64,000 nt of DNA, from contig CADEDC010000012.1 of NCBI GenBank assembly GCA_902825985.1, forward strand, positions 29,602 to 93,601. The letters are read 5' to 3'. The notes beneath the pieces were generated by a model that saw only the letters and a list, made by a program, of their open reading frames with translations, ran no database searches and was not told where the DNA came from. The DNA is from an uncultured Acidobacteriota bacterium (lineage in GTDB: Bacteria > Acidobacteriota > Vicinamibacteria > Vicinamibacterales > CAVVIG01). Positions 1 to 64,000 of this stretch are shown here, piece by piece; within the stretch, counting starts at the first letter, position 1; each line of letters begins with the position of its first letter. The position numbers and the translations under genes were made by a program.

Positions 1-1
1 C

Positions 2-274
2 GGTGAACGGCGCGGCCTGCGGTATCTCGCGTGGACCTGGGACCCGGACCCGGCCGACACCACCTGCACGGTGGAGTACGTGATCGTGCTGCGGGAGGCC
101 GACGGCGCCGTTCGCGTCGAGCACGACCGTCACGTGGAGGGGGTCTTCGCCCGCGCCGACTGGCTGCGCCTGCTGCAGGAAGTCGGGTTCGACGCGACCG
201 TCGTCCCGTTCGCCCACTCCGAGGAGGCTCCCGGCACGCTCGAGGTCTTCGTCGCCCGGCGTCGCAGCCGATAG
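2..274 (+). CDS. class I SAM-dependent methyltransferase, C-terminal fragment (5' end outside window)
   Basis: The frame is open from base 2 to TAG at 272-274. The tail ...TVEYVIVLREADGAVRVEHDRHVEGVFARADWLRLLQEVGFDATVVPF resembles the C-terminal region of small-molecule methyltransferases. GC3 is high. Confidence 0.55.
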   Translation, partial: GERRGLRYLAWTWDPDPADTTCTVEYVIVLREADGAVRVEHDRHVEGVFARADWLRLLQEVGFDATVVPFAHSEEAPGTLEVFVARRRSR

Positions 275-362
275 ACCGGGGACGGCGATTGCGCCGACGA
301 CGCGCGGCCGCTGCCAGGTCGCGCATCCCGCGTGCCGGCGCGCGGCGGGCGCGCCAATCCGA

Positions 363-3300
363 TCAGCGGCCGCCGGCGGTGCGGGCCAGCCCTTCGCGGG
401 CCGCCGCCGACGTCGGGTCGAGCGACAGCGCTTCGGCGAACAGCCGCGACGCGGTGTCATGCCGGCCGGCGTTCATCTCCAGCAACCCGAGATTCTGATA
501 AGTCGTCGGGTCGCGCGGATCGAGGTGCAGCGCGGCGGTGAAGGCCTGCCGGGCGCCGTCGGTATCACCGCGGGTCGCGCGAATCGCCCCCACCAGGTTC
601 TGCGCGCGCGCGTATCGCGCGTCGAGGCGCAGCGCGCGACCCGCTGCCGCCTCGGCGGCGTCGAGATCGCCGCGCATGAATTGCAGCGCCGCCAGGTAGT
701 AGTGACTGCCCGGCCGCGACGGATGGCGGGCCAGCGCGGCGGCCAGCCCGTCGAGGCGTGCGGCGTCGCCGGCGTCCGCGAACACGGACGCGAGCTGCTC
801 GAGGGCGGCCGGCTGCTCGGGATCGCGGGCGAGGGCATCGGTCGCGAGCTGCGCCGCCGCCGCCAGATCGCCCGTCGACGCCTGCAGCCGCGACAGCGCG
901 AGTCGCGGAGCGGTGAACTCCGGGTGTTGCGCGATGACCTGCGTCAGCCTGACCTGCGCGTCGGCCGGCCGGCCGAGTGCGACGGCGCTCTCGACGAGGG
1001 TCGTCAGGGCCTCGACGTGCGACGGCGCCTGCGTGACGGCCTCGTCGGCGGTCTGGTAGGCGGCGGCGAACGCGCCGGCGCGCTGCAGCATCGCGGCGCG
1101 ATGGGCGAGCTGCGGGCCGCCGGCCGCCGCCCACGCCTGGACGACCGCCGCCGGTCGCTCGCCGGATGCCGCGGCCGACTGCAGCCGCTCGACGTTGTCG
1201 CGTCGCGTCGAGGTTCGTAGCGCCCGGGGGGCCGTGAACTCCAACCCCATCCGATCGTCGGTCTGCACCGCCGCGTCACCGCGAAAGCGGGCGATCGTGT
1301 CGTCGCCGCCCAGATAGGTGGACAGCACGCCGAACGGCTCGACCACGCCCTGCGGCAGCAGGTCCTCGGCCACGCCCGGCCGCCGCCAGGCCTCGGCCAT
1401 CGTCTGGAGTCGCGGCGCGAACGGCAGTGCCGACCCGAGCAGCAGCAGGTCGCCCTCGCCCACCAGCCAGAGCGTCCCATGCGGAAACACCGAGGCGAAG
1501 GTGGCAACCACCGACTGCAGATCGGCCGTGCTGATGTCGTAGGTGTTCACCCACTGGCAGATGATGCCGCCCGCCGAGAGGCGGGCCCGGGCCGCCGTGA
1601 AGAACTCGCGGGTGAACAGCGCCGCGACGCCGACCATCCACGGATTCGACGGTTCCGAGACGATGACGTCGTAGACACGCGTCGACAGCGCCAGATGCGT
1701 GCGTCCGTCGGCGACGACCAGCCGCGTCCGCGGGTCGTCGAGCGGCGACGCCGCTCCCGCGGTGAACAGCCGTGACGCCTCGGCGACCTCGTGGGAGATC
1801 TCGAGCGCGTCCACGCCCCTGACCGGATGCACGAGCGCCGACGCGAGCGTGACGCCGCTGCCAAGCCCGATGATCGCGACCTGCTGCGGGTCGTCGTGCA
1901 GCAGCAGCGGCAGGTGGGCCAGCAGCTTCTGGGTCAGCATGTCACCGGCAGTCGAGGCGTCGACCTTGCCGTCGATCGCCAGCGCCAGCTGCCCGGTGAG
2001 CCGCTTCACCGACACGGTCCCGGTCGCACCGTCCTTGTAGTAGATGAGCGTGCCGGCACGCAGCGCCGTCTCGACGTCGACGCCGGCCGGCACGTCCGAC
2101 GCGTACTTGTAGGAACCGCTGGCGAGCAGTTCGCGGTCCCAGCCGGCGCCGAGAACGACGATCGCGGCCGACACGACGATCGGGATCGCCGCCAGCGCCT
2201 GCCGGAGCCGCGTGCCGCCGGACCACGCAAGCGCGCCGGCCGACGCCACGATCACCAGCAGCGTCGCCAGCTGCAGCGTCCGCTCGAGACCGACCAGCGG
2301 AATCATCACGAAGCCGGTGAGCAGCGAACCGACGACCGACGCAACGGTGTTGAGCGCATAGATGCCGCCGATCCGCCGCGACGGCGCCTCACCGCCGCCG
2401 GCCAGCTCGAGGGCAATCGGAAATGCGGCGCCGATGCCGATGGCGGCTGGCGCAATCAGCAACGCCGCGAGCGCCGCATGCGTGAACAGGAGGCTGCCGC
2501 CGTGCGCCGCCGCGAAATCGGCCATCACACGCCGCGGCAACCAGGTGCCGGCAGCGGTCGTGGCGGCCGCGATCGCGATCGCCGCGAGCCCGAGGACGAC
2601 ACCGAGCGCCATCGCACGCTGCCGCGTCCGCGCCGCCAGCATCGACCCGGCCGTGGCGCCGACCGCCAGCCCGCCGATGAAAACCGCCACCGTTGCCGCG
2701 AACGCGTAGGTCGACGGACCGATGACCAGCGCGAACACCCGCGTCCAGGCGATCTCGGTCGTGAACGTCACCACGCCGGTCAGGGTGAGGACGAATGCGG
2801 ACAGCCACACCTGCTCCGCCGCCGGCGCCGGCGCGCCGCCGCCCCGCGGGGTCCGGGCGGCGATGCCACGACGGACGCGGGCCGTCCCATTGCGCCGCCC
2901 GTCGGCTCGCGATGCGGCGGTGGCCGCGGCCGGCGGGGCGGCCGCGACCGACCGATCCGCGACGGCCACCGGCCGCTGACTGCCGAGTGCGAGCACCAGC
3001 GCCGCGACACTGGCCGCCACCCCAATCCACGACGTGGTCGTGACGCCGAACGCCGGCAGCAGGACGAACCCCGCCAGCACCGCCCCAACGCCGGCACCCA
3101 GCGTGTTCGCGGCGTAGAGGCGGCCGGCGACCACACCCGGGTGCACCGCGTCGTGCGTCAGGATCCGCACCGCCATCGGGAACGTCGCCCCCAATGCCAT
3201 CGCCGGCGGCAGCAGGAGCAGTGCACAGGCGGCGAGGCGGACCAGTCCGAACCCGACACCGCCGGTGCCATCACCATAAGTGGCCGTGAACACCGGCGTC

Positions 3301-3581
3301 AGGCCGGCGACGCCGAACGGTAGGGCCAGCGCCAGCCCGGCGACGACGCCTTCGAGGACGGCGTAGACCCGCAGGGCCTGCCGCGGCAGCAGCCGTGCGG
3401 CGGCACGGCCGCCCGCGAACGCCCCCAATGCCAGCCCGCCCATGAACGCCGCCAGCACCGTGCTCGACGCGGCCAGTCCGTGTCCCAGCGACAGGGTCAG
3501 CAACCGGGTCCAGCTCACCTCGTAGACGAGGCCGGCCAGGCCGGAGATTGCGTAGGCCACCAGGAACAGCCAGGTCAGCAT
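363..3581 (-). CDS. fused polytopic membrane domain / spermidine-synthase-like AdoMet fold / TPR-repeat protein
   Basis: 1072-aa ORF. The N-terminal half is many hydrophobic helices (MLTWLFLVAYAISGLAGLVYEVSWTRLL...). The centre has an AdoMet-fold block, VAIIGLGSGVTLASAL...YDVIVSEPSNPW. The C-terminus has Ala/Leu-rich TPR-like repeats. Confidence 0.85.
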   Translation of the reverse strand: MLTWLFLVAYAISGLAGLVYEVSWTRLLTLSLGHGLAASSTVLAAFMGGLALGAFAGGRAAARLLPRQALRVYAVLEGVVAGLALALPFGVAGLTPVFTATYGDGTGGVGFGLVRLAACALLLLPPAMALGATFPMAVRILTHDAVHPGVVAGRLYAANTLGAGVGAVLAGFVLLPAFGVTTTSWIGVAASVAALVLALGSQRPVAVADRSVAAAPPAAATAASRADGRRNGTARVRRGIAARTPRGGGAPAPAAEQVWLSAFVLTLTGVVTFTTEIAWTRVFALVIGPSTYAFAATVAVFIGGLAVGATAGSMLAARTRQRAMALGVVLGLAAIAIAAATTAAGTWLPRRVMADFAAAHGGSLLFTHAALAALLIAPAAIGIGAAFPIALELAGGGEAPSRRIGGIYALNTVASVVGSLLTGFVMIPLVGLERTLQLATLLVIVASAGALAWSGGTRLRQALAAIPIVVSAAIVVLGAGWDRELLASGSYKYASDVPAGVDVETALRAGTLIYYKDGATGTVSVKRLTGQLALAIDGKVDASTAGDMLTQKLLAHLPLLLHDDPQQVAIIGLGSGVTLASALVHPVRGVDALEISHEVAEASRLFTAGAASPLDDPRTRLVVADGRTHLALSTRVYDVIVSEPSNPWMVGVAALFTREFFTAARARLSAGGIICQWVNTYDISTADLQSVVATFASVFPHGTLWLVGEGDLLLLGSALPFAPRLQTMAEAWRRPGVAEDLLPQGVVEPFGVLSTYLGGDDTIARFRGDAAVQTDDRMGLEFTAPRALRTSTRRDNVERLQSAAASGERPAAVVQAWAAAGGPQLAHRAAMLQRAGAFAAAYQTADEAVTQAPSHVEALTTLVESAVALGRPADAQVRLTQVIAQHPEFTAPRLALSRLQASTGDLAAAAQLATDALARDPEQPAALEQLASVFADAGDAARLDGLAAALARHPSRPGSHYYLAALQFMRGDLDAAEAAAGRALRLDARYARAQNLVGAIRATRGDTDGARQAFTAALHLDPRDPTTYQNLGLLEMNAGRHDTASRLFAEALSLDPTSAAAREGLARTAGGR

Positions 3582-3664
3582 CGATGCTTCGAGTCTAGCG
3601 TGTCCGCCGGCCGCGAACGCGGGTAGACTCTCCCCGTTCGGGTCTACGGAAGGCGGGACGCATC

Positions 3665-4771
3665 ATGACGAGCCTCTCTCGCGGCATGTGCGGCGTCGGC
3701 GTGACCATCGCGGCGCTGCTGCTGTGCCGGCCGGCACCCACCGCGCAGGGCGCCCCGCCGGCGCCCGGCCCGATACCGACGTTCACCGTGGATCGGTCAT
3801 GGCCCGGGCCGCTGCCCAACAACTGGACGCTCGGGCCGGTGAGCGGTATCGGCGTCGATCGCGACGACCACATCGTGCTCGTGCAGCGCGCCGAGTCGGA
3901 CTCGATCAAGCAGGCCGGCGGCGCACCGGCGCCGCACGTCGTCGAATTCGATCGGTCTGGCGCCTTCGTTCGCGCGTGGGGCGGCCCGCCGCCAGCCGGC
4001 AGCGCCTACAGCTGGATGGAACAGGTGCACGGCCTGACGATCGACTACAAGGACCGCGTCTGGATCAGCGGCAACGGCGATCGTGACGCGCATCTGCTGC
4101 TGTTCTCGCGCACCGGGCAGTTCCTCAACCAGATCGGCACCCCCGGCCGGAAGAACGGCAGCAACGACACCAGCACCCTGGGCGCGGCGACGCAGATGCG
4201 TTTCGATCCGCAGGCCGGCGAAGTGTTCGTGGCCGACGGCGAGCAGAATCGCAATCACCGCGTGATCGTCCTCGATGCCGAGACCGGTGCCTACAAACGC
4301 CACTGGGGTGCCTACGGCCGGCGCCCGGACGATGCCGCAGCCGCCGCGACGGTCGCTGCGGACGGCCCGCCGCCGCAGCAATTCGGCAGTGCCGTCCACT
4401 GCCTGCGCATCGCACGCGACGGTCTCGTCTACGTCTGCGACCGCTCGAACAACCGCTTCCAGATCTTCCGCAAGGACGGGACGTTCGTCCGTGAAGTGTT
4501 CGTGGCGGCGCAAACGCGCGGCGCCGGTTCGGTCTGGGAGATCGAGTTTTCACCCGACCAGTCGTACCTGTACGTGGCGGACGGGACCAATGCGAAGATC
4601 TGGATCCTGCGCCGCGACACCTATGAGGTGGTCGGATCGTTCGGCGGTCCGGGACGCGAGCCCGGACGCTTCGCGACGTCGCTGCATGACATGATCGTGG
4701 ACTCGAAGGGCAATCTCTACACCGGCGAGGCGGCCGCCGCCGGCCGCGTGCAGAAGTTCACGTTGCACTGA
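3665..4771 (+). CDS. secreted NHL-repeat six-bladed beta-propeller protein
   Basis: Signal peptide MTSLSRGMCGVGVTIAALLLC. Repeated blade motifs are present: GLVYVCDRSNNRFQIF, SYLYVADGTNAKIWIL, GNLYTGEAAAAGRVQKF. Confidence 0.75.
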   Translation: MTSLSRGMCGVGVTIAALLLCRPAPTAQGAPPAPGPIPTFTVDRSWPGPLPNNWTLGPVSGIGVDRDDHIVLVQRAESDSIKQAGGAPAPHVVEFDRSGAFVRAWGGPPPAGSAYSWMEQVHGLTIDYKDRVWISGNGDRDAHLLLFSRTGQFLNQIGTPGRKNGSNDTSTLGAATQMRFDPQAGEVFVADGEQNRNHRVIVLDAETGAYKRHWGAYGRRPDDAAAAATVAADGPPPQQFGSAVHCLRIARDGLVYVCDRSNNRFQIFRKDGTFVREVFVAAQTRGAGSVWEIEFSPDQSYLYVADGTNAKIWILRRDTYEVVGSFGGPGREPGRFATSLHDMIVDSKGNLYTGEAAAAGRVQKFTLH

Positions 4772-4780
4772 GGAGAACAC

Positions 4781-5569
4781 ATGCGTCGGATGCTGACAGC
4801 CGCCACCCTGTCCGTCCTGCTGGTCACGCCGGGGCCGCACCCTGCCGCGGCCCAGGACCGCTTCGCCGCCAGCGGCGGCGAGATCACGATCACGCCGTTC
4901 ACGCACGCGAGCGTGCAGATCGAGTATGGCGGGCGCGTCGTCCAGGTCGATCCGTGGTCGGGCGGCGATCTCGGGCGGGCCCGTCCCGCCGATCTCATCC
5001 TGGTGACCGATGCGGATGCCGGCGGTCATCATCTGGACGCCACGGCAATCGCCCGCGTGCGCAAGCCGGGCGCTCCGGTGGTCATCCCGGCTGCCGGCAG
5101 ACAGGCGATCGCCGACGGCGTCGTCCTCAACAACGGCGAAGGGAAGACGCTGGCAGGGTTCACGGTCGACGCCATCGCCGCCTACGATCTGACGCCGGGC
5201 GACCCGTATCACCCGAAGGGGGAGGCGAACGGCTACGTGCTCACCATCGGCGGGAAGCGTCTGTACTTCGTCGGCGTCACCGAGTGTGTGCCCGAGATTC
5301 GGGCGCTCAGGAACATCGACGTGATGTTCGTCCCGATGAACCTGCCGAACGGCCGCATGGCACCGGCGGCCGCCGCCGAATGCGTGCGCGCCCTCAAGCC
5401 GACGGTGGCATACCCCTATCACTACGATCAGGGCTTCATCCGCCGTCGCGTCGACCCGGCGAAGGCAGCGAGCCCGCCGGACATCCTGAAGTCACTGGAC
5501 GAGCTTACGGCGCTCGTGGCCGGCGACGGCGTCGACCTGCGGCGGGGAGGCTGGTACCCGGCACCCTGA
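4781..5569 (+). CDS. secreted MBL-fold metallo-hydrolase family protein
   Basis: Signal peptide ending AAAQ. The motifs DLILVTDADAGGHHLD and GKRLYFVGVTECVPE match the beta-lactamase-fold UPF0173/UlaG-like layout. Confidence 0.65.
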   Translation: MRRMLTAATLSVLLVTPGPHPAAAQDRFAASGGEITITPFTHASVQIEYGGRVVQVDPWSGGDLGRARPADLILVTDADAGGHHLDATAIARVRKPGAPVVIPAAGRQAIADGVVLNNGEGKTLAGFTVDAIAAYDLTPGDPYHPKGEANGYVLTIGGKRLYFVGVTECVPEIRALRNIDVMFVPMNLPNGRMAPAAAAECVRALKPTVAYPYHYDQGFIRRRVDPAKAASPPDILKSLDELTALVAGDGVDLRRGGWYPAP

Positions 5570-5614
5570 GGTTTCGATGTAGAATTTTGTCGGCCTCAGC
5601 AGCCTGCCATCCAC

Positions 5615-8596
5615 GTGAAACATACGTACCGGGCGTCGCTCTGTCTCATCTCGGTCGCACTCATCTGTCTCTCGGTCGTGCCCTCGCGGGCCACCGATCT
5701 GCGCAGCGTGCTGACCGGCTACACAGTGACGTCCTGGAGCCAGAAGGACGGACTGCCGGCCGGCATCGTCTACGCGCTCGCACAGGACAACGAAGGCTAC
5801 ATCTGGGTCGCGACCGACGACGGGCCGTACCGTTTCGACGGAGTCCGGTTCAGTTCGTGGGAGCAGCTCAGCGATCAAGCGCTGCCATCCAAGCTCGTCC
5901 GCACGCTCCGGGTCGACAATGACGGAGCGCTGTGGGTGGGTTTCGCCGGCAAGGGTGGCGTCAGCCGGCTGCGTGACGGTCGAGCCGAGAACTTCGGTCA
6001 GGCACAGGGGTTGCCGAACTCGCCGGTCTCCACGCTGGTGGTGGATGCGCACGGCCTGTTGTGGGCCGGCACCGGCGTCGGCCTCTTCTTCTACCGCGAC
6101 GGCCGCTGGCAGAAGTACCCGTCCGACCGCGGCCTGCCGGACGAGTCGGTGTTCACCGCCACGTTTCTCGATCAGCGCAACCAGATGTACGTGGGGAACG
6201 CCGTCGGCTTCTACCGCTACCGCGAGGTGGACCAGCGCTTCGAGCGGGTCGAGACGACCACCGACATCGCGCGGGCCATCTCCGAAGATCCGCTCGGCAA
6301 CCTTCTCGTCACCGACGAGGTCGCCGGCTTCCGGCGCGTCGGTTCGCGCCAGCCGCCAATCGATCAGACCGAGCGCGGGCGCGGCCGACAGCTGCTGCGC
6401 GACCGGCGTGGCAACCTGTGGGTCGGCACCTCGGGTCAGGGACTCTGGCGCGTCCGCTTCGACGAGCAGGGGCGCATCCAGCTCACTGAACGGGCGACCG
6501 CCCTCACCGGCCTGCTCGCCGACGGTGTCTTCGCCCTGCTCGAGGATCGCGAAGGCAACATCTGGTCGGGCACGATTGAAGGCCTGAACCGGCTGACGCC
6601 ACACAAAGTGGCGCAGGTCACCGAGATTGGCCTGGTGGCCGGCGTCGAGTCGAGTGCCGATGGCTCGATCTGGGTCGGGACCGTCGACGAACTGCTGCGC
6701 TTCGGAAGTTCCTCGCTGCGGCGGGCCGACGAACGCGTCTCGATGAACGGCTCTCGGCTGCGCGCCCTCCACATCGACGCGCACGGCACCACGTGGGTGG
6801 CGACGACGCAGGGCTTGTCGCGGCTCGTGAAAGGGCAGCTCGTGCCGGTGAGCGTCACGACGGCCGACGAGATGCCCAGGCAGATCGATACCATCACGTC
6901 CGACGGGAACGGCGGCGTCTGGCTGTTCGACACGGCGCGCGGGCTGGTGCAGTACGCCGGCGGTCGCTTCAGCAACGTTGCGCTGCCGGTGTCGTTCGCG
7001 AAGACCCGGGTGTCGGCCACCTACACCGACAGCGGCGGGCGGGCGTGGTTCGCCTTCTCGGATGGCCAGGTGGCGTGGAGCGACGGCGAAGGGGTCCGCA
7101 TGCTCGGGCCGGCAGACGGCGTCGATGGCGGCGTCTACCAGGCGATCTACGAGGACTCGCTGCACCAGATCTGGCTCGGCGGTACGGCCGGACTCACCCG
7201 CTTTGCCGACGGTAAGTTCGTCACCATCCGCCAGGGCAACGGCTTCCCGGTCAACAACCTCACCGCCATCGTCGAGGACGGTGCCGACTACCTGTGGATG
7301 GGATCGGGCGTCGGCATCCTCCAGATCCGTCGCGACGAGTGCGACCGCGCCGCCGCCGACCCGTCGTATCAGGTGCACTACCGGCTCTACGATCGCGCCG
7401 ACGGACTCGCCGGGTTGCCGTTCGTCTACAGCACGAACCGGCGCGCCATCCGCGCCCGGGACGGTGGACTCTGGTTCGTCACGGCGCGCGGCCTGACGGT
7501 CATCGACCCGGACGATCTGCGGCCCGGCGACGACGCCTTGCCGGTCCGCATCGAAGGGATCATGGCGGACGGTGTCCGCCTGCGTCCCGAACAGGGCCTC
7601 CGGCTGCCGGCGCGCACGTCACGCGTCGAGATCGAATTCACGGCGCTCAACATGACGTCGCCGCTCAAGCAGCAGTTCCGCTACCGGCTCGAAGGGTTCG
7701 ATGCGGACTGGATCGACGCGGGCACGCGGCGCCAGGCGTTCTACACGAACCTGCCGCCGCGCCAGTTCCGCTTCCGGGTCATGAGCACGAGCGTCGCCGG
7801 CTCGTGGACCGACGACGGTGACGCGTGGGATTTCGGCATCGAACCGATGTTCTATCAGACGCGCTGGTTCATGATCCTGTCGGTCGGCTTCGTGGTGGCC
7901 GGCGTCGGCGGGGCGTGGCGTCTGCACGTCGGACAGGTACGGCGACAGTTCGCCCTGCTGCTCGGCGAGCGGGCGCGCCTGAGCCGCGAAATCCACGACA
8001 CGCTGCTGCAAAGCCTGGTCGGCATCGCACTGCAGTTCGACGCCATGGCCAACGACCCCGAGGCGACGTCCGACGCGCAGAAGGATCGCTTCGTGCGCAT
8101 GCGCAAGCAGGTCGAGGAGTACATCCGCGAAGCCCGCCAGTCGATCTGGGATCTGCGATCGCCCAAGCTCAAGGTACAGGACCTGGTCACCGCACTGCGT
8201 GAGGCGGGCGAACGGGCGACCACCCCGGCCGCGATTGCGTTCAATCTGACGGTGAACGGCACGCCGCGACGGCTGCCGGCCAAGACCGAAGAGCAGGTAC
8301 TGCGCATCGGGCAGGAGGCCGTGGTGAATGCAGTCCGCCACTCGCGGGCCAGCCTCGTGTCGGTGGAACTCGATTTCGACAGTACGCGGCTGGTCCTGCG
8401 CGTCCATGACGATGGACAGGGCTTCGAGCCGTCACGGGTGTCGTCCAGCAATGGCGGCGGCCACTACGGATTGACGAGCATGCGCGAGCGCGCCGAACAG
8501 ACAGGCGGCAGCCTGCGGGTCGACAGCGCGCCCGGACGCGGGACACACATCGAAGCCACGGTGCCGACCGCACCGGCCGGCGGCAAGGGCGTATGA
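5615..8596 (+). CDS. sensor histidine kinase with periplasmic two-component-regulator beta-propeller and Y_Y_Y-like region (HisKA_3 type)
   Basis: 993 aa. The first ~700 aa repeat GLP....V.....D..G..W.GT propeller units. A TM helix FMILSVGFVVAGVGGAW follows. The H-box is LSREIHDTLLQSL, and the HATPase boxes are EAVVNAVRHS, DDGQGF and GHYGLTSMRERA. Confidence 0.9.
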   Translation: MKHTYRASLCLISVALICLSVVPSRATDLRSVLTGYTVTSWSQKDGLPAGIVYALAQDNEGYIWVATDDGPYRFDGVRFSSWEQLSDQALPSKLVRTLRVDNDGALWVGFAGKGGVSRLRDGRAENFGQAQGLPNSPVSTLVVDAHGLLWAGTGVGLFFYRDGRWQKYPSDRGLPDESVFTATFLDQRNQMYVGNAVGFYRYREVDQRFERVETTTDIARAISEDPLGNLLVTDEVAGFRRVGSRQPPIDQTERGRGRQLLRDRRGNLWVGTSGQGLWRVRFDEQGRIQLTERATALTGLLADGVFALLEDREGNIWSGTIEGLNRLTPHKVAQVTEIGLVAGVESSADGSIWVGTVDELLRFGSSSLRRADERVSMNGSRLRALHIDAHGTTWVATTQGLSRLVKGQLVPVSVTTADEMPRQIDTITSDGNGGVWLFDTARGLVQYAGGRFSNVALPVSFAKTRVSATYTDSGGRAWFAFSDGQVAWSDGEGVRMLGPADGVDGGVYQAIYEDSLHQIWLGGTAGLTRFADGKFVTIRQGNGFPVNNLTAIVEDGADYLWMGSGVGILQIRRDECDRAAADPSYQVHYRLYDRADGLAGLPFVYSTNRRAIRARDGGLWFVTARGLTVIDPDDLRPGDDALPVRIEGIMADGVRLRPEQGLRLPARTSRVEIEFTALNMTSPLKQQFRYRLEGFDADWIDAGTRRQAFYTNLPPRQFRFRVMSTSVAGSWTDDGDAWDFGIEPMFYQTRWFMILSVGFVVAGVGGAWRLHVGQVRRQFALLLGERARLSREIHDTLLQSLVGIALQFDAMANDPEATSDAQKDRFVRMRKQVEEYIREARQSIWDLRSPKLKVQDLVTALREAGERATTPAAIAFNLTVNGTPRRLPAKTEEQVLRIGQEAVVNAVRHSRASLVSVELDFDSTRLVLRVHDDGQGFEPSRVSSSNGGGHYGLTSMRERAEQTGGSLRVDSAPGRGTHIEATVPTAPAGGKGV

Positions 8597-9222
8597 CTAC
8601 GGAGCCTCAGATTCGGGTGCTGTGCGTCGACGATCACCGGATCGTCCGCGAAGGCATCGCGCTCATCATCAGCCGGCAGCCCGACATGGAAGTCGTCGGG
8701 TCGGCCGCATCCGGCGAGGAGGCGGTCGAACTGTTTCGCACGTGCCGGCCGGACGTGACCCTGATGGACCTGCAGCTCGGCACGATGGGCGGTGTCGCTG
8801 CCATCCGGGCAATCAAGGCGCACGACAGCGACGCCCGCATCGTCGTGCTCACGATGTACAGCGGCGACGAAGACATCTATCGCGCGCTGCAGGCCGGCGC
8901 CGTCACCTATCTGCTGAAGGACACGCTGTCCGACGATCTCATCCGTGTGGTGCGCGAGGTGCACGACGGCAAGACGCCGCTGGGCCCCGACGTGGAGGCG
9001 CGGCTCGCCGAACGGGCGGCCCGTCCGCATCTGACGCCGCGCGAGGTGCAGGTGGTGGAACTGATCGCCCAAGGCATGCGCAACAAGGAGATCGCCGCCG
9101 CGCTTGGCATCAGCGAGGAGACCGCCCAGGTGCACGTGAAGAACATTCTCGCCAAGCTGAAGGTGAAGGATCGCACGGCGGTGGTCAGCGTGGCACTGCG
9201 CCGCGGCATCATTCATATGTGA
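8593..9222 (+). CDS. NarL/LuxR-family response regulator
   Basis: REC domain (VLCVDDH, DVTLMDLQL) plus a LuxR HTH (LTPREVQVVELIAQGMRNKEIAAALGISEETAQVHVKNILAKL). The start overlaps the kinase stop by 4 nt. Confidence 0.95.
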   Translation: MTTEPQIRVLCVDDHRIVREGIALIISRQPDMEVVGSAASGEEAVELFRTCRPDVTLMDLQLGTMGGVAAIRAIKAHDSDARIVVLTMYSGDEDIYRALQAGAVTYLLKDTLSDDLIRVVREVHDGKTPLGPDVEARLAERAARPHLTPREVQVVELIAQGMRNKEIAAALGISEETAQVHVKNILAKLKVKDRTAVVSVALRRGIIHM

Positions 9223-9277
9223 CCGGCCCGCCGCTTACCTGCTTTCGGGTACCACTCCGTGTACCCGAATCCGGTTA

Positions 9278-9306
9278 TTGACGCGTCGATGCCGGAACTT
9301 CACAAT
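9278..9306 (+). promoter_or_regulatory. candidate sigma-70-type promoter, unit 1 (TTGACG-17 nt-CACAAT)
   Basis: TTGACG at 9278-9283, a 17-nt spacer, and CACAAT at 9301-9306. The same hexamers and spacing recur 257 nt downstream with a different spacer sequence. Confidence 0.45.
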
Positions 9307-9312
9307 GATTGC

Positions 9313-9412
9313 ACTCGCTCCTTCGACAACTCCCGTCAAGCGAGAGCCTGTTCCGGCGGACCGTCGCTCGTGCCTCGGCTTCGGTGCGTCGGACAGGCGC
9401 CTTCTTCCCGAC
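9313..9412 (+). ncRNA. candidate small RNA, unit 1 (3' end uncertain)
   Basis: The 40-nt block 9314-9353 is identical to 9571-9610 and starts at the predicted +1. It folds as a CTCGCT/AGCGAG stem with a 19-nt C/U-rich loop. No ORF here has coding-like composition. Confidence 0.35.
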
Positions 9413-9534
9413 CACCCGCATCCGCAATCGCACGGATTCATCGCAAGCCGCGCGACCAGACAATTATGTCTGACGCCCGGTGCGCGCGCGAAGGCCAGCA
9501 GGCGTCGGCCCGCCCGTGCAACTGATTCCGGTTA

Positions 9535-9563
9535 TTGACGGTCGGTTCCGAACGTCGCACAAT
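9535..9563 (+). promoter_or_regulatory. candidate sigma-70-type promoter, unit 2 (TTGACG-17 nt-CACAAT)
   Basis: TTGACG at 9535-9540, a 17-nt spacer, and CACAAT at 9558-9563. It is preceded by the same tccggtta as unit 1. Confidence 0.45.
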
Positions 9564-9569
9564 GCGTGC

Positions 9570-9680
9570 GCTCGCTCCTTCGACAACTCCCGTCAAGCGA
9601 GAGCCTGTTCGGTGAGCCATCGTCCGTGCCTCGGCGGTGGTTCACTGGGCAGGCACCTTCAGTCAGGCCTGCCCGGCTCC
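9570..9680 (+). ncRNA. candidate small RNA, unit 2, with a GC-rich 3' hairpin
   Basis: Identical 40-nt block at 9571-9610 and the shared CGTGCCTCGGC block. A terminal hairpin GGGCAGGC (9647-9654) / GCCTGCCC (9667-9674) has a 12-nt loop. Confidence 0.35.
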
Positions 9681-9813
9681 GTGCTCGAACTCCGCGTCAC
9701 GCGATGTTGAATCCTGGCACCAGGCGCCTGGCCGGCGTGCTGCGGCAGCGGTCCTGGCTGGACGACGGCCAGCCAGCGCGATGCGCTGACCGGCCGGTCA
9801 TTGGGCATCCGTG

Positions 9814-9869
9814 GTCAGATGTTCACCGTCAGATGTTCGCCGTCAGATATTCGCCGTCAGGGGTTCGTG
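9814..9869. repeat. 4 x 14-nt tandem repeat spanning the stop codon of the molybdopterin-subunit gene
   Basis: The copies are gtcagatgttcacc, gtcagatgttcgcc, gtcagatattcgcc and gtcaggggttcgtg, read directly from the sequence. The gene's stop codon (reverse complement TGA) is at 9843-9845, inside copy 3. Confidence 0.9.
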
Positions 9870-12359
9870 CATGCGGCGCCCATGCTCGAGCGACGTCAGG
9901 ATGATGTCTGCGGTGACGGGTGCGCGGCGGAACACGTCGGGACCGACGGCGTCGGCGATGGCGTTCATCACCGCGGTGAAGCCGGCGCCGACCGGTGCCT
10001 CGCCAATCCCTCGTGCGCCGACCGGTGTCTCCGGATCCGGGACGTCGAGGGCCGCCCACCCCATCGACACCGGGGCGTCGAGAATCGTCGGCGGCTTGGT
10101 CTGATAGAACCGCCGTGCCAGTGGCACGCCGTAGTGCTGGTCGTACACCCAGTGCTGACCGAGCGCGTGGCCGATGCCGAGCATGATGCCGCCGAGCGAC
10201 TGTCCCCGCAGATTGCGCGGGTGGATGACCGTGCCGCAATCGGCGACGCACAGAAAATCGACCAGGTCGTAGTGCCCGGTCTCGACGTCGACCTCGACCT
10301 CGGCGAAGCCCGCGACATACGACTTGGACGCGCCGTCGCGGCCGTAGGCATCGCGCGCCACCCCCATCAATCCCTGGCCGACCAGCGCGGCTGCCGACGC
10401 TTTGGTCGTCGGGTTGATGTTCTCCGGCAGCTCGTGTCCGTCGAACGCGCCACCGAGCTCGATCGCCTTCTGGGCGGCCTGAGCCAGGGTCAGACTGCGG
10501 CTTCCGCTGAATACCCGCTCGCCCTCGACCTGATAGCTGTCGGCCGCGCCGCCGAGCACGCTGGCGGCAACCTGCTGCAGCTTGCGCTTCGCGTCCATGC
10601 CGGCGGCGTGCGCGGCGCGCGTCATCGCGTGCGTCGTCTGGCTGCCGCCCTGGTTGCAGGTATAGGGCAACGACTTCGCGGAGTTGCCCCAGGTGATGAC
10701 CACCTTGTCCCACGCGATTCCGACAATCTCCGCCGCGACGCGGTGGACATCGAACACCGACTCGGTGCCGAGGTTGCCGATGCCGGACTGGACGTACATC
10801 CTGCCGTCCGGCTTGATGACGAACAGTCCGTCGAACCCCATCGAGCCGGCCGAGTAGGCACTGACGCCGACGCCGATGCCGCGAACCTTGGTCCCCTGCC
10901 GCTTGCCGCTGCGCAGCTTGCGCTCGTCCCAGTTGAACAGGCCGGCGCCCTTGTCGAGCGCGTCCTTCAGGAATGCACTGGTCGCGTGCGGGCGCTTGCC
11001 GTCACGTCCGACGGCGCCGAACTCGGCCTTCCCCTCCGGGGCGTTGATCCGATGGAGCGCCACCTGGTCGACGCCCAGTTGCTTGGCGGCCTTGGCCAGG
11101 ATCGGCTCCATCACCCCGTTCCCCTGCATCCCGCCGGGGGCGCGCTGGGCGCCGCGCGGCGGAGTGTTGGTGAGCACGGAGACCGATCGCCAGCGCATCG
11201 CCGGCGGCTGATACGACAACGAGATGTGGTCGCCGGCCGACCGTCCATCGCCGACGATGTCATAGGGGCCGTTGTCGACGATCGCAAGGCCGTCGATCGC
11301 GGTGATCCGGCCGTCCTTCGTGAACCCGACCTTGATGCGCGCATGCAGGGCCGGACGGGCGCGGCCGATGTATTGCTCCTCGTCGCGCGTCACCCGCATC
11401 AGCACCGGCACACCGCCGAGTTTCTTCGACAGCAGCGCCGGGACGACGGTGAAGACCGACGACGACCCCTTGCTGCCAAAGCCGCCGCCGGTGTATTCGC
11501 TGATGATCACGACGTTCGCCGCGTCGACGCCGACCCAGCGTGCCACGGCGCCGATCGTCCGCATCGTGCTCTGGGTCGAGCAGTGCATGTAGAGTTTGCC
11601 GTTCTGCCAGTACGCCATGGCCGACCGGGTCTCGAGCGGCTGGTGACTGGTGTTGGGCAGCACGAAGGTTTCGTCGAGCACCAGATCGGCGGACCGGAAT
11701 CCGGCCTCGACGTCGCCCACCGTCCACTCCTCGGTCGCCCGGCCGAGCGGCAGCTGACCGTCGGCGGCGGCGGCGAAGTCGTCGGCCGTCCACTTGAGCT
11801 CCTCGACCTGGGGATTGGCTGGTGCCGGCGTCGGCGCCGGAGCCTGATTGCCGCGCCCCGCGGTCGACGCAGCCGGCGCCATCGGCCGCACCCAGACGTT
11901 GCCTTCACGGCGGGCGTTCGGACCGTTGGGCCGCAGGCTCTCGATCGGATCGACCACGAACGGCAGTGGCTCGAAGTCGATGACGATCTTCTCGATGGCT
12001 TCGGCGGCCGTCAGTTCGTCGACGGCCGCCACGGCGAGGATCGGCTCGCCTTCGTACAGCGGCTCGTTGGTGAGCCCGCGCTCGCTCAGCAGGCTGGCGA
12101 TGATGCCTTCGCCGAGGTTGGCGCCGGCGACGACGGCCGGCAGATCGGCCTCCGTGAGGATGGCCTTCACGCCCGGCATCGCCTCGGCGGCGCTCGTGTC
12201 GATGCGGCGCACGCGCGCATGTGGCATCGGGCTGAGCAGCAGCTTCGCGAACAGCATGCCGTCGGCGCGGAAGTCCTCTGCGTACTTGGCCTGCCCAGTG
12301 ACCTTCGCCACCAGGTCTGGCGTGCTGTAGTTCTGTCCGACCAACTTTGGATTCGCCAC
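9843..12359 (-). CDS. xanthine dehydrogenase / aldehyde oxidase family molybdopterin-binding subunit
   Basis: 838 aa. The N-terminus MANPKLVGQNYSTPDLVAKVTGQAKYAEDFRADGMLFAKLLLSPMPHARVRRID and later blocks (GGGFGSK, GIGEAPVGA) are characteristic of this family. There is no Tat or Sec signal. Confidence 0.9.
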   Translation of the reverse strand: MANPKLVGQNYSTPDLVAKVTGQAKYAEDFRADGMLFAKLLLSPMPHARVRRIDTSAAEAMPGVKAILTEADLPAVVAGANLGEGIIASLLSERGLTNEPLYEGEPILAVAAVDELTAAEAIEKIVIDFEPLPFVVDPIESLRPNGPNARREGNVWVRPMAPAASTAGRGNQAPAPTPAPANPQVEELKWTADDFAAAADGQLPLGRATEEWTVGDVEAGFRSADLVLDETFVLPNTSHQPLETRSAMAYWQNGKLYMHCSTQSTMRTIGAVARWVGVDAANVVIISEYTGGGFGSKGSSSVFTVVPALLSKKLGGVPVLMRVTRDEEQYIGRARPALHARIKVGFTKDGRITAIDGLAIVDNGPYDIVGDGRSAGDHISLSYQPPAMRWRSVSVLTNTPPRGAQRAPGGMQGNGVMEPILAKAAKQLGVDQVALHRINAPEGKAEFGAVGRDGKRPHATSAFLKDALDKGAGLFNWDERKLRSGKRQGTKVRGIGVGVSAYSAGSMGFDGLFVIKPDGRMYVQSGIGNLGTESVFDVHRVAAEIVGIAWDKVVITWGNSAKSLPYTCNQGGSQTTHAMTRAAHAAGMDAKRKLQQVAASVLGGAADSYQVEGERVFSGSRSLTLAQAAQKAIELGGAFDGHELPENINPTTKASAAALVGQGLMGVARDAYGRDGASKSYVAGFAEVEVDVETGHYDLVDFLCVADCGTVIHPRNLRGQSLGGIMLGIGHALGQHWVYDQHYGVPLARRFYQTKPPTILDAPVSMGWAALDVPDPETPVGARGIGEAPVGAGFTAVMNAIADAVGPDVFRRAPVTADIILTSLEHGRRMHEPLTANI

Positions 12360-12395
12360 GTCGCTCCCTCCATGCTGGCGCGCGCTGCGGCGCGA

Positions 12396-13370
12396 CTAAC
12401 GTTGCGATGGGGTGTTCTGCCCTTGCCGTTCTTCGTAGCGATGACCGCGGAGCACGCCTTCGAGCCCGTGGTTGCCCTCGTGGCAGGCGTACTCGTAAAT
12501 CGGTCCGGCCGCCCTGGTCAGCGGCAGCACGGCCGTCCACGGACGCGTGTACATGGACGGATTCTCAATCGTAAACCGATAGTCGATGGCGGTGGCCGAG
12601 GTCCGGCGGAAGCGTTCGACCACCTTCAGCGTCGCATGATCGACCGGAAATCGGAAGGTCGTGTCCGGACGATAGCCGGTCGTTTCCACCACGAGCGTGT
12701 CGCCCTCCCAGTGGCCGCGCGAATTGCCGATCCACTGCGTCAGCTTCGGGTCGAGATGCGGGCGGCGGTCGAGCGGGATGATCCGCGTCTCGGCCATCAT
12801 CTCGTAGCGAATCGCGACATGGTCGGGTGTCTGCACGACCAGGTAGTTGTTGTTGTAGCCGGTCGGCATCGGCGGGACGCCGTGGTAGACGAGGCAGCGT
12901 TCCTGCAGAGGCCGGTCGGTGTACGAATCCGCCGGGCCGCGCCGGGCCCGCGCCGCGGTGCGCTGCGCCACCAGCGCCTGCCCGGCCGGCGTCAGCGGCG
13001 GCAGCCGGCCGTTCGCCGGATCGACAATCAGCGAGGTGCGCTTGAGCGGCGTGCCGCGATCCCACCATTCGTTGTCATACGCCAGCTCGACGTCGGCGGC
13101 GGCACTGGCCGGACGGCTGGCGGCACGATTGGCCACTTCGTCGGCGCGCTGCTTCCACTCCGCATCGGTCAGGAATTCCTTGTCGGCCAGATCGGTCGGG
13201 CGCTCGAGCGGCGTCGGCGTGCCGTTGTCCCAGATGCCCTGCAGATCGGGATCGCCCCACGGCGTCTTCGCCGTGTAGCCGGCCGGCGCCCCGGACTGAC
13301 CGGCGAGCGGCGCCAGCCAGGCCAGCGCCACCGCGACCACCACCGCACCCGTGAAGGCAGACGTTCGCAT
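12396..13370 (-). CDS. secreted protein of unknown function (paralog B of the PDL-GIW family)
   Basis: ATG at 13370 is preceded by GGAGG 5 nt upstream. Signal peptide MRTSAFTGAVVVAVALAWLAPLAGQ. It shares the motifs GDPDLQGIW, WEGDTLVVE and ENPSMYTRPWT with the upstream gene. Confidence 0.7.
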   Translation of the reverse strand: MRTSAFTGAVVVAVALAWLAPLAGQSGAPAGYTAKTPWGDPDLQGIWDNGTPTPLERPTDLADKEFLTDAEWKQRADEVANRAASRPASAAADVELAYDNEWWDRGTPLKRTSLIVDPANGRLPPLTPAGQALVAQRTAARARRGPADSYTDRPLQERCLVYHGVPPMPTGYNNNYLVVQTPDHVAIRYEMMAETRIIPLDRRPHLDPKLTQWIGNSRGHWEGDTLVVETTGYRPDTTFRFPVDHATLKVVERFRRTSATAIDYRFTIENPSMYTRPWTAVLPLTRAAGPIYEYACHEGNHGLEGVLRGHRYEERQGQNTPSQR

Positions 13371-13406
13371 GTGTTCCTCCAACCCGCCGTGATCAGACTC
13401 GATGCG

Positions 13407-14267
13407 CTACTGCGCGGAGCGCTTCGTCAGGTGACCGTACATCAGCTCCTCGGCGAATTCGACGCACTTGAATTCCAGGAGCTGCGCGTTTACGTCGACG
13501 CGGCGGTAGAGCGGCATCCGCACCGTCCACGGCCTCGTGAACACCTTCGGGTCCTCGATCGTCGCTTCGTAGAGCAGATGGTCGGGACCGGTGCGCGTGT
13601 AACGTTCGACGAGGTGCAACTGCTCGCTGTGGAAATTGCCCGCCGCATCGAACCACGTCTGATCGTTGAAGCCCTTGACGTCGACGACCAGCGTCTCGCC
13701 GTCCCAGCGGGCGTTCGACCAGCCCATCCAGGTGTCCAGCGGACTCTCGTCCCTGCCGTTCACATAGAGCGTGCGACTCGCCGCGGCGAACTCGTACGCC
13801 AGCAGGATGTGCTCGGCGCCCTGCACGATCTGAAACGGAAACGGCATGTAGGTGGCCCGCGGCACGCCCGGGAGGTAGCACTTGATGGCCGGGTCGCGCT
13901 CGACGACATGCGCCGCATTCTCGTCCCGCTGTTTCAGCGCCCACGGCTGATAGGGAATCGCGCCGCCATCGACCACGCCGATGCCGGCCGGCACCGCGCC
14001 AAGCGCACCGAGGGTCGCGACGGGGCCGGCTTTCGCTGCGTGGTCCTCGAGGTTCCAGTGCGCGGTATTCACCGCCTGCCAGATGCCGCTGAGATCCGGG
14101 TGACCGTCAGCCGCGCGCGGCGCGCGATAGGCTCCGGCCGCCCCCTGCGCGGACGCCGGCGCCTCGGCGCCGATGAACAGCGCGAACACGGCGGCGATGA
14201 CGAGCGCCGCGAGCGCGACACTCACGGAGAGCAACACCGGGCGGGAACTCGTGGCTCGATTGGGCAT
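13407..14267 (-). CDS. secreted or membrane-anchored protein of unknown function (paralog A of the PDL-GIW family)
   Basis: N-terminal hydrophobic anchor VLLSVSVALAALVIAAVFALFIG. The motifs GHPDLSGIW, WDGETLVVD and EDPKVFTRPWT parallel those of the downstream paralog. GC3 is high. Confidence 0.7.
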   Translation of the reverse strand: MPNRATSSRPVLLSVSVALAALVIAAVFALFIGAEAPASAQGAAGAYRAPRAADGHPDLSGIWQAVNTAHWNLEDHAAKAGPVATLGALGAVPAGIGVVDGGAIPYQPWALKQRDENAAHVVERDPAIKCYLPGVPRATYMPFPFQIVQGAEHILLAYEFAAASRTLYVNGRDESPLDTWMGWSNARWDGETLVVDVKGFNDQTWFDAAGNFHSEQLHLVERYTRTGPDHLLYEATIEDPKVFTRPWTVRMPLYRRVDVNAQLLEFKCVEFAEELMYGHLTKRSAQ

Positions 14268-14451
14268 GGCACCTCACGCTCGCGGCCGACGGCCGTGGCG
14301 CGCCTAGGGTAATACGGGACCACGGCGGCCGGCCGGAGAAAGTTCGAGAAATCTGGCACCCGGCGGCCGGCCGTGGCGTCGCCGGCTTGGCGCGGTCGGG
14401 CGGAACTCGCGGCCCAGCCGGACGCCGGCCCGGCCGGGGCAGGCGACGGCG

Positions 14452-15360
14452 CTACGACGGCTCGGCGTCCTCGGCCAGATCGAAGCCGAGCGGGCCGGCG
14501 TCGGCGGTCACGCTGGTGACCGGCTGGCCACGGCGGCGCGCCCGGACGGCGCGCGCCTCGGCGTAGAGGCGCGCCGGCACCGGCTGCACGTCCCATGCGA
14601 GCCCGACCGCCGCCATCGCGCGGATGACATACCAGGTCGGATCGAACTCCCACCAGTAGAACCCGTTGCGGGCGGCGCGCTGATAGCGGTGGTGATTGTT
14701 GTGCCAGCCTTCGCCGACCGCGAAGAACGCGGTGACCGGATTGTTGCGCGACTCGTCGATGGTCTCGAAGCGCCGCGATCCGAACAGGTGGTTCACGGTG
14801 TTGATCGCGAAGGTCGCGTGGGCGAGCGTCACCGTCGGCAGGCAGAAGCCCCAGACCAGCCACGGCAGGCCGCCGGTCGCGTACAAGGCGAGCGCCAGCC
14901 CGAGCGGCGGGATGAAGAAGTAGCGATCGAGGAACGCGATCTCCGGGAACTTCGAGAAGTCGCGGATGACCGGATTGCTGGCTTCGAGCGTGTCGTGCCT
15001 GGCGTCGTTGAGGAACCAGCCGATGTGTGCGTAGTACACGCCGCTCACCCACGGGCTGTGCGGATCGCCGTCGCGATCGGCGAAGCGATGGTGATTGACG
15101 TGATGCCCGGCCCACCAGAGCGGCCCTTTCTGCATGGCCGACGTGCCGATCGCGGCCCAGACGAAACGCGCCGCGCGCGGCATCTGGAACGCGCGGTGGG
15201 CGAAGTGGCGATGGAAGGCGAGGGTGAGACCGATGGCGCGGAGAAAGTGCGACGCCGCCCACATGGCGACGAGCGGCCAGGCGAATGGGACGAAGAAGAC
15301 CAGGAGGGCGGACGCCTGGACGGTCCAGAACACCAGGACCGTCAGCTGTTTCGTGCGCAA
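14452..15360 (-). CDS. membrane acyl-CoA (delta-9-type) fatty-acid desaturase
   Basis: Three His boxes are present: HRHFAHRAF, HHVNHHRFADRDGDPHSP and GEGWHNNHHRYQRAARNG. The N-terminus has TM helices. Confidence 0.9.
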   Translation of the reverse strand: MRTKQLTVLVFWTVQASALLVFFVPFAWPLVAMWAASHFLRAIGLTLAFHRHFAHRAFQMPRAARFVWAAIGTSAMQKGPLWWAGHHVNHHRFADRDGDPHSPWVSGVYYAHIGWFLNDARHDTLEASNPVIRDFSKFPEIAFLDRYFFIPPLGLALALYATGGLPWLVWGFCLPTVTLAHATFAINTVNHLFGSRRFETIDESRNNPVTAFFAVGEGWHNNHHRYQRAARNGFYWWEFDPTWYVIRAMAAVGLAWDVQPVPARLYAEARAVRARRRGQPVTSVTADAGPLGFDLAEDAEPS

Positions 15361-15375
15361 CGGTGGGTTCGCTCC

Positions 15376-15600
15376 TCAGCCCTCTTCTTCGTACTCTTCC
15401 TCCTCGGGCGGGCCAAGCCGCGTCGAGGGACGGAGTGCCTCGCGGTAATCGTAGAGCGGCAGATCACGCACGTGCAGGGAGAGCGCGCAGGCCGGCGACT
15501 TCTCGTCCACCACGACGGTGACCGGACTTCCCTCCACGCCTTCGCGGAAGGTGATGCGACAGCCGCATGCGAGCCGGGCGTGGGTGAAGCCTTTCAGCAT
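15376..15600 (-). CDS. small hypothetical protein with a Cys pair and an acidic tail
   Basis: 74 aa with high GC3. It lies 15 nt upstream of the desaturase. The sequence is MLKGFTHARLACGCRITF...PPEEEEYEEEG. I recognise no family. Confidence 0.5.
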   Translation of the reverse strand: MLKGFTHARLACGCRITFREGVEGSPVTVVVDEKSPACALSLHVRDLPLYDYREALRPSTRLGPPEEEEYEEEG

Positions 15601-15697
15601 TGCCCGATCATCATAGCACGGGGTGGCGCCCGCGGGCGGCCGCGCCCGCTCGGGTCAGCGGGCCGCGCGGGTGTGTGCGAGGACGGGCGACGGCCGG

Positions 15698-16285
15698 TTA
15701 CAGCAAGGCCTTGATTTGCTGCTCGAACGTCTCCTTGTCGGTGAGCCCGGTGTGGCGCGCACACACCTTCCCGTCGCGCGAGATGACCACCGACACCGGA
15801 ATGCCGAACATCGGTCCGTAGGCGTCGAGCAGGTCGTCGTGGCCGAGTCCCTGCAGGACCGGATAGTTCATCTTCATCTCGGCCACGTACGGCTTGAGCT
15901 TGTCGGCCGTGTCATCGACCGAAACGCCGATGACCTGGAAGCCGTCCTTGCCGTATCGCTCCTGCAGTTCGATGAAGCCCGGAATCTCGACCTTGCACGG
16001 ACCGCACCACGTCGCCCAGAAATCGAGCAACACGACCTTGCCCTTGTAGTCGGCGAGCGAGACCGGCGCATCGTCGACGTTCTTGAGCGTGAAGTCGAGC
16101 GTGGCGGCCGGCGCATCGGCCGGGCACGCTCCGGCGGGCGGCGGCGTGGCGGCCGCGGTGGTCGGGGCATCGGCGGGACGACGCGCGCCCGGCAGGCCGG
16201 ATCCGGCGATCAACCACGCGAGCGCGCCGACGCCGGCCACTGCCACGCCCCAACGGACATACGCCATCATCATCCTTCTCCCCAT
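15698..16285 (-). CDS. TlpA-family periplasmic thiol:disulfide oxidoreductase (thioredoxin fold)
   Basis: N-terminal membrane anchor, and the WCGPC active site in FWATWCGPCKVEIPGFIELQERYGKDGFQVIGVSVDD. Confidence 0.9.
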   Translation of the reverse strand: MGRRMMMAYVRWGVAVAGVGALAWLIAGSGLPGARRPADAPTTAAATPPPAGACPADAPAATLDFTLKNVDDAPVSLADYKGKVVLLDFWATWCGPCKVEIPGFIELQERYGKDGFQVIGVSVDDTADKLKPYVAEMKMNYPVLQGLGHDDLLDAYGPMFGIPVSVVISRDGKVCARHTGLTDKETFEQQIKALL

Positions 16286-16293
16286 CTGCCCGG

Positions 16294-17097
16294 CTATCGC
16301 AGCGACGCCTGGACCATCGTGGCGATCTTCTCGACGTCGGCGCGCGGCGCCTTCGCGATGAGCACGAACGTGCGTCCGGCGTCCGCCCAGATGACGGCGT
16401 CGTGCCCCAAGGTGTGCACCAGGTTCCGCTCGTACTCGACACCGGGCAGCATGAAAATCGACACCGGCAGCCCGCGGTGCCGGTACATGATATGCGCGAC
16501 CTTGCCGTGTTCATAGAAGCACGGGCGCGCGCCGACGACTTCCAGATCCTCGTGCGGCGCCGGGGCGGGTGCCGGCTCGTGCTCGGGCAGCGTCGCCTGC
16601 CAGTCGAAGCCCGACCGCAGGTAGGCCTCGACCTCGGCCACCGACTCGTGCGTGTGCAGCACGTTGTTGACCATGAAGCACTTCATGTGGTCGGCGGTGA
16701 GCTCGGCGGCCATCGCCCGGGTTGCGCCGACGGTGGCGCGATAGGCGACGGCGCCGCCGACGACGAGCAGGAACATCGCGGCCACCGCGAGGCGGCGATC
16801 GCGCCAGGCGCGGCGGGCGCCGACGGCGGCGGCGGCCGTCGCCGCCGGGAACCGCACGACGGGCGGCGCGGGCCGCCCGGCCTGGACCGCCTGGCGCAGC
16901 GACTGAGGCACCCGGGCTCGGTGCAACTCGGCCTTGCTCCGGCGCAGCAGGTGGCAGACGGAGCGCTCGGCCGTCACCCGCATCCGACAGGGCTCGCAGG
17001 CCTGCAGGTGCTGCTCGACCCGTGCGCAGTCGTGCGCCGCCAGTTCTCCGTCGATGTACGGCGTGACGAGCGGATCGATCTGATCGCAGTTAGACAT
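16294..17097 (-). CDS. membrane anti-sigma factor (zf-HC2 type)
   Basis: The N-terminal H-x3-C-x2-C motif ([15 protein letters not shown]) is followed by a TM helix [17 protein letters not shown] and a periplasmic domain. It overlaps the sigma-factor gene by 8 nt. Confidence 0.8.
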
Positions 17098-17680
17098 GTG
17101 CAGGCTTCACAGGATTGAGACGCTCGAACAACAGCCGGCGCCCCCGGGAAATGCGTGACATGACCGTCCCGATCGGCACGTCGAGCATGGCGGCGATTTC
17201 CGCATAGGAAAACTCTTCCACGTCCCGTAACCAGACCGCCTGGCGAAAGGCGTCGGGCAGGTCATCCACGGCGGCCTGCAGTTCCGGCCCGAGGACGTCG
17301 CGCAGGAGCAGCGATTCGGGCGTCTCGCCGCGCCGCGACGGCAGGTCGGCTGCCCGCTCGACCACCTCGCTGTCGGCCGTCACCGGTGCGCGCGCACGGT
17401 CGCGCGCGCGATTGCGAAACGTGTTGTGGAGGATGGTGTACAGCCAGGCGCGCAGGTTGGTGCCCGGGGCGAACGAATCGGCGGCGCGAAACGCCTTGAG
17501 ATACGTATCCTGCACCAGATCCTCGGCATCCTCCGACCGCCGCGTGAGCCGCAGGGCGGTCCTGTACAAGCCATCGAGCGACGCCAGGGCGTCTCGTTCG
17601 AACGCGTCTACGTCCGCCCGCCGAGCCGACCCGTCGTCGGCCACGGCCGGCACCGGTGCCTTGGCCTTCGTCATGCGCAC
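17090..17680 (-). CDS. ECF-type RNA polymerase sigma factor
   Basis: Region 2 ([17 protein letters not shown]...[16 protein letters not shown]) and region 4 ([28 protein letters not shown]). Confidence 0.9.
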
Positions 17681-17944
17681 TGCAGCGGTGCCAGCAGGGG
17701 TAAACCCCGCGGCCCGCCCGGATATTCCCGCCGTTCCGGGGCCACGGCCGGTCGCCGCCGCCCCCGCCCGAGTATAGCGTGTCGCCGGCAGGGGTCACGG
17801 GAGTGGCGCTCGGCGAGGACACCTCGACGCGAACGCCCGTAAACCGCCCGCTCTGCAGAGGATCGCCGTTTGCAGGGCCCGCACCGTCACAGTAAGATCG
17901 CGTTCGCGTCGTCAGAATTCGCGTTCCCTCCGAGGTACTTGCTT

Positions 17945-20900
17945 ATGCGTATGTGCGCGCCACCGCGTGGTTCGTCCGTGCTCGGCTCGCTGCCCGTGTG
18001 CCTGCTGCTGGTGGCTTTCGGCGTCATCGGTCACGCCAGCACGCTTGTCGCGCAGACGCCGTTCGTGCCGTACTTCGGCAAGAACAACATTCACTACGAC
18101 ACGTTCGCCTGGCACATCTACACCACCGATCACTTCGAGATCTACTACTATCCGGAGCTCGAACAGCATCTCGAACGGGTGGCCGGCTACGCGGAGAGCG
18201 CCTACGAGCAGGTCAGTTCCGACCTGAAGCACGACCTGTCGTTCAAGGTACCGCTCGTCCTCTTCAAGACCCACAGCGAATTCGAGCAGCAGAACGTCAT
18301 TCCCGGCGCCGCGCAGGAAGGGGTCGGCGCGTTCGCCGAGCCGTACCGCAACCGCATGCTGCTGCCGATCGACGATCCGCCGGATCGGCTGTACGGCCTC
18401 ATCGCGCACGAACTGACGCACATCTTCGAGTTCGACATCATCCCGCAGGGGCTGATCCGCCAGAGCGTGCCGCTGTGGGTGAACGAGGGGCTGTCGGACT
18501 ACATGCGCGGCGCCTGGACGCCGCTCGACCTCGCGATGGTGCGCGACGCGGCGGTCGCCGACATCGTCCCCAAGATGACCAAGGTCCAGGGCTACGTGCC
18601 GGGCGGCAACGTCCGCCTGGTCTACAACCTCGGACACGCGATCTTCGAGTTCATCGAGGCGCGCTGGGGCAAGGAAGGCATCCGCCAGTTCATGTTCGCG
18701 CTGCGCAAGAGCGTGATCGGCGGCGGCGAGGACGCCTACGAGGAAGCGTTCCAGATGTCGCCCGACGATTTCGACCAGGCGTTCGAGCGCTACCTGAAGG
18801 ATCGCTTCAAGCCGTTCCGCGACAAGGAGCGGCCGGCCGACTACGGTCGCGATCTGTCGCCGAACCAGGAGCGAACCAGCTTCGCCTCGGCGCTCAGCAT
18901 CGTCCCGTCGCCGTCCGGCGACCTGCTGGCGATGGTCACGATCAACCGCAAGGATCAGGAGATCGACATCGTCCTGGCGTCGACCAAGGATGGATCGGTC
19001 GTCCGCAACCTGACGCGCGGCTTCGACAAGGACCTCGGGTTCACCAACATCGCGCAGTACGGGGAGCGCTTCAACACCGTGCCGTGGATGGCGTGGTCGC
19101 CACGCGGCGACCGGCTCGCCTACTTCGTGCGGACGGAGAAGGAGCGGACGCTCATCGTCCAGAACGTCCTGACGCGCCATGTCGAGCAGCGCCTGCCGAT
19201 GAAGGCGGTGGACGAGCCGGAGTCGCCGAGCTTCTCGCCCGACGGCACGACGGTGGCCTTCGCCGCCCTGCGCGGCGGCACCGGCGACATCTACACGGTC
19301 AACCTCGCGAGCGGCGAGATTGTGAACCTCACCAACGACGAGTTCGCGGATGCCGGCCCGACCTTCTCGGCCGACGGCCGGTTCATCATCTACAACGTCC
19401 GGCTGAGCGGCAACCAGAAGCTGTTCCGGCTCGACCTCGACACGAAGGCGAAGACGCAGCTGACGTTCGGCACGCACGACGATTCGGCGGCGCAGTTCGT
19501 CGACGACCGCACCATCGTGTTCTCGTCGACCGCCGTCGACCCGGCGCTCGCCATCGAGCCCGACGTCGCCCGCAACGGCATGATCTACAACATCTGGACG
19601 CTCGACCTGACCAATGGTGAGCTGCGCCAGTACACCGACGCGCTCGGCGCGAACCTGTCGCCCATTGCCATCAAGGACGGCACCACCAATCGCATCGGTT
19701 TCGTCAGCTACTACAAGGGCGACTACACGGTCCACACGATCGATCGCAAGGAGCCGCTGCACACCGCTGCCTCGGCCGATTTCGGCGAGCCCGGACCGGT
19801 CATCGATTTCCAGGCGCCGCTGTCGCACACCCTGGTCAAGGCCAATCAGCGCCGGAAGGGCAAGTTCGAGAAGCTGTTCCTCGAAGGGCGGCCGCCGGTG
19901 AACGTCGGCGTGACGAGCAACGGCGACGTGTTCGGCGGCACGCAGGTCACCTTCGGCGACGTCCTCGGCGACCAGCAGTTCAGCTTCTTTGCGGCATCCA
20001 TCCAGCAGTACCGCACCTTCTCGGGCGGCTGGACGAACCTGTCGAAGCGGTTCCAGTGGGCGCTGCAGGGGTTCTCGCAGACGCAGTTCTTCTACGGCAA
20101 CCTGTCGGGTGCGTTCTTCGACCCGACGCTGGCACCGCTCATCGGCCGCGACCTCGCCGTGGCGACGCGGACGATCCAGGGGGGCAGCGCCTACGGCATC
20201 TACCCGCTCGACCGCTTCCGCCGCTTCGAGTTCACCGGCGGGGCCTACCACCTGAGCGAGGAGTACGCCGATCCGAGCTTCCAGGCCTACATCCAGTCGT
20301 TGCAGGCCGGAACGGTCTTCCGCAACGGGTTCGTCGTGCCGCTCGGCATTGCGTTCATCCAGGAGACGACGGTGTTCCGCGAGTTCGGCCCGCTGGCCGG
20401 CAGCACGATGCGGCTCGGCTACGACGCGTCGCCGAAGATCGGCAACTCGATCTCGCGGCAGACCTTCGATGTCGACGCCCGCTACTACCAGCGGCTGGCG
20501 ACCAGCGGCGTGCTGGCCCTGCGCTTCCGCGGCTTCAAGAGCCTCGGCAACACGCCGGACTTCCTGTACTTCGGCGGCAACTCGGAGATGCGCGGCTACG
20601 ACTACCTGTCGTTCGTCGGCTCGAACGTGATGTTCGCGAACGCCGAGCTCCGCTTCCCGCTCATCGAGGCGGCGCTGACGCCGATCGGCGTGATCGGCGG
20701 CATCCGCGGCGTCGCCTACGCCAACGTCGGCGGCGGCTGGTTCAACAACCAGGGATACAAGTTCTACAGCCGCGATTCCGAGGACGTGCCGACGATCATC
20801 GACTACCAGACGAATCCGATCACCGGCGAACTGGTCTACGACCCGACGACCAACCTGCCGATTCCGGTGTATGGGCCGACGCGCACCGTCAGCGGCTTCC

Positions 20901-21091
20901 GCCTGCGCGACGGCCGCGCCTCCTATGGCATCGGCCTCGAAACCTTCGCGCTCGGGTTCCCGATTCACTTCGACTGGTCGTGGCGCACGCTGTTCAACCG
21001 CGACTGGGAGGACGTCCAGTTCGCATCTGAAGGTGGCAGTGCGGCATTCCGGAAGCCGCGCTTCGCCGTCTGGATCGGCTACGACTTCTAG
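17945..21091 (+). CDS. outer-membrane fusion protein: MA-clan zinc peptidase + PD40/TolB-type beta-propellers + Omp85 (surface-antigen) beta-barrel
   Basis: The ATG at 17945 gives the signal peptide MRMCAPPRGSSVLGSLPVCLLLVAFGVIGHASTLVAQ. HELTHIFEF...NEGLSDY is a gluzincin motif. PD40 repeats include SPSGDLLAM, WSPRGDRLAYF, FSPDGTTVAF and FSADGRFIIY. The C-terminal barrel has FGGNSEMRGYDY and ends in the aromatic WIGYDF. Confidence 0.85.
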   Translation: MRMCAPPRGSSVLGSLPVCLLLVAFGVIGHASTLVAQTPFVPYFGKNNIHYDTFAWHIYTTDHFEIYYYPELEQHLERVAGYAESAYEQVSSDLKHDLSFKVPLVLFKTHSEFEQQNVIPGAAQEGVGAFAEPYRNRMLLPIDDPPDRLYGLIAHELTHIFEFDIIPQGLIRQSVPLWVNEGLSDYMRGAWTPLDLAMVRDAAVADIVPKMTKVQGYVPGGNVRLVYNLGHAIFEFIEARWGKEGIRQFMFALRKSVIGGGEDAYEEAFQMSPDDFDQAFERYLKDRFKPFRDKERPADYGRDLSPNQERTSFASALSIVPSPSGDLLAMVTINRKDQEIDIVLASTKDGSVVRNLTRGFDKDLGFTNIAQYGERFNTVPWMAWSPRGDRLAYFVRTEKERTLIVQNVLTRHVEQRLPMKAVDEPESPSFSPDGTTVAFAALRGGTGDIYTVNLASGEIVNLTNDEFADAGPTFSADGRFIIYNVRLSGNQKLFRLDLDTKAKTQLTFGTHDDSAAQFVDDRTIVFSSTAVDPALAIEPDVARNGMIYNIWTLDLTNGELRQYTDALGANLSPIAIKDGTTNRIGFVSYYKGDYTVHTIDRKEPLHTAASADFGEPGPVIDFQAPLSHTLVKANQRRKGKFEKLFLEGRPPVNVGVTSNGDVFGGTQVTFGDVLGDQQFSFFAASIQQYRTFSGGWTNLSKRFQWALQGFSQTQFFYGNLSGAFFDPTLAPLIGRDLAVATRTIQGGSAYGIYPLDRFRRFEFTGGAYHLSEEYADPSFQAYIQSLQAGTVFRNGFVVPLGIAFIQETTVFREFGPLAGSTMRLGYDASPKIGNSISRQTFDVDARYYQRLATSGVLALRFRGFKSLGNTPDFLYFGGNSEMRGYDYLSFVGSNVMFANAELRFPLIEAALTPIGVIGGIRGVAYANVGGGWFNNQGYKFYSRDSEDVPTIIDYQTNPITGELVYDPTTNLPIPVYGPTRTVSGFRLRDGRASYGIGLETFALGFPIHFDWSWRTLFNRDWEDVQFASEGGSAAFRKPRFAVWIGYDF

Positions 21092-21099
21092 CGTTCGTC

Positions 21100-21138
21100 C
21101 CTGACGGGTGCGGCGGGCGTGCCGGCCCGCTCGTCAGG
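21100..21138. terminator. GC-rich hairpin between convergent genes (candidate terminator)
   Basis: CCTGACG (21100-21106) pairs with CGTCAGG (21132-21138), with an inner GCGGGC/GCCCGC pairing. There is no U-tract. Confidence 0.4.
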
Positions 21139-21157
21139 CCACCCTCCCCGGCGCGGC

Positions 21158-21180
21158 GGCCGGCTCGCCGCAGGCCGGCC
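21158..21180. terminator. second GC-rich hairpin between convergent genes (candidate terminator for the minus-strand gene)
   Basis: GGCCGGC (21158-21164) pairs with GCCGGCC (21174-21180) around a 9-nt loop. It lies 8 nt beyond the stop codon of the beta-helix gene. Confidence 0.35.
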
Positions 21181-21187
21181 GGCGACA

Positions 21188-22717
21188 TCAGCGCGACGGC
21201 CGCCGAGTTGCCGCCGCGACCGCGCCGACATTGGCGCCGATGTCGCGTCCGTCCGAGGCGGCCCGGCGCCAGGGACTGCCGAGCGCCAGGCGGAAATTGC
21301 CCGATGCGTAGTCCTGGAAGTGCCGCGGAAGCTCGCCTACCGAAGGAAAGAAGTTCCCCGGCGGATAGCGCCGCCCGTCACCGCCGGCGAGCACGTTGCG
21401 CTCGATGCGCGCGCCCGGCAGGTAGGTCCGGATGCTGTCGTCCCCGACGCCGCGATCGGTGCCGATGATGCCGTAGTCGCCGTGGTGGGCCAGGTTGTTG
21501 GAGAACACGAAGTCGCGGCTCACGCCGTCCGCCAGCTTGATCAGCCCGCCCGACGATCGCGACAGCACCGTGTTGTGATCGACGCGCACGCCCTGAGGAC
21601 TGCCGCCGACCGTCAGGAAGTAGCCGTCGCCCCCCCAGGTATCCCGATCGATCCGGTCGAACACGTTGTCGGCAATCACGATGTCGGTCATCGGCCGCGC
21701 CGGATACGCCGAGTCCTCCCCGGCCACCTGGACGCCGGCGGCAACGTCGCGAACCAGATTGCGCCGGAACGTCACCCCTGAGACCTCGCACCACGGACAA
21801 CCGCCGTCCTGATTCCGTACCGTGAAGAGGACCGCGTAACCGGTCTGCGCCTCCTGCCATGAGCGCTCCAGCACGTTGTCTTCAATCACCACGTCGCGGG
21901 CATGCTTCAACTCGAGCAGGTTCTTCACCTGCCAGCGTGGCGGCGTCGCCGCCCGCCACGCCAGCGGCTTGGAGACGGTGTTGCCCCTGATGGTGATCGA
22001 CGCCGGCGTCAGCCCGATGATGGACGGATCGGCACCGCCGAACATCACGTTCTCGCCGGCCGCTTCGAGCGTGTTGTTCTCAATCAGGTAGGGGCCAGGA
22101 CCGTTCCAGCCGGCGATCGCCTGCGAGTCCTGGCCCACCGCCTTGATGTCGCTGACCCACGAATCGCGAATCGTGACCGCGGCGGCATTCAGGGCGATGC
22201 CACGCTTCTGTCCGGCGAGGGGGTCGCCATGCACGAAGAGACGCTCCAGCGTGAGATCGTGCGGAATCGTCGATGCCGCGCGCTGGCTGCCGCCGCCGTC
22301 GCCGAGCGCAATGATGTCGCCGAGCCCGCGATCGTTGGCCCGGAACTCGATCAGCTGGATGCGCCAGTGATGCGCTCCGGGTGCGGTGCGGAGGGCCGGG
22401 CCGGAGTTCGGCGAGCGGAGGACGGCCAGCGCCGGCGCCTGTGCGGGCGTGATGCGCTGGCCGCTGCCCGGCAGCCCCCAGTCGCTGTACGTCCGCAGTG
22501 TGATGACGCGCGTATCCTCGTCCGCCGTCGCCGGCAGCACGAAGTTGCCCACGTACTCCACGCCGCGCTCGAGCCAGATGGTGTCCCCGGGTCGCGCCGC
22601 GTCGAGCGCCCGTTGCAGCGAATCGCCGGCACGCACCCCCACCACGCGCGCCGCCGGATGCACGACGAACAGGCCGCAGGCGAGCACCGCCAGCATGAGC
22701 CTCGCTCCATGTCTCAC
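21188..22717 (-). CDS. secreted right-handed parallel beta-helix repeat protein (pectate-lyase fold)
   Basis: Signal peptide MRHGARLMLAVLACGLFVV. The N-terminal block is GDTIWLERGVEYVGNF. Repeated turns include IENNTLEAAG, ITIRGNTVSKP, VIEDNVLERS, FRRNLVRDV, VIADNVFDRI and VFSNNLAHH. Confidence 0.8.
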   Translation of the reverse strand: MRHGARLMLAVLACGLFVVHPAARVVGVRAGDSLQRALDAARPGDTIWLERGVEYVGNFVLPATADEDTRVITLRTYSDWGLPGSGQRITPAQAPALAVLRSPNSGPALRTAPGAHHWRIQLIEFRANDRGLGDIIALGDGGGSQRAASTIPHDLTLERLFVHGDPLAGQKRGIALNAAAVTIRDSWVSDIKAVGQDSQAIAGWNGPGPYLIENNTLEAAGENVMFGGADPSIIGLTPASITIRGNTVSKPLAWRAATPPRWQVKNLLELKHARDVVIEDNVLERSWQEAQTGYAVLFTVRNQDGGCPWCEVSGVTFRRNLVRDVAAGVQVAGEDSAYPARPMTDIVIADNVFDRIDRDTWGGDGYFLTVGGSPQGVRVDHNTVLSRSSGGLIKLADGVSRDFVFSNNLAHHGDYGIIGTDRGVGDDSIRTYLPGARIERNVLAGGDGRRYPPGNFFPSVGELPRHFQDYASGNFRLALGSPWRRAASDGRDIGANVGAVAAATRRPSR

Positions 22718-22760
22718 GCCGTACGGACGAGCAAAGCCGGTGCCGAGGTAGGATCACGCC

Positions 22761-23258
22761 ATGGAACTCACGCCAAAGCGCGCGGCCGAGTCGGCAACCG
22801 AGATGGTACAGGTGGTGCTGCCCAACGACGCCAACCCGCTGGGCTTCATCCTCGGCGGCACGGTCATGCACCTCATCGACATCGCCGGTGCGATTGCGTC
22901 GCTCCGCCATACGCGCACGCGCGTCGTCACCGCCGCGGTCGACGATCTGCAGTTCCTGCACCCGATCAGAGTGGGCGACCTCATCATCCTGAAGGCCCAC
23001 GTGACATGCGCCTTCACGACGTCGCTCGAAGTCCAGGTCGATGTGTTCTCGGAGGAGACGTTGACCGGGAAGAGACGGCTGACCAGCCAGGCGTTCCTGA
23101 CCTTCGTCGCGATCGGCCAGGACGGCGAGCGGGTTGCGATTCCGCCGCTCGTCATCGAGACGGCGGCCGAACGCGAGGTGTGTGATGAAGCGCACCGCCG
23201 CCGCGCCCAGCGGTTGCGCCGGAAGGCGGAAGCGACGGCGACCGCGGGAGACGCCTGA
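22761..23258 (+). CDS. acyl-CoA thioesterase (hotdog fold, YciA-like)
   Basis: The sequence VQVVLPNDANPLGFILGGTVMHLIDIAGAIASLRH...VTAAVDDLQFLHPIRVGDLI is a typical 4HBT/acyl-CoA hydrolase core. Confidence 0.85.
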   Translation: MELTPKRAAESATEMVQVVLPNDANPLGFILGGTVMHLIDIAGAIASLRHTRTRVVTAAVDDLQFLHPIRVGDLIILKAHVTCAFTTSLEVQVDVFSEETLTGKRRLTSQAFLTFVAIGQDGERVAIPPLVIETAAEREVCDEAHRRRAQRLRRKAEATATAGDA

Positions 23259-23286
23259 TCGACGCGCCGACCGGTGAGGTGACCGG

Positions 23287-24804
23287 CTAGCCGAGCTTCT
23301 TCAGCCGGAGCACGCTGTGCTCCACGTCGATTCCAACCCGATACTTGCTCAGGAACCGGTGGCCGACGATGCCGCCGAGCTCGAAGCCGAGCAGCGCACT
23401 CGGGGCGTTCAAGTTGAGCACGACGACCGGGAAGTTGTCGTAGCGGATCTCCTTGAACGCCAGGTTGACGCCCGGCATCAGGAACGCGTCCCGATCCCAA
23501 CCCGACGACCCGAACACCTTCAAGGCAATCTTCCGGCCGGTCTCCGGCCGGGCCAGCGCGGTGGCGGTCGCGGTCGAGATGGAAATGACCTCGCCGCCCG
23601 TGTCGACGACGAAGTTGGCCGTGTGCTTCCCGTCCACCATCCCGCGGACTGTCGCAAGACGATGCATGCGCATGGATAGTTCGAAGTCAGATTCTTCCGG
23701 CTCGAGGTGCTTGCCGAACACGATCTTCTTCGTCCGGTAGTCGATGATCATCGAGAACCCGAGGGCGAGCGGCGACAGGCTCTCGGCCTCCTTGACCGGC
23801 AGATCGCGCATCGGCGGATCCTTGATCAAGGCTGGGATGTTGCGCAGCTTGAGGGTGCCAATCTCGAGCGAATCGATACGCGCCAGCTGCAGGCCGCGCA
23901 GACCGGCGTTGCCGACGCCGGCGCTGAGCGTGTACGTCACCGGCGCGATGCCGAGACGTTGCGCCGTGCCACGCGACACGATGGTGCTCTCGGCGCCGGT
24001 GTCGACGACGAAGTCCTGGAACGAGCCTTCGTTCACCTTGGCCCGGACCACGATCTTGTCGTTCCTGAGGCGGAAATCAATCGTGTAGATCTGGTCGGCC
24101 GCGCCCGGATCCATCTCGAACGGCACGCGCTGCCCGAACGACTTCAGGAACTTGATTTCGGCCCGCGACCAGTCGGCTTTCTCGCTGCGGTCCTTGTTCG
24201 GCAGCAGGTTGACATAGTTCGTGTAGGAGGCCGCCGCCTCTTCATAGCGCCGCATCCGCTCGAAGACGGAACCGAGGGTGTGATGCATCTCGAGGTCGCG
24301 TGGCGCATGGCGGAGCGCCGCCTCGGCCATCGTCAGCGCCTCATCGAGTTTGGTGCGCGCGGCGAGCGCCCGCGCCATGCCGTGGAGGCCACGGGCCAGC
24401 TCAGGCGCCTTCGCCAGCGCGTCCCGGTACCGGCCCTCCGCCTCCTCGAACAGCCCGGACGCCCACAAAGCATCCGCATACGTGGCCAGTACCGACGGAT
24501 CCTCGGGCGACTCTTCGAGCAGGGTCGCCGCTTCGATACGGGCGACCGGGAAATCCGCGATGCGCAGCGCCGACTGGATGACACCGGACCGAGCCGCCCG
24601 GATGTTGACCGGGCCGGCCGACTTCAGCGCCTTCCGGTAGGCGTCCAGCGAATCGGCAAACCGCCCCTCGCGGAAGAACTCGTGGCCGAGCTGCAGCTGG
24701 ACCTCGCCCGACTGGGATTGCGAGATGACGTCACCGCCGTAGATGGCCACCGACGCGCCGACCACCATCACCGACATGGCGAACGAGAGAACGCCCCTGC
24801 GCAT
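23287..24804 (-). CDS. secreted TPR-repeat protein with two retropepsin-like aspartyl-protease domains
   Basis: Signal peptide, N-terminal TPR repeats, then two D-T-G blocks: FVVDTGAESTIVS and FVVDTGGEVISIS. Confidence 0.8.
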   Translation of the reverse strand: MRRGVLSFAMSVMVVGASVAIYGGDVISQSQSGEVQLQLGHEFFREGRFADSLDAYRKALKSAGPVNIRAARSGVIQSALRIADFPVARIEAATLLEESPEDPSVLATYADALWASGLFEEAEGRYRDALAKAPELARGLHGMARALAARTKLDEALTMAEAALRHAPRDLEMHHTLGSVFERMRRYEEAAASYTNYVNLLPNKDRSEKADWSRAEIKFLKSFGQRVPFEMDPGAADQIYTIDFRLRNDKIVVRAKVNEGSFQDFVVDTGAESTIVSRGTAQRLGIAPVTYTLSAGVGNAGLRGLQLARIDSLEIGTLKLRNIPALIKDPPMRDLPVKEAESLSPLALGFSMIIDYRTKKIVFGKHLEPEESDFELSMRMHRLATVRGMVDGKHTANFVVDTGGEVISISTATATALARPETGRKIALKVFGSSGWDRDAFLMPGVNLAFKEIRYDNFPVVVLNLNAPSALLGFELGGIVGHRFLSKYRVGIDVEHSVLRLKKLG

Positions 24805-24937
24805 GCACCCTCCGGATCAGGCGATATCGACGAACGTCCGACCCATACAAGATCCGGGCCGGCGAATGGCGGTGCGGAAACGATAGCGTACGGGCCGCCG
24901 GTTTCGAAACCCGAAAACCGCGACCGACCGGCGAAAG

Positions 24938-25408
24938 TCAGCGCGTGTACAGCTCGATGGGGACGCCGTCGTACATCTCGTCGACCCGCAGGATCTGCGC
25001 CTCCCGGCTGTACGTCCCGAGTTCGTAGTCCTCACTCATGATCAACGCCTTTATCGGCCTGGTGGGACAGACCTCCGCACACAATCCGCAGAAACTGCAG
25101 CGCGACAGGTTGAAATCGAAGTAATCGAGCACCTTGATCTTCTGCCCGGGCTCGCGATGGCCGCCGAGCGCGATCAGGTCGTCGGGGCAGACCTTGGCAC
25201 ACTGGTCGCAGACGATGCAGGTTTGCGCACCGGTGGCCGGCTCGGTCTGCAGCCGCAGCACGCCGCGAAATCTCGGAGCGGTCGGCCGCCGTTCGGCCGG
25301 ATACTGGAAGGTGAAGGCCGCCTGCGGGGTGTACTTGAGTGTCAGGAACATCCCCTTCCACAGATCGGCGAGCAGGACGGTCTTGATCAGGCGGACGAGG
25401 GTGCGCAT
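24938..25408 (-). CDS. nuoI: NADH-quinone oxidoreductase subunit I-like 2x[4Fe-4S] protein
   Basis: The internal ATG at 25408 gives MRTLVRLIKTVLLADLWKGMFLTLKYT..., a typical NuoI N-terminus. There are two CxxCxxCxxxCP motifs, CIVCDQCAKVCP and CSFCGLCAEVCP. The longer track ORF would overlap nuoB. Confidence 0.85.
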   Translation of the reverse strand: MRTLVRLIKTVLLADLWKGMFLTLKYTPQAAFTFQYPAERRPTAPRFRGVLRLQTEPATGAQTCIVCDQCAKVCPDDLIALGGHREPGQKIKVLDYFDFNLSRCSFCGLCAEVCPTRPIKALIMSEDYELGTYSREAQILRVDEMYDGVPIELYTR

Positions 25409-25409
25409 G

Positions 25410-25967
25410 TCAGACGTCCAGGTCTCCGGCACGGCCGGACGACGCCAGCAGAACCGGTTCGGTCTCGCCGAGCCGGATGACACGCTCGCGGCGCAGCACC
25501 GTCCCTTCCTTCCGGATCTTGTCCTGCAGACGCAGCAACCCGTACAGGAGTGCCTCCGGCCGCGGCGGGCAGCCGGAGACATAGACGTCCACCGGCACGA
25601 CCTTGTCGACGCCCTGCAGCACGCTGTAGGTGGGAAACGGACCGCCAGCGTTCGAGCAGCTGCCCATGGAGATCACCCACTTCGGTTCGGGCATCTGGTC
25701 GTAGAGGCGGCGCAGCACCGGCGCCATCTTCTTCGTGACGGTGCCGGCGACGATCATCAAATCGGACTGTCGGGGCGACGCCCGGAACACCTCGGCGCCG
25801 AACCGGGCGATGTCGTAGCGCGCGGCGGAGGCGGCCATCATCTCGATCGCGCAGCACGCCAGACCGAACCCCATCGGCCAGATGGAATTCGAGCGTGCCC
25901 AGTTCAGTACGCCATCCACGGTCGTCGTGATGATGTTGTCGTCGAACTGATGATCGATCAATCCCAT
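25410..25967 (-). CDS. nuoB: NADH-quinone oxidoreductase subunit B-like protein (cluster N2 ligands present)
   Basis: [30 protein letters not shown] and [15 protein letters not shown] are the canonical NuoB cysteine motifs. The stop is 1 nt before the nuoI start. Confidence 0.9.
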
Positions 25968-26027
25968 CGCCGCCCCATGACGCGCGCTCCGGCCCGCCGG
26001 TGCGCGCGGCTTTCCCGTGCTCGGAGG

Positions 26028-26288
26028 TTATTCGTCGAAATAGCTGCGGTTCTTGTCGATGAACGCACTCCACTTGTGCGGGGTCTCGTCGAGCGCGAAG
26101 ATGGCCGCCACCGGACAGGCCGGCACGCACGCGCCGCAGTCGATGCACTCGTCGGGATGGATGTAGAGCATGTCCACGGTGGCGAACGCCGGTTCGTCCT
26201 TGCGCGGGTGGATGCAGTCCACCGGACAGACATCGACACAGGCCGCGTCTTTGATATCGATGCAGGGTTCGCAGATGATGAACGCCAT
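26028..26288 (-). CDS. small bacterial-type ferredoxin (FdxA-like, two Fe-S cluster motifs)
   Basis: 86 aa: MAFIICEPCIDIKDAACVDVCPVDCIHP...CIDCGACVPACPVAAI. Confidence 0.9.
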   Translation of the reverse strand: MAFIICEPCIDIKDAACVDVCPVDCIHPRKDEPAFATVDMLYIHPDECIDCGACVPACPVAAIFALDETPHKWSAFIDKNRSYFDE

Positions 26289-26323
26289 GACCGCAAGGAA
26301 CCGTGAAGTTGTGAACTAAGTGT

Positions 26324-26334
26324 CTGATAATCAG
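26324..26334. promoter_or_regulatory. palindrome CTGATAATCAG in an AT-rich divergent promoter gap (Fur-box-core-like)
   Basis: A perfect 5-1-5 palindrome, read directly from the sequence. It contains TGATAATCA, the central 9 nt of the classical 19-bp Fur box GATAATGATAATCATTATC. It lies 36 nt upstream of the ferredoxin start codon. Confidence 0.3.
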
Positions 26335-26370
26335 CGAGTTACAAATTCATCGTATCCGTCGTCCCGGACC

Positions 26371-26844
26371 GTGTCAACGGCCCGCCGGGCGGCGGCGGCC
26401 GTGCTGCTGGTCTGCCTGCGCGGCCCGGCGGCGGTCGCCGGCGGGCAGGCGCCGCTGCCGCTGGCGCCCGACGCCGTCTGCCCGCCGCACCTCGCCCGGC
26501 TTTTCGCGCCGGCCGACGCGACGCGGGATGGGTCGGTGCAGTATCTCGTCTGCCGGTCCGCCCGACCGCTCGACGAACTGCGCCCGCCGACCTGGTCCGC
26601 CGGGGAAAGTGGCGCGGCCGACGCTTTTGCCGGCGCCAGTCCGGAAGTCCGGCGAGCGGTGGCCCTGCTCTACGGCGGCCGACGACTCCGTGTCGCCCGC
26701 GGCTGGGTCGAAGGGCCGGAGTCGCTCGACAGCATCGCCCTGATTGCGCCACCGCCGAGCGATTCATTGGACCGGATCGCCAGCGGCACGCTGATCATCA
26801 GGACGCGCATCATGCGCGAGAGGGGCCCGAACGGAGGGCTATAA
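26371..26844 (+). CDS. secreted hypothetical protein
   Basis: A GTG at 26371 gives the signal-like N-terminus VSTARRAAAAVLLVCLRGPAAVAGGQA. GC3 is high. It ends 11 nt before the next gene. The start codon is uncertain, as the track ORF begins at 26320. Confidence 0.45.
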   Translation: MSTARRAAAAVLLVCLRGPAAVAGGQAPLPLAPDAVCPPHLARLFAPADATRDGSVQYLVCRSARPLDELRPPTWSAGESGAADAFAGASPEVRRAVALLYGGRRLRVARGWVEGPESLDSIALIAPPPSDSLDRIASGTLIIRTRIMRERGPNGGL

Positions 26845-26855
26845 TTGCGCCGACC

Positions 26856-28109
26856 GTGGCCTGTCCTTCCCTGCGCACCATTCCGGCGCTGGCCATGCTG
26901 GTCGTCGGCCTCGGCCTCCGTCCGGCCGGGGCCCAGATGCTCCGGTCCGAACCGCTGGTGTTCGGCGACGGCCGCGCCACGCTCGCCGGCGACGTGTCGT
27001 GGAGCTTCTCCTGTTCGCACGCGCCGTCGATCGATGGCTGCGGCGAGGACCTCGGCTATTTCAACTACGGCAACTACGAGACGCCGCTGCTGCGCAATTT
27101 CCGCGTCAACGTCTCGGCGTCGGTCAAGGCGGCGCGTCGGATCTCGTTCCTGACGGAGGTCCGGTCGGACAACCTGCGGCGCCCGGAACCCTATGCGCTG
27201 TACGTGCGGGTCCGGCCGTGGCTGAACCGGCAGTTCGACCTGCAAGCTGGACGCATACCGCCGACGTTCGGGGCGTTCTCGCGCCGACCCTATCCGACGG
27301 ACAACCTGCTCATCGGCATGCCGCTCGCCTATCAATACTTGACGTCGTTGCGGCCCGACGCGCTGCCGGCCACGGCCGACGAACTGATTCGCATGCGCGG
27401 CCGCGGCTGGCTTTCCACCTACACGGTCGGCAGCCAGACGCCGCGGGCGGGCGTGCCGCTGCTGAACGGCCTGTCCTGGGATGCCGGCATCCAGGCCCAT
27501 GCCGCCACCGACTGGCTCGACGCCGCGGTCTCGGTCACCAACGGGACGCTGTCCCACCCGGTGATCCGCGAGGACAACGCCGGCAAGCAGATCTCGGGAC
27601 GCGTCGGCATCACGCCGGTGACCGGACTCATCGCGGGCGCGTCGGCGGCCCGCGGGCCGTTCGCCGCCCGGACCGCGACGCTCGGCGCCGGGCTGCCGTC
27701 CGACGACCGCTCGGTCACGCAGACGGCTTGGGGCGTCGACATCGAGTATTCGCACGGATACTACCTGCTGCGCGCCGAGACGATCGTCAGTGCCTGGCAT
27801 CTGCCAACCCTCGGGACTCCGGCCATCAGCGGACCGCTGCGGGCCGTGGCGGCGACGCTGGAAGGACGCTACAAACTGCGTCCCGGGCTGTACGCCGCCG
27901 CCCGTGTCGATCGCCTGGCGTTCAACGAGGTGATCGGCTCGTCCGGCTCGGAGACGTGGGAGGCGCCGGTCACGCGGGTCGAAGCCGGCGTCGGCTACCT
28001 GCTGCAACGCAATTTGCTGCTCAAGCTCGTCTATCAGCACAACGACCGTGATGGCGGCCGGGTGCCGGTGGTCCAGATCGGCGCCGGTCAGCTCGTGTAT
28101 TGGTTTTGA
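26856..28109 (+). CDS. outer-membrane beta-barrel (porin-like) protein of unknown function
   Basis: Signal peptide ...LGLRPAGAQ, alternating amphipathic strands, and a C-terminal beta-signal ending QIGAGQLVYWF. Confidence 0.65.
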   Translation: MACPSLRTIPALAMLVVGLGLRPAGAQMLRSEPLVFGDGRATLAGDVSWSFSCSHAPSIDGCGEDLGYFNYGNYETPLLRNFRVNVSASVKAARRISFLTEVRSDNLRRPEPYALYVRVRPWLNRQFDLQAGRIPPTFGAFSRRPYPTDNLLIGMPLAYQYLTSLRPDALPATADELIRMRGRGWLSTYTVGSQTPRAGVPLLNGLSWDAGIQAHAATDWLDAAVSVTNGTLSHPVIREDNAGKQISGRVGITPVTGLIAGASAARGPFAARTATLGAGLPSDDRSVTQTAWGVDIEYSHGYYLLRAETIVSAWHLPTLGTPAISGPLRAVAATLEGRYKLRPGLYAAARVDRLAFNEVIGSSGSETWEAPVTRVEAGVGYLLQRNLLLKLVYQHNDRDGGRVPVVQIGAGQLVYWF

Positions 28110-28110
28110 T

Positions 28111-28809
28111 ATGCAGCCCGGCCCCCGCGCCCTCATCCTGCTGGCCGTCGGCGGCCTCACCATCCTCACCGGACCGATGCACCTCCCCGGCACGGTCGCG
28201 CGCGCCGTCGCCGCCGCACCCGGCATCATTCGCGGGCGCGTCGAGATCGGCAGACCGGTCACGACCGGCGAACGCCGGCCGGGGGTCGCCCAGCTCGGCG
28301 CCCCGCCCGAGCGCAACCGTCCGGATCCGAGACAGGCGGTCGTCTACCTGCAGGCGGCGCCGCGCGGCGCCTTCGAGCAGACCGATGCCGGCCGCGCGGT
28401 GATGGATCAGCGGAACGAAACCTTCGTCCCGCACGTCCTCGCCATCACCACCGGGACGACCGTCGACTTCCCGAACAGCGATCGCACGTATCACAACGTG
28501 TTCTCGCTGTCGAAAGCGTCGAAGTTCGACCTCGGACGGTACGCGGTGGGCCGCTCGAAGTCGGTCCGCTTCGACCGACCCGGCATCGTCCGCGTATTCT
28601 GCGACATCCACTCGCACATGAACGCGTTCATCCTGGTCTTCAGTCATCGCTACTTCGCGATGACCGATGCCGAGGGGCGCTACCGCATCGACAACGTGCC
28701 GCCGGGGACGTACCAGGTGGTCGCCTGGAACGAAGGCAAGACGTCGGAGCCGAAGGCGGTCGCGGTTCCCGACGGTGGCCCGGCCGAACTCGACTTCTTC
28801 CTGCGATGA
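28111..28809 (+). CDS. periplasmic type-1 (blue) copper cupredoxin domain fused to a carboxypeptidase-regulatory-like (Ig-like) domain
   Basis: ATG at 28111, 1 nt after the upstream stop. YHNVFSL plus FCDIHSHMNAF supplies a plastocyanin-like set of His, Cys, His and Met ligands. The C-terminal GRYRIDNVPPGTYQVVAW is CarboxypepD_reg-like. Confidence 0.7.
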   Translation: MQPGPRALILLAVGGLTILTGPMHLPGTVARAVAAAPGIIRGRVEIGRPVTTGERRPGVAQLGAPPERNRPDPRQAVVYLQAAPRGAFEQTDAGRAVMDQRNETFVPHVLAITTGTTVDFPNSDRTYHNVFSLSKASKFDLGRYAVGRSKSVRFDRPGIVRVFCDIHSHMNAFILVFSHRYFAMTDAEGRYRIDNVPPGTYQVVAWNEGKTSEPKAVAVPDGGPAELDFFLR

Positions 28810-30602
28810 GCCTGCTGCGTTCGCTGCAGAGCCGCATGTTCCTGGCGTCGGCCCTGCTGACCGTCGTCTCGATCGGCGTCGCGATCTATCTGGTGGGGGT
28901 GCGGGTGAACCGCGAGGTCGAAGACGCCCTGCAGCGTGACATCGTCGCCACCGGCGCCCTGGTCGATCAGCTGCGGACGACGCGCGCCGAGACGTTCGCG
29001 ATGATGGCGCGACTGGTCGGCGACGCGCCGAAGCTGAAGGCGGCAGTCGATACCAACGATCCGCCGACCGTGCAGGACGTCGCCGGCGACTACCGGGAAC
29101 AGCTGCGGGCGCACCGGCTGATCATCACCAATCGCAGCGGCCAGGTCCTTGCCCACGTCGGCGGCGCCGCCGACGAGACGCGGCGGCTGGCCGCCAGCCC
29201 GGCCACCGCCATCGCCCTCGGCGGCCGTGACGGCTTTGCGATCGTGCCGGTCGACGACGGTCTGCTGCAACTGTTCACGGTGCCGATCGCGCTCGGCGTC
29301 GAACGCCCCGACGTGCTCGGCAGCCTGATCGTCGGGTTCCTGCTGGACGACACGCTGGCGGCCGAGCTGAAATCACTGACCGGAAGCGATCTCGCCTTCG
29401 GCCTCGACGGCCGGATTCTCGCGTCGACCCTGCCCGCCGATCATCTCGAGCGGGTCGGGAGCCTGCTCACCGCCGTGCGGCCGCAGAACGTGACGCTCGG
29501 CGGCGAAGAGTTCGTTGCGCTGGCACGGCCGCTGGCGCCGGGCACCGGTGGCTCGTCCGCGTCCGCCGCCGCCGTGATCCTGCGCTCCCGCACCGACCAG
29601 GTGCGGTTCCTCAACGAAATCAACTCGGAGCTGGCGGTCACCGCGGTACTCGGCGTCCTGCTCGCCACGCTCCTGAGCTTCGGCGTGGCCCGCACCATCA
29701 CACGGCCGCTCGCCGCCATCACCAGGGTGATGAAGGACGTGGCGACCACCGGCGACCTGACGCGGAAGATCACGTCGGGCAGCGCGCGCCGCTGGCACGA
29801 CGAGGACGCCCAGATTCTGGCGTCGACGTTCAACACGCTGACCGAGTCGATCGTCCGCTTCCAGCGCGAGGGCGCCCAGAAGGAGCGGCTGTCGTCGCTC
29901 GGCCGGCTCTCCACGGTCATCGCCCACGAAGTCCGCAATCCGCTGATGATCATCAAGGCGGCGTTGCGGCCGTTGCGCCTGCCGGCGCCCGATCCCGAGG
30001 CGCTCCGGGAGGCGGTCACCGACATCGAACACGAAGTCGCGCGCCTGAACCGGGTGGTCAACGAGGTCCTGGACTTTGCCCGGCCGATCCGCTTCGAGCT
30101 GGGGCCCACCGCCGTCAACGACCTGTGCCGGGAATCCGCCAGCGCCGCGCAGGCGGCCCCCGGGGTGCCGGTTCGTCTCGAGCTGGCGTCCGACGTGCCG
30201 GTGATCCGATCCGACACCGAACGGCTGCGCCAGGCGCTGGTCAACCTGATCGTCAATGCACGGCAGGCGGTGGACGTCCACACCGCGCCGGCGCGCGTCG
30301 CACCTGGCGGGGTGGCGGCGCTGTCCGGTCCGGAGGCGTGCGTCACCGTGTCGACCCGCACCGAGCCGGATGCGGTCACCATTATCATCGCCGACCCGGG
30401 ACGGGGGATCGATCCGGCCGACCTGCCGAGGATCTTCGATCCCTACTTCACGACCAAGCGCGGCGGCACAGGTCTTGGATTGCCGATTGCCAGGAACGTC
30501 GTGGAGGGGCTCGGCGGCACGCTGACCGTCCTGAGCACGGTCGGCCGCGGAACGGAAATCCGCATCGACCTCCCGCGAACATCCGGCGACAGCTCCGTGT
30601 GA
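28806..30602 (+). CDS. membrane sensor histidine kinase (periplasmic sensor domain, HAMP, HisKA, HATPase_c)
   Basis: Two TM segments flank a ~250-aa sensor domain. The H-box is LSTVIAHEVRNPLMII. The N, G1 and G2 boxes are LVNLIVNARQA, DPGRGI and GGTGLGLPIARN. It overlaps the upstream gene by 4 nt. Confidence 0.9.
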   Translation: MSLLRSLQSRMFLASALLTVVSIGVAIYLVGVRVNREVEDALQRDIVATGALVDQLRTTRAETFAMMARLVGDAPKLKAAVDTNDPPTVQDVAGDYREQLRAHRLIITNRSGQVLAHVGGAADETRRLAASPATAIALGGRDGFAIVPVDDGLLQLFTVPIALGVERPDVLGSLIVGFLLDDTLAAELKSLTGSDLAFGLDGRILASTLPADHLERVGSLLTAVRPQNVTLGGEEFVALARPLAPGTGGSSASAAAVILRSRTDQVRFLNEINSELAVTAVLGVLLATLLSFGVARTITRPLAAITRVMKDVATTGDLTRKITSGSARRWHDEDAQILASTFNTLTESIVRFQREGAQKERLSSLGRLSTVIAHEVRNPLMIIKAALRPLRLPAPDPEALREAVTDIEHEVARLNRVVNEVLDFARPIRFELGPTAVNDLCRESASAAQAAPGVPVRLELASDVPVIRSDTERLRQALVNLIVNARQAVDVHTAPARVAPGGVAALSGPEACVTVSTRTEPDAVTIIIADPGRGIDPADLPRIFDPYFTTKRGGTGLGLPIARNVVEGLGGTLTVLSTVGRGTEIRIDLPRTSGDSSV

Positions 30603-30605
30603 CCC

Positions 30606-31973
<1,368 letters not shown>

Positions 31974-31989
31974 CGCCTGCGTCGGGAGC

Positions 31990-32038
31990 CGCCTTGCGCC
32001 GGCCGGCGTGTTCTTACGCCTTGCGAAAGCGCCTTACG
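31990..32038 (+). promoter_or_regulatory. three direct repeats CGCCTT(G/A)CG, candidate enhancer (UAS) sites
   Basis: CGCCTTGCG at 31990-31998 and 32017-32025, and CGCCTTACG at 32030-32038. They lie 75-120 bp upstream of the sigma-54 promoter. Confidence 0.3.
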
Positions 32039-32111
32039 ACGCGCGAAACATCCGGCCCGGGCCGGCGTCCGCGATCGCCGCGGAAACCGACGGATTTCAC
32101 CACCACGACCA

Positions 32112-32126
32112 TGGCACCGCGCTTGC
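32112..32126 (+). promoter_or_regulatory. sigma-54 (-24/-12) promoter
   Basis: TGGCAC-cgcgc-TTGC is an exact match to the consensus TGGCAC-N5-TTGC. It lies 40 nt upstream of the ATG at 32167 (GGAGG at 32159-32163) and directly downstream of a sigma-54 activator gene. Confidence 0.7.
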
Positions 32127-32166
32127 GCCCTGCTGACGGAAACTGGTTGGACCCATCCGGAGGCAC

Positions 32167-32622
32167 ATGCGTCACTACATCCGTATCTTCGCCATCGTTG
32201 TGTTCGCGGCCGGCGCGGCCGCCTGCGATGAAGATCTGTCCTCGATCACCGGGCCGACGCCCAACCTGGAACCGACGTTCTCGAGCATCCAGGCGAACAT
32301 CTTCGAAGTCTCGGACTCGGCGGGCCGCGTGGCCTGCATCAATTGCCACACGAACGTCGGCCGGACGCCGGCCGCCAATCTGAACCTCCTGCACGACTTC
32401 GCCTACGACCAGTTGGTGAACCGCGCCAGCAGCCAGCGTCAAGGCTGGTCCATCGTCTCGCCGGGAAACCCGAACGCCAGCTATCTGGTCGAGAAGCTGG
32501 TGGCGACGCCGAGCGCGCCGATCGTCGGACTTCGGATGCCTCGCAACATCCCTCCCTTCCTGACCGACGGTCAGATTCTCGTCATCAAGCGCTGGATTGA
32601 GAACGGCGCCGAGCGGAACTAG
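32167..32622 (+). CDS. monoheme c-type cytochrome lipoprotein
   Basis: The lipoprotein signal is MRHYIRIFAIVVFAAGAAAC. There is a single CxxCH heme-binding motif, in IFEVSDSAGRVACINCHTN. Confidence 0.7.
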   Translation: MRHYIRIFAIVVFAAGAAACDEDLSSITGPTPNLEPTFSSIQANIFEVSDSAGRVACINCHTNVGRTPAANLNLLHDFAYDQLVNRASSQRQGWSIVSPGNPNASYLVEKLVATPSAPIVGLRMPRNIPPFLTDGQILVIKRWIENGAERN

Positions 32623-32680
32623 CAGACGCGTCCGCAGCGCCACTTTTCAGTCATCGGGACTTCTCAATCAAGGAGCTATC

Positions 32681-33487
32681 GTGAATCGTTCATGGTTTCG
32701 ACTCGCCGCGGCGCTGGCCCTCACGGTCGCGTTCGCACCCTCGGCATTCGCGCAGGATGACGACGACGCCTCGCTCAAGCTCGCGGAGCCGGACTTCAAC
32801 CTCATGGCCCTGCCGACCGCGTTGCGGCTGCCGGCGCGCGGCAGCGCCTTCCGCGTCACCCACCGTTTCCTCCGCCCGCTGGCCGATGGCGATTTCGGCG
32901 ATCTCGCCGGCGACCTCTTCGGCCTCGACAACGGTGCCCAGATCGGCCTCGAGTACCGCGTCGGGCTGATGAAGAACACCCAGGTGGGGCTCCACCGGAC
33001 CAACGACAAGGACCTGATGCTGTTCACGCAGTACGGCCTGGTACGTCAGGGCCAATTGCCGGTGGACGTCTCGATCCTGGCGTCGATCGACGGCACCAAC
33101 AACTTCAAGGACAGCTACTCTCCGTCCCTCGGTGTCATCCTGTCGCGCACCGTTGGCGACGTCGCGGCGGTCTACGTCGAGCCGATGTGGGTGAACAACA
33201 CCAACATCCTGCCCAAGGACCTGACCGACGACAACGACACCATCATCGTCGGACTCGGCGCCCGCGTCCGGTTCCTGCCGACCGCATATCTCGCCCTCGA
33301 GTACGCGCCGCGTGTCGGCTATGCGCCGGGGGATGACCACATCAGCGTCGGCCTCGAGAAGCGGGTCGGCGGCCACAGCTTCCAGTTGAACTTCTCGAAC
33401 TCGTACGGGACGACCCGCCGACAGCTGGCCCTCGGCGGCAGTGAGTCCTGGTATCTCGGCTTCCAGATCGCGCGCAAGTTCTTCTGA
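32681..33487 (+). CDS. outer-membrane beta-barrel protein of unknown function
   Basis: The GTG at 32681 is preceded by AAGGAG (32670-32675). Signal peptide VNRSWFRLAAALALTVAFAPSAFAQ. Alternating strands end in FQIARKFF. Confidence 0.7.
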   Translation: MNRSWFRLAAALALTVAFAPSAFAQDDDDASLKLAEPDFNLMALPTALRLPARGSAFRVTHRFLRPLADGDFGDLAGDLFGLDNGAQIGLEYRVGLMKNTQVGLHRTNDKDLMLFTQYGLVRQGQLPVDVSILASIDGTNNFKDSYSPSLGVILSRTVGDVAAVYVEPMWVNNTNILPKDLTDDNDTIIVGLGARVRFLPTAYLALEYAPRVGYAPGDDHISVGLEKRVGGHSFQLNFSNSYGTTRRQLALGGSESWYLGFQIARKFF

Positions 33488-33630
33488 GCTCACCCCAGGC
33501 CACCCATGGCCGTCCGGGCACCTGTCGATGCTCCGCAGGTGTCCGGATCTCTTTCCTCCTCCCAGGGCCGCGACGACCTCGGCCTCGCATCCACCGCCCA
33601 CCTGTCGTAAGCTGTGAGCGGCGTGCCGGC

Positions 33631-34038
33631 ATGGCTGACAGCGAGGAGGTTCGCGTGACGATTCTGCCCATCACCGGGTTGGTCCTGGCAGGCCTCGTCA
33701 CGGCGGCGTGCGGGACCTCCGAACCGGCACCATCCACCGGCGGCGGCAGCGATCCGGCTACGACGTTCACCATCACGGCGAGCGGCGTCAGCCCGCGCAC
33801 CATGACGGTGCCGCGCGGCACGCAGGTGACGTTCGTCAACAACGCCGGCCGCGCCCATGACATGTCGAGCGACCCGCATCCGACCCACGAGAACTGCCCC
33901 GAACTGAACAGTGTCGGCCTGCTCAGCGCCGGCCAGCGCCGTCAGAGCGCGAATCTGAACGCGGCTGGCCGCTGCGGATTCCACGACCACAACCAGCCCG
34001 GAAACGCCGCATTGCAGGGCACGATCACCATCCAGTAG
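33631..34038 (+). CDS. cupredoxin-like lipoprotein
   Basis: The lipobox is LVTAAC. The block PRTMTVPRGTQVTFVNNAGRAHDM...GRCGFHDHNQPGNAALQGTITIQ has a cupredoxin-like strand pattern with a C-x2-H motif. The start codon is uncertain. Confidence 0.6.
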   Translation: MADSEEVRVTILPITGLVLAGLVTAACGTSEPAPSTGGGSDPATTFTITASGVSPRTMTVPRGTQVTFVNNAGRAHDMSSDPHPTHENCPELNSVGLLSAGQRRQSANLNAAGRCGFHDHNQPGNAALQGTITIQ

Positions 34039-34242
34039 GCCGCTTGACGAGGACGGCACAGATGCTGTCCATGGGCCGCCGGCCGTCACGCTGGCAGGCC
34101 CGGCCGGCCCGGACGCGCCCGGGCGGGTCCGGCGTCGATTCCCGATGAACGCACCGAACGTGCGGCATATTGTCGCAGCGCCGGCGCGGCCGGGCCATCC
34201 CTGCGCGCGCCGACCGATCGGCGTCGTACACTGTCGACGACG

Positions 34243-35625
34243 ATGGAGACGGGCGTGACCAGCACCGCACAGGGCTCACCGGGTTCGCCGGATTCACCGG
34301 GTTCACAGGGCTTACAGGGGGCCGGCGCCGCGATCCGGCCCTGGTATCTGGCCGCGACGTCGCTCGGCACGCTGACCTGGCTGGTGCGGCTGCGCTGGAC
34401 GTCGGTCGCGCTGCACGTCGCCGTCCTCGCCTTCAGCGCCGCCTTCAGCCACGTCGATTTCCCGCTCCGCCGCCTGGCCTGGTTCGTCGCTGCCGCCGCC
34501 CTCGTCAACGCGCTGCGGGCCCGCTGGCTCGACGCGACCGGCACGACGCCACGCACCTTCGACGGCCTCGGTCTCGTCATCGACGCGATGCTGCTGACCG
34601 GACTGCTCGAGCTCACCGGCGGACCGTTCAATCCGTTCGGTGTCATCTTCATCGTCCAGATCGCACTGGCCGTGGTGACGCTCGGCCGCCTGCCGGCGGT
34701 CGGGCAGTCGCTCCTCGCGCTGGTCTGCATCGGCCTGCTCGTCTACTGGCACACGACGGAGACGGATCCCGAGCACCACCGTCTGAACGACTTCCCCACC
34801 CACCTGTTCACCATGTGGGTGGCGGCCGCCGTGATCGTCGAGCTGGTCGCCTATTTCGTCCTGCAGGCGTCGAACGCCTTGTCGCGTCGCGAGCAGGAGC
34901 TCGACGCCATGCGGCGGCAGGCCGCCCGCACCGAACGGCTGATCGCGATGACGACGCTGGCAGCGGGAGCCGCCCACGAACTGTCGACGCCGCTCGCCAC
35001 GATCGCGCTGGCCTCGCGTGAGCTCGAACACACCGCGGCGCGCGGCTCGACGCCAGGCCTCGTCGATGATGCCCGCCTCATTCGTGCGGAGGTCGACCGC
35101 TGTCGTGCCATCCTCGACCAGATGAGTGGACGGGCGGGGGGGGTCGCGACCGACAATCCGGACGAGGTGACGATTGCCGCGGTCATCGACGACGTGCGGG
35201 CGCGGCTGACGGTCGAACAACGGGAGCGGCTGCTGGTGCGCATCGACCCGTCCGTCGGTCCCCTGCGTCTCCCCCGCACAGGTTTCGGCCAGGCCCTCGT
35301 GTCGCTGATCACGAACGCCTTCGATGCCACCGCCGAGCAGCGACCCGCGAGCGATGCGCCGGTCCGCCTCGAGGCCAGGCAGCTCGGCACGCGCCTGCAG
35401 GTGTACGTGCGCGACTCCGGTACCGGCATGGCGCCGCACCTGCTCGAACGCGTCGGCGAGCCATTCTTCACGACGAAGGAGGCCGGACGGGGACTCGGAC
35501 TGGGCGTCTTCCTCGCCCGCATCTTTGCCGAGCGTGCCGGCGGATCGCTGTCGCTCGACGCCGACCAGGGGACGACCGTCACCCTCGATCTGCCGGTGCG
35601 GATGGAGACCGGGGGGGCGCGATGA
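34243..35625 (+). CDS. regB: RegB/PrrB/ActS-type redox-sensing membrane histidine kinase
   Basis: There are six predicted TM helices. One carries the RegB quinone-site heptapeptide GGxxNPF (GGPFNPF). The H-box is AAHELSTPLATI. A Cys follows in EVDRCRAILDQM, at the redox-box position. The HATPase boxes are DSGTGM and GRGLGLGVF. Confidence 0.8.
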   Translation: METGVTSTAQGSPGSPDSPGSQGLQGAGAAIRPWYLAATSLGTLTWLVRLRWTSVALHVAVLAFSAAFSHVDFPLRRLAWFVAAAALVNALRARWLDATGTTPRTFDGLGLVIDAMLLTGLLELTGGPFNPFGVIFIVQIALAVVTLGRLPAVGQSLLALVCIGLLVYWHTTETDPEHHRLNDFPTHLFTMWVAAAVIVELVAYFVLQASNALSRREQELDAMRRQAARTERLIAMTTLAAGAAHELSTPLATIALASRELEHTAARGSTPGLVDDARLIRAEVDRCRAILDQMSGRAGGVATDNPDEVTIAAVIDDVRARLTVEQRERLLVRIDPSVGPLRLPRTGFGQALVSLITNAFDATAEQRPASDAPVRLEARQLGTRLQVYVRDSGTGMAPHLLERVGEPFFTTKEAGRGLGLGVFLARIFAERAGGSLSLDADQGTTVTLDLPVRMETGGAR

Positions 35626-36218
35626 CGCCGCCCGGCAGGTCATCGACCGGCACCGCTGGTCCGGTGTCGGCCAGGGACGCCCGCAGCATCCTCATCGTCG
35701 ATGACGACGAGCGCTTCCGGACGCGGCTCGTCCGCGCCTTCGCCGAGCGCGGCCTCGACGCCACTGGCGCCGGCGACTACGACGAGGCGCTCGCGGCGGC
35801 CCGGAGCGACAGCCCGGAACTGGCCGTGGTCGACCTGCGGCTGCCCGGCCGTACCGGCCTCGAGATCGTTCGCGACCTCAAGGCGCTGGACCCGACGACC
35901 TACGTCGTCGTGCTCACCGGATACGGCAGCATCGCCACCGCCGTACAGAGCGTCAAGTTCGGCGCGACCTCCTATCTCACGAAACCGGTCGACGCCGATC
36001 AGATTCTGGCGGCCTTCGACGCGCCGCCCGGCGCCGCCTTCGACGCCGCGACACCGGCACCGCCGCCGCAGCGCCTGGCGCGCGTGGAATGGGAGCACAT
36101 CCAACGCGTGATGGCCGACTGCGACGGCAACGTCTCGCAGGCGGCCCGGCTGCTTGGCATCCACCGCCGCTCGCTGCAACGCAAGCTCGCCAAGTACCCG
36201 GTGCCCGAAAACGGCTGA
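35622..36218 (+). CDS. regA: RegA/PrrA/ActR-type response regulator
   Basis: A REC domain (ILIVDDDERF, LAVVDLRLPG, TKP) plus a short Fis-type HTH (NVSQAARLLGIHRRSLQRKLAKYP). It overlaps the kinase gene by 4 nt. Confidence 0.85.
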   Translation: MTPPGRSSTGTAGPVSARDARSILIVDDDERFRTRLVRAFAERGLDATGAGDYDEALAAARSDSPELAVVDLRLPGRTGLEIVRDLKALDPTTYVVVLTGYGSIATAVQSVKFGATSYLTKPVDADQILAAFDAPPGAAFDAATPAPPPQRLARVEWEHIQRVMADCDGNVSQAARLLGIHRRSLQRKLAKYPVPENG

Positions 36219-36269
36219 CCGAGATCGCGTGCTAGACTCGAAAATCGATCATTCATAGCGGAGGCACTC

Positions 36270-36818
36270 ATGGTTCGATTGACATCCTTGATGGCCGCCG
36301 GCACGCTGGTGGTCGCCCTGACCGCCACGCTGGCGGCGCAGAAGACGACGCAGCTACGACCTGGCGGCGGCGGCAGTCCGCACGTGCGCAGCGAGTGGAC
36401 GATCGACGGCGCGACCCTGACCGTCGAGTACGGCCGGCCGTTCCTGAAGGGTCGCTCGGAGGCGATGATGCTGCCGAGCGGACAGATCTGGCGCACCGGC
36501 GCCGACGCGGCGACGATCATCACCTCGAGCCGGCCACTGAAGTTCGGACCGGTCGCGCTGCCGGCCGGCACCCACACCATCAACACGGTGCCTGGCGATC
36601 AGCAGTGGCTGCTGCTGCTCGGCACGCTCGAAAAGCCCGGCCAGTGGGGCATTCCCTACCTGAAGGCGCTGGAGGTCGGCCGGGTGCCGATGACGCTCGC
36701 GAAGACGGCGGCGAGCGTCGAGCAGGTGACGATCGCGATCGACGACACGCCGGCGGGCGCGACGCTGCGGATCGAATGGGGCAGCCGCCGGGCGACGGTG
36801 CCGTTCACGATCGGCTAG
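36270..36818 (+). CDS. secreted DUF2911-family protein
   Basis: A signal peptide followed by SPHVRSEWTIDGATLTVEYGRPFLKGR...QIWRTGADAATIITSS...LPAGTHTI, the usual DUF2911 pattern. Confidence 0.75.
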   Translation: MVRLTSLMAAGTLVVALTATLAAQKTTQLRPGGGGSPHVRSEWTIDGATLTVEYGRPFLKGRSEAMMLPSGQIWRTGADAATIITSSRPLKFGPVALPAGTHTINTVPGDQQWLLLLGTLEKPGQWGIPYLKALEVGRVPMTLAKTAASVEQVTIAIDDTPAGATLRIEWGSRRATVPFTIG

Positions 36819-36922
36819 GCGGTGCGGTCGTGTCGGGTACGCCGGCCGCGGTCGTCGTGCGTGACACACCGATGTGACCGGGCGTTCACGGCTCGGACAT
36901 GTCGGCGCGATAGGGTCCTGGC

Positions 36923-38209
36923 GTGGCATTTCGCTCACGCGTCTGGAGGACCCTGATGACTACGCGAACTCTGTTACTGGCGCTCGCGGGCGCCATGTGT
37001 GTGTCGGCCGCCGCGACGGCGGCCGGTCCCGAGGCCCGGCCCGCCCGTCGCCCCGCGGTCCAGCTCGGGCCGCGGCCGTATTTCCTCGTCCATGACATGG
37101 CCGATGGCGCCCTCAAACGCACCCTGCAGCAGTGCTCGGACGGGCCGTTCCACAAGAGTGACTTCTCGATCGGCCACCGCGGTGCGGCGCTGCAGTTTCC
37201 CGAGCACACCGTCGAATCGTACACGGCCGGCGCACGCCTCGGCGCCGGCATCCTGGAGTGCGACGTCACCTTCACCAAGGACAAGGAACTCGTCTGCCGT
37301 CATGCCCAGAACGATCTGCACACGACCACCAATATCCTGCTGACGCCGCTGGCCGGCAAGTGCACGCGCCCATTCTCGCCTGCCGTGCTGGGCAGCGGCG
37401 GTCAGATCATCACGCCGGCATCGGCCGAGTGCCGGACGAGCGACATCACGCTGGCCGAGTTCAAGTCGCTGCGCGGCAAGATGGACGCCTTCAACCCGGC
37501 GGCGCAGACGCCGGCGCAGTTCGTCGGTGGCACCGCCGGCTTTCGGACCGACCTCTACTCGGGGCCGACCAGCGGTACCCTGATGACCCACAGGGAGAGC
37601 ATCGAGCTCTTCAAGAGCCTGGGGACGAAGATGACCCCCGAGCTCAAGAGCCCGAGCGTGGCGATGCCCTTCGACGGCTTCACGCAGGCCGACTACGCGC
37701 AGAAGATGATCGACGAGTACAAAGCGGCCGGGGTGCCGCCTCGCGACCTGTTCCCGCAGTCCTTCGACAAGGGTGACGTGCTGTACTGGATTCGCCACGA
37801 GCCGGCCTACGGCCGCCGGGCGGTGTATCTCGACGACGCGGAGACGGTCGCCGACCTGCCGGGATTCGCCGATCTGGTCGGATACAAGCAGGACGGCATC
37901 AACATCTGGGCGCCGCCGACGTTCGCGCTGCTCACGGTCGACAGTGCGAACCAGATCGTCGCGTCGCAGGCGGCGAAGGACGCCAGGGCGGCAGGCCTCG
38001 ACATCATCACCTGGACACTCGAGCGCTCCGGCATCCTCGCCGATGGCAACAACGGGTTCTACTACCAGACGTTCGATTCCGCCGTCAGCCGCGAGGGCGA
38101 CGTGATGCGGGTGATCGATGCGCTGGCGCGCGACGTCGGCGTCCGGGGCATCTTCAGTGACTGGGCGGCCCCGGTCACCTACTACGCGAACTGCATGGGC
38201 CTCAAGTAG
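36923..38209 (+). CDS. secreted glycerophosphodiester phosphodiesterase family protein
   Basis: [47 protein letters not shown] is the GDPD catalytic block. A signal peptide is present. The start may instead be the ATG at 36956. Confidence 0.85.
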
Positions 38210-38406
38210 CGCGTCGCCCGCCCGTCGCCGCAGCGCGGCGGCACGGCATCGCCGAGTCCGTGCACATCCTCGGACAGCAGGACCGCGCCCGCACGCGCTT
38301 CTCATCCATGGGTCGTCGTGGCTACATCGATGGTCGAGATCACCCGGTCAGTGGCCGGCGGCCGGCGCCGGCCACGGGCGGATCGCGGAAGCGATACGAT
38401 CAGGGA

Positions 38407-39417
<1,011 letters not shown>

Positions 39418-39574
39418 CCGGGCACGAGCGTTGGGTCATCGCGCACCTCGGCGCGCCCGACCGTGAGACGGGTGCTGGGTCAGCTGAAGGATGTCGCGAC
39501 GACGGCAGACGACATCCACCGTGCCTGGGCCCGCATCGCGTGGGCCGGCGACCTCCTGCTCCGACGTCAGCTGC

Positions 39575-40099
39575 TCAGCGGGATGCCGGCTGATAGTACT
39601 GCTTGTACATGCCGCGACGGAACAGGAATCCCCCCAGCGGTCCAAGCCATCTGAGCACGTGGTGCATCCGACCGAGATCGATCATCTCGATCGAGTTGCC
39701 GTCGAAGTCGCGGGCGAAGAAGAACGTGTGGCCGCGCGGCGACCTCTCCGGCCTGGTCACGCACTCCACCCCCTTGCTCACCAGGTAGTCGTACCACTTC
39801 TGCGTGTTGCGGACGTTGAAGCTGATGTGGGTGAGCCCGACCCGATTCCACGGGATGGCGGCCGCCGGCTGCTTCGGTTCGAAGTGGAAGATCTCGAGCG
39901 TGGCGCCGCCCGGCACCCGGATCCAGCCGATCTTGCAGCTCGGCGCCGGACCGTCGATGCCGAAGAAGGTCCGCACGCGGTCGGGCGGCGTCTCCGCGAC
40001 ACCGACGAGCGGACAGCCGAACACGTCCCAATAGAATTGCACCGCACGATTGAAGTCCGACACGGTGATGCCGACATGGCTGAACGATCGCGCTTTCAC
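39575..40099 (-). CDS. VOC (glyoxalase/bleomycin-resistance/dioxygenase) family protein
   Basis: The GTG at 40099 overlaps the GMC stop codon (GTGA). The sequence VKARSFSHVGITVSDFNRAVQFYWDVFG...LTHISFNV...FFFARDFDGNSIEM is a paired beta-alpha-beta-beta-beta VOC pattern. Only the last 174 codons of the 497-aa track ORF look coding. Confidence 0.8.
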   Translation of the reverse strand: MKARSFSHVGITVSDFNRAVQFYWDVFGCPLVGVAETPPDRVRTFFGIDGPAPSCKIGWIRVPGGATLEIFHFEPKQPAAAIPWNRVGLTHISFNVRNTQKWYDYLVSKGVECVTRPERSPRGHTFFFARDFDGNSIEMIDLGRMHHVLRWLGPLGGFLFRRGMYKQYYQPASR

Positions 40100-41640
40100 G
40101 TTGTGGTCTCCGTCAGGTGCGGGGCGGTGCCCAGGTAGTGCGTCTTGAGGTGATCGGCAACGCGCAAGGCCTGCGCGGCAATCGTCAGTGCCGGGTTCAC
40201 GGCCGCCGACGACGGGAAGAAGGACGCGTCGACGACGAACAGGTTCTCGACGTCGTGGGCGCGGCAGAAGGGGTCGAGCACCGAGCGGCGCGGATCGCCG
40301 CCGAACGCCAGCGTGCCGCACTGGTGTGTGGTGTTGCGGGACCGGTGCGAGTGGGTCATCACGACCCAGAAGCCGAGCCGCCGCAGGATCCGCTTCATCT
40401 CGCGCACGAGCTGCTCGTGCGCCCGGACGTTGTTCGGCCGGTAGTGCAGCTGGATCCGCCCGTCCCGTGACAGCGTCACCCGGTTCTCGTCGCGCGGCAG
40501 ATCCTCCGACATCGCCAGCCAGTCCACGCCGCGCGCCACCCAGGCGTCGTAGGCCCACAAGGGGATCGCCGGCGCGACGGTCTGCGCCATCACGCCGTGC
40601 GTCCGCCCCTGCGACTGGATCTGGCCGAGCGGATACGTCGTGTGCGGGCCGCGGAAGTAGTAGTCGTTGATCGCCACCGTCTTCTGGAACACGGTGTCGT
40701 TCGGCCGGAACGGATGGAACCCCTGCATCATCGTCGCGAGATGCGCCATGTAACGCCGGCCGACCAGACCGGACGAGTTGGCGAGGCCGTGCGGATGCCG
40801 GTCGGACGTCGAGCGGAGCAGCAACGCCGCCGAGTTGACCGCCCCGCACGACACGATGACGAGAGGCGCTTCGACCTGCGAGACGCGGGTGCCGCGGACG
40901 ACCTCGACGGCCGCGACCCGCGTGCCGGCGGCATTGGTCACCAGCCGCTGCGCATACGCCCCCGTCTGCAGCGTCACCGTCGCCCGGGTGGTCGACGGGC
41001 GGACGCAGCAGACGTCGGCATCGCTCTTCGCGTGGATGCGACACGGGAACGAGTTGCAGGTGTTGCACAGCTGACAGCCGTCGGCTTCACCCGGGCGGAT
41101 CAAGCCGAGTGGCAGCGGCGCCGGATGCAGTCCGAGCCGGCGCAGCTGCTCGACGAGCCGGGCGACGGCCGGCGCATGCGGCACCGGGCCGTGCGGGAAC
41201 GGTCCGCGCGGCGGGTCGGTCGGATCGGCGCCCTGCAGTCCGTGGACGTGGTAGAGCCGCTCGGCGCGATCGTAGTAGGGCGCGAGCGTCTCGTAGTCGA
41301 TCGGCCACTCGGGCGACGTGCCGTCGACGTGTTCGATGGCGCCGAAGTCCTCGCGGCGCAGCCGATAGAGGACGGAGCCCCAGAACTTCGAGTTGCCGCC
41401 GACGTTGTAGTGCGTGTACGGCTGGAACTCCTGTCCGTGCTCGTCGAGCCAGCGCTCGGTCGTCCGATAGCGCAGGTCCTTCCACACCGCCGCCGGATCC
41501 CAGTTCTCGAGCTCCTGGGGCACGAAGTCGCCGCGCTCGAGGATGAGTATGCGCGCCCCGGTGTCGGCAAGCGCGTGCGCCATGGTGCCGCCGCCGGCGC
41601 CGCTGCCGATGATGATGACGTCATAGCGTTCGCGCGGCAT
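40096..41640 (-). CDS. GMC-family FAD-dependent oxidoreductase
   Basis: The ATG at 41640 gives MPRERYDVIIIGSGAGGGTMAHALA (an FAD GxGxxG motif). The C-terminal block is HQCGTLAFGGD...NLFVVDASFFPSS. Confidence 0.9.
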   Translation of the reverse strand: MPRERYDVIIIGSGAGGGTMAHALADTGARILILERGDFVPQELENWDPAAVWKDLRYRTTERWLDEHGQEFQPYTHYNVGGNSKFWGSVLYRLRREDFGAIEHVDGTSPEWPIDYETLAPYYDRAERLYHVHGLQGADPTDPPRGPFPHGPVPHAPAVARLVEQLRRLGLHPAPLPLGLIRPGEADGCQLCNTCNSFPCRIHAKSDADVCCVRPSTTRATVTLQTGAYAQRLVTNAAGTRVAAVEVVRGTRVSQVEAPLVIVSCGAVNSAALLLRSTSDRHPHGLANSSGLVGRRYMAHLATMMQGFHPFRPNDTVFQKTVAINDYYFRGPHTTYPLGQIQSQGRTHGVMAQTVAPAIPLWAYDAWVARGVDWLAMSEDLPRDENRVTLSRDGRIQLHYRPNNVRAHEQLVREMKRILRRLGFWVVMTHSHRSRNTTHQCGTLAFGGDPRRSVLDPFCRAHDVENLFVVDASFFPSSAAVNPALTIAAQALRVADHLKTHYLGTAPHLTETTT

Positions 41641-41660
41641 CGCCTGCCCGGCCGACCGGC

Positions 41661-42662
41661 TCACGGCCCGACCGCCGGCGTCGGCGCGCCGACCGTCGCG
41701 TAGACCTGCTCCATCAGCCGCTGGTCTTCCCTCGCCCGCTCGAGGCTCATCTCGGGCTGCCGTCCGTCGCGAATCGCGGCGGCGAAATCGCGATACATCG
41801 CCCGGTAGCCGCGGATGTCGGACAGACCGGGCCACACCACCTTCGGCATCCCCGGTCCGCGCGCGACGATGAACAGGCCGTTCGATTCGAAGGTGATGAT
41901 GCCGGCGCGGCCGAACAGCTTGGAGACGCGCAGGCCCCTGAACAGCGACGGCACCTCGCGCGAGTAGAACAGCGAGCCGACGCCGCCGTTGTCGTAGCGG
42001 AACGCGACCATCATGCTCTTGACGCGGCGGTCGGGGCCGGCCGGCGACGGCGTCGGCTGATAGCCGTGGATGTCGACGATCCGCGGTCCCAGGCTGCCCG
42101 CGAGGTGCAGCCAGTGGATCCCCTCTTCGAAGAACGCGTCACCGCCGGCCATCGCTTCGTCGTTGCGCCAGTCGTCGGCGCTCTTCAGGCGCCGCGCGAT
42201 CGTCGTGAAGTGGGCGAAGACCAGTTCGCCGATGACGCCGCTCGCCAGCACCTGGCGCAGCGACACGGCCAGCGGCTTGTAGTGATCGTTCTCGCCGACG
42301 ATGACGACCCGCCGGGCGCGGTCGCGCGCCGCGATCACCGGCGCGAAATCGGCGAGGCGCGGGAACGCCGGCTTCTCGACCAGCACGTGCTTGCCGGCGG
42401 CCAGCGCCCGCAGCGTCAGGTCGAGATGGAACCGCGGCGGCACCGCGATGACCACCGCGTCCACCTGCGGGTCCTCGATGGCGGTCAGGTAGTCGGCATA
42501 GCTGCGAACGCCGCCATAGCGGCGGCAGAACTCCTCCGACCTCGCCGCCTCGCGGCTGGCGTAGGCACGGACGATTCCTGGTTGAAGCTTCTTGAGGTTC
42601 TGGCTGTGGACCCGGGTGATGAAGCCACACCCGAGAAAGGCGATGCGGAGCGGATCAGCCAT
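41661..42662 (-). CDS. Gfo/Idh/MocA-family NAD(P)-dependent oxidoreductase
   Basis: MADPLRIAFLGCGFITRVHSQNL is a Rossmann N-terminus, and VLVEKP is the family motif. The start was chosen at 42662, though the track ORF extends to 42686. Confidence 0.85.
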   Translation of the reverse strand: MADPLRIAFLGCGFITRVHSQNLKKLQPGIVRAYASREAARSEEFCRRYGGVRSYADYLTAIEDPQVDAVVIAVPPRFHLDLTLRALAAGKHVLVEKPAFPRLADFAPVIAARDRARRVVIVGENDHYKPLAVSLRQVLASGVIGELVFAHFTTIARRLKSADDWRNDEAMAGGDAFFEEGIHWLHLAGSLGPRIVDIHGYQPTPSPAGPDRRVKSMMVAFRYDNGGVGSLFYSREVPSLFRGLRVSKLFGRAGIITFESNGLFIVARGPGMPKVVWPGLSDIRGYRAMYRDFAAAIRDGRQPEMSLERAREDQRLMEQVYATVGAPTPAVGP

Positions 42663-42763
42663 CAGGGACTTGGGTCGCCGCCGCACGCCGGGACACCGCA
42701 GCCCGCCGCGACGGAAGGTCGATTATACCTGCGCGCTGCGCCCGACCGGCCCGGCCGCCCGCG

Positions 42764-43681
42764 TCACGACGGCGGTGGCAGGCGGCTGGCCGGCACGCCG
42801 AGCGCAATCGCCAGATCCCTGAGCTGCCGCTGCACGAGGCGGGCGTTGTCCGGCCCCATGCGCAGCAGATGGTGCTGGGCACCGTTCAGCCCGTCCAGGC
42901 GGGCGTCGGCGAACTTGTAGCCGATGCCGGCCGGCTCCACGGCCAACGGCCGCTCGGGGACCGGCGTCTGCAGCAGGACGATGATCGCCCGCTCGAGCGT
43001 CCGGTCGAAGGGCCCGCTGCTGCCGAGTTCCGCGCTGGCGTCCTCGATGCGCGGCCTGAGCGTCGCATAGAGCTGGGCCGCCGCCGCGGCGTCGAGCGAG
43101 GCGAAGCCGGCGGCCAGTTCGTCGTAGCGCCGGTAGCTGCGCGGATCGATGAACAGCCCGGTGCCACGCTCGACGACCTGGAAGGCACCAGCCGGCTTGA
43201 GGACCGCGACACGCCCGGCCGGCGTGCCGCCGTCGGCGATGTTCGTCACGACGGTGACGAAATTCCGGATCAATCCGTCGGTGGTGAGCCAGGCCGCCAC
43301 GCGCGGGTGCGCAGAAAGACGCGGCACCCAGGTCCGCACGAAGGCGTCGCTCATCTCGAGCGGCGGGACGTCGCCGGGAAACGGATTGCCGCCGAGCGCG
43401 ACCGGCGGCGGCGCCGGCGGGTCGGTGACGGGCGCGACCGCCGCCGCGGCCTCGTCCGGCGGCGCCGGCCGGAGGTACCAGTAGCCGCCCGCCAGCAGGG
43501 CAGCCACGACCGCGACGACCGCGACCAGCGGCCACGGCCCGGTCCCGGTGCGTCCAACAACCGGGCGGTCCAGTTCGTCCGGCGTGCGAATCAGGTCGGG
43601 CTCGGTGGGCTCGGGCATCTCATCCTCCCCGCCACCTGAACGTGTGGCGCGACCGCGAACCGGGGTGCGCATCAACGGCAC
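42764..43681 (-). CDS. membrane-anchored DUF3014-like protein
   Basis: There is a single TM helix, WPLVAVVAVVAALLAGGYWYL. The pattern LEMSDAFVR...LIRNFVTVVTNIADGGTPA...FIDPRSYRRYD resembles DUF3014. This assignment is from memory and has not been searched. Confidence 0.6.
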   Translation of the reverse strand: MPLMRTPVRGRATRSGGGEDEMPEPTEPDLIRTPDELDRPVVGRTGTGPWPLVAVVAVVAALLAGGYWYLRPAPPDEAAAAVAPVTDPPAPPPVALGGNPFPGDVPPLEMSDAFVRTWVPRLSAHPRVAAWLTTDGLIRNFVTVVTNIADGGTPAGRVAVLKPAGAFQVVERGTGLFIDPRSYRRYDELAAGFASLDAAAAAQLYATLRPRIEDASAELGSSGPFDRTLERAIIVLLQTPVPERPLAVEPAGIGYKFADARLDGLNGAQHHLLRMGPDNARLVQRQLRDLAIALGVPASRLPPPS

Positions 43682-43721
43682 CTGGCTTTTAGACGCGCCG
43701 CCGCCGATCGCGGTCGTCAGG

Positions 43722-44525
43722 TCAGACCGCGGTCACCGACTCCTGCCGCACGCGCGCGAGCCCGACGGCCCGCAACGCGGAGAAGTACCAGTATCCCGGA
43801 TCGAGTTCGCCGGGCCGCATCGAGAACCTCGCGGCGTTCTGGATGTGGTGGTGGTTGTTGTGCAGCGCTTCCCCACACGTCAGCACCGACCAGATCCGGC
43901 CGGGCAGGTTCCGCGACGCGTCGGGCGTCGAGAAGTTGCGGTAGCCCCACCAGTGACCGAGTCCGTTGATGACGCCGGCGGCGAAGAACGGGATCCAGGC
44001 CATCTCGACCAGCCACATCGCCAGGCCGACGGTTCCGAACAGCCAGAGATTCAGCGCCAGCGTGACGAACGGTCCGGTCAGGCTGATCGGATCGTAGAGG
44101 TAGCGCTCCAGCACATCGTCCGGCGTTCCCTTGCCGTACTGCTCGACGATGGCGGCGTTGTGCGCCGCGCGATGGTAGAGGGCCGTGCCCAGGAACAGGA
44201 CGCGCCAGATGCCGTAGACGATCGGGCTGTGCGGGTCGTCCGGCCCGTCGACATGAGCGTGATGACACCGGTGCACCGCCACCCATTCCCTGGTCGGCAT
44301 GGCGGTGCGCGCCCACAGCCAGAAGCGCATGGCGTGGGCGACGACCGGATGCAGGACGATCGCGCGATGGGTCTGGCAGCGGTGCAGGAACAGCGTGACG
44401 CAGGTGGTGGTGATATGCGTATCGAGCAGCGTCAGCAGGACGTACGCCCAGCCGGGCAGCGACGGCCAGAGCGCGTGGGCGTCGACCCAGGCGCCGGCCG
44501 CGGACAGCGAAGCGCTGATGTGCAT
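43722..44525 (-). CDS. membrane fatty-acid desaturase (second copy, short type)
   Basis: The His boxes are HRCQTHRA, HRCHHAHVDGPDDPHSP and GEALHNNHHHIQNAARF. Confidence 0.85.
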   Translation of the reverse strand: MHISASLSAAGAWVDAHALWPSLPGWAYVLLTLLDTHITTTCVTLFLHRCQTHRAIVLHPVVAHAMRFWLWARTAMPTREWVAVHRCHHAHVDGPDDPHSPIVYGIWRVLFLGTALYHRAAHNAAIVEQYGKGTPDDVLERYLYDPISLTGPFVTLALNLWLFGTVGLAMWLVEMAWIPFFAAGVINGLGHWWGYRNFSTPDASRNLPGRIWSVLTCGEALHNNHHHIQNAARFSMRPGELDPGYWYFSALRAVGLARVRQESVTAV

Positions 44526-44537
44526 CAGGGCCGGTGC

Positions 44538-45029
44538 TCAGGGCTGCGTCCGGCTGCCGAGTTCGCGATCGAGATCGAGCAGTGAACCGGGATCGTCGCC
44601 GACCAGCCGGAATTTCGCGACGATCTCGCGCGCCGTCTTCTCCTCTTCGACCTGCTCGGTGAGGAACCACTGCAGTTCGGTCATCTCGGCAAAGGCCTTG
44701 TTCTTGAAGCACAGTTCGTAGAGCGAGTTGATCTGGCTGGTCACCGACTCTTCCTGGCGGAGTGCGGCCTCGAACACCTCCCCGAACGATTCGAACTCGC
44801 GCGTCGGTGTCTCGATCCGGGTCAGTTCGACGGCGCCGTTGCGCGCGTTGACGAAGTCGAACAGCTTCATGCCGTGCTGGTACTCCTCGGCGCTCTGCGA
44901 TTTCAGCCAGCGCGCCGCGCCCGTGAACTTCTCGCGGTCGCAGAACGCCGCCATGGCCAGGTACTGGTACCAGGCGCTGAACTCCGAGTTGATCTGGACG
45001 TTGATCGCGCGCAACACATCGGCATGCAT
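44538..45029 (-). CDS. ftn: ferritin
   Basis: LRAINVQINSEFSAWYQYLAMAAF...AEEYQHGMKLFDFV is a ferritin-like di-iron helix bundle. It ends 12 nt upstream of the desaturase gene. Confidence 0.9.
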   Translation of the reverse strand: MHADVLRAINVQINSEFSAWYQYLAMAAFCDREKFTGAARWLKSQSAEEYQHGMKLFDFVNARNGAVELTRIETPTREFESFGEVFEAALRQEESVTSQINSLYELCFKNKAFAEMTELQWFLTEQVEEEKTAREIVAKFRLVGDDPGSLLDLDRELGSRTQP

Positions 45030-45331
45030 GAAGAATGTCTCCTTGTTCGATTACGCAACCGGCGACCGCGACCGCCGGACTCTGCGTCGGCGCCGCCGCA
45101 CGGGATGCCGTCGCGGCGCGGCGGCCGGCGTGTCCACCATTATCGGCGGCGACCGGACCAGGCTGGTCCAGCGCGTGCCGACCGTCATGGTAGCGTGCCG
45201 CTCGTCATGGTAAAGGAAAGCCGACCGTCGGCACGCACGATCGGGTGCTGGCCGCGACCGAGACGAGCCGGTGCTGTGCCCCTGACCCCTCACGGCCGCG
45301 GGCGCGTCGCTCGAGAGGCCGGCCGGTTATA

Positions 45332-45356
45332 GAGATTGAGTCTCAATTTCAATCTC
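45332..45356. promoter_or_regulatory. nested palindromes in an AT-rich island (candidate operator)
   Basis: GAGATTGA (45332-45339) pairs with TCAATCTC (45349-45356). The inner palindrome is ATTGAG-T-CTCAAT (45335-45347). It lies 56-80 nt upstream of the kinase start at 45412. Confidence 0.3.
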
Positions 45357-45411
45357 AGACAATATAACCCATCCTCCAGCCGGTCAACACGATTCTCGCC
45401 GTCCACGCCCC

Positions 45412-47082
45412 TTGGCGGCACGCCGTCCATCGGGTAAGGTCCTGCTCAGCCCTTCGATGCTCGTCCCACCTGCCCCCGACGCGCCGCGTGACCTCGCCGA
45501 ACTCCGCGAGAGCGAAGAACGGCTCCGCCTCGCGTTCGCCGGCGCTCAGGAAGGCGTCTGGGACTGGAATCTCGAGACCGGCGCGGTGATCTATTCCGCC
45601 CGGTGGCGCGAGATGCTCGGCTATGACGCCGACGACGTCGAACCGCACGTCCGCGCCTGGGAACGGCTGATTCACCCCGACGACCGCGAGCCGGCCCTCG
45701 CGGCGACCAGCCGCCTCGCGCACGGCGGCGACGCCTATCGGGTGGAGTGCCGGCTGCGGCACAAGGACGGTCACTGGGTCCACGTCGTCTCGCGTGGCTA
45801 TCCGGTCCGCGACCCGGCCGATGGCCGCGTCGTCCGCATCGTCGGCACGCATCTCGACCTCAGCGAGCGCAAGCAGGCGGAGCTGGCGCTGCGTGAGAGT
45901 GAAGAGCGCCTCACGCTGGCGTTCGCCGGCGCGCAGGAGGGCGTGTGGGACTGGAATCTCGAATCCGGCGCCGTCGTCTACTCGAAGCGGTGGAAGGAGA
46001 TGCTCGGCTATGACGACGCCGAGGTCGAACCGCATGTGAGCGCCTGGGAACGGCTGCTGCATCCCGACGATCGCGCCAAGGCCGACGCGGTCAACCGGCT
46101 GGTCATGGAGGGCCATCCGTCGTATGAAGCCGAGTTCCGCCTGCGGCACAAGGACGGCCACTACGTGCATGTCCTGTCGCGCGGCCTGCCGATTCGACGC
46201 ATCCCCGAGGGACCGGTCGTCCGCATCGTCGGCACCCACTTCGACCTCACCGAACGCAAGCGCGCCGAGGATGCGCTCCGGCAGGCGCAGGAGGAGCTCG
46301 AACGCCGCGTCGACGAGCGGACCGCCGAACTGGCCCAGGTCAACACGTCGCTGAGGCAGGAGATGCGGCGGCGCGAGCGGGCGGAACGCGCCCGCACCGA
46401 CCTGCTCGGACGGCTGGTGTTCGCGCAGGAAGACGAACGGCGCCGCATTGCCCGCGAGATGCACGATCAGTTCGGCGAACATCTCACTGCCCTGGCCCGC
46501 TGCGTCGACCGACTGACGGCGCTGGCCGATGCCGACCCGCGCCTCGCCTCCGAGGTCAGGACCCTGGACCATGTCGCCCAGCGTCTCGACCGCGATGTCG
46601 AGCATCTCGTCTGGGAACTGCGCCCGACGGCGCTCGACGACCTCGGGCTGCGCGCCGCGCTCGCCAACTACGCGAAGGACTGGTCGGCGCGCGTCGGCAT
46701 CCCGGTGAAGATGCACACGTCGGGGCTGCTCGACGAGCGGCTGTCGTCCGACGTCGAAACCACGCTCTACCGCATCGCCCAGGAGGCGCTGACCAACATC
46801 GCCAAGCACTCGCGGGCGACGCACGTCGAGGTCATTCTCGAACGACGCGGGCACGCGGTGGTGCTGATCATCGAAGACAACGGCATCGGTTTCGACGCGG
46901 ACGGCGGCAGCGAGCCGCCGGACGATGGATCGCGCAGCTTCGGCCTGCTCGGCATGCAGGAGCGGGCCGCCCTCATCGGCGCCACCTTGACGATCGAATC
47001 GACGGTCGGGCAGGGCACGACGGTCCTCCTCAGGATGACCGCCGACATCCAGACGAGCCCGCAGGGCCTGGCGCATGGCTAG
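45412..47082 (+). CDS. cytoplasmic tandem-PAS sensor histidine kinase (HisKA_3 type)
   Basis: It has two ~70% identical PAS modules (LRESEERL.LAFAGAQEGVWDWNLE.GAV.YS...). The H-box is IAREMHDQFGEHLTAL. The HATPase boxes are EALTNIAKHS, DNGIGF and FGLLGMQERA. The track start is a TTG, so the true start is uncertain. Confidence 0.9.
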   Translation: MAARRPSGKVLLSPSMLVPPAPDAPRDLAELRESEERLRLAFAGAQEGVWDWNLETGAVIYSARWREMLGYDADDVEPHVRAWERLIHPDDREPALAATSRLAHGGDAYRVECRLRHKDGHWVHVVSRGYPVRDPADGRVVRIVGTHLDLSERKQAELALRESEERLTLAFAGAQEGVWDWNLESGAVVYSKRWKEMLGYDDAEVEPHVSAWERLLHPDDRAKADAVNRLVMEGHPSYEAEFRLRHKDGHYVHVLSRGLPIRRIPEGPVVRIVGTHFDLTERKRAEDALRQAQEELERRVDERTAELAQVNTSLRQEMRRRERAERARTDLLGRLVFAQEDERRRIAREMHDQFGEHLTALARCVDRLTALADADPRLASEVRTLDHVAQRLDRDVEHLVWELRPTALDDLGLRAALANYAKDWSARVGIPVKMHTSGLLDERLSSDVETTLYRIAQEALTNIAKHSRATHVEVILERRGHAVVLIIEDNGIGFDADGGSEPPDDGSRSFGLLGMQERAALIGATLTIESTVGQGTTVLLRMTADIQTSPQGLAHG

Positions 47083-47734
47083 CCACCCGACGGTACTGCG
47101 CGTGCTGCTCGCCGACGATCATCTGACCGTCCGCCATGGTCTGAAGCTGCTCGTCGACAGCCAGCCGGACATGACCGTCGTGGCCGAGGCCAGCGACGGC
47201 GACGGCGCGATGCGCCAGGCGCTTGCGCACCAGCCGGACGTCGTCGTGATGGACATCTCGATGCCAGGTACCAACGGCCTGACGGCGACCCGTGGCTTGC
47301 GGCAATCGCACCCCGCCATTGCCATCGTGACCCTGACCCGCCATAGCGACGATGCGTACCTGGAAGAACTGCTCCGCGCCGGCGCATCGGGGTACGTGCT
47401 GAAACAGAGTCCGCCCGCCGAACTGCTGCAGGCCATCCGCGCCGTGGCGGCCGGCGGGCAGTACATCGATTCGGCGCTGACCGGACGGCTGACCGCCAGC
47501 TTCCTCGAACGTGACGGCGGCCGGACGTCGAGCGGCGCTCCGAGCGATCGCGAGAACGAAGTCCTGCGGCTCATTGCCGCCGGCTACAGCAACAAGGAGA
47601 TCGCGGCGCGTCTCTCGCTGAGCGTCAAAACGGTGGAAACGCACAAGGCCAACGGCATGCGAAAGCTCGGCCTCACCGGCCGCATCGATGTCGTCCGCTA
47701 CGCGCTTCTGCAAGGGTGGCTCGGCCCGTCCTAG
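47075..47734 (+). CDS. NarL/LuxR-family response regulator
   Basis: REC domain (VLLADDH, DVVVMDISMPG) plus a LuxR HTH (SDRENEVLRLIAAGYSNKEIAARLSLSVKTVETHKANGMRKL). It overlaps the kinase gene by 8 nt. Confidence 0.95.
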   Translation: MASHPTVLRVLLADDHLTVRHGLKLLVDSQPDMTVVAEASDGDGAMRQALAHQPDVVVMDISMPGTNGLTATRGLRQSHPAIAIVTLTRHSDDAYLEELLRAGASGYVLKQSPPAELLQAIRAVAAGGQYIDSALTGRLTASFLERDGGRTSSGAPSDRENEVLRLIAAGYSNKEIAARLSLSVKTVETHKANGMRKLGLTGRIDVVRYALLQGWLGPS

Positions 47735-47876
47735 TCCCGCCTCGCCCCGGTCGCCGGACGTCCGCACAGCCCGCTCAGGGGATTCCCTGAGCCGAATGCG
47801 GCATCTTCCCGATTTCCCGTCGTGACCGGCGCGCGTACAGTTTGCTCGCTCCCTCCCTCCTGCGCGATGAGGTGTC

Positions 47877-48356
47877 GTGATGAACCAGCGGAATGGCCAT
47901 GAAGCGCTCGCACGTCCCCTGACCGGGGCGGTCACCGACCTGCCGCTTCCGATGCCCGAGCATTGGCGTCAGGCGTCGGTGGCCCAGAAGAACCTTCGGG
48001 AACTGGGTATGCCGCGGGTCAACATGCTGTTCGTCGGCGCCGACGATGCGGCGTGGCACCTGCTGTCTGGCAGTCTGGGCCTCGCGTCTCCGGTGGCCAG
48101 CTGGCGTCCCGGCGACGCGATGCACCTTCCCGAGAGCGCTGCCGTCCGCACGCTGGTCATCCGTGAAGTCGGGAGAATGACCGGGGCCGAGCAGGTTCGG
48201 CTGCTCGACTGGCTCGATCGAGCGGTCGGGCGCACCCAGGTGGTGTCGACGTCCACAGTGCCGGTGCTGCCGCTGGTCGAGGAGGGGCGGTTCATCAACA
48301 CCCTCTACTACCGGTTGAACACGGTGTGTGTGGACCTCAGCACGCCGGCGCTGTGA
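47877..48356 (+). CDS. stand-alone degenerate sigma-54-activator AAA+ remnant (no Walker A, no GAFTGA)
   Basis: 159 aa with high GC3. RTLVIREVGRMTGAEQVRLLDWL aligns to the GTLFLDEIG.M....Q..LL..L block of bacterial enhancer-binding proteins. TQVVSTSTVPVLPLVEEGRFINTLYYRLNTV aligns to the VR.IA.T...L...V..G.FR.DLYYRLNV block. The Walker A position reads MLFVGADDAAW. Confidence 0.5.
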   Translation: MMNQRNGHEALARPLTGAVTDLPLPMPEHWRQASVAQKNLRELGMPRVNMLFVGADDAAWHLLSGSLGLASPVASWRPGDAMHLPESAAVRTLVIREVGRMTGAEQVRLLDWLDRAVGRTQVVSTSTVPVLPLVEEGRFINTLYYRLNTVCVDLSTPAL

Positions 48357-48366
48357 CGCCGGCCGG

Positions 48367-49023
48367 TCAGTGCGACATCGAGGGTCCGATGGCGAAGACC
48401 TGCGTCCACCCTTCGGCCTGCGGCAGTCGAACCGGTGCGGTGGTGACCTGGGCACCACCGGCATGCCGCCAGATCGACACATGCAGCACCGTGCCGTCGA
48501 GCAGGCGTGCATGCTCCTCATCGTTCTGGTAGGGTTCCGCCGGCATCGTGGGATCGGGCTCCTGGAGGATCATCAGCCACGCCGGTGCCGCGGCGCGATC
48601 CGGCAGACCGAGATAGTTCACCGTCGGTCCGTTCCGCATCATCCGCCACGCATACTGAGCACCCCGGTTCGTCGGATCGGGAACGAACGGTTCGATGCCC
48701 AATTCCGCCAACGCCGCCACGGCGGGCCAGCTGCCGCTCACCGACCGCAGGTTCTGCGCCTCGAGCAGTGCGACCTGTAGCATCCGAAACATCTGCTGCT
48801 CAACCACGGTGTGGCCCTGGATGAGGGTCTGATACGGCAGCAGGTTGCGACCGGCCGCCGACCCCTCGTCACGCGCCGCGCGGGCCTGCGCTGCCAGGTA
48901 CAGCCCCACTGCCACCAGCAGGACCACGGCAGCCCGGATGACTGCCCGTAGCTCGGCGCGCGGTGAGAGCGCGGCGATCTCGACCTGGCGGATGCCCGGC
49001 GACGCGGCGGCGTCCGCGGTCAT
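48367..49023 (-). CDS. membrane-anchored protein of unknown function (metal-operon paralog 1)
   Basis: One TM helix, AAVVLLVAVGLYLAA. The C-terminal block PAWLMILQEPDPTMPAEPYQNDEEHARLLDGTVLHVSIWRH...AEGWTQV is shared with 51636-52307. The start overlaps the permease stop (ATGA). Confidence 0.65.
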   Translation of the reverse strand: MTADAAASPGIRQVEIAALSPRAELRAVIRAAVVLLVAVGLYLAAQARAARDEGSAAGRNLLPYQTLIQGHTVVEQQMFRMLQVALLEAQNLRSVSGSWPAVAALAELGIEPFVPDPTNRGAQYAWRMMRNGPTVNYLGLPDRAAAPAWLMILQEPDPTMPAEPYQNDEEHARLLDGTVLHVSIWRHAGGAQVTTAPVRLPQAEGWTQVFAIGPSMSH

Positions 49024-49922
49024 CCGGCGTCCGGCTGCTCGGCCCGCGATCCGCGGCGACGCGCCAGGCGGCCGATGGCGAGGGTGAGAAAGAAGATCGC
49101 GCTGGCGGCCAGCACGACCGCGCCGCCGGTCGGCACCAGAAGCCTGGTCGACACGCCGAGACCGCCGACGCCGGCCATGAACGCGACGATCACGCTCCAG
49201 ACGAAGTACTGCCGCGTGCCGCGGGCGATGTTGCGCGCCGAAGCCGCCGGCACCAGGACCAGCGCCTCCACCAGCAGCGCCCCGATGACCTTCAGGCTGA
49301 CGACGATCGACAGCGTCAGCAGAATGGCGAAGAAATACTCGAGGAACGCCGACTCGGCGCCCGCGACCGACGCCAGCGGCGGGCTGAGGCTATCGAGCAG
49401 CAGCTTGTTGTACTGTCGAACCAGCAGCACGGCGACGACGATGCCGACGGCGAGCAACAGGAGCAGATCGCCGTCGGTGACCGTCAGCAGGCTGCCGAAC
49501 AGCACCGACTCGACCTGATGGACGTTGAACTGCCGCGTCAGCAGTACGAGCAGGCACAGCCCGAGTCCGAGCGTCAGGGCGTGAAACACGCCGATGAGCG
49601 TGTCGGGCGGCAGGGTCGAGTGCCGCTTCACGTACACCATGCCGAGAGTGGTGATCAGGCAGAAGCCGAACATGCCGCCGTACGGGGCGTTCAGCGGTTC
49701 GCCGAGAAGCAGCCCGATCGCGACGCCGGTGAGCGCCGCCTGGCCGAGCGCGGCGCTGAAGAACGCCATGCGGCGGGTGACCACGAGGTGGCTGAGTCCA
49801 CCGAGAATCGGTGCCAGGACGAGGACGCACAGGAATCCGCGCACCAGGAACGGGTACTGGAAGTCCGACGGCAGCAGCCCGTTCTGCGCCAGCCCGCCGA
49901 CCCAGGCATAGAAGGCCGACAT
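49020..49922 (-). CDS. metal ABC transporter permease (ABC-3 / ZnuB-TroCD type)
   Basis: The ATG at 49922 gives MSAFYAWVGGLAQNGLLPSDFQYPFLVRGF... The protein has about 8 TM helices with the typical ABC-3 layout. Confidence 0.9.
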   Translation of the reverse strand: MSAFYAWVGGLAQNGLLPSDFQYPFLVRGFLCVLVLAPILGGLSHLVVTRRMAFFSAALGQAALTGVAIGLLLGEPLNAPYGGMFGFCLITTLGMVYVKRHSTLPPDTLIGVFHALTLGLGLCLLVLLTRQFNVHQVESVLFGSLLTVTDGDLLLLLAVGIVVAVLLVRQYNKLLLDSLSPPLASVAGAESAFLEYFFAILLTLSIVVSLKVIGALLVEALVLVPAASARNIARGTRQYFVWSVIVAFMAGVGGLGVSTRLLVPTGGAVVLAASAIFFLTLAIGRLARRRGSRAEQPDAG

Positions 49923-50704
49923 CAGTGCCCGCTCCGGCCGGCGGACCGGGCGCGCGCCATCGGCGGCCGCTCGGGACTGCCGGCACCGCCGGTCCTCGAG
50001 ACGCCGGACGGCAACAGCGCCCTCACATGGTCGAGAGCGAGCGTCTCGGTGGCCGCCCCCTGACCGATCACCGACCGGTCGAGCACGGTCACGCAATCCG
50101 CCAGCCGCCGCACCTGATCGAGATCGTGCGAGACCATCACCACGGTGGTACCGGCGGCCTTGACGTCCGCGAGTACCTGCTCGAGCCGACCGACGCCGCG
50201 TTCATCGAGTCCGGCACCTGGCTCGTCGAGAATCAGCAGTTCCGGACGGGGATCGAGCGCGTGGGCGAGCAGGACGCGCCGCAGCTCGCCGCCCGACAGC
50301 ACGGAGAGCGGCCGCGTCTCGAGACCGGCGAGGCCGACCTCGCGCAGCAGCGTCGCAATCCGCTGCCGCGTGGCGGGACGCACGCCGAAACACACCGGCA
50401 GCCGCTGGCGTGTCAGCGCCAGAAAGTCCTCGACGGTCACCGGCAGGCTGGCATCCACCGAGAACGCCTGCGGCACGAAACCGATGTTGCCGGTGCCGCG
50501 CCAATGCGCGACGATGCGCCCGGCGAAGGCGGCCTGCCCCAGCAACGCAGCCAGCAGCGTGGTCTTGCCGGCCCCGTTCGGACCGACAATGACATGGATG
50601 GTCTGCGGCTGGATCGAGAACGTCACATCCGCAAGCAGCAGTTCGCGATTGCGCCGCAACGAGACGCCGACGAACTCGATGAGCGGCGGAGCCGGCGTCG
50701 TCAT
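49922..50704 (-). CDS. metal ABC transporter ATP-binding protein
   Basis: Walker A is GPNGAGKTTL, the signature is LSGGELRRVLLA, and Walker B is LLILDEP. Confidence 0.9.
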   Translation of the reverse strand: MTTPAPPLIEFVGVSLRRNRELLLADVTFSIQPQTIHVIVGPNGAGKTTLLAALLGQAAFAGRIVAHWRGTGNIGFVPQAFSVDASLPVTVEDFLALTRQRLPVCFGVRPATRQRIATLLREVGLAGLETRPLSVLSGGELRRVLLAHALDPRPELLILDEPGAGLDERGVGRLEQVLADVKAAGTTVVMVSHDLDQVRRLADCVTVLDRSVIGQGAATETLALDHVRALLPSGVSRTGGAGSPERPPMARARSAGRSGH

Positions 50705-51591
50705 CCCTCGGTGACCAGCGCCCGGATCATCGTCTCGACGTTGGTCTGCATCTCGCGCTCGAACCGCTCCGGCGTGTACGGGCCCGAGGCAATGTGGCTG
50801 ATGATGTAGACCTTCACGCCGGCCTCGTCGCGCAGCACCTTGAGCAGCGGCTCGGGAAACGTCTCTTCCGTGAACACGATCCGGATCTTCTCGCGCTGCA
50901 GCAGCCGGACCATGTCGCGCAGCTCGGCCGCCGACGGCGTCAGACCGTGCGCCGGCTGCACGACGCCGCCGATCTCGAGGCCGAACTCCTGCAGCAGATA
51001 GCCGTAGCCGTCGTGGACCGTGACGACGCGGGTGACCTTCGCATCGGCGAGCTGGACCGCCGCCTTCGACTTGATCAGCCGCAGCCGTCGCGCATAGTCG
51101 CCGGCATTCTGCTGCAACGCCGCCGCGTCACGCGGTCGCAGGCCGGCGAGCGCCTTCTGAATCGCGTAGGTCTGCTGAATCGCGTTGGTGAACGAGATGA
51201 AGGTGTGCGAGTTGACGCTCGTGCCGTTCGCCGTGCGGATCTGCGGCGTCGCCTCGTTCGGCCGAACGATCGTGACCTTCGAGTTCCCCGACGACTTGAT
51301 CATCGGGAAGATGAAGTCGTCGTGTCCGATGCCGTTGACGATGATGACGTCGAGGTCGACCAGCTTCTTGATGTCCTCGGGGCGCGGCTGATAGTCGCCG
51401 GCGTCGATATCGCCGGGCAGCAGCGCCCGCACCTCGTAGCCCGGCAACGTGCCGATGACGTTGCGGGTCCACGAATAGTACGGGTGCAGCGTGACGCCGA
51501 TCTTCAGCGTGCCGGGGGCGGTCTGTGACGAGGCGGTGCCGGCTATCGCGAGAATGAATGCGAGGGTCGATGTCGCAATCGTCCGAATCAT
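50701..51591 (-). CDS. metal ABC transporter periplasmic substrate-binding protein (TroA/ZnuA cluster-9 type)
   Basis: The ATG at 51591 gives the signal peptide MIRTIATSTLAFILAIAGTASSQ. The blocks LKIGVTLHPYYSW, VIIVNGIGHDDF and VVTVHDGYGYLLQEFGL match this family. Confidence 0.9.
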   Translation of the reverse strand: MIRTIATSTLAFILAIAGTASSQTAPGTLKIGVTLHPYYSWTRNVIGTLPGYEVRALLPGDIDAGDYQPRPEDIKKLVDLDVIIVNGIGHDDFIFPMIKSSGNSKVTIVRPNEATPQIRTANGTSVNSHTFISFTNAIQQTYAIQKALAGLRPRDAAALQQNAGDYARRLRLIKSKAAVQLADAKVTRVVTVHDGYGYLLQEFGLEIGGVVQPAHGLTPSAAELRDMVRLLQREKIRIVFTEETFPEPLLKVLRDEAGVKVYIISHIASGPYTPERFEREMQTNVETMIRALVTEG

Positions 51592-51635
51592 GATGAACCC
51601 CTGCCTGATGGGCGGTACGGCCCGACCCCGAGATG

Positions 51636-52307
51636 TTACTTCGTGGGGCTCGGCACCGGGTCGAACGGCTGGGCCAGCGGATTGAGCGGCGCAATCAGCA
51701 CCTGGGTCCAACCGGCGGCTTCCGGCGCCGCCACGAACGCCGGATCCAGCTGTCCGCCGAAGCGATGCGTCCAGACCGACACGTGGAGGACCGTCCCGTC
51801 CGGCAGTCGATGATGTTCTTCGTCATTGGGCGCCGTGTCGGTCGGCACGCCCGGCTCCGGTTCCTTGATCGCGATGAGCCAGGCCGGCGACGCGTCGTCG
51901 CCGATCGGCCGGCCCACGTAGTGCGCGATGACGCCCTGCTGCTGCAGTTCCCAGCGGTAGGCGACCGGTGGTGCGGACGTCGCACCCGGCGTCGCCGTCG
52001 GCAGGTTGGTGAGCGCCGGGGCGTCGGGCCAGCGGCCGGTCGCCGCCCGTGTCGCTTCGGCATCCACCAGCACCTGCTTCAACGTCGTGAACATCGCCTG
52101 GTCGGCGGCAACCAGATCGCGCATCAGCACCTGGAATGGCAGCAGTGTGCCGGTGTCACTGCTGGTGGACCGCAGGCCGAAGTAGACGCCGACCAGCAGC
52201 AGGATGCCGGCGGCCAGTGCCATGACGCGGAACTTCTCCTGGCCGCCGGATCGGCCGATGGTGGAGCCGCCGGCAGCCGCCGGCCGCTGTTCGACCTGGC
52301 CGCTCAT
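51636..52307 (-). CDS. membrane-anchored protein of unknown function (metal-operon paralog 2)
   Basis: The ATG at 52307 overlaps the upstream stop (ATGA). The TM helix is VMALAAGILLLVGVYFGL. The block PAWLIAIKEPEPGVPTDTAPNDEEHHRLPDGTVLHVSVWTH...AAGWTQV is paralogous to 48367-49023. Confidence 0.65.
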   Translation of the reverse strand: MSGQVEQRPAAAGGSTIGRSGGQEKFRVMALAAGILLLVGVYFGLRSTSSDTGTLLPFQVLMRDLVAADQAMFTTLKQVLVDAEATRAATGRWPDAPALTNLPTATPGATSAPPVAYRWELQQQGVIAHYVGRPIGDDASPAWLIAIKEPEPGVPTDTAPNDEEHHRLPDGTVLHVSVWTHRFGGQLDPAFVAAPEAAGWTQVLIAPLNPLAQPFDPVPSPTK

Positions 52308-53626
52308 GTGGTGCGGCCGTCCCGCGCGCCGCCGGGCAGTCGGGTCGCCCGGGCCATCACCGTCATGAGCGCGAGAAATGCCGCCACGGCCAGGACCGGC
52401 CAGTGCGCCACCAGCAACGCCACGGCCGGCTGCTGGTCCCAGGGATTCCGCTGGCCGAGCCGACCGGCCACGTCGACCACCACATGGGCGGCCTCGTGGG
52501 CCGGCAGGGCACACAATGCCGCCGTGACGAGCCACTCCGGTGCGCGCAGCCGATACGGCAGTCGCAGCAGCGACAGCAGGATGGCCAGCAGCGCGCCGGC
52601 CGAGACCGTCACGAGCCCGGCAAATGCCGTCACCGCCAGCCCGCCGTTCGAGCCGGCCAGCGGCAGCAGTTCGTGCACCGCCGAACCGAGCAGGATGCCC
52701 GACGCGAGCCCGAAGATGGCCGCGACGATGACGCTGGACAGGCGGCCGCTGCCGATGATGTTCTGCACCGCAGCGACAATCACGGCGGCGCCGGCGACGA
52801 ACTGCGCCAGGTAGAACATGTCGTCGCTCGTCGCGGCGGTCCTCACCGCGACGAGGCCGAGCGCAACCGCATGCACGGCGGCGAACACCGCGAACGGTGC
52901 ACGTGTCGCGTCCAGCCGTCGAACCGGAACCGCCAGGCAGAGGATGAAGAGCCACAGCAGCCGCTGGTTGCCCAGCTGATCGACGCCGCGCCGCGCCAGC
53001 GTCGCGATCGCGTCACCGAGCGGCGGCTCGAAGGCGACCCGCTGCGGCGGCCCGCTGACCGCGAGGGTCCGCGGAGCACCGGACGCCGGGATGTAGGTGG
53101 CGCGCGTCTGGAAGAAATCGCCGCCAAGCCGCAGCCCGTTCAACCGCGCGGTGATCTGCGGGGCGGCGGAGGCCAGCGCGTACGCGTACTGAATGTCCAC
53201 GTACGCCTCATTCCAGTACACCGGCTGGTCGGCGGGAATGGCGGGGCCGGACAACCGCGCCGCCGCCGACTCGTAGCTGGCAAAGGACCGGTCGGTGAAC
53301 GTCGACAGGATCCAGGCCGTGCGCTCCGGCGTCAGCGGCCGTCCGCCGTCGCTGACCTCGAGACTGCGGGCCACCTCCGCCGCGACACCCTTGAGGGCGC
53401 CGTCGATCGCTGACAGGTCGAGCATCGTCGTCTGCACCGTCGGCAGGCGGGCGTCGAGCAGGATGGCGGTCGGCACCCGCACGACGACGTGCAGCCGTGC
53501 CCCGTCGACCTTGAAAAAGGCAATGACCTCGGGTGGCAACCGATGGGCGACACCAACGCGTGGCGCCAGGACGACCCAGAGAAACAGGAACCAGACAATC
53601 AACCGGCGAACGGGCACGATGGCCAC
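52304..53626 (-). CDS. HupE/UreJ-like membrane protein with a ~200-aa periplasmic N-terminal domain
   Basis: The start is a GTG. The signal peptide ...VVLAPRVGVA is followed by His, so a mature N-terminal His is predicted. The C-terminal half has 5-6 TM helices with a HupE_UreJ_2-like block FAVFAAVHAVALGLV. The family assignment is from memory. Confidence 0.55.
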   Translation of the reverse strand: MAIVPVRRLIVWFLFLWVVLAPRVGVAHRLPPEVIAFFKVDGARLHVVVRVPTAILLDARLPTVQTTMLDLSAIDGALKGVAAEVARSLEVSDGGRPLTPERTAWILSTFTDRSFASYESAAARLSGPAIPADQPVYWNEAYVDIQYAYALASAAPQITARLNGLRLGGDFFQTRATYIPASGAPRTLAVSGPPQRVAFEPPLGDAIATLARRGVDQLGNQRLLWLFILCLAVPVRRLDATRAPFAVFAAVHAVALGLVAVRTAATSDDMFYLAQFVAGAAVIVAAVQNIIGSGRLSSVIVAAIFGLASGILLGSAVHELLPLAGSNGGLAVTAFAGLVTVSAGALLAILLSLLRLPYRLRAPEWLVTAALCALPAHEAAHVVVDVAGRLGQRNPWDQQPAVALLVAHWPVLAVAAFLALMTVMARATRLPGGARDGRTT

Positions 53627-53765
53627 AGCTTACCACCCCGGCGTGCTACGATTCCGCCCCGTCCCCTGGGGCCTCGCGGACGATCGCCGTCACCGTGGCT
53701 CTCGTGTCTCGGCCGCGGGATGTCGGGCAGGCAGCTGCCCGCCGCCCGCCCGGAGTGATCGTCTC

Positions 53766-55784
53766 ATGCTGAAACACCGCCCGTCCGTTCGACGCAGCCT
53801 GCGGCCAACGCGCCGCGCGATGGTTGGACTCGCGATCACGACCGCGGTGGCCGTGGCGGTGGTCGCCGGCCCGGTCACCCTGCCGCTGCACGCGCAGCGT
53901 GCCGCCCCACCCGGGGACTGGCGCCACTACGCCGGTGACGCGGCGAGCACGAAGTATTCGCCGATCGATGGCATCGACACGAGCAACGTGGCGAAGCTGC
54001 AGATTGCCTGGCGCTGGTCGTCGCCCGACAATGCGATCGCCCGGGCCACCCCAGCGGCACGCCCCGGCTCCTATCAGGACACGCCGATCGTCGCCAATGG
54101 CGTGCTCTATACGGAGACGTCCCTCGGCCTGTTCGTGGCCATCGATCCGGCGAGCGGCAAGGAGCTGTGGCAATACGACCCGGGCAGCTGGAAGCTCGGA
54201 CGGCCGCCCAACCTCGGCTACACGCACCGCGGACTCGCCTACTGGACCGACGGCAAGATCGAACGGCTGATCAGCGGGACGCACGATGCCTACCTCCTGT
54301 CGCTCGACGCCAGGACCGGCAGGCCGGATCCGGCATTCGGCACGGCGGGGCGCGTCGACGCCGCGCAGTACGTCGCGCTGGCCGAGCGGATGAAGAACTA
54401 CGCCATCAACTCGGCACCGGTCATCGTCAGGAACGTCATCATCGTCGGTTCGAACATTCCGGACAACGCGCTCAGCAAGGAGGCGCCGCGCGGCGACATC
54501 AGTGGCTACGACGTCCGCACCGGCAAGCGCCTGTGGACGTTCCGGTCGATTCCGCAGCCCGGCGAGTTCGGCCATGACACCTGGGAGAAGGGGTCGTTCG
54601 AGTACTCGGGCAACACCAACGTCTGGTCGATGATGAGCGTCGACGAGGAGCTCGGCTACGTCTACCTGCCGTTCGGCACACCGACCAACGACTACTACGG
54701 CGGCGACCGGCCGGGCGGCAACCTCTTCGCCGAGAGCCTCGTCTGCCTCGACGTCACCACCGGCCGGCGGGTGTGGCACTTCCAGGGGGTGCACCACGGC
54801 CTGTGGGACTACGACTTCCCGGCGCCGCCGATCCTCGGCGACATCACCGTCGGCGGCAAGCGCATCAAAGCCGCGATTCAGGTCAGCAAGCAGGGCTGGG
54901 TGTACGTGTTCGATCGCAGGACCGGCTCACCGGTGTGGCCGATCGAAGAGCGGGCGGTGCCGCAGTCGACCATGGATGGCGAGACGTCGGCCAGAACGCA
55001 GCCGTTCGTCACGACGCCGCCGGCATTCGAGCAGCAGGGCTTTGGCGAACAGGACCTCATCGACTTCACGCCGGAACTGCGCGCGCATGCCGCGGAGGTG
55101 CTGAAACAGTTCGATCACGGGCCGCTGTTCACGCCGCCGACCGAACGCGGGGCCATTCAGGCGCCGGGCAACGTCGGCGGAGCGAACTGGGGTGGCGCGG
55201 CATTCGATCCGGCCACCGGCATGCTGTACGTGCCGTCGATCAACCACCCGATCGTCGTGCAACTCGTGAAGGGCGATCCGGCGCGCGGCAACGTGCGCTA
55301 TCGGCGAGGCGGCGTGCAGAACGTGCCGACGGTCGACGGCCTCCGGATCTGGAAGCCGCCGTACAGCAGCGTCACCGCGTTCGACCTGAACAAAGGGACC
55401 ATCGCGTGGCGCGTACCGCTCGGCGACGGGCCGCGCAATCATCCGCTGCTGAAGGACCTGAACCTGCCGCGCCTCGGATCGATGATGCGCGGCGCGGCGC
55501 TGGTCACCGGGTCGCTGCTGTTCGTCAACGAGATCGGCGCCGGTCTCGGGGTGGGAGAGCCGCGACCGGTCGGCGGACGGCCGCTGTCGAAGCTCGAGCC
55601 CGAGCCGCCGATGTTCCGGGCCTTCGACAAGGCCACGGGCGACCTGGTGTGGCAGACGCCGCTGCCGCTGCGGCCGGCGGCATCGCCGATGACCTACCTG
55701 CACCAGGGACGTCAGTACGTCGCGATGGCAATCGGCGGCGGCGCGGATGCCGGGATCGTCGCCTACGCACTGCCCACGCCGTAG
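53766..55784 (+). CDS. PQQ-dependent dehydrogenase (glucose/quinate/shikimate-type quinoprotein), copy 1
   Basis: The ATG at 53766 gives a signal-like N-terminus. The blocks are GDWRHYAGDAASTKYSPIDGIDTSNVAKLQIAWRW, DTWEKGSFEYSGNTNVWS, GGDRPGGNLFAESLVCLD and HHGLWDYDFPAPP. There is no vicinal Cys-Cys pair. Confidence 0.9.
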   Translation: MLKHRPSVRRSLRPTRRAMVGLAITTAVAVAVVAGPVTLPLHAQRAAPPGDWRHYAGDAASTKYSPIDGIDTSNVAKLQIAWRWSSPDNAIARATPAARPGSYQDTPIVANGVLYTETSLGLFVAIDPASGKELWQYDPGSWKLGRPPNLGYTHRGLAYWTDGKIERLISGTHDAYLLSLDARTGRPDPAFGTAGRVDAAQYVALAERMKNYAINSAPVIVRNVIIVGSNIPDNALSKEAPRGDISGYDVRTGKRLWTFRSIPQPGEFGHDTWEKGSFEYSGNTNVWSMMSVDEELGYVYLPFGTPTNDYYGGDRPGGNLFAESLVCLDVTTGRRVWHFQGVHHGLWDYDFPAPPILGDITVGGKRIKAAIQVSKQGWVYVFDRRTGSPVWPIEERAVPQSTMDGETSARTQPFVTTPPAFEQQGFGEQDLIDFTPELRAHAAEVLKQFDHGPLFTPPTERGAIQAPGNVGGANWGGAAFDPATGMLYVPSINHPIVVQLVKGDPARGNVRYRRGGVQNVPTVDGLRIWKPPYSSVTAFDLNKGTIAWRVPLGDGPRNHPLLKDLNLPRLGSMMRGAALVTGSLLFVNEIGAGLGVGEPRPVGGRPLSKLEPEPPMFRAFDKATGDLVWQTPLPLRPAASPMTYLHQGRQYVAMAIGGGADAGIVAYALPTP

Positions 55785-55999
55785 TCGGCGCGCCGGGTCA
55801 CGAATCCTGCGCGACGTCAATCAGCCGATGCGGCGGCGTCGGCTCACCCCCCGACGCAGACCTTCGGGCTCGGGCTGTCCGCGCCGCTCGCGTGGTGAGG
55901 CCGCGTCGGTGTTTCGCCTACCTGCTCACCGTGATTCCGCACCCGCGCGTCGCGTGAAACAATCGGCGGCCTTCGCTCCCCCGCTCCCAGGAGGCCTTC

Positions 56000-57607
56000 A
56001 TGATGACGCACGACAGCGAGCACGACGACTCGATCTCACGCCCGGCGATGCCCGGGCGGCTGCAGCTCATGCGCACGTCTGCCGGTGTCGCCGTGCTCCT
56101 TGCCGGCCTCGCGTGGCCGACCGCCGGGATTGGCCACGACCGCCCGGCGGACTGGCCGATGATCGGGCGGGACGTCCACAACTCCCGCGCACAGCCCGAC
56201 GAGCGGCGTCTCAATCGTCGCACCGTCTCACGATTGCGGCCGCGCTGGGAGATGACCACAGCCGGCGACGTCTCCGCGACGCCGGCGGTCGTCGACGGTG
56301 CCGTCTACTTCCCCGACTGGGGCGGCCGGTTGTACAAGGTGCACGCCGACAGTGGACAGACGGTCTGGTCGCGCACCATCACGGAGTACACCGGCGTGCC
56401 CGGCGCCATCTCGCGGACGAGCCCGGCCTACGGACGTGGCCTGCTGTTCATCGGCGACCTGAATGGCAACATGATGGGCATCGACGCGAAGACCGGCGAC
56501 CTGCGGTGGCTCACCGAACTCGACCCGAACCCCAACACGATCGTCACCGCCTCGCCGGTCCTCCTCGGCCGGACGCTGTACATCGTGACCTCTTCGGCCG
56601 GCGGCGGTGTCGCGCGCGCGACCTTCCGCGGCAGCGTCGTCGCGCTCGACGCGGCGACCGGACGGATTCTGTGGCAGACCTTCATGCTGCCCGACAACGG
56701 CGGTGTCGCCGGGGGATTCGCCGGCGGCGCGTTCGTGAACTCGCCGACGATCGACACGAAGCACGGGCTCGTCATTGCCGCGGCGGGACAGCTGTACGCG
56801 CAGCCGACGCCGGTGACCGAGTGCCTGGCCGCAGCCGCTGACCAGTGGGATGAGGCCTGTTTTCCATCCGGGGCCTTCTTCAACTCGGTGGTCGCGCTGG
56901 ATCTGCGGACCGGGGCGCCGCGCTGGTCGTTCCGCGGCGCCGGTCCCGACGCGCGACGCCTTGGCTGCGGCGACACGCCGGTCGCCTGGTGTCCGGCGTG
57001 GGAGGACAACTTCAGCACGTGGGACTTCGCCGGCGCCAGCGCGAACGTGTTCGACGTCCGGATTGCCGGTCGCCGGCGGACGGTGGTCGGCATCGGGCAG
57101 AAAAGCGGCGTCTACTGGCTGTTCGATGCGCGGCGCGGGCGGCTCCTGTGGGCCACGCTGGTGGGGCACGGCGACGACCCCGGCGGCATCCAGTGGGGCA
57201 CGGCGGTCGACGAGCGGCGCATCTACGCGGCGATCGGGCACTTCCGCAACGCCGTGCCGTACACGCTGGCGTCCGGCGAGACGACGACCGGCGGATCCTG
57301 GGCCGCCCTCGACCCGGCAACCGGGCGCATCGAATGGCAGGTTGCCGATCCGCTGCTGGCGCCCGACCTCGCCGCCCTGAGCGTCGCCAACGGCGTGCTC
57401 TACGCCGGTTCGATGGCGCCGACCGGTGACCAGATGTACGCGCTCGACGCACGTGACGGCTCGATTCTCTGGCGTTTCCCGGCCGGCGGCTCGGTCGTCG
57501 CCGGCCCGGCCATCGTCGATGGGGTCGTCTACTGGGGCTCCGGCTACGCGCGAACGGGCGGCGTCGGCAACAACAAGTTCTACGCCTTCAGTGTCGATGG
57601 ACGGTGA
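56000..57607 (+). CDS. PQQ-like beta-propeller repeat protein
   Basis: AGGAGG lies upstream of the ATG. The motifs are WPMIGRDVHNSR, ATPAVVDGAVYFPDWGGRLYKVHADSGQTVW, and repeated G..lW propeller motifs up to VVAGPAIVDGVVYWGSG. Confidence 0.8.
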   Translation: MMTHDSEHDDSISRPAMPGRLQLMRTSAGVAVLLAGLAWPTAGIGHDRPADWPMIGRDVHNSRAQPDERRLNRRTVSRLRPRWEMTTAGDVSATPAVVDGAVYFPDWGGRLYKVHADSGQTVWSRTITEYTGVPGAISRTSPAYGRGLLFIGDLNGNMMGIDAKTGDLRWLTELDPNPNTIVTASPVLLGRTLYIVTSSAGGGVARATFRGSVVALDAATGRILWQTFMLPDNGGVAGGFAGGAFVNSPTIDTKHGLVIAAAGQLYAQPTPVTECLAAAADQWDEACFPSGAFFNSVVALDLRTGAPRWSFRGAGPDARRLGCGDTPVAWCPAWEDNFSTWDFAGASANVFDVRIAGRRRTVVGIGQKSGVYWLFDARRGRLLWATLVGHGDDPGGIQWGTAVDERRIYAAIGHFRNAVPYTLASGETTTGGSWAALDPATGRIEWQVADPLLAPDLAALSVANGVLYAGSMAPTGDQMYALDARDGSILWRFPAGGSVVAGPAIVDGVVYWGSGYARTGGVGNNKFYAFSVDGR

Positions 57608-57723
57608 ACGACCGCGGCGCCGGCCGGCAGCCATCGCGCCGGCCGCGCCGTGCGCGGATCACACCGGAACGCCGTGCCGCCGGCGGCGTTTCGGTCTAAG
57701 ATTCGCCCACAGGGGAGGCGGCG

Positions 57724-59712
57724 ATGACGGGATGCAGGAGGACGCTGGCAGCTGTCGGTGTCGCGTTGGCCGTTGGCGGTACGCTCGCGAGCGCGCAGCA
57801 AGGTGCGCGCGGCGGCGAGTGGCTGCGCTACGGCGGCGACGCCGGCACGACGCGCTACGCCGCGCTCGATCAGATCAACAAGGACAACGTCGGCCGGCTG
57901 CGCGTCGCGTGGCGCCGGGCGGCCGTCGATCCGGCGATCAGCTCGCGGGTGCCGGATTTCTCCTCCTCCGGCAATTTCCGCGTCACGCCGCTGATGTTCG
58001 GCGGCGTGCTGTACGCACCGAACGGCGTCGGCCTGGTCGAGGCCTTCCACCCCGGCACCGGCCGGACGATGTGGGTCCAGGAGCCGTTTCCCGACGAGGG
58101 CGCGCAGGGCCTGCGCGGCGATAGTTCGCGCGGCGTCACCTACTGGGCGAACGGCGGTGACCGCCGGCTCTTCGTGGTGCGGGGCGAGCACCTGATCGCG
58201 CTGGACCCGGCCACCGGCAAGCCAGTGCCGGCGTTCGGCGTCGGCGGACGGGTCGCCCTGCGCCCGGGGCTCGGACCGCGCGCCAGCCGCTATGCCTGGA
58301 CCGGCGCCGCCCAGGTGTGCCAGGACGTCGTCATCGTCGGTGTCGGCATCGGTGGATCGATGTCGGACCGCGCGACGAAGCGCGAAGGCGTGCCCGGCGT
58401 CGTGCAGGCGTTCGACGCCCGCACCGGCATGCCGCGCTGGAAGTTCAGCCCGATCCCGCGGCCGGGCGAGGTCGGCGCCGACACGTGGGAGAACGATTCG
58501 TGGTCGTACGCCGGCGACGCCAACTTGTGGTCGCTGATCAGCGCCGACGAGGAGCTCGGGATCGCCTACCTGCCGATGACGTCGCCGACCAGCGACATGT
58601 ACGGCGGCCACCGCCTCGGCGACAACGTCTTCGCGAACACTCTGGTGGCGGTGAAGTGCGGCACCGGCGAACGGGTCTGGCACTACCAGATCGTGCACCA
58701 CGATCTGTTCGACTACGACCTCCCCGCAGCGCCGATCCTCGCCGACATCCGCGTCGATGGCAGGCCGATCAAGGCGGTGGTGCAGCTCACGAAGCAGGCA
58801 TTCGCCTTCGTGTTCGATCGCGTCACGGGCCGACCGGTGTGGCCCATCGAGGAGCGCCCCGTGCCGGCGTCCGACGTGCCCGGGGAGCGCGCCGCGCGCA
58901 CGCAACCGTTCCCGACCAAGCCGGCGGCATTCGACCGCCAGGGGGTGAGCGTCGACGATCTCATCGACTTCACGCCGGAGCTGCGCGCCGAGGCCGTCGC
59001 GCTGCTCAAGTATTACCGCACTGGTCCGCTGTTCACCCCGCCGTCGGTGCGCGGCACCGGTCCCGACGCGCATCGCGGCACGATTCAGCTGCCCGGCTCG
59101 GTCGGCGGAGCCGATTGGCAGAGCGGCGCGTTCGACCCGGAAACCGGCGTGCTGTACGTGCAGTCGATCACCGGCCCGTTCACCGCGGACCTGGTGAAGC
59201 CGGACGGCAAGACCGACCTCAACTACGTGTCCGGCACACGCGCGTGGACCGCCGGGCCGCGCGGGCTGCCGTTGCTGAAGCCGCCGTACGGGCGGATCAC
59301 GGCCATCGACCTCAACCGCGGCGATCACCTGTGGATGACCGCCAACGGCGATGGCCCGCGCGAGCACCCGCTGCTGAAACCGTTGAATCTGCCGCCGCTC
59401 GGCAGTCCCGGCCGGAGTTCGCCCCTCGTGACCAAGACACTGCTCTTCCTCGGCGAAGGGGATCCGGTGATGTCGTCGCTCGGCTCACGACTGCGGCCTG
59501 AGATGCCGGCGTCGCTGGCGCCGGGTGCCGGCGGCAAGCGCTTCCGGGCCCTGGACAAGGCGACGGGCGCGACCCTCTGGCAAACCGAGCTGCCGTCCGG
59601 CACGACCGGGGCACCGATGACATACATGTTCGAGGGCAAGCAGTACGTCCTCGTCGCGATCGGCAGCACCGAACCTGGCGCCGCCGGGTTCGTCGCGCTG
59701 AGCCTGCCGTGA
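57724..59712 (+). CDS. PQQ-dependent dehydrogenase, copy 2 (paralog of 53766-55784)
   Basis: GEWLRYGGDAGTTRYAALDQINKDNVGRLRVAWRR, DTWENDSWSYAGDANLWS, and HHDLFDYDLPAAPILADIRVDGRPIKAVVQLTKQAFAFVFDRVTGRPVWPIEERPVP. It is colinear with copy 1. Confidence 0.9.
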   Translation: MTGCRRTLAAVGVALAVGGTLASAQQGARGGEWLRYGGDAGTTRYAALDQINKDNVGRLRVAWRRAAVDPAISSRVPDFSSSGNFRVTPLMFGGVLYAPNGVGLVEAFHPGTGRTMWVQEPFPDEGAQGLRGDSSRGVTYWANGGDRRLFVVRGEHLIALDPATGKPVPAFGVGGRVALRPGLGPRASRYAWTGAAQVCQDVVIVGVGIGGSMSDRATKREGVPGVVQAFDARTGMPRWKFSPIPRPGEVGADTWENDSWSYAGDANLWSLISADEELGIAYLPMTSPTSDMYGGHRLGDNVFANTLVAVKCGTGERVWHYQIVHHDLFDYDLPAAPILADIRVDGRPIKAVVQLTKQAFAFVFDRVTGRPVWPIEERPVPASDVPGERAARTQPFPTKPAAFDRQGVSVDDLIDFTPELRAEAVALLKYYRTGPLFTPPSVRGTGPDAHRGTIQLPGSVGGADWQSGAFDPETGVLYVQSITGPFTADLVKPDGKTDLNYVSGTRAWTAGPRGLPLLKPPYGRITAIDLNRGDHLWMTANGDGPREHPLLKPLNLPPLGSPGRSSPLVTKTLLFLGEGDPVMSSLGSRLRPEMPASLAPGAGGKRFRALDKATGATLWQTELPSGTTGAPMTYMFEGKQYVLVAIGSTEPGAAGFVALSLP

Positions 59713-59736
59713 GTCGGCGGTCATGATCGCACGCCC

Positions 59737-61149
59737 ATGCCTCTGACGCGTTGCCTCGCGCTCGTTGGCGTCACCGTCGCGCTGGCCGTCGGCCTCACCG
59801 CGCAAGCGCAGAACCCTCGCGACCGCTACAGCCCCGGTCCTGAAGCCTTCACGACCCGCGTCGTCGCGACCGGCCTCGGAAACCCATGGGAAGTCACCTG
59901 GGGACCGGACGGTTTCCTATGGGTCACCGAGCGCACCGGCTTCCGGGTGACCCGCATCAATCCAGCCGATGGCACTTCGCACGTCGCCTTGACCGTGACC
60001 GACGTCTACCAGTCCGTGGACCAGGATGGCCTGCTCGGGCTGGCGCTGCATCCCGATCTGCTGAAGGATCGCGGGCGCGATTTCGTCTACATCGCGTATG
60101 TGTACGACGCCGACCCCGGCGCCGCTGTCGTCCGCAACCTGCGCGTCCGACGCTACACCTACGACGCCGGCCATCAGACCCTGCAGGCGCCAACGGATCT
60201 GCTCGATCGCATGCCGGCCCACGATGACCATGGCGGCGGCCGTCTCGTCTACGGCCCCGACGGGATGCTGTATCTGTCACGCGGTGACCAGGGGAGCAAC
60301 TTCCTCGCGAACTACTGCATCCCGAACCGCTCCCAGGACCTCCCCACGGCTGCCGAGGTTCAGGCGCGCGACTGGTCGACGTACCAGGGCAAGATCCTGC
60401 GGTTGGCCCTCGACGGATCGATTCCCGCCGACAACCCGACGCTCAACGGCGTCCGCAGCCACGTCTACACCTCGGGCCATCGCAACCCGCAGGGGCTGGT
60501 CTTCGCTCCGGACGGCCTTTTCTACGCGGCTGAGCACGGCCCGAGCTCGGACGATGAAGTGAACCTCATCGCAAAGGGGAAGAACTACGGCTGGCCGAAC
60601 GTGGCCGGGTTCCGCGACGATCTCGGGTACGTCTACGCGAACTGGTCAGCCTCGGCGCCGGCACCGTGCCGGTCGTTGACCTTCGACAACCTGAATCCGC
60701 CCCCGACGGTGCCGCGCGCGCTGGAATCGGCATGGCAGCATCCGGATTTCGTCGCACCGCTGGTCACCTTCTTCACCGTTCCGGCGGATTACGACTTCGC
60801 GCGGCTGCGGACGGCGACGATCGCGCCGTCCGGCATCGATCTCTACACGGCGACGGCGATTCCCGGATGGAACCGGTCGCTCCTCCTGACCGGCATGCGT
60901 TCGGGGGCACTGTATCGCGTCAAGCTGGCGCCGGACGGCCGCGCCGTCGCCGGCCAGCCGCTGTCGTACTTCAAGACGACGAACCGCTATCGCGATATCG
61001 CCATCAGCCCGGACGGCCGCCGCATCTTCGTCAGCACGGACGACCACGGGGTCACGCAGGACGCCCAGGCGCAACGCACGGCCAGACTTGCGAATCCTGG
61101 TGCGATTCTGGAATTCACCTACGTTCCGCCCGCCGCCGGGGGGCGCTGA
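59737..61149 (+). CDS. PQQ-dependent soluble sugar (glucose/sorbosone) dehydrogenase family protein
   Basis: A signal peptide, then GLGNPWEVTWGPDGFLWVTERTG, GHRNPQGLVFAPDG and NLIAKGKNYGWPNVAG. Confidence 0.9.
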   Translation: MPLTRCLALVGVTVALAVGLTAQAQNPRDRYSPGPEAFTTRVVATGLGNPWEVTWGPDGFLWVTERTGFRVTRINPADGTSHVALTVTDVYQSVDQDGLLGLALHPDLLKDRGRDFVYIAYVYDADPGAAVVRNLRVRRYTYDAGHQTLQAPTDLLDRMPAHDDHGGGRLVYGPDGMLYLSRGDQGSNFLANYCIPNRSQDLPTAAEVQARDWSTYQGKILRLALDGSIPADNPTLNGVRSHVYTSGHRNPQGLVFAPDGLFYAAEHGPSSDDEVNLIAKGKNYGWPNVAGFRDDLGYVYANWSASAPAPCRSLTFDNLNPPPTVPRALESAWQHPDFVAPLVTFFTVPADYDFARLRTATIAPSGIDLYTATAIPGWNRSLLLTGMRSGALYRVKLAPDGRAVAGQPLSYFKTTNRYRDIAISPDGRRIFVSTDDHGVTQDAQAQRTARLANPGAILEFTYVPPAAGGR

Positions 61150-61207
61150 ACGGGAGCACATCCCTGATCGCGACCATTCGCGATGGCCACCAGCCGTCGC
61201 CAGGCCG

Positions 61208-62263
61208 CTACCTCGCCGGCGGCCGGTAGACCGACTCTTTCGGAAAGGCCTTGCCGGTGATGTACTGCCGGATGTCCTGCGCGACCGACGGTCCCTTCTG
61301 CAGCATCACCCAGTGATCGTCGTCCGGATAGAGCTTCACGCTCAGGTTGGTCACGTACTTGTCCAGACCGCTGAGGTGACCGGACAGAATCGCCCCGTCC
61401 TTCAGACCCCAGATGACGAGAGTGGGAAGCGTGATGATGGTGGACTTCGCGCCGGCGGTCATCGCCGCCGCCGACCAGGAGCGCGGGATCGTCGACGCCG
61501 GGTGCCGATCGTTGAAGGGTGGGTTGCGATTGTTCGCGCGATAGTAATTGAGACCGGCGGTTGTCGAGCCCGGCTGCGACCACGCGTCGATCCACATCTG
61601 GCGATCGGCTTCCGTGTAGCGGCCGGCCTTCACCTCGGCGTCGACGAAGCCGGTATGGGCGCGGCGGGTCGCCGTTTCCGTCGTCGTGCGCTCGTCGACC
61701 GGCTGCTCACCGGGGGCCAGGTAGCCGTTGAAGACGAAGAAGTAGTTGCTCGCCAGACGCTGCGCCGGGTTCTCCCGCAGTTCGCGCTCGGACAGAAATG
61801 GGTGCGCCCCATTGACGATGATCAGCTTCTCGAGCATGTCGGGGTGCATGATCGCGAACACCCACGCCACGTTGGCGCCCCAGTCATGGCCGACGAGGAT
61901 GAACTTGTTGCCCTTGCCGGCCAACTGCTCGGCGAACTGCCGCACGTCTTCGATGAGATGCGGCATCTTGTACGGCTCCAGCCCCTGCGGTCGTGACGAC
62001 AGATTGTAGCCGCGCATGTCGAGACCGACTGCGCGGTGGTCCTTGCCCATCTCGAGCATCTGGTCCTTCCACTGGTACCAGAACGACGGATAGCCGTGCA
62101 GGAACAGGACGAGCGGCCCTTCGCCGACACTCACATAGTGGAGCCGCTGGCCGTTGACATCGGCGTAGTTGTCCTTGAACGGCGCCGGGGCGGTCGCGGC
62201 GTGCGCCCGGGCCGGCAGCGCGGCCAGGAAACCGCCGATCAGGATCAGCGCAACATGTCGCAT
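61208..62263 (-). CDS. secreted alpha/beta-hydrolase (epoxide-hydrolase-like)
   Basis: The ATG at 62263 has GGAGA 6 nt upstream. The motifs are LVLFLHGYPSFWYQW and the nucleophile elbow ILVGHDWGANVAW. Confidence 0.85.
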   Translation of the reverse strand: MRHVALILIGGFLAALPARAHAATAPAPFKDNYADVNGQRLHYVSVGEGPLVLFLHGYPSFWYQWKDQMLEMGKDHRAVGLDMRGYNLSSRPQGLEPYKMPHLIEDVRQFAEQLAGKGNKFILVGHDWGANVAWVFAIMHPDMLEKLIIVNGAHPFLSERELRENPAQRLASNYFFVFNGYLAPGEQPVDERTTTETATRRAHTGFVDAEVKAGRYTEADRQMWIDAWSQPGSTTAGLNYYRANNRNPPFNDRHPASTIPRSWSAAAMTAGAKSTIITLPTLVIWGLKDGAILSGHLSGLDKYVTNLSVKLYPDDDHWVMLQKGPSVAQDIRQYITGKAFPKESVYRPPAR

Positions 62264-62347
62264 GTGTGGTCTCCAGCCCACTACTCTACACGCGCACGCC
62301 AGCGCGCGTCGGCTGGATTGGTGTGCTCGCCGTGTCGGGCGACTCGG

Positions 62348-63250
62348 CTAGCGGCCGGGGCGTTCGATGGTCAGGCCGGCGCGCCGCCAGCCGGCGAAAT
62401 GTCCGGCGATGAAGACGATGCGTGTGCGGCCGGCGGCGCGCAGAGCGGCGGCGGCCATCGACGCGCGCGGGCCGTGGCCGCAGTAGACGAACAGCTCCTC
62501 GGCCTGGCCGGCAGGCGATCCCTGGGCCGCACCGGGCACGTCGGCCAGCCGTCGCGCCACCTCGTTGAACGGAACATTCACCGCGCCCGGCACGCGACCG
62601 GCCTTGTACTCGAAGCTGGTCCGCACGTCGAGGATCAGCAGCGGCTCGCCGCGCTCGATGCGCGACCAGAGCGCTTCTGGCGTGATCGACGAGACGTCCG
62701 CGCCGCCCGCGCCGCTGCCCCACGTCAGCGTCAGCAGACCCGGTGCCCAGGCGAACGCCCACGCGAGATACTGCACGAGGTAATTGCGGTCCGCCGCGGC
62801 CGGCCGGCCCCAGACGACGTTCCGCACCAGCGCGAAGGCGATGCCGCCAAGCACGGCGGCCACGAGCCCGCGGGTCGCCACCTCGGTCCAGTTCCGGCGG
62901 TGCGGCGCCCTCAGCCAGCGCCCTTCGAGGGCCGCCAGCAGCAGCCACATGATGACCCAGGCGCCCGGGATTGCGGTGCCGTAGGTGCGCGAGTCCATCA
63001 CGACGATGAGGGCGTAGTAGGCGAGGGCGCCACCGATACCGGCGACGAACCCGATCGGCAGTCCCTGCACGAGCCGGCCGCTCGCCGCCCCGATCACGGC
63101 GCCGACCGTGGTCAGCAGCAGCGCTCCGTGGATCAGGCCGGCGGTCATCGTGTGGCGGACGCCGACCGTGTACCAGATGAAGTCGCCGAGCGTCGCCGTC
63201 GCCGCGACGAGCAGCACGCCGACCAGCGCGGTACGAGATACGGCGATCAT
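62348..63250 (-). CDS. polytopic membrane protein with a C-terminal rhodanese-like domain
   Basis: The ATG at 63250 gives MIAVSRTALVGVLLVAATATLGDFIWY, followed by about 6 TM helices. The C-terminal LILDVRTSFEYKAGRVPGAVNVPF...LFVYCGHGPRASMAA is a rhodanese active-site loop with Cys. Confidence 0.75.
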   Translation of the reverse strand: MIAVSRTALVGVLLVAATATLGDFIWYTVGVRHTMTAGLIHGALLLTTVGAVIGAASGRLVQGLPIGFVAGIGGALAYYALIVVMDSRTYGTAIPGAWVIMWLLLAALEGRWLRAPHRRNWTEVATRGLVAAVLGGIAFALVRNVVWGRPAAADRNYLVQYLAWAFAWAPGLLTLTWGSGAGGADVSSITPEALWSRIERGEPLLILDVRTSFEYKAGRVPGAVNVPFNEVARRLADVPGAAQGSPAGQAEELFVYCGHGPRASMAAAALRAAGRTRIVFIAGHFAGWRRAGLTIERPGR

Positions 63251-63305
63251 CGCTGGCGCTCCGATGTCATGGCGCTCGGAAGGATGCAGCTCATCGTAGT
63301 CTCCC

Positions 63306-63371
63306 GGGTCTCTCTCGGGTCTCTCTCGGGTCGTTCTTGGGTCGTTCTTGGGTCGCTCGCGGGTCGCGCTC
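63306..63371. repeat. 6 x 11-nt tandem repeat (GGGTC + 6 variable nt), organised as three doublets
   Basis: The copies are gggtctctctc x2, gggtcgttctt x2, then gggtcgctcgc and gggtcgcgctc, read directly from the sequence. It lies in the divergent intergenic region. Confidence 0.9.
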
Positions 63372-63399
63372 GGCTGACCGATCCGTTTGACCTCGTCCA

Positions 63400-63428
63400 T
63401 TGACCTTGTGCGGAGCGGGTGCTAGGTT
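63400..63428 (+). promoter_or_regulatory. candidate sigma-70-type promoter for the third PQQ dehydrogenase
   Basis: TTGACC (63400-63405), a 17-nt spacer, and TAGGTT (63423-63428). A second TTGACC sits at 63387-63392. The RBS GGAAGGAG is at 63451-63458. Confidence 0.35.
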
Positions 63429-63459
63429 ACGCCACACCACACCGGCTTCTGGAAGGAGC

Positions 63460-64000
63460 ATGTTGATGTCGTGCAGATCCTCGGTGCTTGCACTCGGCGC
63501 CGCCACCATCGGTATTTCGACCGCCCTGCTGGCGCAGGCGCCGGCCGGCCGGCGGCCATCGCTCGCTGCCGGCGACTGGCCCACCTACACCGCCGACATG
63601 CGCGGGACCAAGTATTCTCCGCTCGACCAGATCAACGCCAGCAACTTCCGCACGCTCGAGGTCGCCTGGCGCTACAAGACCGACCACCTCGGCCCGCGAC
63701 CCGAGTACAAGCTGGAAGGGACGCCGGTCGCCGTCAACGGCATCCTTTACACGACCGGTGGCACCCGCCGGGCAGTGGTCGCCCTGGATGGCCGGACCGG
63801 CGAACAGATCTGGGCCCACAGCATGCGTGAGGGCCGTCGCGCCGCCGTCTCGCCGCGCCAGCTGTCTGGACGCGGGGTGTCCTACTGGACCGACGGCCGC
63901 GGCGACGAGCGGGTCGTCTACGTGACGACCGGCTATCGCCTCGTCGAGCTGGACGCGAAGACCGGCTCGATGATTCAGACCTTCGGCGACAAGGGTGTCG
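63460..64000 (+). CDS. PQQ-dependent dehydrogenase, copy 3 (3' end outside window; not in the ORF track)
   Basis: My own translation from the ATG at 63460 runs open to the window end. It reads MLMSCRSSVLALGAATIGISTALLAQAPAG...GDWPTYTADMRGTKYSPLDQINASNFRTLEVAWRY...GTPVAVNGILYTTGG, the same N-terminal pattern as copies 1 and 2. Confidence 0.85.
   Translation, partial: MLMSCRSSVLALGAATIGISTALLAQAPAGRRPSLAAGDWPTYTADMRGTKYSPLDQINASNFRTLEVAWRYKTDHLGPRPEYKLEGTPVAVNGILYTTGGTRRAVVALDGRTGEQIWAHSMREGRRAAVSPRQLSGRGVSYWTDGRGDERVVYVTTGYRLVELDAKTGSMIQTFGDKGV

Follow-up and report, generated by a model that had tools for sequence, protein, structure and literature searches.

What are the two short, closely similar units that stand one behind the other in a single intergenic gap of an uncultured Acidobacteriota bacterium? 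The window, that is, the whole 64,000-nt stretch of DNA that was analysed, contains a 620-nt gap (9223-9842) flanked by a response regulator gene on the plus strand and a Mo-cofactor-binding gene on the minus strand, and both units lie within it. We conclude that they are members of a previously undescribed candidate family of structured small RNAs. Our preferred reading, to which we give a probability of roughly 0.55, is that the family is a new one of putative sRNAs, related to a leader-type form, each unit being a separate small-RNA gene whose product would act in trans by means of a C-rich loop. A sequence-only reading of the same DNA had proposed paralogous promoter-plus-hairpin sRNAs; the promoter layout and the common core were borne out, and a covarying hairpin was found, but the architecture has to be redrawn and the family extended by leader-type relatives in a sister lineage. 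The genes around the gap are the following.

5615-8596, plus strand: sensor histidine kinase (Pfam: Reg_prop, Y_Y_Y, HisKA_3, HATPase_c)
8593-9222, plus strand: NarL/LuxR-type response regulator (Pfam, orthologs, tree)
9843-12359, minus strand: Mo-cofactor-binding gene of the xanthine-dehydrogenase family (Pfam), convergent on the gap

The kinase and the regulator form one linked two-component system. Both units follow it, and after them comes the convergent Mo-enzyme gene, with no same-strand gene downstream.

The units had been described as lying 257 nt apart with the same layout, and direct repeats with a 257-nt period were indeed found: 9257-9283/9514-9540 (85% identity), 9301-9353/9558-9610 (94%), and 9354-9404/9610-9660 (71%). 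The 40-nt block reported as identical is so (9314-9353 equals 9571-9610), and it occurs twice in the 64 kb, with 0 occurrences expected from shuffles. A second block reported as shared, CGTGCCTCGGC, is common to both units, but it corresponds to the apical loop of a long hairpin, here called SL2. The features of the two units are listed below, SL1 being the stem-loop at the 5' end.

9262-9277, plus strand: unit 1, palindrome-like candidate operator TACCCGAATCCGGTTA, abutting the -35 hexamer (2 mismatches to TAACCGGATCCGGTTA)
9278-9306, plus strand: unit 1, putative promoter, with -35 TTGACG at 9278-9283, a 17-nt spacer and -10 CACAAT at 9301-9306 (consensus scan)
9313, plus strand: unit 1, predicted transcription start, an A, the seventh nucleotide after the -10 (by inference)
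9314-9344, plus strand: unit 1, SL1, predicted stem CUCGCU/AGCGAG with the 19-nt loop CCUUCGACAACUCCCGUCA (fold; near-invariant core)
9346-9398, plus strand: unit 1, SL2, a hairpin of about 21 bp with the apical loop GUGCCUC at 9370-9376, followed by CCUUCUUCCC (fold, covariation)
9519-9534, plus strand: unit 2, degenerate palindrome-like site CAACTGATTCCGGTTA, abutting the -35 hexamer (4 mismatches to the palindrome)
9535-9563, plus strand: unit 2, putative promoter, with -35 TTGACG, a 17-nt spacer and -10 CACAAT (consensus scan)
9570, plus strand: unit 2, predicted transcription start, a G, placed as in unit 1
9571-9601, plus strand: unit 2, SL1, identical to that of unit 1 (repeat comparison, fold)
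9603-9654, plus strand: unit 2, SL2, a hairpin of about 21 bp with the loop GUGCCUC (fold, covariation)
9647-9674, plus strand: unit 2, extra or alternative hairpin GGGCAGGC...GCCUGCCC, sharing its 5' arm with the base of SL2 (read from the sequence)

Ten distinct units are now known: the two of the window and eight further homologs from metagenomes and MAGs, whose sources include the samples SRR28962010-15 and SRR27751816, JGI 3300006845, and the MAGs GCA_050247535.1 and GCA_046734915.1. They are confined to one clade of uncultured soil Acidobacteriota whose nearest named relative is Vicinamibacterales, and among the loci found only the window's genome carries two copies. A scan for the exact loop in one genome per species (185,579 species) yielded a single true match, L002; a further hit, L001, was rejected as a chance match without the stem. 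The metagenome scan gave three loci, one of them duplicating L002, and all true loci were linked to the regulator. No copy was found in the viral contigs scanned, and a distant blastn search of plasmids with the 620-nt gap gave no match. Neither a mismatch scan nor a covariance model detected a copy at the loci whose regulators are 75-85% identical (L005, L008, L017, L018, L023, L025, and L028), so the family is narrow. In 173 kb of related loci the covariance model recovered the known units only, at 96-114 bits, the next best hit scoring 16 bits. The behavior of a dispersed repeat, which the sequence-only reading had named as the outcome that would speak against small RNAs, was not observed: the window has two copies, both in the gap, and none was seen elsewhere in the 173 kb. 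In the Rfam search that it had suggested, Rfam 15, whose families include AbcR/ar15, RsaE, Acido-1, Acido-Lenti-1, riboswitches, and leaders, gave 0 matches at E <= 1 for positions 9000-10000 with permissive filters, and 0 at gathering score for the whole window.

Each of the ten units comes right after one and the same kinase/NarL-type regulator pair, irrespective of the gene that follows, and the kinase gene precedes the regulator in every element-bearing locus that extends far enough. Where the element is free-standing, it lies 91-170 nt past the regulator stop, and the intergenic DNA that flanks it is unalignable. The next gene differs among loci: the window, L002, and L013 have the Mo enzyme there, L003 and L022 have a gene for a 344-aa hypothetical protein, and L010, L011, and L021 have one for a TPR protein. 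The context that matters is the linkage to the upstream two-component system, and not the convergent arrangement of the gap that had first been taken as the mark of an sRNA locus.

The layout initially described for the promoters, TTGACG, 17 nt, CACAAT and 7 nt before the 40-nt block, is present in both units, and the two sites at 9278-9306 and 9535-9563 are the only promoter-like sites in 9100-9950, where 0.1 would be expected. Every one of the ten units reads TTGAC[GC], exactly 17 nt, NANAAT, exactly 7 nt, and then CUCGCU. Majority fractions across the ten reach 0.96 in the -35, 0.85 in the -10, and 0.99 in the core, but 0.50 in the spacer. The statement that the spacer is not conserved holds across lineages (0.50); the two spacers of the window, however, are not unrelated, as they match at about 10 of 16 positions once shifted by 1 nt. 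The predicted start is a purine in 10/10 units (A in eight, G in two), directly followed by the invariant core. The promoter assignment, supported by the consensus and by conservation across the ten units, is accordingly given as putative.

Directly upstream of the -35 lies a candidate operator. A perfect palindrome, TAACCGGATCCGGTTA, occupies in L020 the same position as the unit 1 site, and 9262-9277 is the only place in the window that matches it with <=3 mismatches (0.04 expected). Across 158 kb of loci, sites of this quality occur solely upstream of units. The right half, TCCGGTTA, is identical in both upstream sites of the window and has just these two occurrences there. A dimeric DNA-binding protein bound at these conserved sites beside the -35 probably controls transcription, and it may be the neighboring regulator; this last idea is weakened by the finding that the upstream palindrome or repeat sites, among them TAACCGGATCCGGTTA and GTTCAN4TGAC, differ between two groups of loci while the recognition helix of the regulator is identical in all loci, including those that lack the element.

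Immediately after the predicted start comes SL1. The 6-bp stem with a 19-nt C/U-rich loop that had been read from the sequence is also what folding predicts, although taken alone its stability does not exceed that of shuffles (z = -1.22). Seven of the ten units share exactly the same 33-nt core, and L010, L011, and L021 carry two to three substitutions in the loop. The stem is invariant in 10/10 units; as it never varies, covariation cannot test it. Regarding the anti-Shine-Dalgarno-like motifs that had been noted in the loop, UCCUUC and CUCCC, the second is invariant, but CUCCUUC is changed in the same three loci. The segment ACAACUCCCGUCAAG, inside the predicted loop, is invariant across units. 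Judged from these patterns, an invariance that covers both stem and loop suits recognition by a protein or a ligand no less than a base-pairing seed, and either may underlie it. Inspection by eye also showed that the SL1 loop looks like the 5' arm of SL2, with which it might compete for the 3' arm, but the bases match weakly and with interruptions.

The dominant structure of each unit is SL2. It was absent from the initial description, which had combined SL1 with an 8-bp hairpin. SL2 folds at -44.4 kcal/mol (z = -2.57) in unit 1 and at -55.9 kcal/mol (z = -4.61) in unit 2, and even though its arms are only 71% identical between the two units, those of unit 2 are fully paired. Across the alignment of 21 pairs, about 98% of cells are paired (97.6-98.3%), versus 34-43% when the partners are slid. 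Eight to nine pairs are changed on both sides, and the observed covariation score was reached by none of 500 shuffles. When the analysis is confined to the seven free-standing units, pairing is 97.5% with nine double-change pairs, and SL1 plus SL2 is the fold consistently obtained for the free-standing homologs.

The strand could be assigned from the same hairpin. On the plus strand 203 of 208 cells pair, versus 172 of 208 on the minus strand, with 31 G-U pairs, and this asymmetry places the SL2 RNA on the plus strand. The fold z-scores are -2.6 and -4.6 for the plus strand, and +0.2 and -2.3 for the minus strand. These results bear on the notion that the element works at the DNA level, is a repeat of the REP/MITE kind, or encodes a minus-strand RNA, such as a GGA-loop sponge of the Rsm/Csr type under a GacA-like regulator. 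As DNA, SL1 and the upstream sites form palindromes, SL1 reads GACGGGAG...AAGGAG on the minus strand, and GacA, like the neighboring regulator, is a member of the broad NarL/FixJ family. However, the 31 G-U pairs of SL2 become A-C mismatches on the other strand and are meaningless in duplex DNA, the promoter is directed along the plus strand, no copies exist elsewhere in the window, the 173 kb of loci, viral contigs, or plasmids, and the plus-strand loops are C/U-rich with no GGA, as opposed to what a sponge would carry. The likelihood left to this explanation is minimal.

At the 3' end, an 8-bp GC hairpin had been thought to close unit 2. The pairing 9647-9654/9667-9674 does exist, but its 5' half belongs to the 3' arm of SL2. 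L022, whose SL2 is most like that of unit 2, has GGGCGGG...CCCGCCC at the place equivalent to 9647-9674, which is a compensatory change. This extra downstream hairpin, competing with the base of SL2, is present in unit 2 and L022 but not in all units. Despite the stable covarying hairpin, no canonical U-tract terminator was found by a strict scan of the units. The tails after SL2 are CCUUCUUCC and CUUCAGUC in the window and range elsewhere to GUUUUA and GUUUUC.

With a tail of this kind, read-through is plausible, and the promoter and leader could then drive transcripts into the convergent gene, the Mo enzyme in the window, for antisense or collision control. The downstream gene is convergent in every free-standing locus where it is visible, as this explanation would have it. 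It belongs to either of two unrelated families, though, whereas the element is conserved and so is its distance from the regulator; transcription from unit 1 of the window would need to run through unit 2; SL2 is very stable (at least as strong as -30 kcal/mol); and terminators poor in U are known from high-G+C bacteria. We consider such antisense control improbable.

No conserved ORF exists in the seven free-standing units, unlike in L010, L011, and L021. The ORFs of the gap had been called non-coding-like; two of them have no Pfam match. As a further candidate, a small ORF starting at the GUG of the SL2 loop was tried and rejected: in the free-standing units it spans 21-176 codons and is unconserved after about 10 residues. 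It is frameshifted in L003 and L020, where the pairing of SL2 is kept. The free-standing units nevertheless keep GUG at the loop position, and their first five or so codons resemble MPRLR.

In the three loci of the sister lineage, L010, L011, and L021, an AUG in the SL2 loop starts an in-frame 694-aa secreted TPR protein with a clear signal peptide. Between L010 and L021 the changes upstream of this AUG, when read as codons, are almost only non-synonymous, which indicates a non-coding leader. As far as can be read from these loci, the element here supplies a protein gene with its predicted promoter, its 5' leader, and its start codon, and the family as a whole is not simply "an sRNA". In the tree, the leader-type loci form the sister group of the free-standing clade, and neither form occurs in the outgroups. 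Since promoter, SL1, and SL2 are the same in both, the free-standing RNA and the mRNA leader have a shared origin. A tblastn search of the window with the 694-aa protein gave a weak TPR-repeat match only, far from the gap; being both distant and weak, this sole match means that the gap holds no remnant or ortholog of the TPR gene.

That the sister lineage has a real gene starting from the homologous element, and that the loop GUG and the MPRLR-like codons persist, could also be taken to mean that the free-standing units are decaying relics of the promoter, leader, and first codons of a lost gene, with no function of their own. We hold this to be highly improbable, because these units keep an identical 33-nt core, the promoter hexamers, the spacings, and the nine compensatory pairs of SL2; two of them are frameshifted with the pairing kept; and the arms of SL2 in the window have diverged to 71% and both still pair.

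A more serious contender is a regulated leader that acts in cis, either in the manner of a riboswitch or by binding a protein, with SL1 as the sensor and SL2 as the expression platform, which would terminate transcription, sequester the start codon, or do both. The copies of the window would then be orphan sensors that bind the same factor as before and serve as decoys, or that control antisense read-through. The in-frame AUG of the three leader-type loci speaks for it, as does the near-invariance of the SL1 stem and loop, which is the pattern of a specific binding site. The leader-type units have the best U-rich tail, GUUUUCA, and the L010 leader with coding sequence added shows competing folds (MFE frequency 0.033). 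On the other hand, the window and five other loci have no same-strand gene after the element, 31 nt is very little for a hairpin that is to sense a ligand, a conserved alternative pairing of the antiterminator type did not emerge, and there was neither an Rfam riboswitch or leader match nor a terminator by the strict scan. We regard this explanation as possible but rather unlikely for the family. A more elaborate variant makes SL1 a sequence-specific protein or ligand module that gates SL2, the latter serving as terminator and as enclosure of the start codon. SL1 would then not be a base-pairing seed. This would be a new cis-regulatory class whose gene was lost in the lineage of the window, where the element was kept and duplicated as a free-standing decoy or signal-responsive RNA attached to a two-component system; we view it as speculative and distinctly unlikely.

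Under the preferred reading, that of a trans-acting sRNA family, each unit would produce a structured plus-strand RNA of about 85-95 nt. A sigma-70-type promoter, TTGACG-17-CACAAT, is predicted to start transcription at 9313 and 9570. The 5' end of the RNA would be the near-invariant 33-nt SL1, its 19-nt loop exposing C-rich motifs that include the invariant ACAACUCCCGUCAAG, and the 3' end would be the long G+C-rich SL2, probably stopping transcription or protecting the end. The most likely mode of action is base-pairing in trans between the C-rich loop and G-rich, Shine-Dalgarno-like sites. The element is inherited together with one kinase/NarL-type regulator pair. Against this reading stands the fact that, as the leader-type relatives show, the element is able to operate in cis. 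When targets of the SL1 loop were sought with RNAduplex on both strands of the window, none stood above background: the best non-self duplex (-28.6 kcal/mol) lies inside a coding region, and shuffled queries gave -26 to -33 kcal/mol.

Several known systems resemble the proposed one in part. Anti-Shine-Dalgarno loops are a property of the AbcR RNAs, for which we know of no protein-coding leader-type relative. AbcR1 and AbcR2 are tandem sibling sRNAs of alpha-proteobacteria that adjoin, and are controlled by, the transcription factor LsrB/VtlR (PMC3712013, PMC4152367, PMC8844928, PMC7486931). The likeness consists of tandem homologous sRNAs with their own promoters and C/U-rich loop motifs, which here are predicted from sequence. 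The differences are the lack of any match in sequence or structure (Rfam negative), the phylum, and the neighbor, which is of the LysR type there and a NarL-type response regulator with its kinase here.

In Firmicutes, RsaE/RoxS is a C-rich sRNA under the two-component systems ResDE/SrrAB, and its unpaired C-rich motifs pair with G-rich ribosome-binding sites (PMC4409812, PMC6158497). Comparable motifs, CUCCC, CCUC, and in most units CUCCUUC, lie in predicted loops here, and a two-component system is linked as well. There is, however, no homology (Rfam negative), RoxS is not encoded beside its regulator, and the motif described herein is longer, a 15-nt stretch with a stem that is also invariant.

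For the relation between leader and free-standing RNA, the closest parallels are rnTrpL of Sinorhizobium and Rli51 of Listeria, each a gene's 5' leader and a short trans-acting RNA (PMC6614838, PMC11394854). Similarly, the leader form of L010, L011, and L021 is homologous to the free-standing form of the window and five other loci. In those systems one locus yields both forms, whereas here they occur in separate lineages; the free-standing form lost or never had the gene and was duplicated, there is no leader peptide, and trans action and termination are putative. Within Acidobacteria, Acido-1 (RF01686) and Acido-Lenti-1 (RF01687) are candidate non-coding RNAs that came from comparative genomics (PMC2864571). 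The present candidate is of the same kind and origin, but it matches neither model at E <= 1.

Acidobacteriota are a dominant, mostly uncultured soil phylum. One review gives four annotated sRNA families for it (PMC9029176). Regulatory RNAs are almost unknown in these bacteria, and the element adds a candidate whose comparative support (promoter geometry, invariant core, covarying hairpin, and strand asymmetry) is unusually clean for one that was spotted by eye. It also gives a concrete starting point for learning what is controlled by one member of a kinase/regulator family that has expanded hugely. Finally, as close lineages have the element either as the leader and start codon of a gene or as a free-standing, duplicated RNA gene, it provides a usable case for the conversion between an sRNA gene and the 5' end of an mRNA.

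The two repeat units lie in a gap behind a two-component system, with the following layout:

5' of the regulator: 993-aa sensor kinase (Reg_prop, Y_Y_Y, HisKA_3 and HATPase_c domains)
8593-9222, + strand: NarL/LuxR-type response regulator (Response_reg and GerE domains)
9223-9842: 620-nt gap between the response regulator and the Mo-enzyme gene
9843-12359, - strand: gene for a Mo-cofactor-binding subunit of the xanthine-dehydrogenase family

A repeat search recovered the units as direct repeats with a 257-nt period. The 40-nt block is identical at 9314-9353 and 9571-9610, without a third copy in the 64 kb (0 expected), and the TTGACG-17 nt-CACAAT arrangements at 9278-9306 and 9535-9563 are the sole promoter-like sites in the region (0.1 expected in shuffles). 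Everything that the sequence-only reading had described was found in the sequence, and the feature is real and non-random. Other repeats are also present in the window. At 9814-9860, a 14-nt unit (GTCAGATGTTCGCC) occurs 3.4 times in tandem across the Mo-enzyme stop codon (product ending ...HEPLTANI*); in the homologous loci L002 and L013 the same C-terminus is apparently encoded by about one copy, as if the last 14 nt of the window gene had recently been multiplied in tandem. An 11-nt unit (CTCTCGGGTCG) is repeated 6.6 times at 63301-63373, and a 387-nt unit 1.9 times at 45508-46261 (76% identity), which may be a duplicated domain inside a coding region.

The search for relatives gave no match in Rfam, whether the region was scanned at E <= 1 or the whole window at gathering score, and none in the plasmid collection. 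Scanning one genome per species for the 19-nt loop of the 5' stem-loop (SL1) returned one true homolog, L002, and one chance match lacking the stem (L001). L002 has the gene order of the window: regulator, one unit, and convergent Mo-enzyme gene. It is part of VFZL01000017.1, deposited as an Acidimicrobiia MAG, and its regulator and Mo enzyme are 90% and 81% identical to those of the window. The nearest named relative of the window regulator, which has many orthologs in metagenomes, is from a Vicinamibacterales MAG, and either the L002 contig was mis-binned or its label is wrong. Through the DNA around regulator orthologs and one metagenome pattern scan, ten distinct units were gathered: units 1 and 2 of the window, and those of L002, L003, L010, L011, L013, L020, L021, and L022. 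Loci in other branches, with regulators 75-85% identical, had no copy of the element. The ten units were made into a covariance model, with which the window and 20 loci, together 173 kb, were searched; the units themselves scored 96-114 bits, and the next best match had 16 bits. In viral contigs no copy was found, and the element is accordingly not of the dispersed-repeat type. The REP/MITE-like alternative named beforehand thus gives way to a single-locus element across the 173 kb, the viral contigs, and the plasmids.

The promoter architecture was conserved as proposed, with TTGAC[GC], exactly 17 nt, NANAAT, exactly 7 nt, and CUCGCU in 10 of 10 units. Majority-base fractions were 0.96 for the -35 hexamer, 0.50 for the 17-nt spacer, 0.85 for the -10 hexamer, 0.62 for the 7-nt stretch, and 0.99 for the 33-nt core. 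The base directly 5' of the core is a purine in every unit, and is therefore the likely transcription start point. Seven units share an identical core, whereas L010, L011, and L021 have two or three substitutions each, all toward the 5' side of the loop. ACAACUCCCGUCAAGCGAGAG is invariant, and CUCCUUC becomes CUCUUAC or CUGUUUC in these three loci.

Folding of each unit placed a long hairpin (SL2) immediately after SL1, at 9346-9398 in unit 1 and 9603-9654 in unit 2, which the sequence-only reading had not described. Its "second shared block" CGUGCCUCGGC is present and corresponds to the apical loop of SL2, and its 8-bp hairpin at 9647-9674 also exists, although the 5' arm of the latter is equally part of the SL2 base. 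The SL2 arms are 71% identical between the two units and fully paired in both. Relative to shuffles, the + strand folds gave z = -2.6 and -4.6 (units 1 and 2), compared with +0.2 and -2.3 for the - strand. The 6-bp stem and 19-nt loop of SL1 were predicted as claimed, but alone were not stabler than shuffles (z = -1.2).

RNAalifold, applied to the ten-unit alignment, returned SL1 and a 21-pair SL2. In this alignment 98.3% of the cells were paired, against 34-43% when the 3' partners were slid by 1-3 columns, changes on both sides were seen at 8 pairs, and 0 of 500 shuffles equaled the alignment in paired fraction or in covariation score. The seven units without a following gene gave 97.5% paired cells and double changes at 9 pairs. 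SL2 contains 31 G-U pairs, and pairing on the + strand extends to 203 of 208 cells, where the - strand would allow 172 of 208, an asymmetry that indicates RNA-level structure on the + strand. SL2 as a DNA palindrome or a minus-strand RNA was excluded by the G-U pairs and this pairing excess, and a DNA-level, dispersed-repeat or minus-strand element is a less likely explanation of the feature. Since the SL1 helix is invariant in all ten units, covariation speaks neither for nor against it.

Only the window has two copies, and the L020 contig ends before any second one would show. The SL2 of unit 1 is ~91% identical to that of L020, and unit 2 has in common with L022 a 1-nt deletion, the UUCGGUGA arm, and an extra downstream hairpin. 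Because of these resemblances, the comparison suggests that the duplication may be older than the split of the window, L020, and L022 lineages, the copies being then lost differentially.

The element is downstream of the regulator in every locus, with its core starting 91-170 nt past the regulator stop in loci where it has no gene of its own behind it (free-standing), and 348 nt for window unit 2. The gene that follows differs among loci: three (window, L002, L013) have the Mo enzyme, two (L003, L022) a 344-aa hypothetical protein unrelated to it, and L010, L011, and L021 a same-strand TPR gene; read-through antisense regulation of the convergent gene is a less likely explanation. In the outgroup loci L028 (~3375-3400) and L029 (same sequence), which lack the element, a different C/U-rich stretch, CCUCUCCCCUCCUCCC, lies ~60 nt past the regulator stop; an analogous C-rich RNA, unrelated to the element, might thus occupy the corresponding place there. 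In several element-free loci this space is filled by long low-complexity short-period repeats, for example GGGGCTNGG runs (L005 4630-4730 and 5080-5190; L008 4660-4840; L025 1875-1980; L027 1390-1490). Together with a C-rich counterpart located beyond them, these make up imperfect inverted repeats.

Upstream of the units, a 16-bp palindrome-like site abuts the -35 in both window units, L020, L022, L010, and L021. It is perfect in L020 (TAACCGGATCCGGTTA), with two mismatches in unit 1 and four in unit 2, and L020 and L022 have another, more distal one upstream. With <=3 mismatches allowed, all sites in 158 kb were upstream of units, and the window had a single one (0.04 expected). In L002, L003, and L013 there is instead a pair of GTTCAN4TGAC motifs with a separation of exactly 30 nt, of which the proximal one is 64 nt upstream of the core. 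All of these look like candidate operators for dimeric regulators. The predicted recognition helix of the neighboring regulator is identical in all loci, including element-free ones, and therefore binding by this regulator is only a hypothesis. Also, between the regulator stop and unit 1, a second palindrome-like sequence, TTACCTGCTTTCGGGTA (9236-9252), has a position similar to the distal site of L020 and L022; it may serve as a distal operator or, as a small hairpin, terminate the regulator transcript. The predicted DNA-recognition region GISEETAQVHVKNILAKLKVKDRT (within 9010-9222) is nearly identical among regulators 75-94% identical overall, including two paralogs, P0027 and P0070, on one 780-kb contig, so that one may ask how these numerous paralogous systems keep their outputs apart.

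Seven units have GUGCCUC as their SL2 loop, and the other three (L010, L011, L021) have AUGCCUC. In these three, the loop AUG shares its frame with a long ORF, which encodes 694 aa in L010 and L021 and in L011 is still open where the contig stops. The N-terminus of the protein, MPRLRFAGRTVFSLLTFVLAA, is a typical signal peptide, followed by a weak cytochrome-c-like match containing CATCH and by TPR repeats. Gene callers stretched this ORF upstream over the whole unit; by our reading, ~8 base differences between L010 and L021 in the extension give 7 amino-acid differences, and the extension is therefore not coding. The element in these lineages is thus the promoter, 57-nt leader, and start of a protein gene, with the start codon in the loop of the 21-bp hairpin, after which comes GUUUUCA. 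The window contains neither an ortholog nor a remnant of the TPR protein. In the seven free-standing units no conserved ORF was found: reading from the loop GUG gives 21-176 codons, unconserved past ~10 residues, and in L003 and L020 a 1-nt insertion shifts the frame. In the regulator tree, six free-standing loci form one clade with L010/L021 as sister group, and the next branch (L023, L025, L028) has no element; parsimony therefore does not separate a leader becoming a free-standing RNA from a gene capturing an RNA gene.

The main rival explanation is that of a leader regulating in cis, in which SL1 would be the sensor and SL2 the terminator or a sequestering structure, with orphan copies kept as decoys. 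This is what the L010-type loci favor, but it does not explain what the window copies would regulate. From the comparative data, the best-supported reading is that the units would be a paralogous gene pair for a ~90-nt small RNA, given the conserved promoter architecture, invariant 5' stem-loop, selected + strand 3' hairpin, lack of a conserved ORF, and tight linkage to one two-component system; a non-functional relic is less likely. Transcription of this putative sRNA would begin at 9313 and 9570, probably under control of a regulator at the upstream sites, and would end past SL2, at ~9400-9410 and ~9655-9680; a terminator scan of the units found no canonical U-tract terminator. G-rich ribosome-binding sites may be targeted in trans by C-rich motifs that the RNA exposes: CUCCC (SL1), CCUC (SL2 loop), and, in most units, CUCCUUC. 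The best candidate target in the window (-28.6 kcal/mol) was inside the -26 to -33 range of shuffled queries, and the invariance of SL1, stem and loop, would be explained by a specific binding partner no less well than by a seed.

Among known systems, the layout is most similar to that of tandem sibling sRNAs such as AbcR1/AbcR2 (PMC3712013, PMC4152367), which are described as regulator-linked in PMC7486931 and PMC8844928. The loop chemistry is similar to that of RsaE/RoxS, C-rich sRNAs tied to two-component systems (PMC4409812), and the dual leader and free-standing forms are reminiscent of the leader-derived sRNAs rnTrpL and Rli51 (PMC6614838, PMC11394854). Because the Rfam models gave no match, the element is outside these families. 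Annotated sRNAs are very few in Acidobacteria (PMC9029176), and neither of the two Acidobacterial motifs of a 2010 comparative screen (PMC2864571) matches the element. The units represent a new, narrowly distributed candidate sRNA family, for which the comparative evidence of a functional RNA structure is good and the leader-type relative instructive.

Follow-up and report, generated by a model that had tools for sequence, protein, structure and literature searches.

A predicted sigma-54-dependent operon for a PSCyt1-like cytochrome lipoprotein and a DUF5777 outer-membrane barrel in a soil acidobacterium

In ZraSR-zraP, AtoSC-atoDAEB and NtrBC-glnA, a sensor kinase and a regulator composed of REC, AAA+ (GAFTGA) and Fis-HTH domains control a target operon next door, which carries a GG-N10-GC promoter and, some 100 bp upstream, tandem inverted-repeat enhancers that share one face of the helix. 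Among the systems that join a cytochrome to an outer-membrane barrel, Cyc2 is a fused monohaem cytochrome-porin iron oxidase with a 16-stranded porin, in which a PxFAR[Q/K][T/Y] motif lies 5 aa upstream and a PxL motif 4 aa downstream of CxxCH (PMC8406198). In MtrAB/MtoAB/PioAB and Geobacter Pcc, a cytochrome with 8-10 haems is threaded through a barrel of 20-26 strands (PMC8406198). In a redox pair of another kind, the YceI-family lipocalin BcnA works with the cytochrome b561 LcoA to shield the envelope against lipid peroxyl radicals (PMC9113575). The PSCyt1 domain (PF07635, 'Planctomycete cytochrome c') classically forms part of large proteins of several domains, arranged as PSCyt1-PSCyt2-PSD1 or combined with Ig or CHRD domains, and the literature found on this family gives no function for it. 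For DUF5777, no mention was found in the literature.

The locus described here comes from a soil acidobacterium of the Vicinamibacterales and was analysed within a 64-kb stretch of DNA (the window). Genes for a kinase and an enhancer-binding regulator precede an operon of two genes, one encoding a small haem lipoprotein and the other an outer-membrane barrel (Table 1), and the overall design is that of ZraSR, AtoSC and NtrBC. An earlier note on this DNA had described the pair as the output of the adjoining sensory genes, driven by a sigma-54 promoter. All of the features it listed were recovered in place, and nothing turned up that it had named as speaking against its reading. We consider it probable, short of firm, that the operon is sigma-54-dependent under a dedicated two-component system and that its products most likely make up an inducible module for electron transfer in the periplasm and outer membrane.

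Table 1. Predicted features of the locus, in window coordinates
Feature	Position	Strand	Remarks
Putative outer-membrane beta-barrel gene, 417 aa	26856..28109	+	Signal peptide, ends YWF
Exported cupredoxin + CarboxypepD_reg domain gene	28111..28809	+	Pfam CarboxypepD_reg 7.9e-10, weak Copper-bind
Sensor histidine kinase, 598 aa	28806..30602	+	Periplasmic sensor region, HAMP, HisKA, HATPase_c
NtrC-family response regulator (bEBP)	30606..31973	+	REC, AAA+ sigma-54 interaction domain with GAFTGA loop, Fis-type HTH
First CGCCTTGCG copy	31990..31998	+	Outside the conserved enhancer; at most part of a degenerate third site, 31994-32008
UAS site A (predicted), TTACGCCTTGCGAAA	32014..32028	+	1 mismatch to TTACG-N5-CGTAA
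UAS site B (predicted), TTACGACGCGCGAAA	32034..32048	+	1 mismatch to TTACG-N5-CGTAA
Sigma-54 (-24/-12) promoter, TGGCACCGCGCTTGC	32112..32126	+	Exact 10/10 TGGCAC-N5-TTGC
Monohaem c-type cytochrome lipoprotein gene, 151 aa, PSCyt1-like	32167..32622	+	Cys20 lipobox, C57-x-x-C60-H61, putative distal ligand Met124-Pro125
Outer-membrane beta-barrel gene, 268 aa, DUF5777	32681..33487	+	Signal peptide ending AFA-Q, 12 predicted strands, C-terminal KFF
Strong stem-loop + pyrimidine-rich tract	33512..33548	+	-38.3 kcal/mol, z -2.75
Cupredoxin-like lipoprotein gene, 135 aa	33631..34038	+	Weak Copper-bind, Cupredoxin_1 and plastocyanin matches

Promoter, enhancer and regulator

The exact TGGCAC-N5-TTGC element was found once on the two strands of the window, where 0.13 matches are expected by chance. 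NGGCAY-N5-TTGC stands ahead of the operon in 59 of 62 related Vicinamibacterales genome loci (38-67% protein identity), and the -24/-12 element is kept in 40 of 51 metagenome loci, where kept means a score of 8/10 or more with both GG and GC preserved, against a background of 0.0003 per nt or 0.07 expected per 250 nt. Logo positions outside the selection also fit the extended consensus, with C after GGCAY and T after TTGC. As judged from this comparison, the element is a conserved promoter of the cytochrome-barrel operon and not a chance match, and transcription is predicted to start near 32138. The same kind of comparative evidence supports the enhancer, the operon structure, the conserved haem motif and the fold of the barrel. 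The predicted sigma-54 switch is of the textbook type, is kept in more than 100 related loci and represents ordinary regulation. An RpoN box was not found in the 64-kb window, and rpoN is assumed to be present in the genome. Other sigma-54-like sites of the window are located at 6001, inside a kinase gene, and at 22731 on the minus strand, the latter being ambiguous.

The earlier note had placed the enhancer in three direct repeats, CGCCTTRCG. The sequences are real (CGCCTTGCG at 31990 and 32017, CGCCTTACG at 32030, with no others in the window), and their count alone is not unusual (three against 2.58 expected in the window), but all three lie within 49 nt. The exact 9-mer recurs in one of 58 other loci, however, and was rejected as the enhancer unit. 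The conserved unit consists instead of two tandem inverted repeats, TTACG-N5-CGTAA, which with at most one mismatch occur in the window only as sites A and B and rank first among the direct repeats of the intergenic region (20-bp spacing). Of the 9-mer copies, the first (31990) is not conserved, the second (32017) lies for the most part in the site A spacer, and the third (32030) extends over site B's left half. A possible third palindrome (31994-32008) was rejected, showing four mismatches and no counterpart in other loci.

The palindromic UAS is present in 52 of 59 loci (background 0.00026 per nt), in 31 of the 59 as two palindromes at 19-20 bp spacing. Measured from the -24 GG, the centres of sites A and B lie 92 and 72 bp upstream (about 117 and 97 bp from the predicted start), and both are in helical phase with the -24 element. 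Across loci, the palindrome centres cluster at -60/-80, -72/-92 and -82/-103, showing steps of about 10.5 bp, or about one helical turn. The regulator encoded next door presumably binds these tandem palindromes. To our knowledge, TTACG-N5-CGTAA cannot be assigned to a characterised regulator.

The kinase gave Pfam matches to HisKA (2e-11) and HATPase_c (8.8e-24), with weak ones to HAMP and sCache_3_2, and the regulator to Response_reg (1.3e-24), Sigma54_activat (4.1e-74), AAA_lid_14 (8e-26) and HTH_8 (2.8e-9). The regulator is the sole GAFTGA protein in the window, and its stop codon (31971-31973) is followed by a 193-nt gap containing the promoter. The best NCBIfam models of the two proteins are AtoS/AtoC and ZraS/ZraR. 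AtoS and ZraS, the named models nearest to the kinase, both score under cut-off, and the regulator reaches 477 bits for AtoC (equivalog cut-off 714), 404 for ZraR (760) and 423 for NtrC (559). Since these scores lie far under the cut-offs, none of the named systems is orthologous to the kinase-regulator pair, and by its profile matches the regulator is a member of the NtrC superfamily with no named orthologue. The sensor domain differs from those of ZraSR, AtoSC and NtrBC, and so does the target, here a cytochrome and a barrel.

Orthologous kinase and regulator genes immediately precede the cytochrome operon in at least 37 of 62 genome loci (about 60%; regulator identity 66-89%). Together with the phased, conserved UAS, this makes it likely that the operon is the output of the adjoining kinase and enhancer-binding protein. 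About 40% of the loci are without an adjacent kinase or regulator, so the linkage to the sensory genes is frequent and not obligatory, and it is synteny alone that pairs the regulator with the palindromes. By a position-free scan, the loci without an adjacent regulator carry GGGCAT-N5-TTGC; an apparent lack of the -12 GC from these loci in a four-locus MAFFT alignment was rejected, the alignment being out of register.

Upstream of the kinase, the cupredoxin gene is kept in synteny (41-79% identity), and its product carries ligands like those of type-1 copper sites (YHNVF...FCDIHSHM). Its start is probably the ATG at 28111, in view of a shorter orthologue at locus L006. Most 'type A' loci keep the 417-aa barrel gene ahead of the kinase (31-68% identity; tblastn synteny), and no Pfam or NCBIfam family matches it; homology to a 417-aa barrel of Emticicia was considered and rejected, none being found. 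Two ORFs considered for an upstream sensory operon, 23707-25041 and 25134-26306 on the plus strand, were rejected as spurious: they belong to no families, and genuine genes lie across them on the minus strand (TPR/aspartyl protease, Fer4, Oxidored_q6). No Rfam match to a riboswitch or other RNA was detected in 31500-34200.

The cytochrome lipoprotein, the barrel and their neighbours

The features claimed for the lipoprotein are all present. Its ATG at 32167 is located 40 nt downstream of the promoter and is preceded by the Shine-Dalgarno sequence GGAGG (32159-32163); the AAAC lipobox reads MRHYIRIFAIVVFAAGAAA-C20, followed by Asp-Glu, and the single haem motif is CINCH (C57-I-N-C60-H61). CxxCH is kept in all 127 loci compared, with 30 different residue pairs between the cysteines, and the Met-Pro in 126 of the 127. 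The lipobox Cys is invariant, in a lipobox-like context in 97 of 103 loci. The signal peptide and lipobox predict lipidation, and the protein is a predicted c-type cytochrome to which haem would be attached covalently. Asp at +2 after the lipidated Cys is nearly invariant across the loci. Under the Lol rule of E. coli, Asp at this position leads to retention in the inner membrane, so the cytochrome would be anchored away from the barrel.

The window protein scores 14.9 bits for Pfam PSCyt1 against a threshold of 22 (E 0.04), which is sub-threshold. Its layout matches that of distant relatives found by phmmer, which score 33-138 bits for PSCyt1: CxxCH, Met-Pro about 60 residues later and a C-terminal WIxxGA helix. 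These relatives are multidomain PSCyt1 cytochromes and also tandem multi-haem arrays, whereas the window protein is a stand-alone single-domain lipoprotein. Its AlphaFold2 model is poor (pLDDT 52), too poor for a structure search, and no solved homologue was found by sequence.

The second gene, as the earlier note had described it, starts with GTG, follows the cytochrome gene and encodes a beta-barrel ending in KFF. The GTG at 32681 is preceded by AAGGAG, and this start is backed by the alignment of homologues. The product belongs to DUF5777 (PF19089; 98.4 bits against a threshold of 23.1, E 5e-28); neither it nor the cytochrome, which is PSCyt1-like, is an orphan outside the catalogued families. 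The AlphaFold2 model (pLDDT 77) has 12 strands, and its best Foldseek matches are the 12-stranded FapF, NanC, OMPLA and COG4313; no solved structure was found to match the barrel profile by sequence. Conservation is high (about 70% mean column identity, 80 invariant columns). His61 and His232 are invariant, the motifs (S/T)HRF and GGHxFQ are kept across phyla, and the lumen is lined with invariant R58, R62, E91, R93, R195, R197, E207, R211, E226 and R228. With 12 strands and a lumen of invariant Arg and Glu, the barrel cannot hold the cytochrome domain. More than 5,000 relatives were found for the window protein and at least 8,000 for the Emticicia protein; a metagenome scan with the barrel profile returned close relatives only, and a plasmid tblastn search widened the taxonomic range.

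The two genes are separated by 58 nt in the window and by a median of 24 nt over 123 loci, the gap being short in all relatives. Their co-occurrence, which the earlier note had proposed to check, held well: the cytochrome gene immediately precedes the barrel gene in 59 of 60 barrel loci from metagenomes and in practically all of those from genomes. No cytochrome-barrel fusion was found among 150 representative cytochrome relatives or among the 240 barrel homologues listed. The candidates P0315 and P0319 were rejected for their non-barrel C-termini, and P0287 looks like an assembly chimera. The stem-loop behind the barrel gene, missed by a simple terminator scan because of its weak U-tract, is possibly a terminator or attenuator of the bicistronic transcript. 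The 135-aa cupredoxin-like gene beyond it is found downstream of the barrel in about half of the genome loci and in 17 of 42 metagenome loci; its co-transcription with the barrel is uncertain.

Other small redox proteins accompany the pair. In about one third of the loci, the first gene of the operon encodes a CuA-type cupredoxin or a class-I cytochrome c, the CuA-type proteins matching Cupredoxin_1 (6.7e-13) and the Thermus ba3 CuA (3e-13). The CuA partner is absent from the window, where cupredoxin-like genes flank the locus on both sides of the operon. In six Cytophagales loci, the distant DUF5777 genes have YceI (6/6), Rieske (4/6) and PSCyt1 cytochrome (3/6) genes as neighbours, and an ECF sigma factor gene upstream (3/6). 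This cluster (ECF sigma, a protein of about 420-500 aa that in Emticicia is annotated as an outer-membrane barrel, Rieske, DUF5777, YceI and a PSCyt1 dihaem lipoprotein) resembles the window locus in its barrel family, its PSCyt1-type lipoprotein partner and its dedicated regulator of extracytoplasmic function. It differs in barrel sequence (25-29% identity), in having an ECF sigma factor in place of the sigma-54 two-component system, and in Rieske and YceI, which the window lacks. Metal transporter genes are located near some loci, ZIP beside locus L001 and FeoAB with VIT1 beside the Runella cluster. The neighbourhood points to an inducible envelope redox module, and it is this association of genes that suggests a redox role.

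Proposed role and alternative readings

In the mechanism that we propose, the kinase would sense a periplasmic or envelope signal and phosphorylate the NtrC-type regulator, which would bind the tandem palindromes and, driven by ATP, open the closed complex of sigma-54 holoenzyme at the -24/-12 element. The transcript would direct the joint synthesis of a lipid-anchored, His/Met-ligated monohaem cytochrome of PSCyt1 type and the 12-stranded DUF5777 barrel, to which the operon of many relatives would add a small periplasmic electron carrier, either the CuA-type cupredoxin or the class-I cytochrome c. The cytochrome would act as an electron relay, and the barrel, as the outer-membrane component, would provide a small redox substrate with a channel or a place to dock; the two would be partners, physically or functionally.

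The best-placed alternative, which we regard as unlikely, is that the barrel is a substrate-specific pore for uptake of a small solute (e.g. Fe(II), Cu(I) or a small anion), which the cytochrome and its cupredoxin partners oxidise or reduce in the periplasm, with no electrons passing via the barrel and no complex being formed. Such a pore would suit the ten invariant charged residues of the lumen, the solute channels among the structural neighbours (NanC/KdgM, VhGalP and COG4313), the inner-membrane anchor suggested by Asp at +2 and the metal transporter genes near some loci. However, the near-obligate adjacency and tight spacing of the two genes fit partners better than they fit a generic porin. 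The conservation of the barrel also goes far beyond that usual among porins, and the conserved operon comes without an inner-membrane transporter.

The pair resembles Cyc2 in its single CxxCH haem and outer-membrane barrel, and is likewise 'minimal' by comparison with decahaem conduits. Cupredoxins are encoded near Cyc2 in the rus operon of Acidithiobacillus, as they are near the window operon. In contrast to Cyc2, the window pair consists of two polypeptides with no fusion, the barrel has 12 strands and not 16, and the cytochrome is a lipoprotein domain of 130 aa and PSCyt1 type in place of a short N-terminal plug; both Cyc2 motifs are absent around SDSAGRVA-CINCH-TNVGRTPAANL. With the Mtr, Mto, Pio and Pcc systems it shares a co-encoded periplasmic c-type cytochrome and outer-membrane barrel, but it has a single haem, and its barrel of 12 strands is too narrow for a cytochrome. 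The porin-cytochrome analogy of the earlier note is thus unproven, as the pair fails the defining features of both Cyc2 and Mtr/Pcc. It is a long shot, to be ranked as doubtful, that the PSCyt1-type lipoprotein, the DUF5777 barrel and a cupredoxin, CuA, Rieske or class-I c partner constitute a new minimal class of outer-membrane electron conduit, unrelated to Cyc2 and Mtr/Pcc and induced through dedicated regulators of envelope signals in Vicinamibacterales and Cytophagales; it would exchange electrons with a substrate outside the cell or in the outer membrane (for instance Fe(II)/Fe(III), copper or organic compounds with redox activity), and H61 and H232 would be a redox or metal site in the barrel.

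By analogy with BcnA-LcoA, the module could also defend the envelope against oxidative damage, its electrons quenching lipid-derived radicals or oxidants in the outer membrane and its two-component system sensing envelope or oxidative stress; we consider this improbable. BcnA and LcoA, which guard the envelope against lipid peroxyl radicals, are likewise an envelope redox pair, and YceI, the family of BcnA, is the constant neighbour of DUF5777 in Bacteroidota, adjoining it in all six Cytophagales loci. The regulators of both phyla are of suitable types, sigma-54 two-component systems and ECF sigma factors being typical of responses to extracytoplasmic signals. At the window locus, however, the cytochrome is c-type and its partner an outer-membrane barrel. 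Neither YceI nor cytochrome b561 was among the genes scanned (23.7-39.4 kb) or in the Vicinamibacterales operons, and the argument runs in two inferential steps, to a distant homologue in another phylum and then to its neighbour.

Very improbable, in our estimate, is that the CxxCH protein carries no electrons and is a haem or metal sensor or chaperone feeding back on the kinase, or a metal-binding lipoprotein of the periplasm, the barrel having a structural and unrelated role. The sub-threshold PSCyt1 match, the poor structural model and the lack of a solved homologue, or of a PSCyt1 protein with known function, among those found leave some room for it, but the invariant CxxCH with a distal Met-Pro at the usual PSCyt1 position, the recruitment of classical carriers to the operon and the tandem multi-haem arrays among the relatives all argue for electron transfer.

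Least credible of all is a fortuitous -24/-12 match, the two genes being transcribed by read-through out of the regulator gene or from a sigma-70 or ECF-type promoter that escaped recognition: 13 of 100 window shuffles give at least one exact match somewhere, and the scan of 31500-34500 that found no sigma-70-like promoter is weak evidence because acidobacterial sigma-70 promoters are poorly defined, but the element precedes the operon also at loci with an unrelated or oppositely oriented gene upstream, shifts with the 5' end of the operon where an extra first gene is present, and maintains its phased distance to the palindromes.

Meaning for the Vicinamibacterales and for DUF5777

Vicinamibacterales are among the commonest soil bacteria, and their regulation and envelope biochemistry are almost unstudied. 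The locus offers a clean regulatory unit, composed of kinase, enhancer-binding protein, palindromic site and sigma-54 promoter, and the composite palindrome-promoter motif could be used to map the regulon across the Vicinamibacterales. For DUF5777, a very widespread family, the tie to small periplasmic redox proteins in two phyla provides a first functional lead. Should the pair indeed conduct electrons or serve as a metal-redox device, it would represent a new route for the redox cycling of iron, copper and organic compounds in soil; otherwise, the cytochrome-barrel operon would be an ordinary inducible envelope operon.

Promoter and palindromic sites upstream of the operon

An exact TGGCAC-N5-TTGC element, which the earlier note had recognized as a sigma-54 promoter ahead of the cytochrome gene, is present there, is unique in the window (G+C content, 69%), and is located within the 193-nt gap downstream of the stop codon of the regulator gene. 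The other features listed in that note were all found where it had placed them as well. By the names of its homologues, the window belongs to Vicinamibacterales (Acidobacteriota). After a scan with one genome per species, the cytochrome gene was detected in 61 loci (62 with the window), all from Acidobacteriota or Vicinamibacterales MAGs. Under the criterion of at least 8 of 10 consensus positions with both GG and GC intact, the -24/-12 element was identified upstream of the operon in 59 of the 62 loci, the window counted, against a background of 0.0003 per nt, or 0.07 per 250 nt, in the same DNA. Where the cytochrome gene comes first, the element lies 42-72 nt from its ATG; where an extra gene precedes it, the element is located upstream of the extra gene, 410-680 nt farther upstream, following the 5' end of the operon. 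Agreement with the extended consensus also holds at positions not used for selection: GGCAY is followed by C in 80% of the loci, and TTGC by T in 66%. The element was also present in 40 of 51 metagenome loci that had been collected independently, by way of the barrel. A four-sequence alignment had suggested that the -12 GC is missing from some loci, a view overturned by the motif scan. Neither a sigma-70-like promoter nor a match to any Rfam family was found in 31500-34500.

Three of the related loci (L008, L012 and L041) come from MAG records titled Bifidobacterium/Bifidobacteriaceae, yet their DNA and synteny are typical of Vicinamibacterales, and these public records are probably mislabelled or contaminated. 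The window carries further matches to GGCAC-N5-TTGC at 22731-22744 (minus strand), 14 nt ahead of a possible GTG start where gene calls are ambiguous, and at 6001-6014 (plus strand), inside a Reg_prop/Y_Y_Y histidine kinase gene (5615-8596), the latter being probably a chance match.

Anchoring of the 59 loci on the -24 element revealed a conserved TTACG-N5-CGTAA palindrome. With two mismatches or fewer, it occurs in 52 loci within the 180 nt preceding the promoter (background, 0.00026 per nt or 0.05 per 180 nt). Two copies exist in 31 loci, with a spacing of almost always 19 or 20 bp, and the site centres relative to the -24 GG form clusters at -60/-80, -72/-92 and -82/-103, showing steps of about one helical turn. 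Sites A and B of the window are the only palindrome matches with at most one mismatch in 64 kb, and rank first among the direct repeats of the intergenic region. For activators of the NtrC family, the standard arrangement is just such a tandem of dyad sites on the same helical face, about 100 bp upstream, and the adjacent regulator would be the protein that binds sites A and B. The earlier note had proposed three direct repeats of CGCCTTRCG as the enhancer. The three copies, all inside 49 nt, are the only ones in the window, but the conserved unit is the palindrome pair and not the direct repeat: the copy at 32030 spans the left half of site B, that at 32017 is mainly in the spacer of site A, that at 31990 lacks conservation, and of 58 other loci only one contains the 9-mer.

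Six loci (L052, L054, L055, L059, L060 and L064) keep GGGCAY-N5-TTGC and lack the TTACG palindromes. They share another upstream block, GAGTATAACTCGG ... TTTTTGGATCA ... TTGGATT, which suggests that they answer to another enhancer-binding protein. The 59 aligned promoters also show a T-rich patch of moderate conservation, GATTT, whose peak position is T in 63% of the loci. Located 30-26 nt ahead of the -24 GG (about 32083-32087 in the window) and downstream of the palindromes, it could be an IHF-type bending site or a UP-like element.

Features of the window and of related loci (L numbers, loci compared with the window)
Feature	Position	Strand	Remark
Histidine kinase gene	28806-30602
Regulator gene	30606-31973		NtrC-type enhancer-binding protein
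Site A TTACGCCTTGCGAAA	32014-32028		palindrome
Site B TTACGACGCGCGAAA	32034-32048		palindrome
Sigma-54 promoter TGGCACCGCGCTTGC	32112-32126	+	sole exact TGGCAC-N5-TTGC of the window, 0.13 expected by chance
Cytochrome gene	32167-32622	+	monohaem lipoprotein
Barrel gene	32681-33487	+	outer-membrane protein
Strong hairpin downstream of barrel gene	33512-33548		-38 kcal/mol, z -2.75
Cupredoxin-like lipoprotein gene	33631-34038		frequent, not constant, neighbour downstream of barrel gene
TPR/aspartyl protease gene	23287-24804	-	real gene under spurious ORF
4Fe-4S ferredoxin gene	24938-25582	-	real gene under spurious ORF
Oxidored_q6 protein gene	25410-25967	-	real gene under spurious ORF
CuA-type cupredoxin gene	L018, L020, L023, L026, L031, L033, L037, L038, L042, L045, L048, L050-L055, L063, L066
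Cytophagales cluster	L148 4323-6914; L151 2370-6460; L152 3835-7965; L153 2584-6510; L149 3599-5750; L150 4192-5621

Kinase, regulator and neighbouring genes

The regulator, the only such protein in the window, carries Response_reg, Sigma54_activat (4e-74), AAA_lid_14 and HTH_8 domains together with the GAFTGA loop, and its gene is preceded by that of the histidine kinase. It is of the same kind as NtrC, ZraR and AtoC, but scores far below every equivalog cut-off. Orthologues of both kinase and regulator are located directly upstream of the operon in at least 37 of the 62 loci (regulator identity, 66-89%) and in 19 of 29 metagenome loci having enough flank, in agreement with the earlier proposal that the operon is the output of the adjacent sensory genes. 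In about 40% of the loci the upstream genes are unrelated; since most of these loci still retain the palindromes and the promoter, the regulator can act from elsewhere in the genome. As read from sequence comparison, the regulatory scheme with the palindromes in place of the direct repeats is strongly supported, and the bicistronic operon is very likely under the control of sigma-54 and an enhancer-binding protein.

At 26856-28809, immediately upstream of the kinase gene, two proteins are encoded: a 417-aa putative outer-membrane barrel that has no family assignment, and a fusion of CarboxypepD_reg with a cupredoxin bearing type-1 copper ligands. Both genes are kept at this position in most of the regulator-bearing loci, and may specify accessory sensing components. 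A second two-component system (34243-36218) is located between the cupredoxin lipoprotein gene and a DUF2911 gene, and is absent from that position in the syntenic locus L006. Its kinase has a PilS-like membrane domain, and its regulator combines REC with Fis-HTH but lacks an AAA+ domain. Plus-strand ORFs within 23707-26306 (444 and 390 aa) were rejected as spurious because they shadow real minus-strand genes; such shadow ORFs are a common artefact at 69% G+C.

Operon organization and the two gene products

The cytochrome gene (151 codons) starts at ATG 32167, 40 nt downstream of the promoter, with GGAGG at 32159-32163. The barrel gene (268 codons; product end, KFF) starts at GTG 32681 after a 58-nt gap and AAGGAG, this start being favoured over a longer TTG ORF by the alignment of homologues. 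The pairing of both genes described earlier holds beyond the window: the cytochrome gene immediately precedes the barrel gene in essentially all genome loci with enough contig and in 59 of the 60 metagenome loci that the barrel had retrieved, with a median gap of 24 nt (123 loci). Of six metagenome loci flagged as exceptions to this adjacency, five represent overlapping gene ends.

The cytochrome has a signal peptide, a lipobox AAAC (Cys20) and one CINCH motif. This single haem motif, pointed out earlier, is conserved, CxxCH being present in 127 of 127 loci (40-100% identity) with 30 different residue pairs between the cysteines, and haem attachment is predicted. Also invariant are the lipobox Cys followed by Asp-Glu, a proline-rich linker GPTPNLEPTF and Met124-Pro125, Met-Pro being present in 126 of the 127 loci. 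Close homologues number about 1,230, those listed being about 150 aa long and nearly all 'hypothetical protein' in the sources that name them. Against Pfam PSCyt1 the cytochrome stays below the threshold (14.9 vs 22 bits); an exhaustive phmmer search gave 2,542 relatives, many of which are large proteins with the domain repeated 2-7 times in tandem and with up to 138 bits for PSCyt1. No solved structure was matched by sequence, and the AlphaFold2 model is poor (pLDDT 52). Asp-Glu follows the lipidated Cys (D21-E22, 32224-32229 in the window) in nearly all homologues; by the Lol-avoidance rule of E. coli, which may not apply in Acidobacteriota, Asp at +2 would hold the cytochrome on the inner membrane, and this bears on whether it can contact the barrel. 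Four distant relatives (P0315, P0319, P0331 and P0350) have C-x4-CH (CALSGCH or CAVSGCH), an unusual haem-attachment spacing, instead of CxxCH, and long C-terminal extensions.

The barrel belongs to DUF5777 (98 bits), a family that none of the papers in the searched library mentions. Among its 5,265 homologues, the best 120 all carry DUF5777 alone. The AlphaFold2 model has 12 strands (pLDDT 77), and Foldseek gave only generic 12-stranded outer-membrane barrels, FapF at the top (TM 0.53-0.56), followed by NanC, a KdgM-type porin, OMPLA, COG4313 and LpxR. Conservation is unusually high for a porin. As judged from strand periodicity, invariant Arg, Glu, Gln and Asn would line the lumen densely. 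His61-Arg62-Phe63 and Gly-Gly-His232-x-Phe-Gln, which belong to the motifs (S/T)HRF and GGHxFQ, do not vary between the DUF5777 proteins of Acidobacteriota and those of Bacteroidota. By the same periodicity, strands 1 and 11 would carry H61 and H232 on their hydrophobic face, and the two residues could form a metal, haem or oligomer-interface site.

Redox context and relation to known systems

The likeness to porin-cytochrome systems pointed out in the earlier note is only loose: the pair is co-encoded, but the features of Cyc2 and of the Mtr/Pcc complexes are absent. Cyc2 is a fused cytochrome-porin of 16 strands (PMC8406198), whereas the window pair is unfused with 12 strands and lacks the Cyc2 motifs PxFAR[Q/K][T/Y] and PxL (PMC8406198). 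Its single haem, and a barrel too narrow for a cytochrome, set the pair apart from the Mtr/Pcc complexes.

In about one third of the loci, the operon begins with a gene for a stand-alone CuA-type cupredoxin of about 130 aa (Cupredoxin_1, 6.7e-13), placed between promoter and cytochrome gene. This protein has the motif H...CSEYCGxGHxxM and the full ligand set H...CxExCGxGHxxM, and its best solved relative is the CuA domain of the Thermus ba3 oxidase (3e-13). A class-I cytochrome c replaces it in a few loci (L044 and L059). Such a first gene is absent from the window, where cupredoxin-like genes (28111-28809 and 33631-34038) are present on either side of the operon. As to function, we infer, tentatively, that cytochrome and barrel might act together as a periplasm-to-outer-membrane redox module. 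The joint claim of a sigma-54/enhancer-binding-protein operon with a redox module as its cargo is moderately favoured, since the regulatory part makes up most of it.

Distant DUF5777 genes (25-29% identity) were detected, by tblastn of plasmids followed by look-ups of chromosomal homologues, within a conserved cluster of Cytophagales, where their neighbours include YceI (6 of 6), Rieske (4 of 6), a PSCyt1-type cytochrome lipoprotein (3 of 6) and an upstream ECF sigma factor gene (3 of 6). The cluster encodes an ECF sigma factor, a protein of about 420-500 aa (annotated as an outer-membrane barrel in Emticicia only), a Rieske lipoprotein, DUF5777 and YceI, joined in some cases by a PSCyt1 dihaem lipoprotein; in Runella, the iron-transport genes FeoAB and VIT1 flank one such cluster. 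The YceI link recalls the BcnA-LcoA system, which detoxifies lipid peroxyl radicals (PMC9113575), but neither component was found in the window among the genes scanned between 23.7 and 39.4 kb. In Bacteroidota, the Cytophagales cluster may correspond to the operon of the window. Because the barrel accompanies small exported redox proteins and a regulator of the envelope-signal type in two phyla, this association, which is not proof, suggests that it would belong to an envelope redox module.

Follow-up and report, generated by a model that had tools for sequence, protein, structure and literature searches.

The 64-kb window, the whole stretch of DNA analysed here, contains six minus-strand ORFs that together form one operon, and an ORF check found them at the coordinates given by the original prediction. 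In order of transcription, their predicted products are an anglerase-like HupE/UreJ-2 membrane protein (gene 1, 52304..53626, 440 aa), an FpvK-family (DUF6162) protein referred to as paralog 2 (gene 2, 51636..52307, 223 aa), an FpvC-type periplasmic metal-binding protein (gene 3, 50701..51591, 296 aa with an internal ATG taken as the start), an FpvD-type ABC ATPase (gene 4, 49922..50704, 260 aa), an FpvE-type ABC-3 permease (gene 5, 49020..49922, 300 aa) and a second FpvK-family (DUF6162) protein, paralog 1 (gene 6, 48367..49023, 218 aa). The four overlapping junctions are also where they had been reported, with ATGA at 52304-52307, 50701-50704 and 49020-49023 and TGATG at 49920-49924, while a 44-nt spacer separates paralog 2 from the binding-protein gene. 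The overlaps had been interpreted as a sign of fixed stoichiometry, an argument that we do not retain: stop/start overlaps occur at nearly every junction of proteobacterial fpv-like operons too, and are thus ordinary translational coupling.

Pfam profiles assign gene 3 to the ZnuA family (E 8e-42), gene 4 to ABC_tran (PF00005) and gene 5 to ABC-3 (PF00950, E 3e-51). Against the PDB, gene 3 matches FpvC best (6ru4 and 6r3z, E 2e-63), followed by AdcA at 2e-16. Identity is 39.5% between gene 3 and FpvC, 41.7% between gene 4 and FpvD (E 8e-56) and 44.2% between gene 5 and FpvE (E 3e-63). By sequence, genes 3-5 are therefore homologs of FpvC, FpvD and FpvE, with gene 3 in the FpvC subgroup of the cluster A-I binding proteins. 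Metal uptake was the function expected of the operon and this part stands, the core being a binding protein of cluster A-I with an importer of the ABC-3 type; the assignment to the TroA/ZnuA type does not, since these E-values and identities point to the FpvCDE type.

To compare the metal sites, we defined the ligand residues of FpvC as the six His mutated to Gly in PDB 6R6K, which are reported to make up its hexahistidine metal site (Vigouroux et al., FEBS J 2020). Gene 3 keeps five of the six (H90, H129, H193, H215 and H266), and the position of the first ligand is occupied by Gly65, flanked by Asp in the motif IDAGDY. Every acidobacterial ortholog has this His-to-Gly change within IDAGD; in four proteobacterial orthologs the six His are all present. 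The second, siderophore-binding protein FpvF was not found after the permease, where paralog 1 sits instead, and FpvF queries matched only the FpvC-type gene in tblastn, weakly.

The two paralogs had been described as unknown proteins without a recognised characterised function. The profile search places them in a family: both match Pfam PF19659 (DUF6162), the FpvK family, above its cutoff of 27 bits (33.3 bits for paralog 2, 32.9 bits for paralog 1), and they are 39% identical to each other over 189 residues (E 1e-38). A single hydrophobic segment at residues 27-45 of each bears out the one TM anchor predicted for them. The AF2 model of paralog 2 (pLDDT 81) presents a helix at residues 21-47 followed by an alpha/beta domain, which we infer to be periplasmic; no solved structural relative of the model was found. 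FpvK of P. aeruginosa (PA2406) is a 186-aa PF19659 product encoded directly upstream of fpvC in fpvGHJKCDEF, and like the paralogs it has a single TM helix near its N-terminus and an AGW(T/R)QV motif towards its C-terminus. A profile-to-sequence comparison (hhalign) matched paralog 2 to FpvK with a probability of 82% (E 1e-5), the identity of FpvK to the acidobacterial protein being 29%, and proteobacterial DUF6162 queries matched the acidobacterial genes in tblastn at E-values down to 5e-10. By these matches, both paralogs belong to the FpvK family (DUF6162), as membrane proteins with a single pass.

The acidobacterial FpvK proteins carry an insertion of about 30 residues with the pattern E-P-x-P…D-E-x-H-H-R-L…H-V-S-x-W. 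It spans aa 149-177 of paralog 2 (EPEPGVPTDTAPNDEEHHRLPDGTVLHVS; 51777..51863, minus strand) and aa 155-183 of paralog 1 (48475-48561, minus strand). Across 59 homologous sequences, E149, P150, P152, D162, E163, H165, H166, R167, L168, G171, L174, H175 and W179 (paralog 2 numbering) are at least 90% conserved. Conservation of the C-terminal block and the GWTQV motif, which had been noted as common to both paralogs, is far above chance in this set, and the Asp, Glu and His residues of the block are conserved within the clade, as anticipated. On the other hand, the insertion is absent from the four proteobacterial proteins compared, namely Pseudomonas FpvK and the DUF6162-family proteins of Cereibacter, Azospirillum and Vibrio. 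It could be structural only.

The original prediction for gene 1, a HupE/UreJ-2-type protein that has a periplasmic domain and begins with His in its mature form, is supported. A hydrophobic signal peptide is predicted at aa 1-27, ending in GVA (cleavage site placed by eye), and the first residue beyond it, His28, is invariant in 22/22 homologs. It opens the periplasmic N-terminal domain (aa 28-200, 53027..53545, minus strand), for which the AF2 model (pLDDT 85) gives beta-sandwich strands at about aa 33-198. The multi-helix membrane domain follows at aa 203-427 and contains an invariant PAHEAxH (H377, H381). Its score for PF13795 (HupE_UreJ_2), 24.6 bits, is barely at the threshold of 24.5, and the profile is matched by just five of the 22 homologs, though the bridging homolog P0416 matches it at 3e-44; the canonical His of the PF13795 membrane helices (DH, HGFGF) are replaced in gene 1.

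A Foldseek search with the gene 1 model returned as its top match 9GCE (E 4.9e-5, probability 1.0), a structure of the Ang-1 domain from a HupE/UreJ-2 protein; the target-normalised TM-score is just 0.45, and there is no detectable similarity between gene 1 and 9GCE at the sequence level. The next matches of the N-terminal domain are zinc-binding ZrgA and PA4063, with target-normalised TM-scores of 0.56-0.70. Gene 1 thus has the architecture of predicted signal peptide, N-terminal His, beta-sandwich "anglerase" domain and, at a borderline score, HupE/UreJ-2 membrane domain. Anglerase-HupE/UreJ-2 proteins were described in 2025 (Nat Commun; PMC12537917): the Ang-1 domain binds Cu2+ and Ni2+ via His1 in a mono-histidine brace, 9GCE being Cu-bound, and the published model is a self-contained capture-and-permease unit (PMC12537917). 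Gene 1 resembles Ang-1 and Ang-2 proteins in its signal peptide, invariant N-terminal His, periplasmic beta-sandwich of about 170-190 residues and putative PF13795-type membrane domain. However, the neighbours reported for Ang-1 are DUF4198, indigoidine-A-like and PfkB genes and not ABC transporters, and the taxa reported are mainly Pseudomonadota for Ang-1 and Actinomycetota for Ang-2 (PMC12537917), whereas the present host belongs to the Acidobacteriota.

Genes for a DUF6162 protein, binding protein, ATPase and permease are clustered in 46 of 47 genome loci, confirming the expected linkage of the paralog family to a metal ABC transporter, and Cereibacter, Azospirillum and Vibrio have the same four-gene core. 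A DUF6162 gene lies directly upstream of the FpvC-type gene in 46/47 loci and in the four proteobacterial loci; in the window this place is taken by paralog 2, while paralog 1 lies downstream of the permease. Beyond the window, 17 other genomes have the six-gene form. Paralog 2 and the HupE/UreJ-2 gene are both present in these 17 loci and the window, and type B loci have neither side by side. The tree places paralog 2 in a monophyletic "p2" clade found only where gene 1 is present, and groups paralog 1 with the single-copy DUF6162 proteins of the four-gene loci, all of which carry a copy of this type; it is the branch of paralog 1 that proteobacterial FpvK/DUF6162 queries match best in tblastn. 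The two paralog clades have mirrored topologies and the duplication is ancient. Core and accessories are co-inherited in the Acidobacteriota. A gene for a Pyr_redox_3 flavoprotein directly precedes most four-gene acidobacterial loci.

The closest known system is P. aeruginosa fpvGHJKCDEF (PA2403-PA2410), which frees iron from pyoverdine in the periplasm and imports Fe(II). The two operons share the order FpvK-FpvC-FpvD-FpvE and 4-bp overlapping junctions. They differ in that FpvG, FpvH, FpvJ, FpvF, the TonB receptor and siderophore genes are missing nearby, DUF6162 is present twice and with the Asp/Glu/His-rich insertion, the binding protein has five ligand His and not six, and an anglerase-like HupE/UreJ-2 gene comes first. 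By these comparisons the operon, from a soil bacterium, is a variant form of the iron-import module FpvKCDE known from Pseudomonas, lacking the siderophore reductase and having a second FpvK copy and a membrane protein whose outer domain would catch metal. The lack of FpvG, FpvH, FpvJ, FpvF and a TonB receptor in the neighbourhood, the insertion, the missing first ligand His and the FpvK copy tied to HupE/UreJ-2 are new features of the acidobacterial loci, and the variant operon offers a fresh route to asking what FpvK does.

We propose, at roughly even odds, that the operon encodes a periplasm-to-cytoplasm importer of a divalent transition metal, built on the four-gene core fpvK-fpvC-fpvD-fpvE of Pseudomonas and working by periplasmic capture and relay. 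The N-terminal-His domain of gene 1 would capture free periplasmic metal, the membrane-tethered FpvK-like domains would hand it on via E149, D162, E163, H165, H166 and H175, and the binding protein would take it at its five His and a probable Asp and dock on the ABC importer. Paralog 1 may be the generic importer partner, because its copy is present in all four-gene loci, and paralog 2 may serve the HupE/UreJ-2 protein as its adaptor, given their strict co-occurrence. Fe(II) is most likely the substrate, our best guess given the homology to FpvC, with Ni, Co or Mn also possible; the metals suggested before (Ni, Co, Zn or Mn) omit Fe(II), which has been proposed as the physiological substrate of the nearest homolog so far characterised.

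A rather doubtful, but possible, alternative to this capture and relay is that the operon merely co-transcribes two separate routes of uptake, one a HupE/UreJ-2 secondary permease that brings its own capture domain, the other an ABC importer of the FpvCDE type. The DUF6162 proteins would then handle no metal and act as assembly, stability or gating subunits, with the insertion as a structural element or protein-protein interface. Two-hybrid assays of P. aeruginosa FpvK detected no interaction with FpvG, FpvH, FpvJ, FpvC, FpvF or FpvDE, and loss of its expression had only a mild effect (PMC6954188), which counts against the relay and for this alternative, as do the self-contained published model of anglerase-HupE/UreJ-2 proteins and the four proteobacterial FpvK-family proteins that lack the insertion yet are still encoded upstream of fpvC. 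The sole phenotype reported for FpvK is a contribution to pyoverdine-iron dissociation kinetics (PMC6954188). The strict co-occurrence of paralog 2 with HupE/UreJ-2, however, argues for a functional link beyond co-transcription, and the conservation of the six proposed relay residues across two anciently diverged clades is typical of a ligand site; gene 1 also lacks the membrane His expected of a PF13795 permease.

Homology of the core to fpvKCDE would also suit a reductive release of iron from a siderophore or other metallophore followed by Fe(II) import, gene 1 replacing the FpvG/H/J reductase complex. Every proteobacterial module examined has an adjoining PepSY reductase and three of the four have TonB-dependent receptors, and the Pyr_redox_3 gene could be counted in the same direction. 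We nevertheless consider this improbable: no homolog of PepSY (FpvG), FpvH, FpvJ, FpvF or a TonB receptor was found by tblastn within 8 kb in the 47 loci or in the 64-kb window, and no siderophore genes among the window ORFs scanned. Gene 1 has no PepSY Pfam match and no similarity to FpvG, and its invariant membrane His are only two, spaced by a single helical turn, unlike the pattern of a bis-heme protein. The Pyr_redox_3 protein matched no membrane or periplasmic domain family, and its linkage may reflect only the common descent of closely related genomes. A Zur-type zinc importer like ZnuABC or AztABCD, in which the extra proteins would be zinc chaperones in the manner of AztD, ZinT or ZrgA, is likewise very unlikely. 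The operon shares with these cluster A-I systems a PF01297 binding protein, an ABC-3 permease, an ATPase and the idea that an accessory protein in the periplasm supplies the binding protein. The likeness of the gene 1 N-terminal domain to zinc-binding ZrgA and PA4063 speaks for this reading, and the best NCBIfam matches are AztC, AztA, AztB and ZnuB, but the scores are far under the zinc equivalog cutoffs (AztC 107 vs 350, ZnuA 53 vs 268, AztA 152 vs 220, ZnuB 132 vs 284). Moreover, the E-value of gene 3 against FpvC is about 47 orders of magnitude lower than against any zinc-binding PDB protein, its five His at the six-His positions of FpvC misfit a 3-His/1-carboxylate zinc site, and there is neither a Zur box in the promoter gap nor a homolog of beta-propeller AztD or of ZinT, the accessories here being membrane-anchored DUF6162 proteins. 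Vibrio ZrgABCDE and Pseudomonas PA4063-PA4066 also add small single-TM and periplasmic proteins to an ABC operon for metal, and the fold of ZrgA and PA4063 resembles the N-terminal domain of gene 1; ZrgA (DUF2796), ZrgD (DUF2607) and ZrgE (DUF3299), on the other hand, belong to other families with no sequence homology to the proteins here.

Finally, we scanned the divergent intergenic region that the operon shares with a PQQ-dehydrogenase gene (53627..53765). In concordance with the earlier inspection by eye, which saw no Zur, Nur or NikR box, the motif and palindrome scan found no Fur, Zur, Nur, NikR, Mur, MntR or DtxR box in this gap, and a consensus promoter scan of it returned nothing. The gap does contain one inverted repeat, CGGGCAG-GCAG-CTGCCCG, at 53724-53741.

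All six minus-strand open reading frames of the original prediction are present at 48367-53626, in the order HupE/UreJ-2 gene (gene 1, 52304-53626), paralog 2, binding protein, ATPase, permease and paralog 1 (48367-49023). Four junctions overlap (CATGAG at 52304-52307, GGATGACG at 50701-50704, GGATGACC at 49020-49023 and CTGATGTC at 49920-49924, read on the minus strand), and a 44-nt spacer lies between the paralog 2 stop codon and the ATG of the binding protein (51591). These overlaps had been taken as a sign of fixed stoichiometry, but 4-bp overlaps of this kind are found at almost all junctions in the proteobacterial operons, so they are ordinary translational coupling. Pfam assigns the binding protein to the ZnuA family (E 8e-42), the ATPase to ABC_tran and the permease to ABC-3 (E 3e-51), and residues 221-354 of gene 1 match HupE_UreJ_2 barely at threshold (24.6 bits vs a cutoff of 24.5). 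The paralogs share 39% identity over 189 residues (E 1e-38), each with one hydrophobic segment at residues 27-45. The G+C content of the operon region (66–72%) is like that of its surroundings. All of its closest relatives belong to Acidobacteriota, for the most part to Vicinamibacterales, so the window probably derives from that order.

Both paralogs match the Pfam family DUF6162 (PF19659) with 33.3 and 32.9 bits (cutoff 27), over the transmembrane helix and the first half of the soluble domain. We tied them to a named gene by way of the binding protein, whose closest solved structure in a PDB search is P. aeruginosa FpvC (6RU4, 6R3Z and related entries, E 2e-63), followed by AdcA (E 2e-16) and, more weakly, by the ZnuA, TroA, PsaA and MntC types. 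An FpvC query recovered a mis-called 472-aa P. aeruginosa protein bearing both PF19659 and PF01297. At the P. aeruginosa locus the order is FpvG (403 aa, PepSY_TM), FpvH (179 aa, PF27732), FpvJ (109 aa), FpvK, FpvC, FpvD, FpvE and FpvF, FpvK being the 186-aa DUF6162 protein. The acidobacterial profile aligns with FpvK over 130 columns (probability 82%, E 1e-5), and tblastn with DUF6162 queries from Azospirillum, Cereibacter and Pseudomonas matches the acidobacterial genes with E-values down to 5e-10. Identities of the window proteins to their Pseudomonas counterparts are 39.5% for FpvC, 41.7% for FpvD, 44.2% for FpvE and about 29% for FpvK. The DUF6162 match together with this homology identifies the four central genes, at the level of sequence, as an fpvKCDE module. 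The analysis supports the general interpretation of a metal-uptake operon, and the parts that had been called unknown belong in fact to named families, FpvK/DUF6162 and the anglerase-HupE/UreJ-2 proteins.

Within the well-studied pyoverdine pathway, the gene for FpvK has had its name since 2017. The Pseudomonas operon frees pyoverdine iron in the periplasm, where FpvG reduces it; the Fe(II) passes to FpvC and enters the cell through FpvDE. Optimal kinetics require FpvH, FpvJ and FpvK, and interaction partners of FpvK were looked for and none found (PMC6954188). Our literature searches returned no paper on DUF6162 and nothing on FpvK function after 2020, and distant DUF6162 representatives carry no informative names. 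A Foldseek search of the PDB with the paralog model gave no solved structural relative at E <= 0.001. ZrgD and ZrgE were considered as homologs of the paralogs and ruled out, as they belong to DUF2607 and DUF3299.

To place the operon among other genomes, we scanned one genome per species and found 47 loci, almost all in Acidobacteriota. The co-occurrence with metal ABC genes proposed as a check is borne out: 46 of the 47 have DUF6162 immediately upstream of the genes for binding protein, ATPase and permease. The six-gene form of the window (type A) occurs at 17 loci (L001-L014 and L016-L018), and about 28 loci hold only DUF6162, binding protein, ATPase and permease (type B), six of these with a HupE-like gene 5-7 kb away on the opposite strand. 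In a neighbour-joining tree the upstream type A copy (p2) is a single clade, and its sister clade unites the downstream type A copy (p1) with the one copy of type B. The branching of p1 mirrors that of p2, from which we infer that the FpvK duplication is old and that both copies were kept. A p2 copy is found wherever the HupE-like gene adjoins, and only there. The acidobacterial type has only 273 members in a profile search of 1.84 billion representative proteins. Two HupE-like/DUF6162 fusions (P0226 and P0020) were set aside as likely frameshift artefacts with Arg-rich junk segments, and support adjacency only. In most type B loci from L021 to L047, a Pyr_redox_3 flavoprotein gene (E 2e-75; for example L026 6641-7975) ends directly before DUF6162 on the same strand; it could be a system-linked cytoplasmic reductase, or only synteny among closely related genomes.

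The Cereibacter, Azospirillum and Vibrio replicons carry the full Pseudomonas-like set (PepSY-TM protein, small proteins, DUF6162, binding protein, ATPase, permease and second binding protein) with TonB receptor genes nearby. In tblastn searches of the 47 loci and the 64-kb window, FpvG, three other PepSY proteins, FpvH, FpvJ and a TonB receptor gave no match, and FpvF queries gave weak matches only, all on the FpvC-type gene. An fpvKCDE module in Acidobacteriota without any reductase machinery is new, as is the old FpvK duplication tied to a HupE/UreJ-2 gene. Since FpvK accompanies FpvCDE across phyla even without the reductase, FpvH, FpvJ, FpvF and the outer-membrane receptor, its distribution points to the ABC importer, not the siderophore-reduction step, as the partner of FpvK.

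Six His-to-Gly changes separate PDB entry 6R6K from wild-type FpvC. FpvC reportedly has a hexahistidine metal site (Vigouroux et al., FEBS J 2020), which we take to be the six histidines changed in 6R6K. Five of the six are kept in the window protein and in every acidobacterial ortholog (H90, H129, H193, H215 and H266); the first ligand position is Gly65, within an invariant I-D-A-G-D motif, one of whose flanking Asp residues probably replaces the lost His ligand. All six are found in the Pseudomonas, Cereibacter, Azospirillum and Vibrio orthologs and in that of a metagenomic contig (L049). On the latter (3348-6639), the binding-protein gene follows a DUF6162 gene with the insertion variant DAEHIRLQDGRLYHYSLW, itself preceded by genes for an 883-aa protein and a PfkB kinase, with adjoining stop and start codons. 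The 883-aa protein was considered as a relative of gene 1 and ruled out, being unrelated to it and without a Pfam match. PfkB kinases are among the frequent gene neighbours reported for Ang-1 (PMC12537917). FpvF and its orthologs (L048 7089-8006, L050 8479-9438 and L051 8500-9363), recorded as PF01297 (ZnuA family) or annotated as zinc-binding proteins, lack all six of the ligand histidines of FpvC.

Alignment with four proteobacterial FpvK-family proteins reveals an insertion of about 30 residues in the acidobacterial FpvK-like proteins (residues 149-177 of paralog 2, EPEPGVPTDTAPNDEEHHRLPDGTVLHVS), located between two conserved strands; the flanks of the insertion, including the C-terminal AGW(T/R)QV, are common to both groups. 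Among 59 full-length sequences (42 p1-type and 17 p2-type), E149, P150, P152, D162, E163, H165, H166, R167, L168, G171, L174, H175 and W179 are at least 90% conserved. AF2 predicts a loop followed by a beta-hairpin for the insertion (pLDDT 85-96; mean of the model 81). The conserved Asp/Glu/His insertion and the five-His binding site, as read from the alignments, are likewise new.

The search with gene 1 found only 24 homologs. His28, directly after a hydrophobic N-terminus ending in GVA, is invariant, as are H377 and H381 (PAHEAxH) in a late membrane helix. The permease family PF13795 is reached at E <= 0.01 by 5 of 22 clade members, and a bridging homolog (P0416), 29% identical to gene 1 of the window (E 5e-27), matches it at 3e-44; the DH and HGFGF histidines, canonical in P0416, are replaced in the window's clade. 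The AF2 model (pLDDT 85) consists of a signal helix, a beta-sandwich (33-198) and membrane helices (203-427). Gene 1 has no sequence-level match among PDB chains; by Foldseek, the zinc-binding proteins ZrgA and PA4063 (target-normalised TM-scores 0.56-0.70) rank after 9GCE, the entry of the Ang-1 "anglerase" domain. The paper on this entry describes a signal peptide, a 100% conserved His1, a periplasmic beta-sandwich "anglerase" and a PF13795 permease (PMC12537917), and gene 1 appears, from sequence and model, to have exactly this architecture. The isolated anglerase domain binds Cu2+ and Ni2+ via a mono-histidine brace (Kd 220 nM for Ni2+), and in the authors' proposal it "fishes" metal on behalf of the permease; ABC importers are not among the Ang-1 neighbourhoods reported (PMC12537917). 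A homology of gene 1 to FpvG, of similar size and in the same operon position, was rejected, as FpvG is a PepSY_TM protein without similarity to it. In one type A locus (L008 6723-7950) the HupE/UreJ-2 gene is present but split by an assembly frameshift; its product retains the canonical DHLLF motif and seems to lack the N-terminal His, with DAAPAEQ after the signal peptide.

Our overall picture, for which we see about an even chance, is a siderophore-independent capture, relay and ABC import of a periplasmic divalent metal, and its observed basis is the core homology to fpvKCDE, the gene 1 architecture, the co-inherited parts and the clade-specific residue patterns. The His1 domain of gene 1 would capture the metal, the membrane-tethered FpvK-like domains would relay it, paralog 2 serving the HupE/UreJ-2 protein and paralog 1 the importer, and the binding protein, with five His and an Asp, would hand it to the ABC transporter. 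Our best guess for the substrate is Fe(II), since no characterised homolog is closer than FpvC; the Ang-1 data and the history of the HupE/UreJ family make Ni, Co or Mn possible as well. The specific relay role of FpvK is a tentative assignment that we would expect to fail sooner than hold. We are similarly doubtful of the full reading, in which the FpvK family would be tethered periplasmic relays and a conserved fourth subunit of FpvCDE-type importers, its acidobacterial duplicate coupling the anglerase-HupE/UreJ-2 protein to the importer in a siderophore-independent, three-stage system with a five-His and Asp binding protein.

The same gene set may instead hold two independent transporters, with DUF6162 as an assembly or gating subunit that binds no metal, an explanation that we regard as unlikely yet worth retaining; the p2 copy tracks the HupE-like gene, and the insertion conserves Asp, Glu and His. 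A genuine reductive metallophore system with unseen partners, to which the fpvKCDE homology would also fit, seems to us quite improbable beside the empty searches for FpvG and the TonB receptor. We think just as little of a Zur-type zinc importer, for which the NCBIfam Zn equivalog scores lie far under cutoff.

The relay reading, if true, would also explain the part of FpvK in pyoverdine-iron uptake. Of most use is a testable hypothesis on the role of FpvK, namely that its place is at the importer instead of the reductase, which opens a concrete experiment in Pseudomonas. The acidobacterial variants offer three natural experiments, namely the Asp/Glu/His insertion, the His-to-Gly ligand change and the paralog tracking the HupE/UreJ-2 anglerase, the last being the first operon-level tie between the anglerase architecture and an ABC importer. 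Because Vicinamibacterales are common in soil but poorly studied, how they acquire trace metals is relevant to soil ecology.

No Zur, Nur or NikR box had been seen by eye in the promoter gap, and a scan of 53600-53800 for Fur, Zur, NikR, Nur, Mur, MntR, DtxR and sigma-54 consensus motifs likewise found none better than in shuffled sequence. In the 139-bp divergent gap no consensus promoter was found and a terminator scan was uninformative. An inverted repeat at 53724-53741 (CGGGCAG-GCAG-CTGCCCG, 7-bp arms) is the sole palindrome there with arms of at least 6 bp, and shows no obvious conservation in L001. In the window (53617-53660) and in L001 (about 6600-6650), a conserved block, GGGGTGGTAAGCTGTGGCCATC, lies directly against the annotated GTG start of gene 1, with a related block, GGTGGTAATCT, upstream in L002 and L005. 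It resembles a TG-extended -10 element, and because this TAAGCT sits right at the annotated start codon, translation may in fact begin at the second GTG (53617), perhaps from a leaderless mRNA; in several homologs the start corresponds to residue 4. In six type A loci (L006, L011, L012, L014, L016 and L018) the HupE-like gene is immediately preceded by a gene whose product terminates in a Fis-type helix-turn-helix after a receiver-domain-like end, resembling RegA/ActR-type response regulators, which hints at two-component rather than Fur/Zur-type control in these lineages.

Divergent from the operon lie four consecutive PQQ-type dehydrogenase genes (53766-61149, plus strand): a full PQQ beta-propeller enzyme (53766-55784), a shorter PQQ_2 propeller (56000-57607), a second full beta-propeller enzyme (57724-59712) and a GSDH-family enzyme (59737-61149). 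A link to lanthanides or calcium via these genes was considered and set aside: PQQ1-like genes adjoin the operon only in the window, L001 and L007, and its ABC type falls short of the PQQ-system ATPase model (81 bits vs 302). Farther away, a 1503-aa open reading frame (9801-14312, plus strand) has no Pfam match at E <= 1e-5. On the other side, plus-strand genes at 45412-48356 run convergently into the operon end with a 10-bp gap, encoding a PAS histidine kinase (45412-47082), a LuxR-type response regulator (47075-47734) and a 159-aa product with only a partial sigma-54 interaction domain (47877-48356), which also directly follows paralog 1 in L001 with 71% identity.
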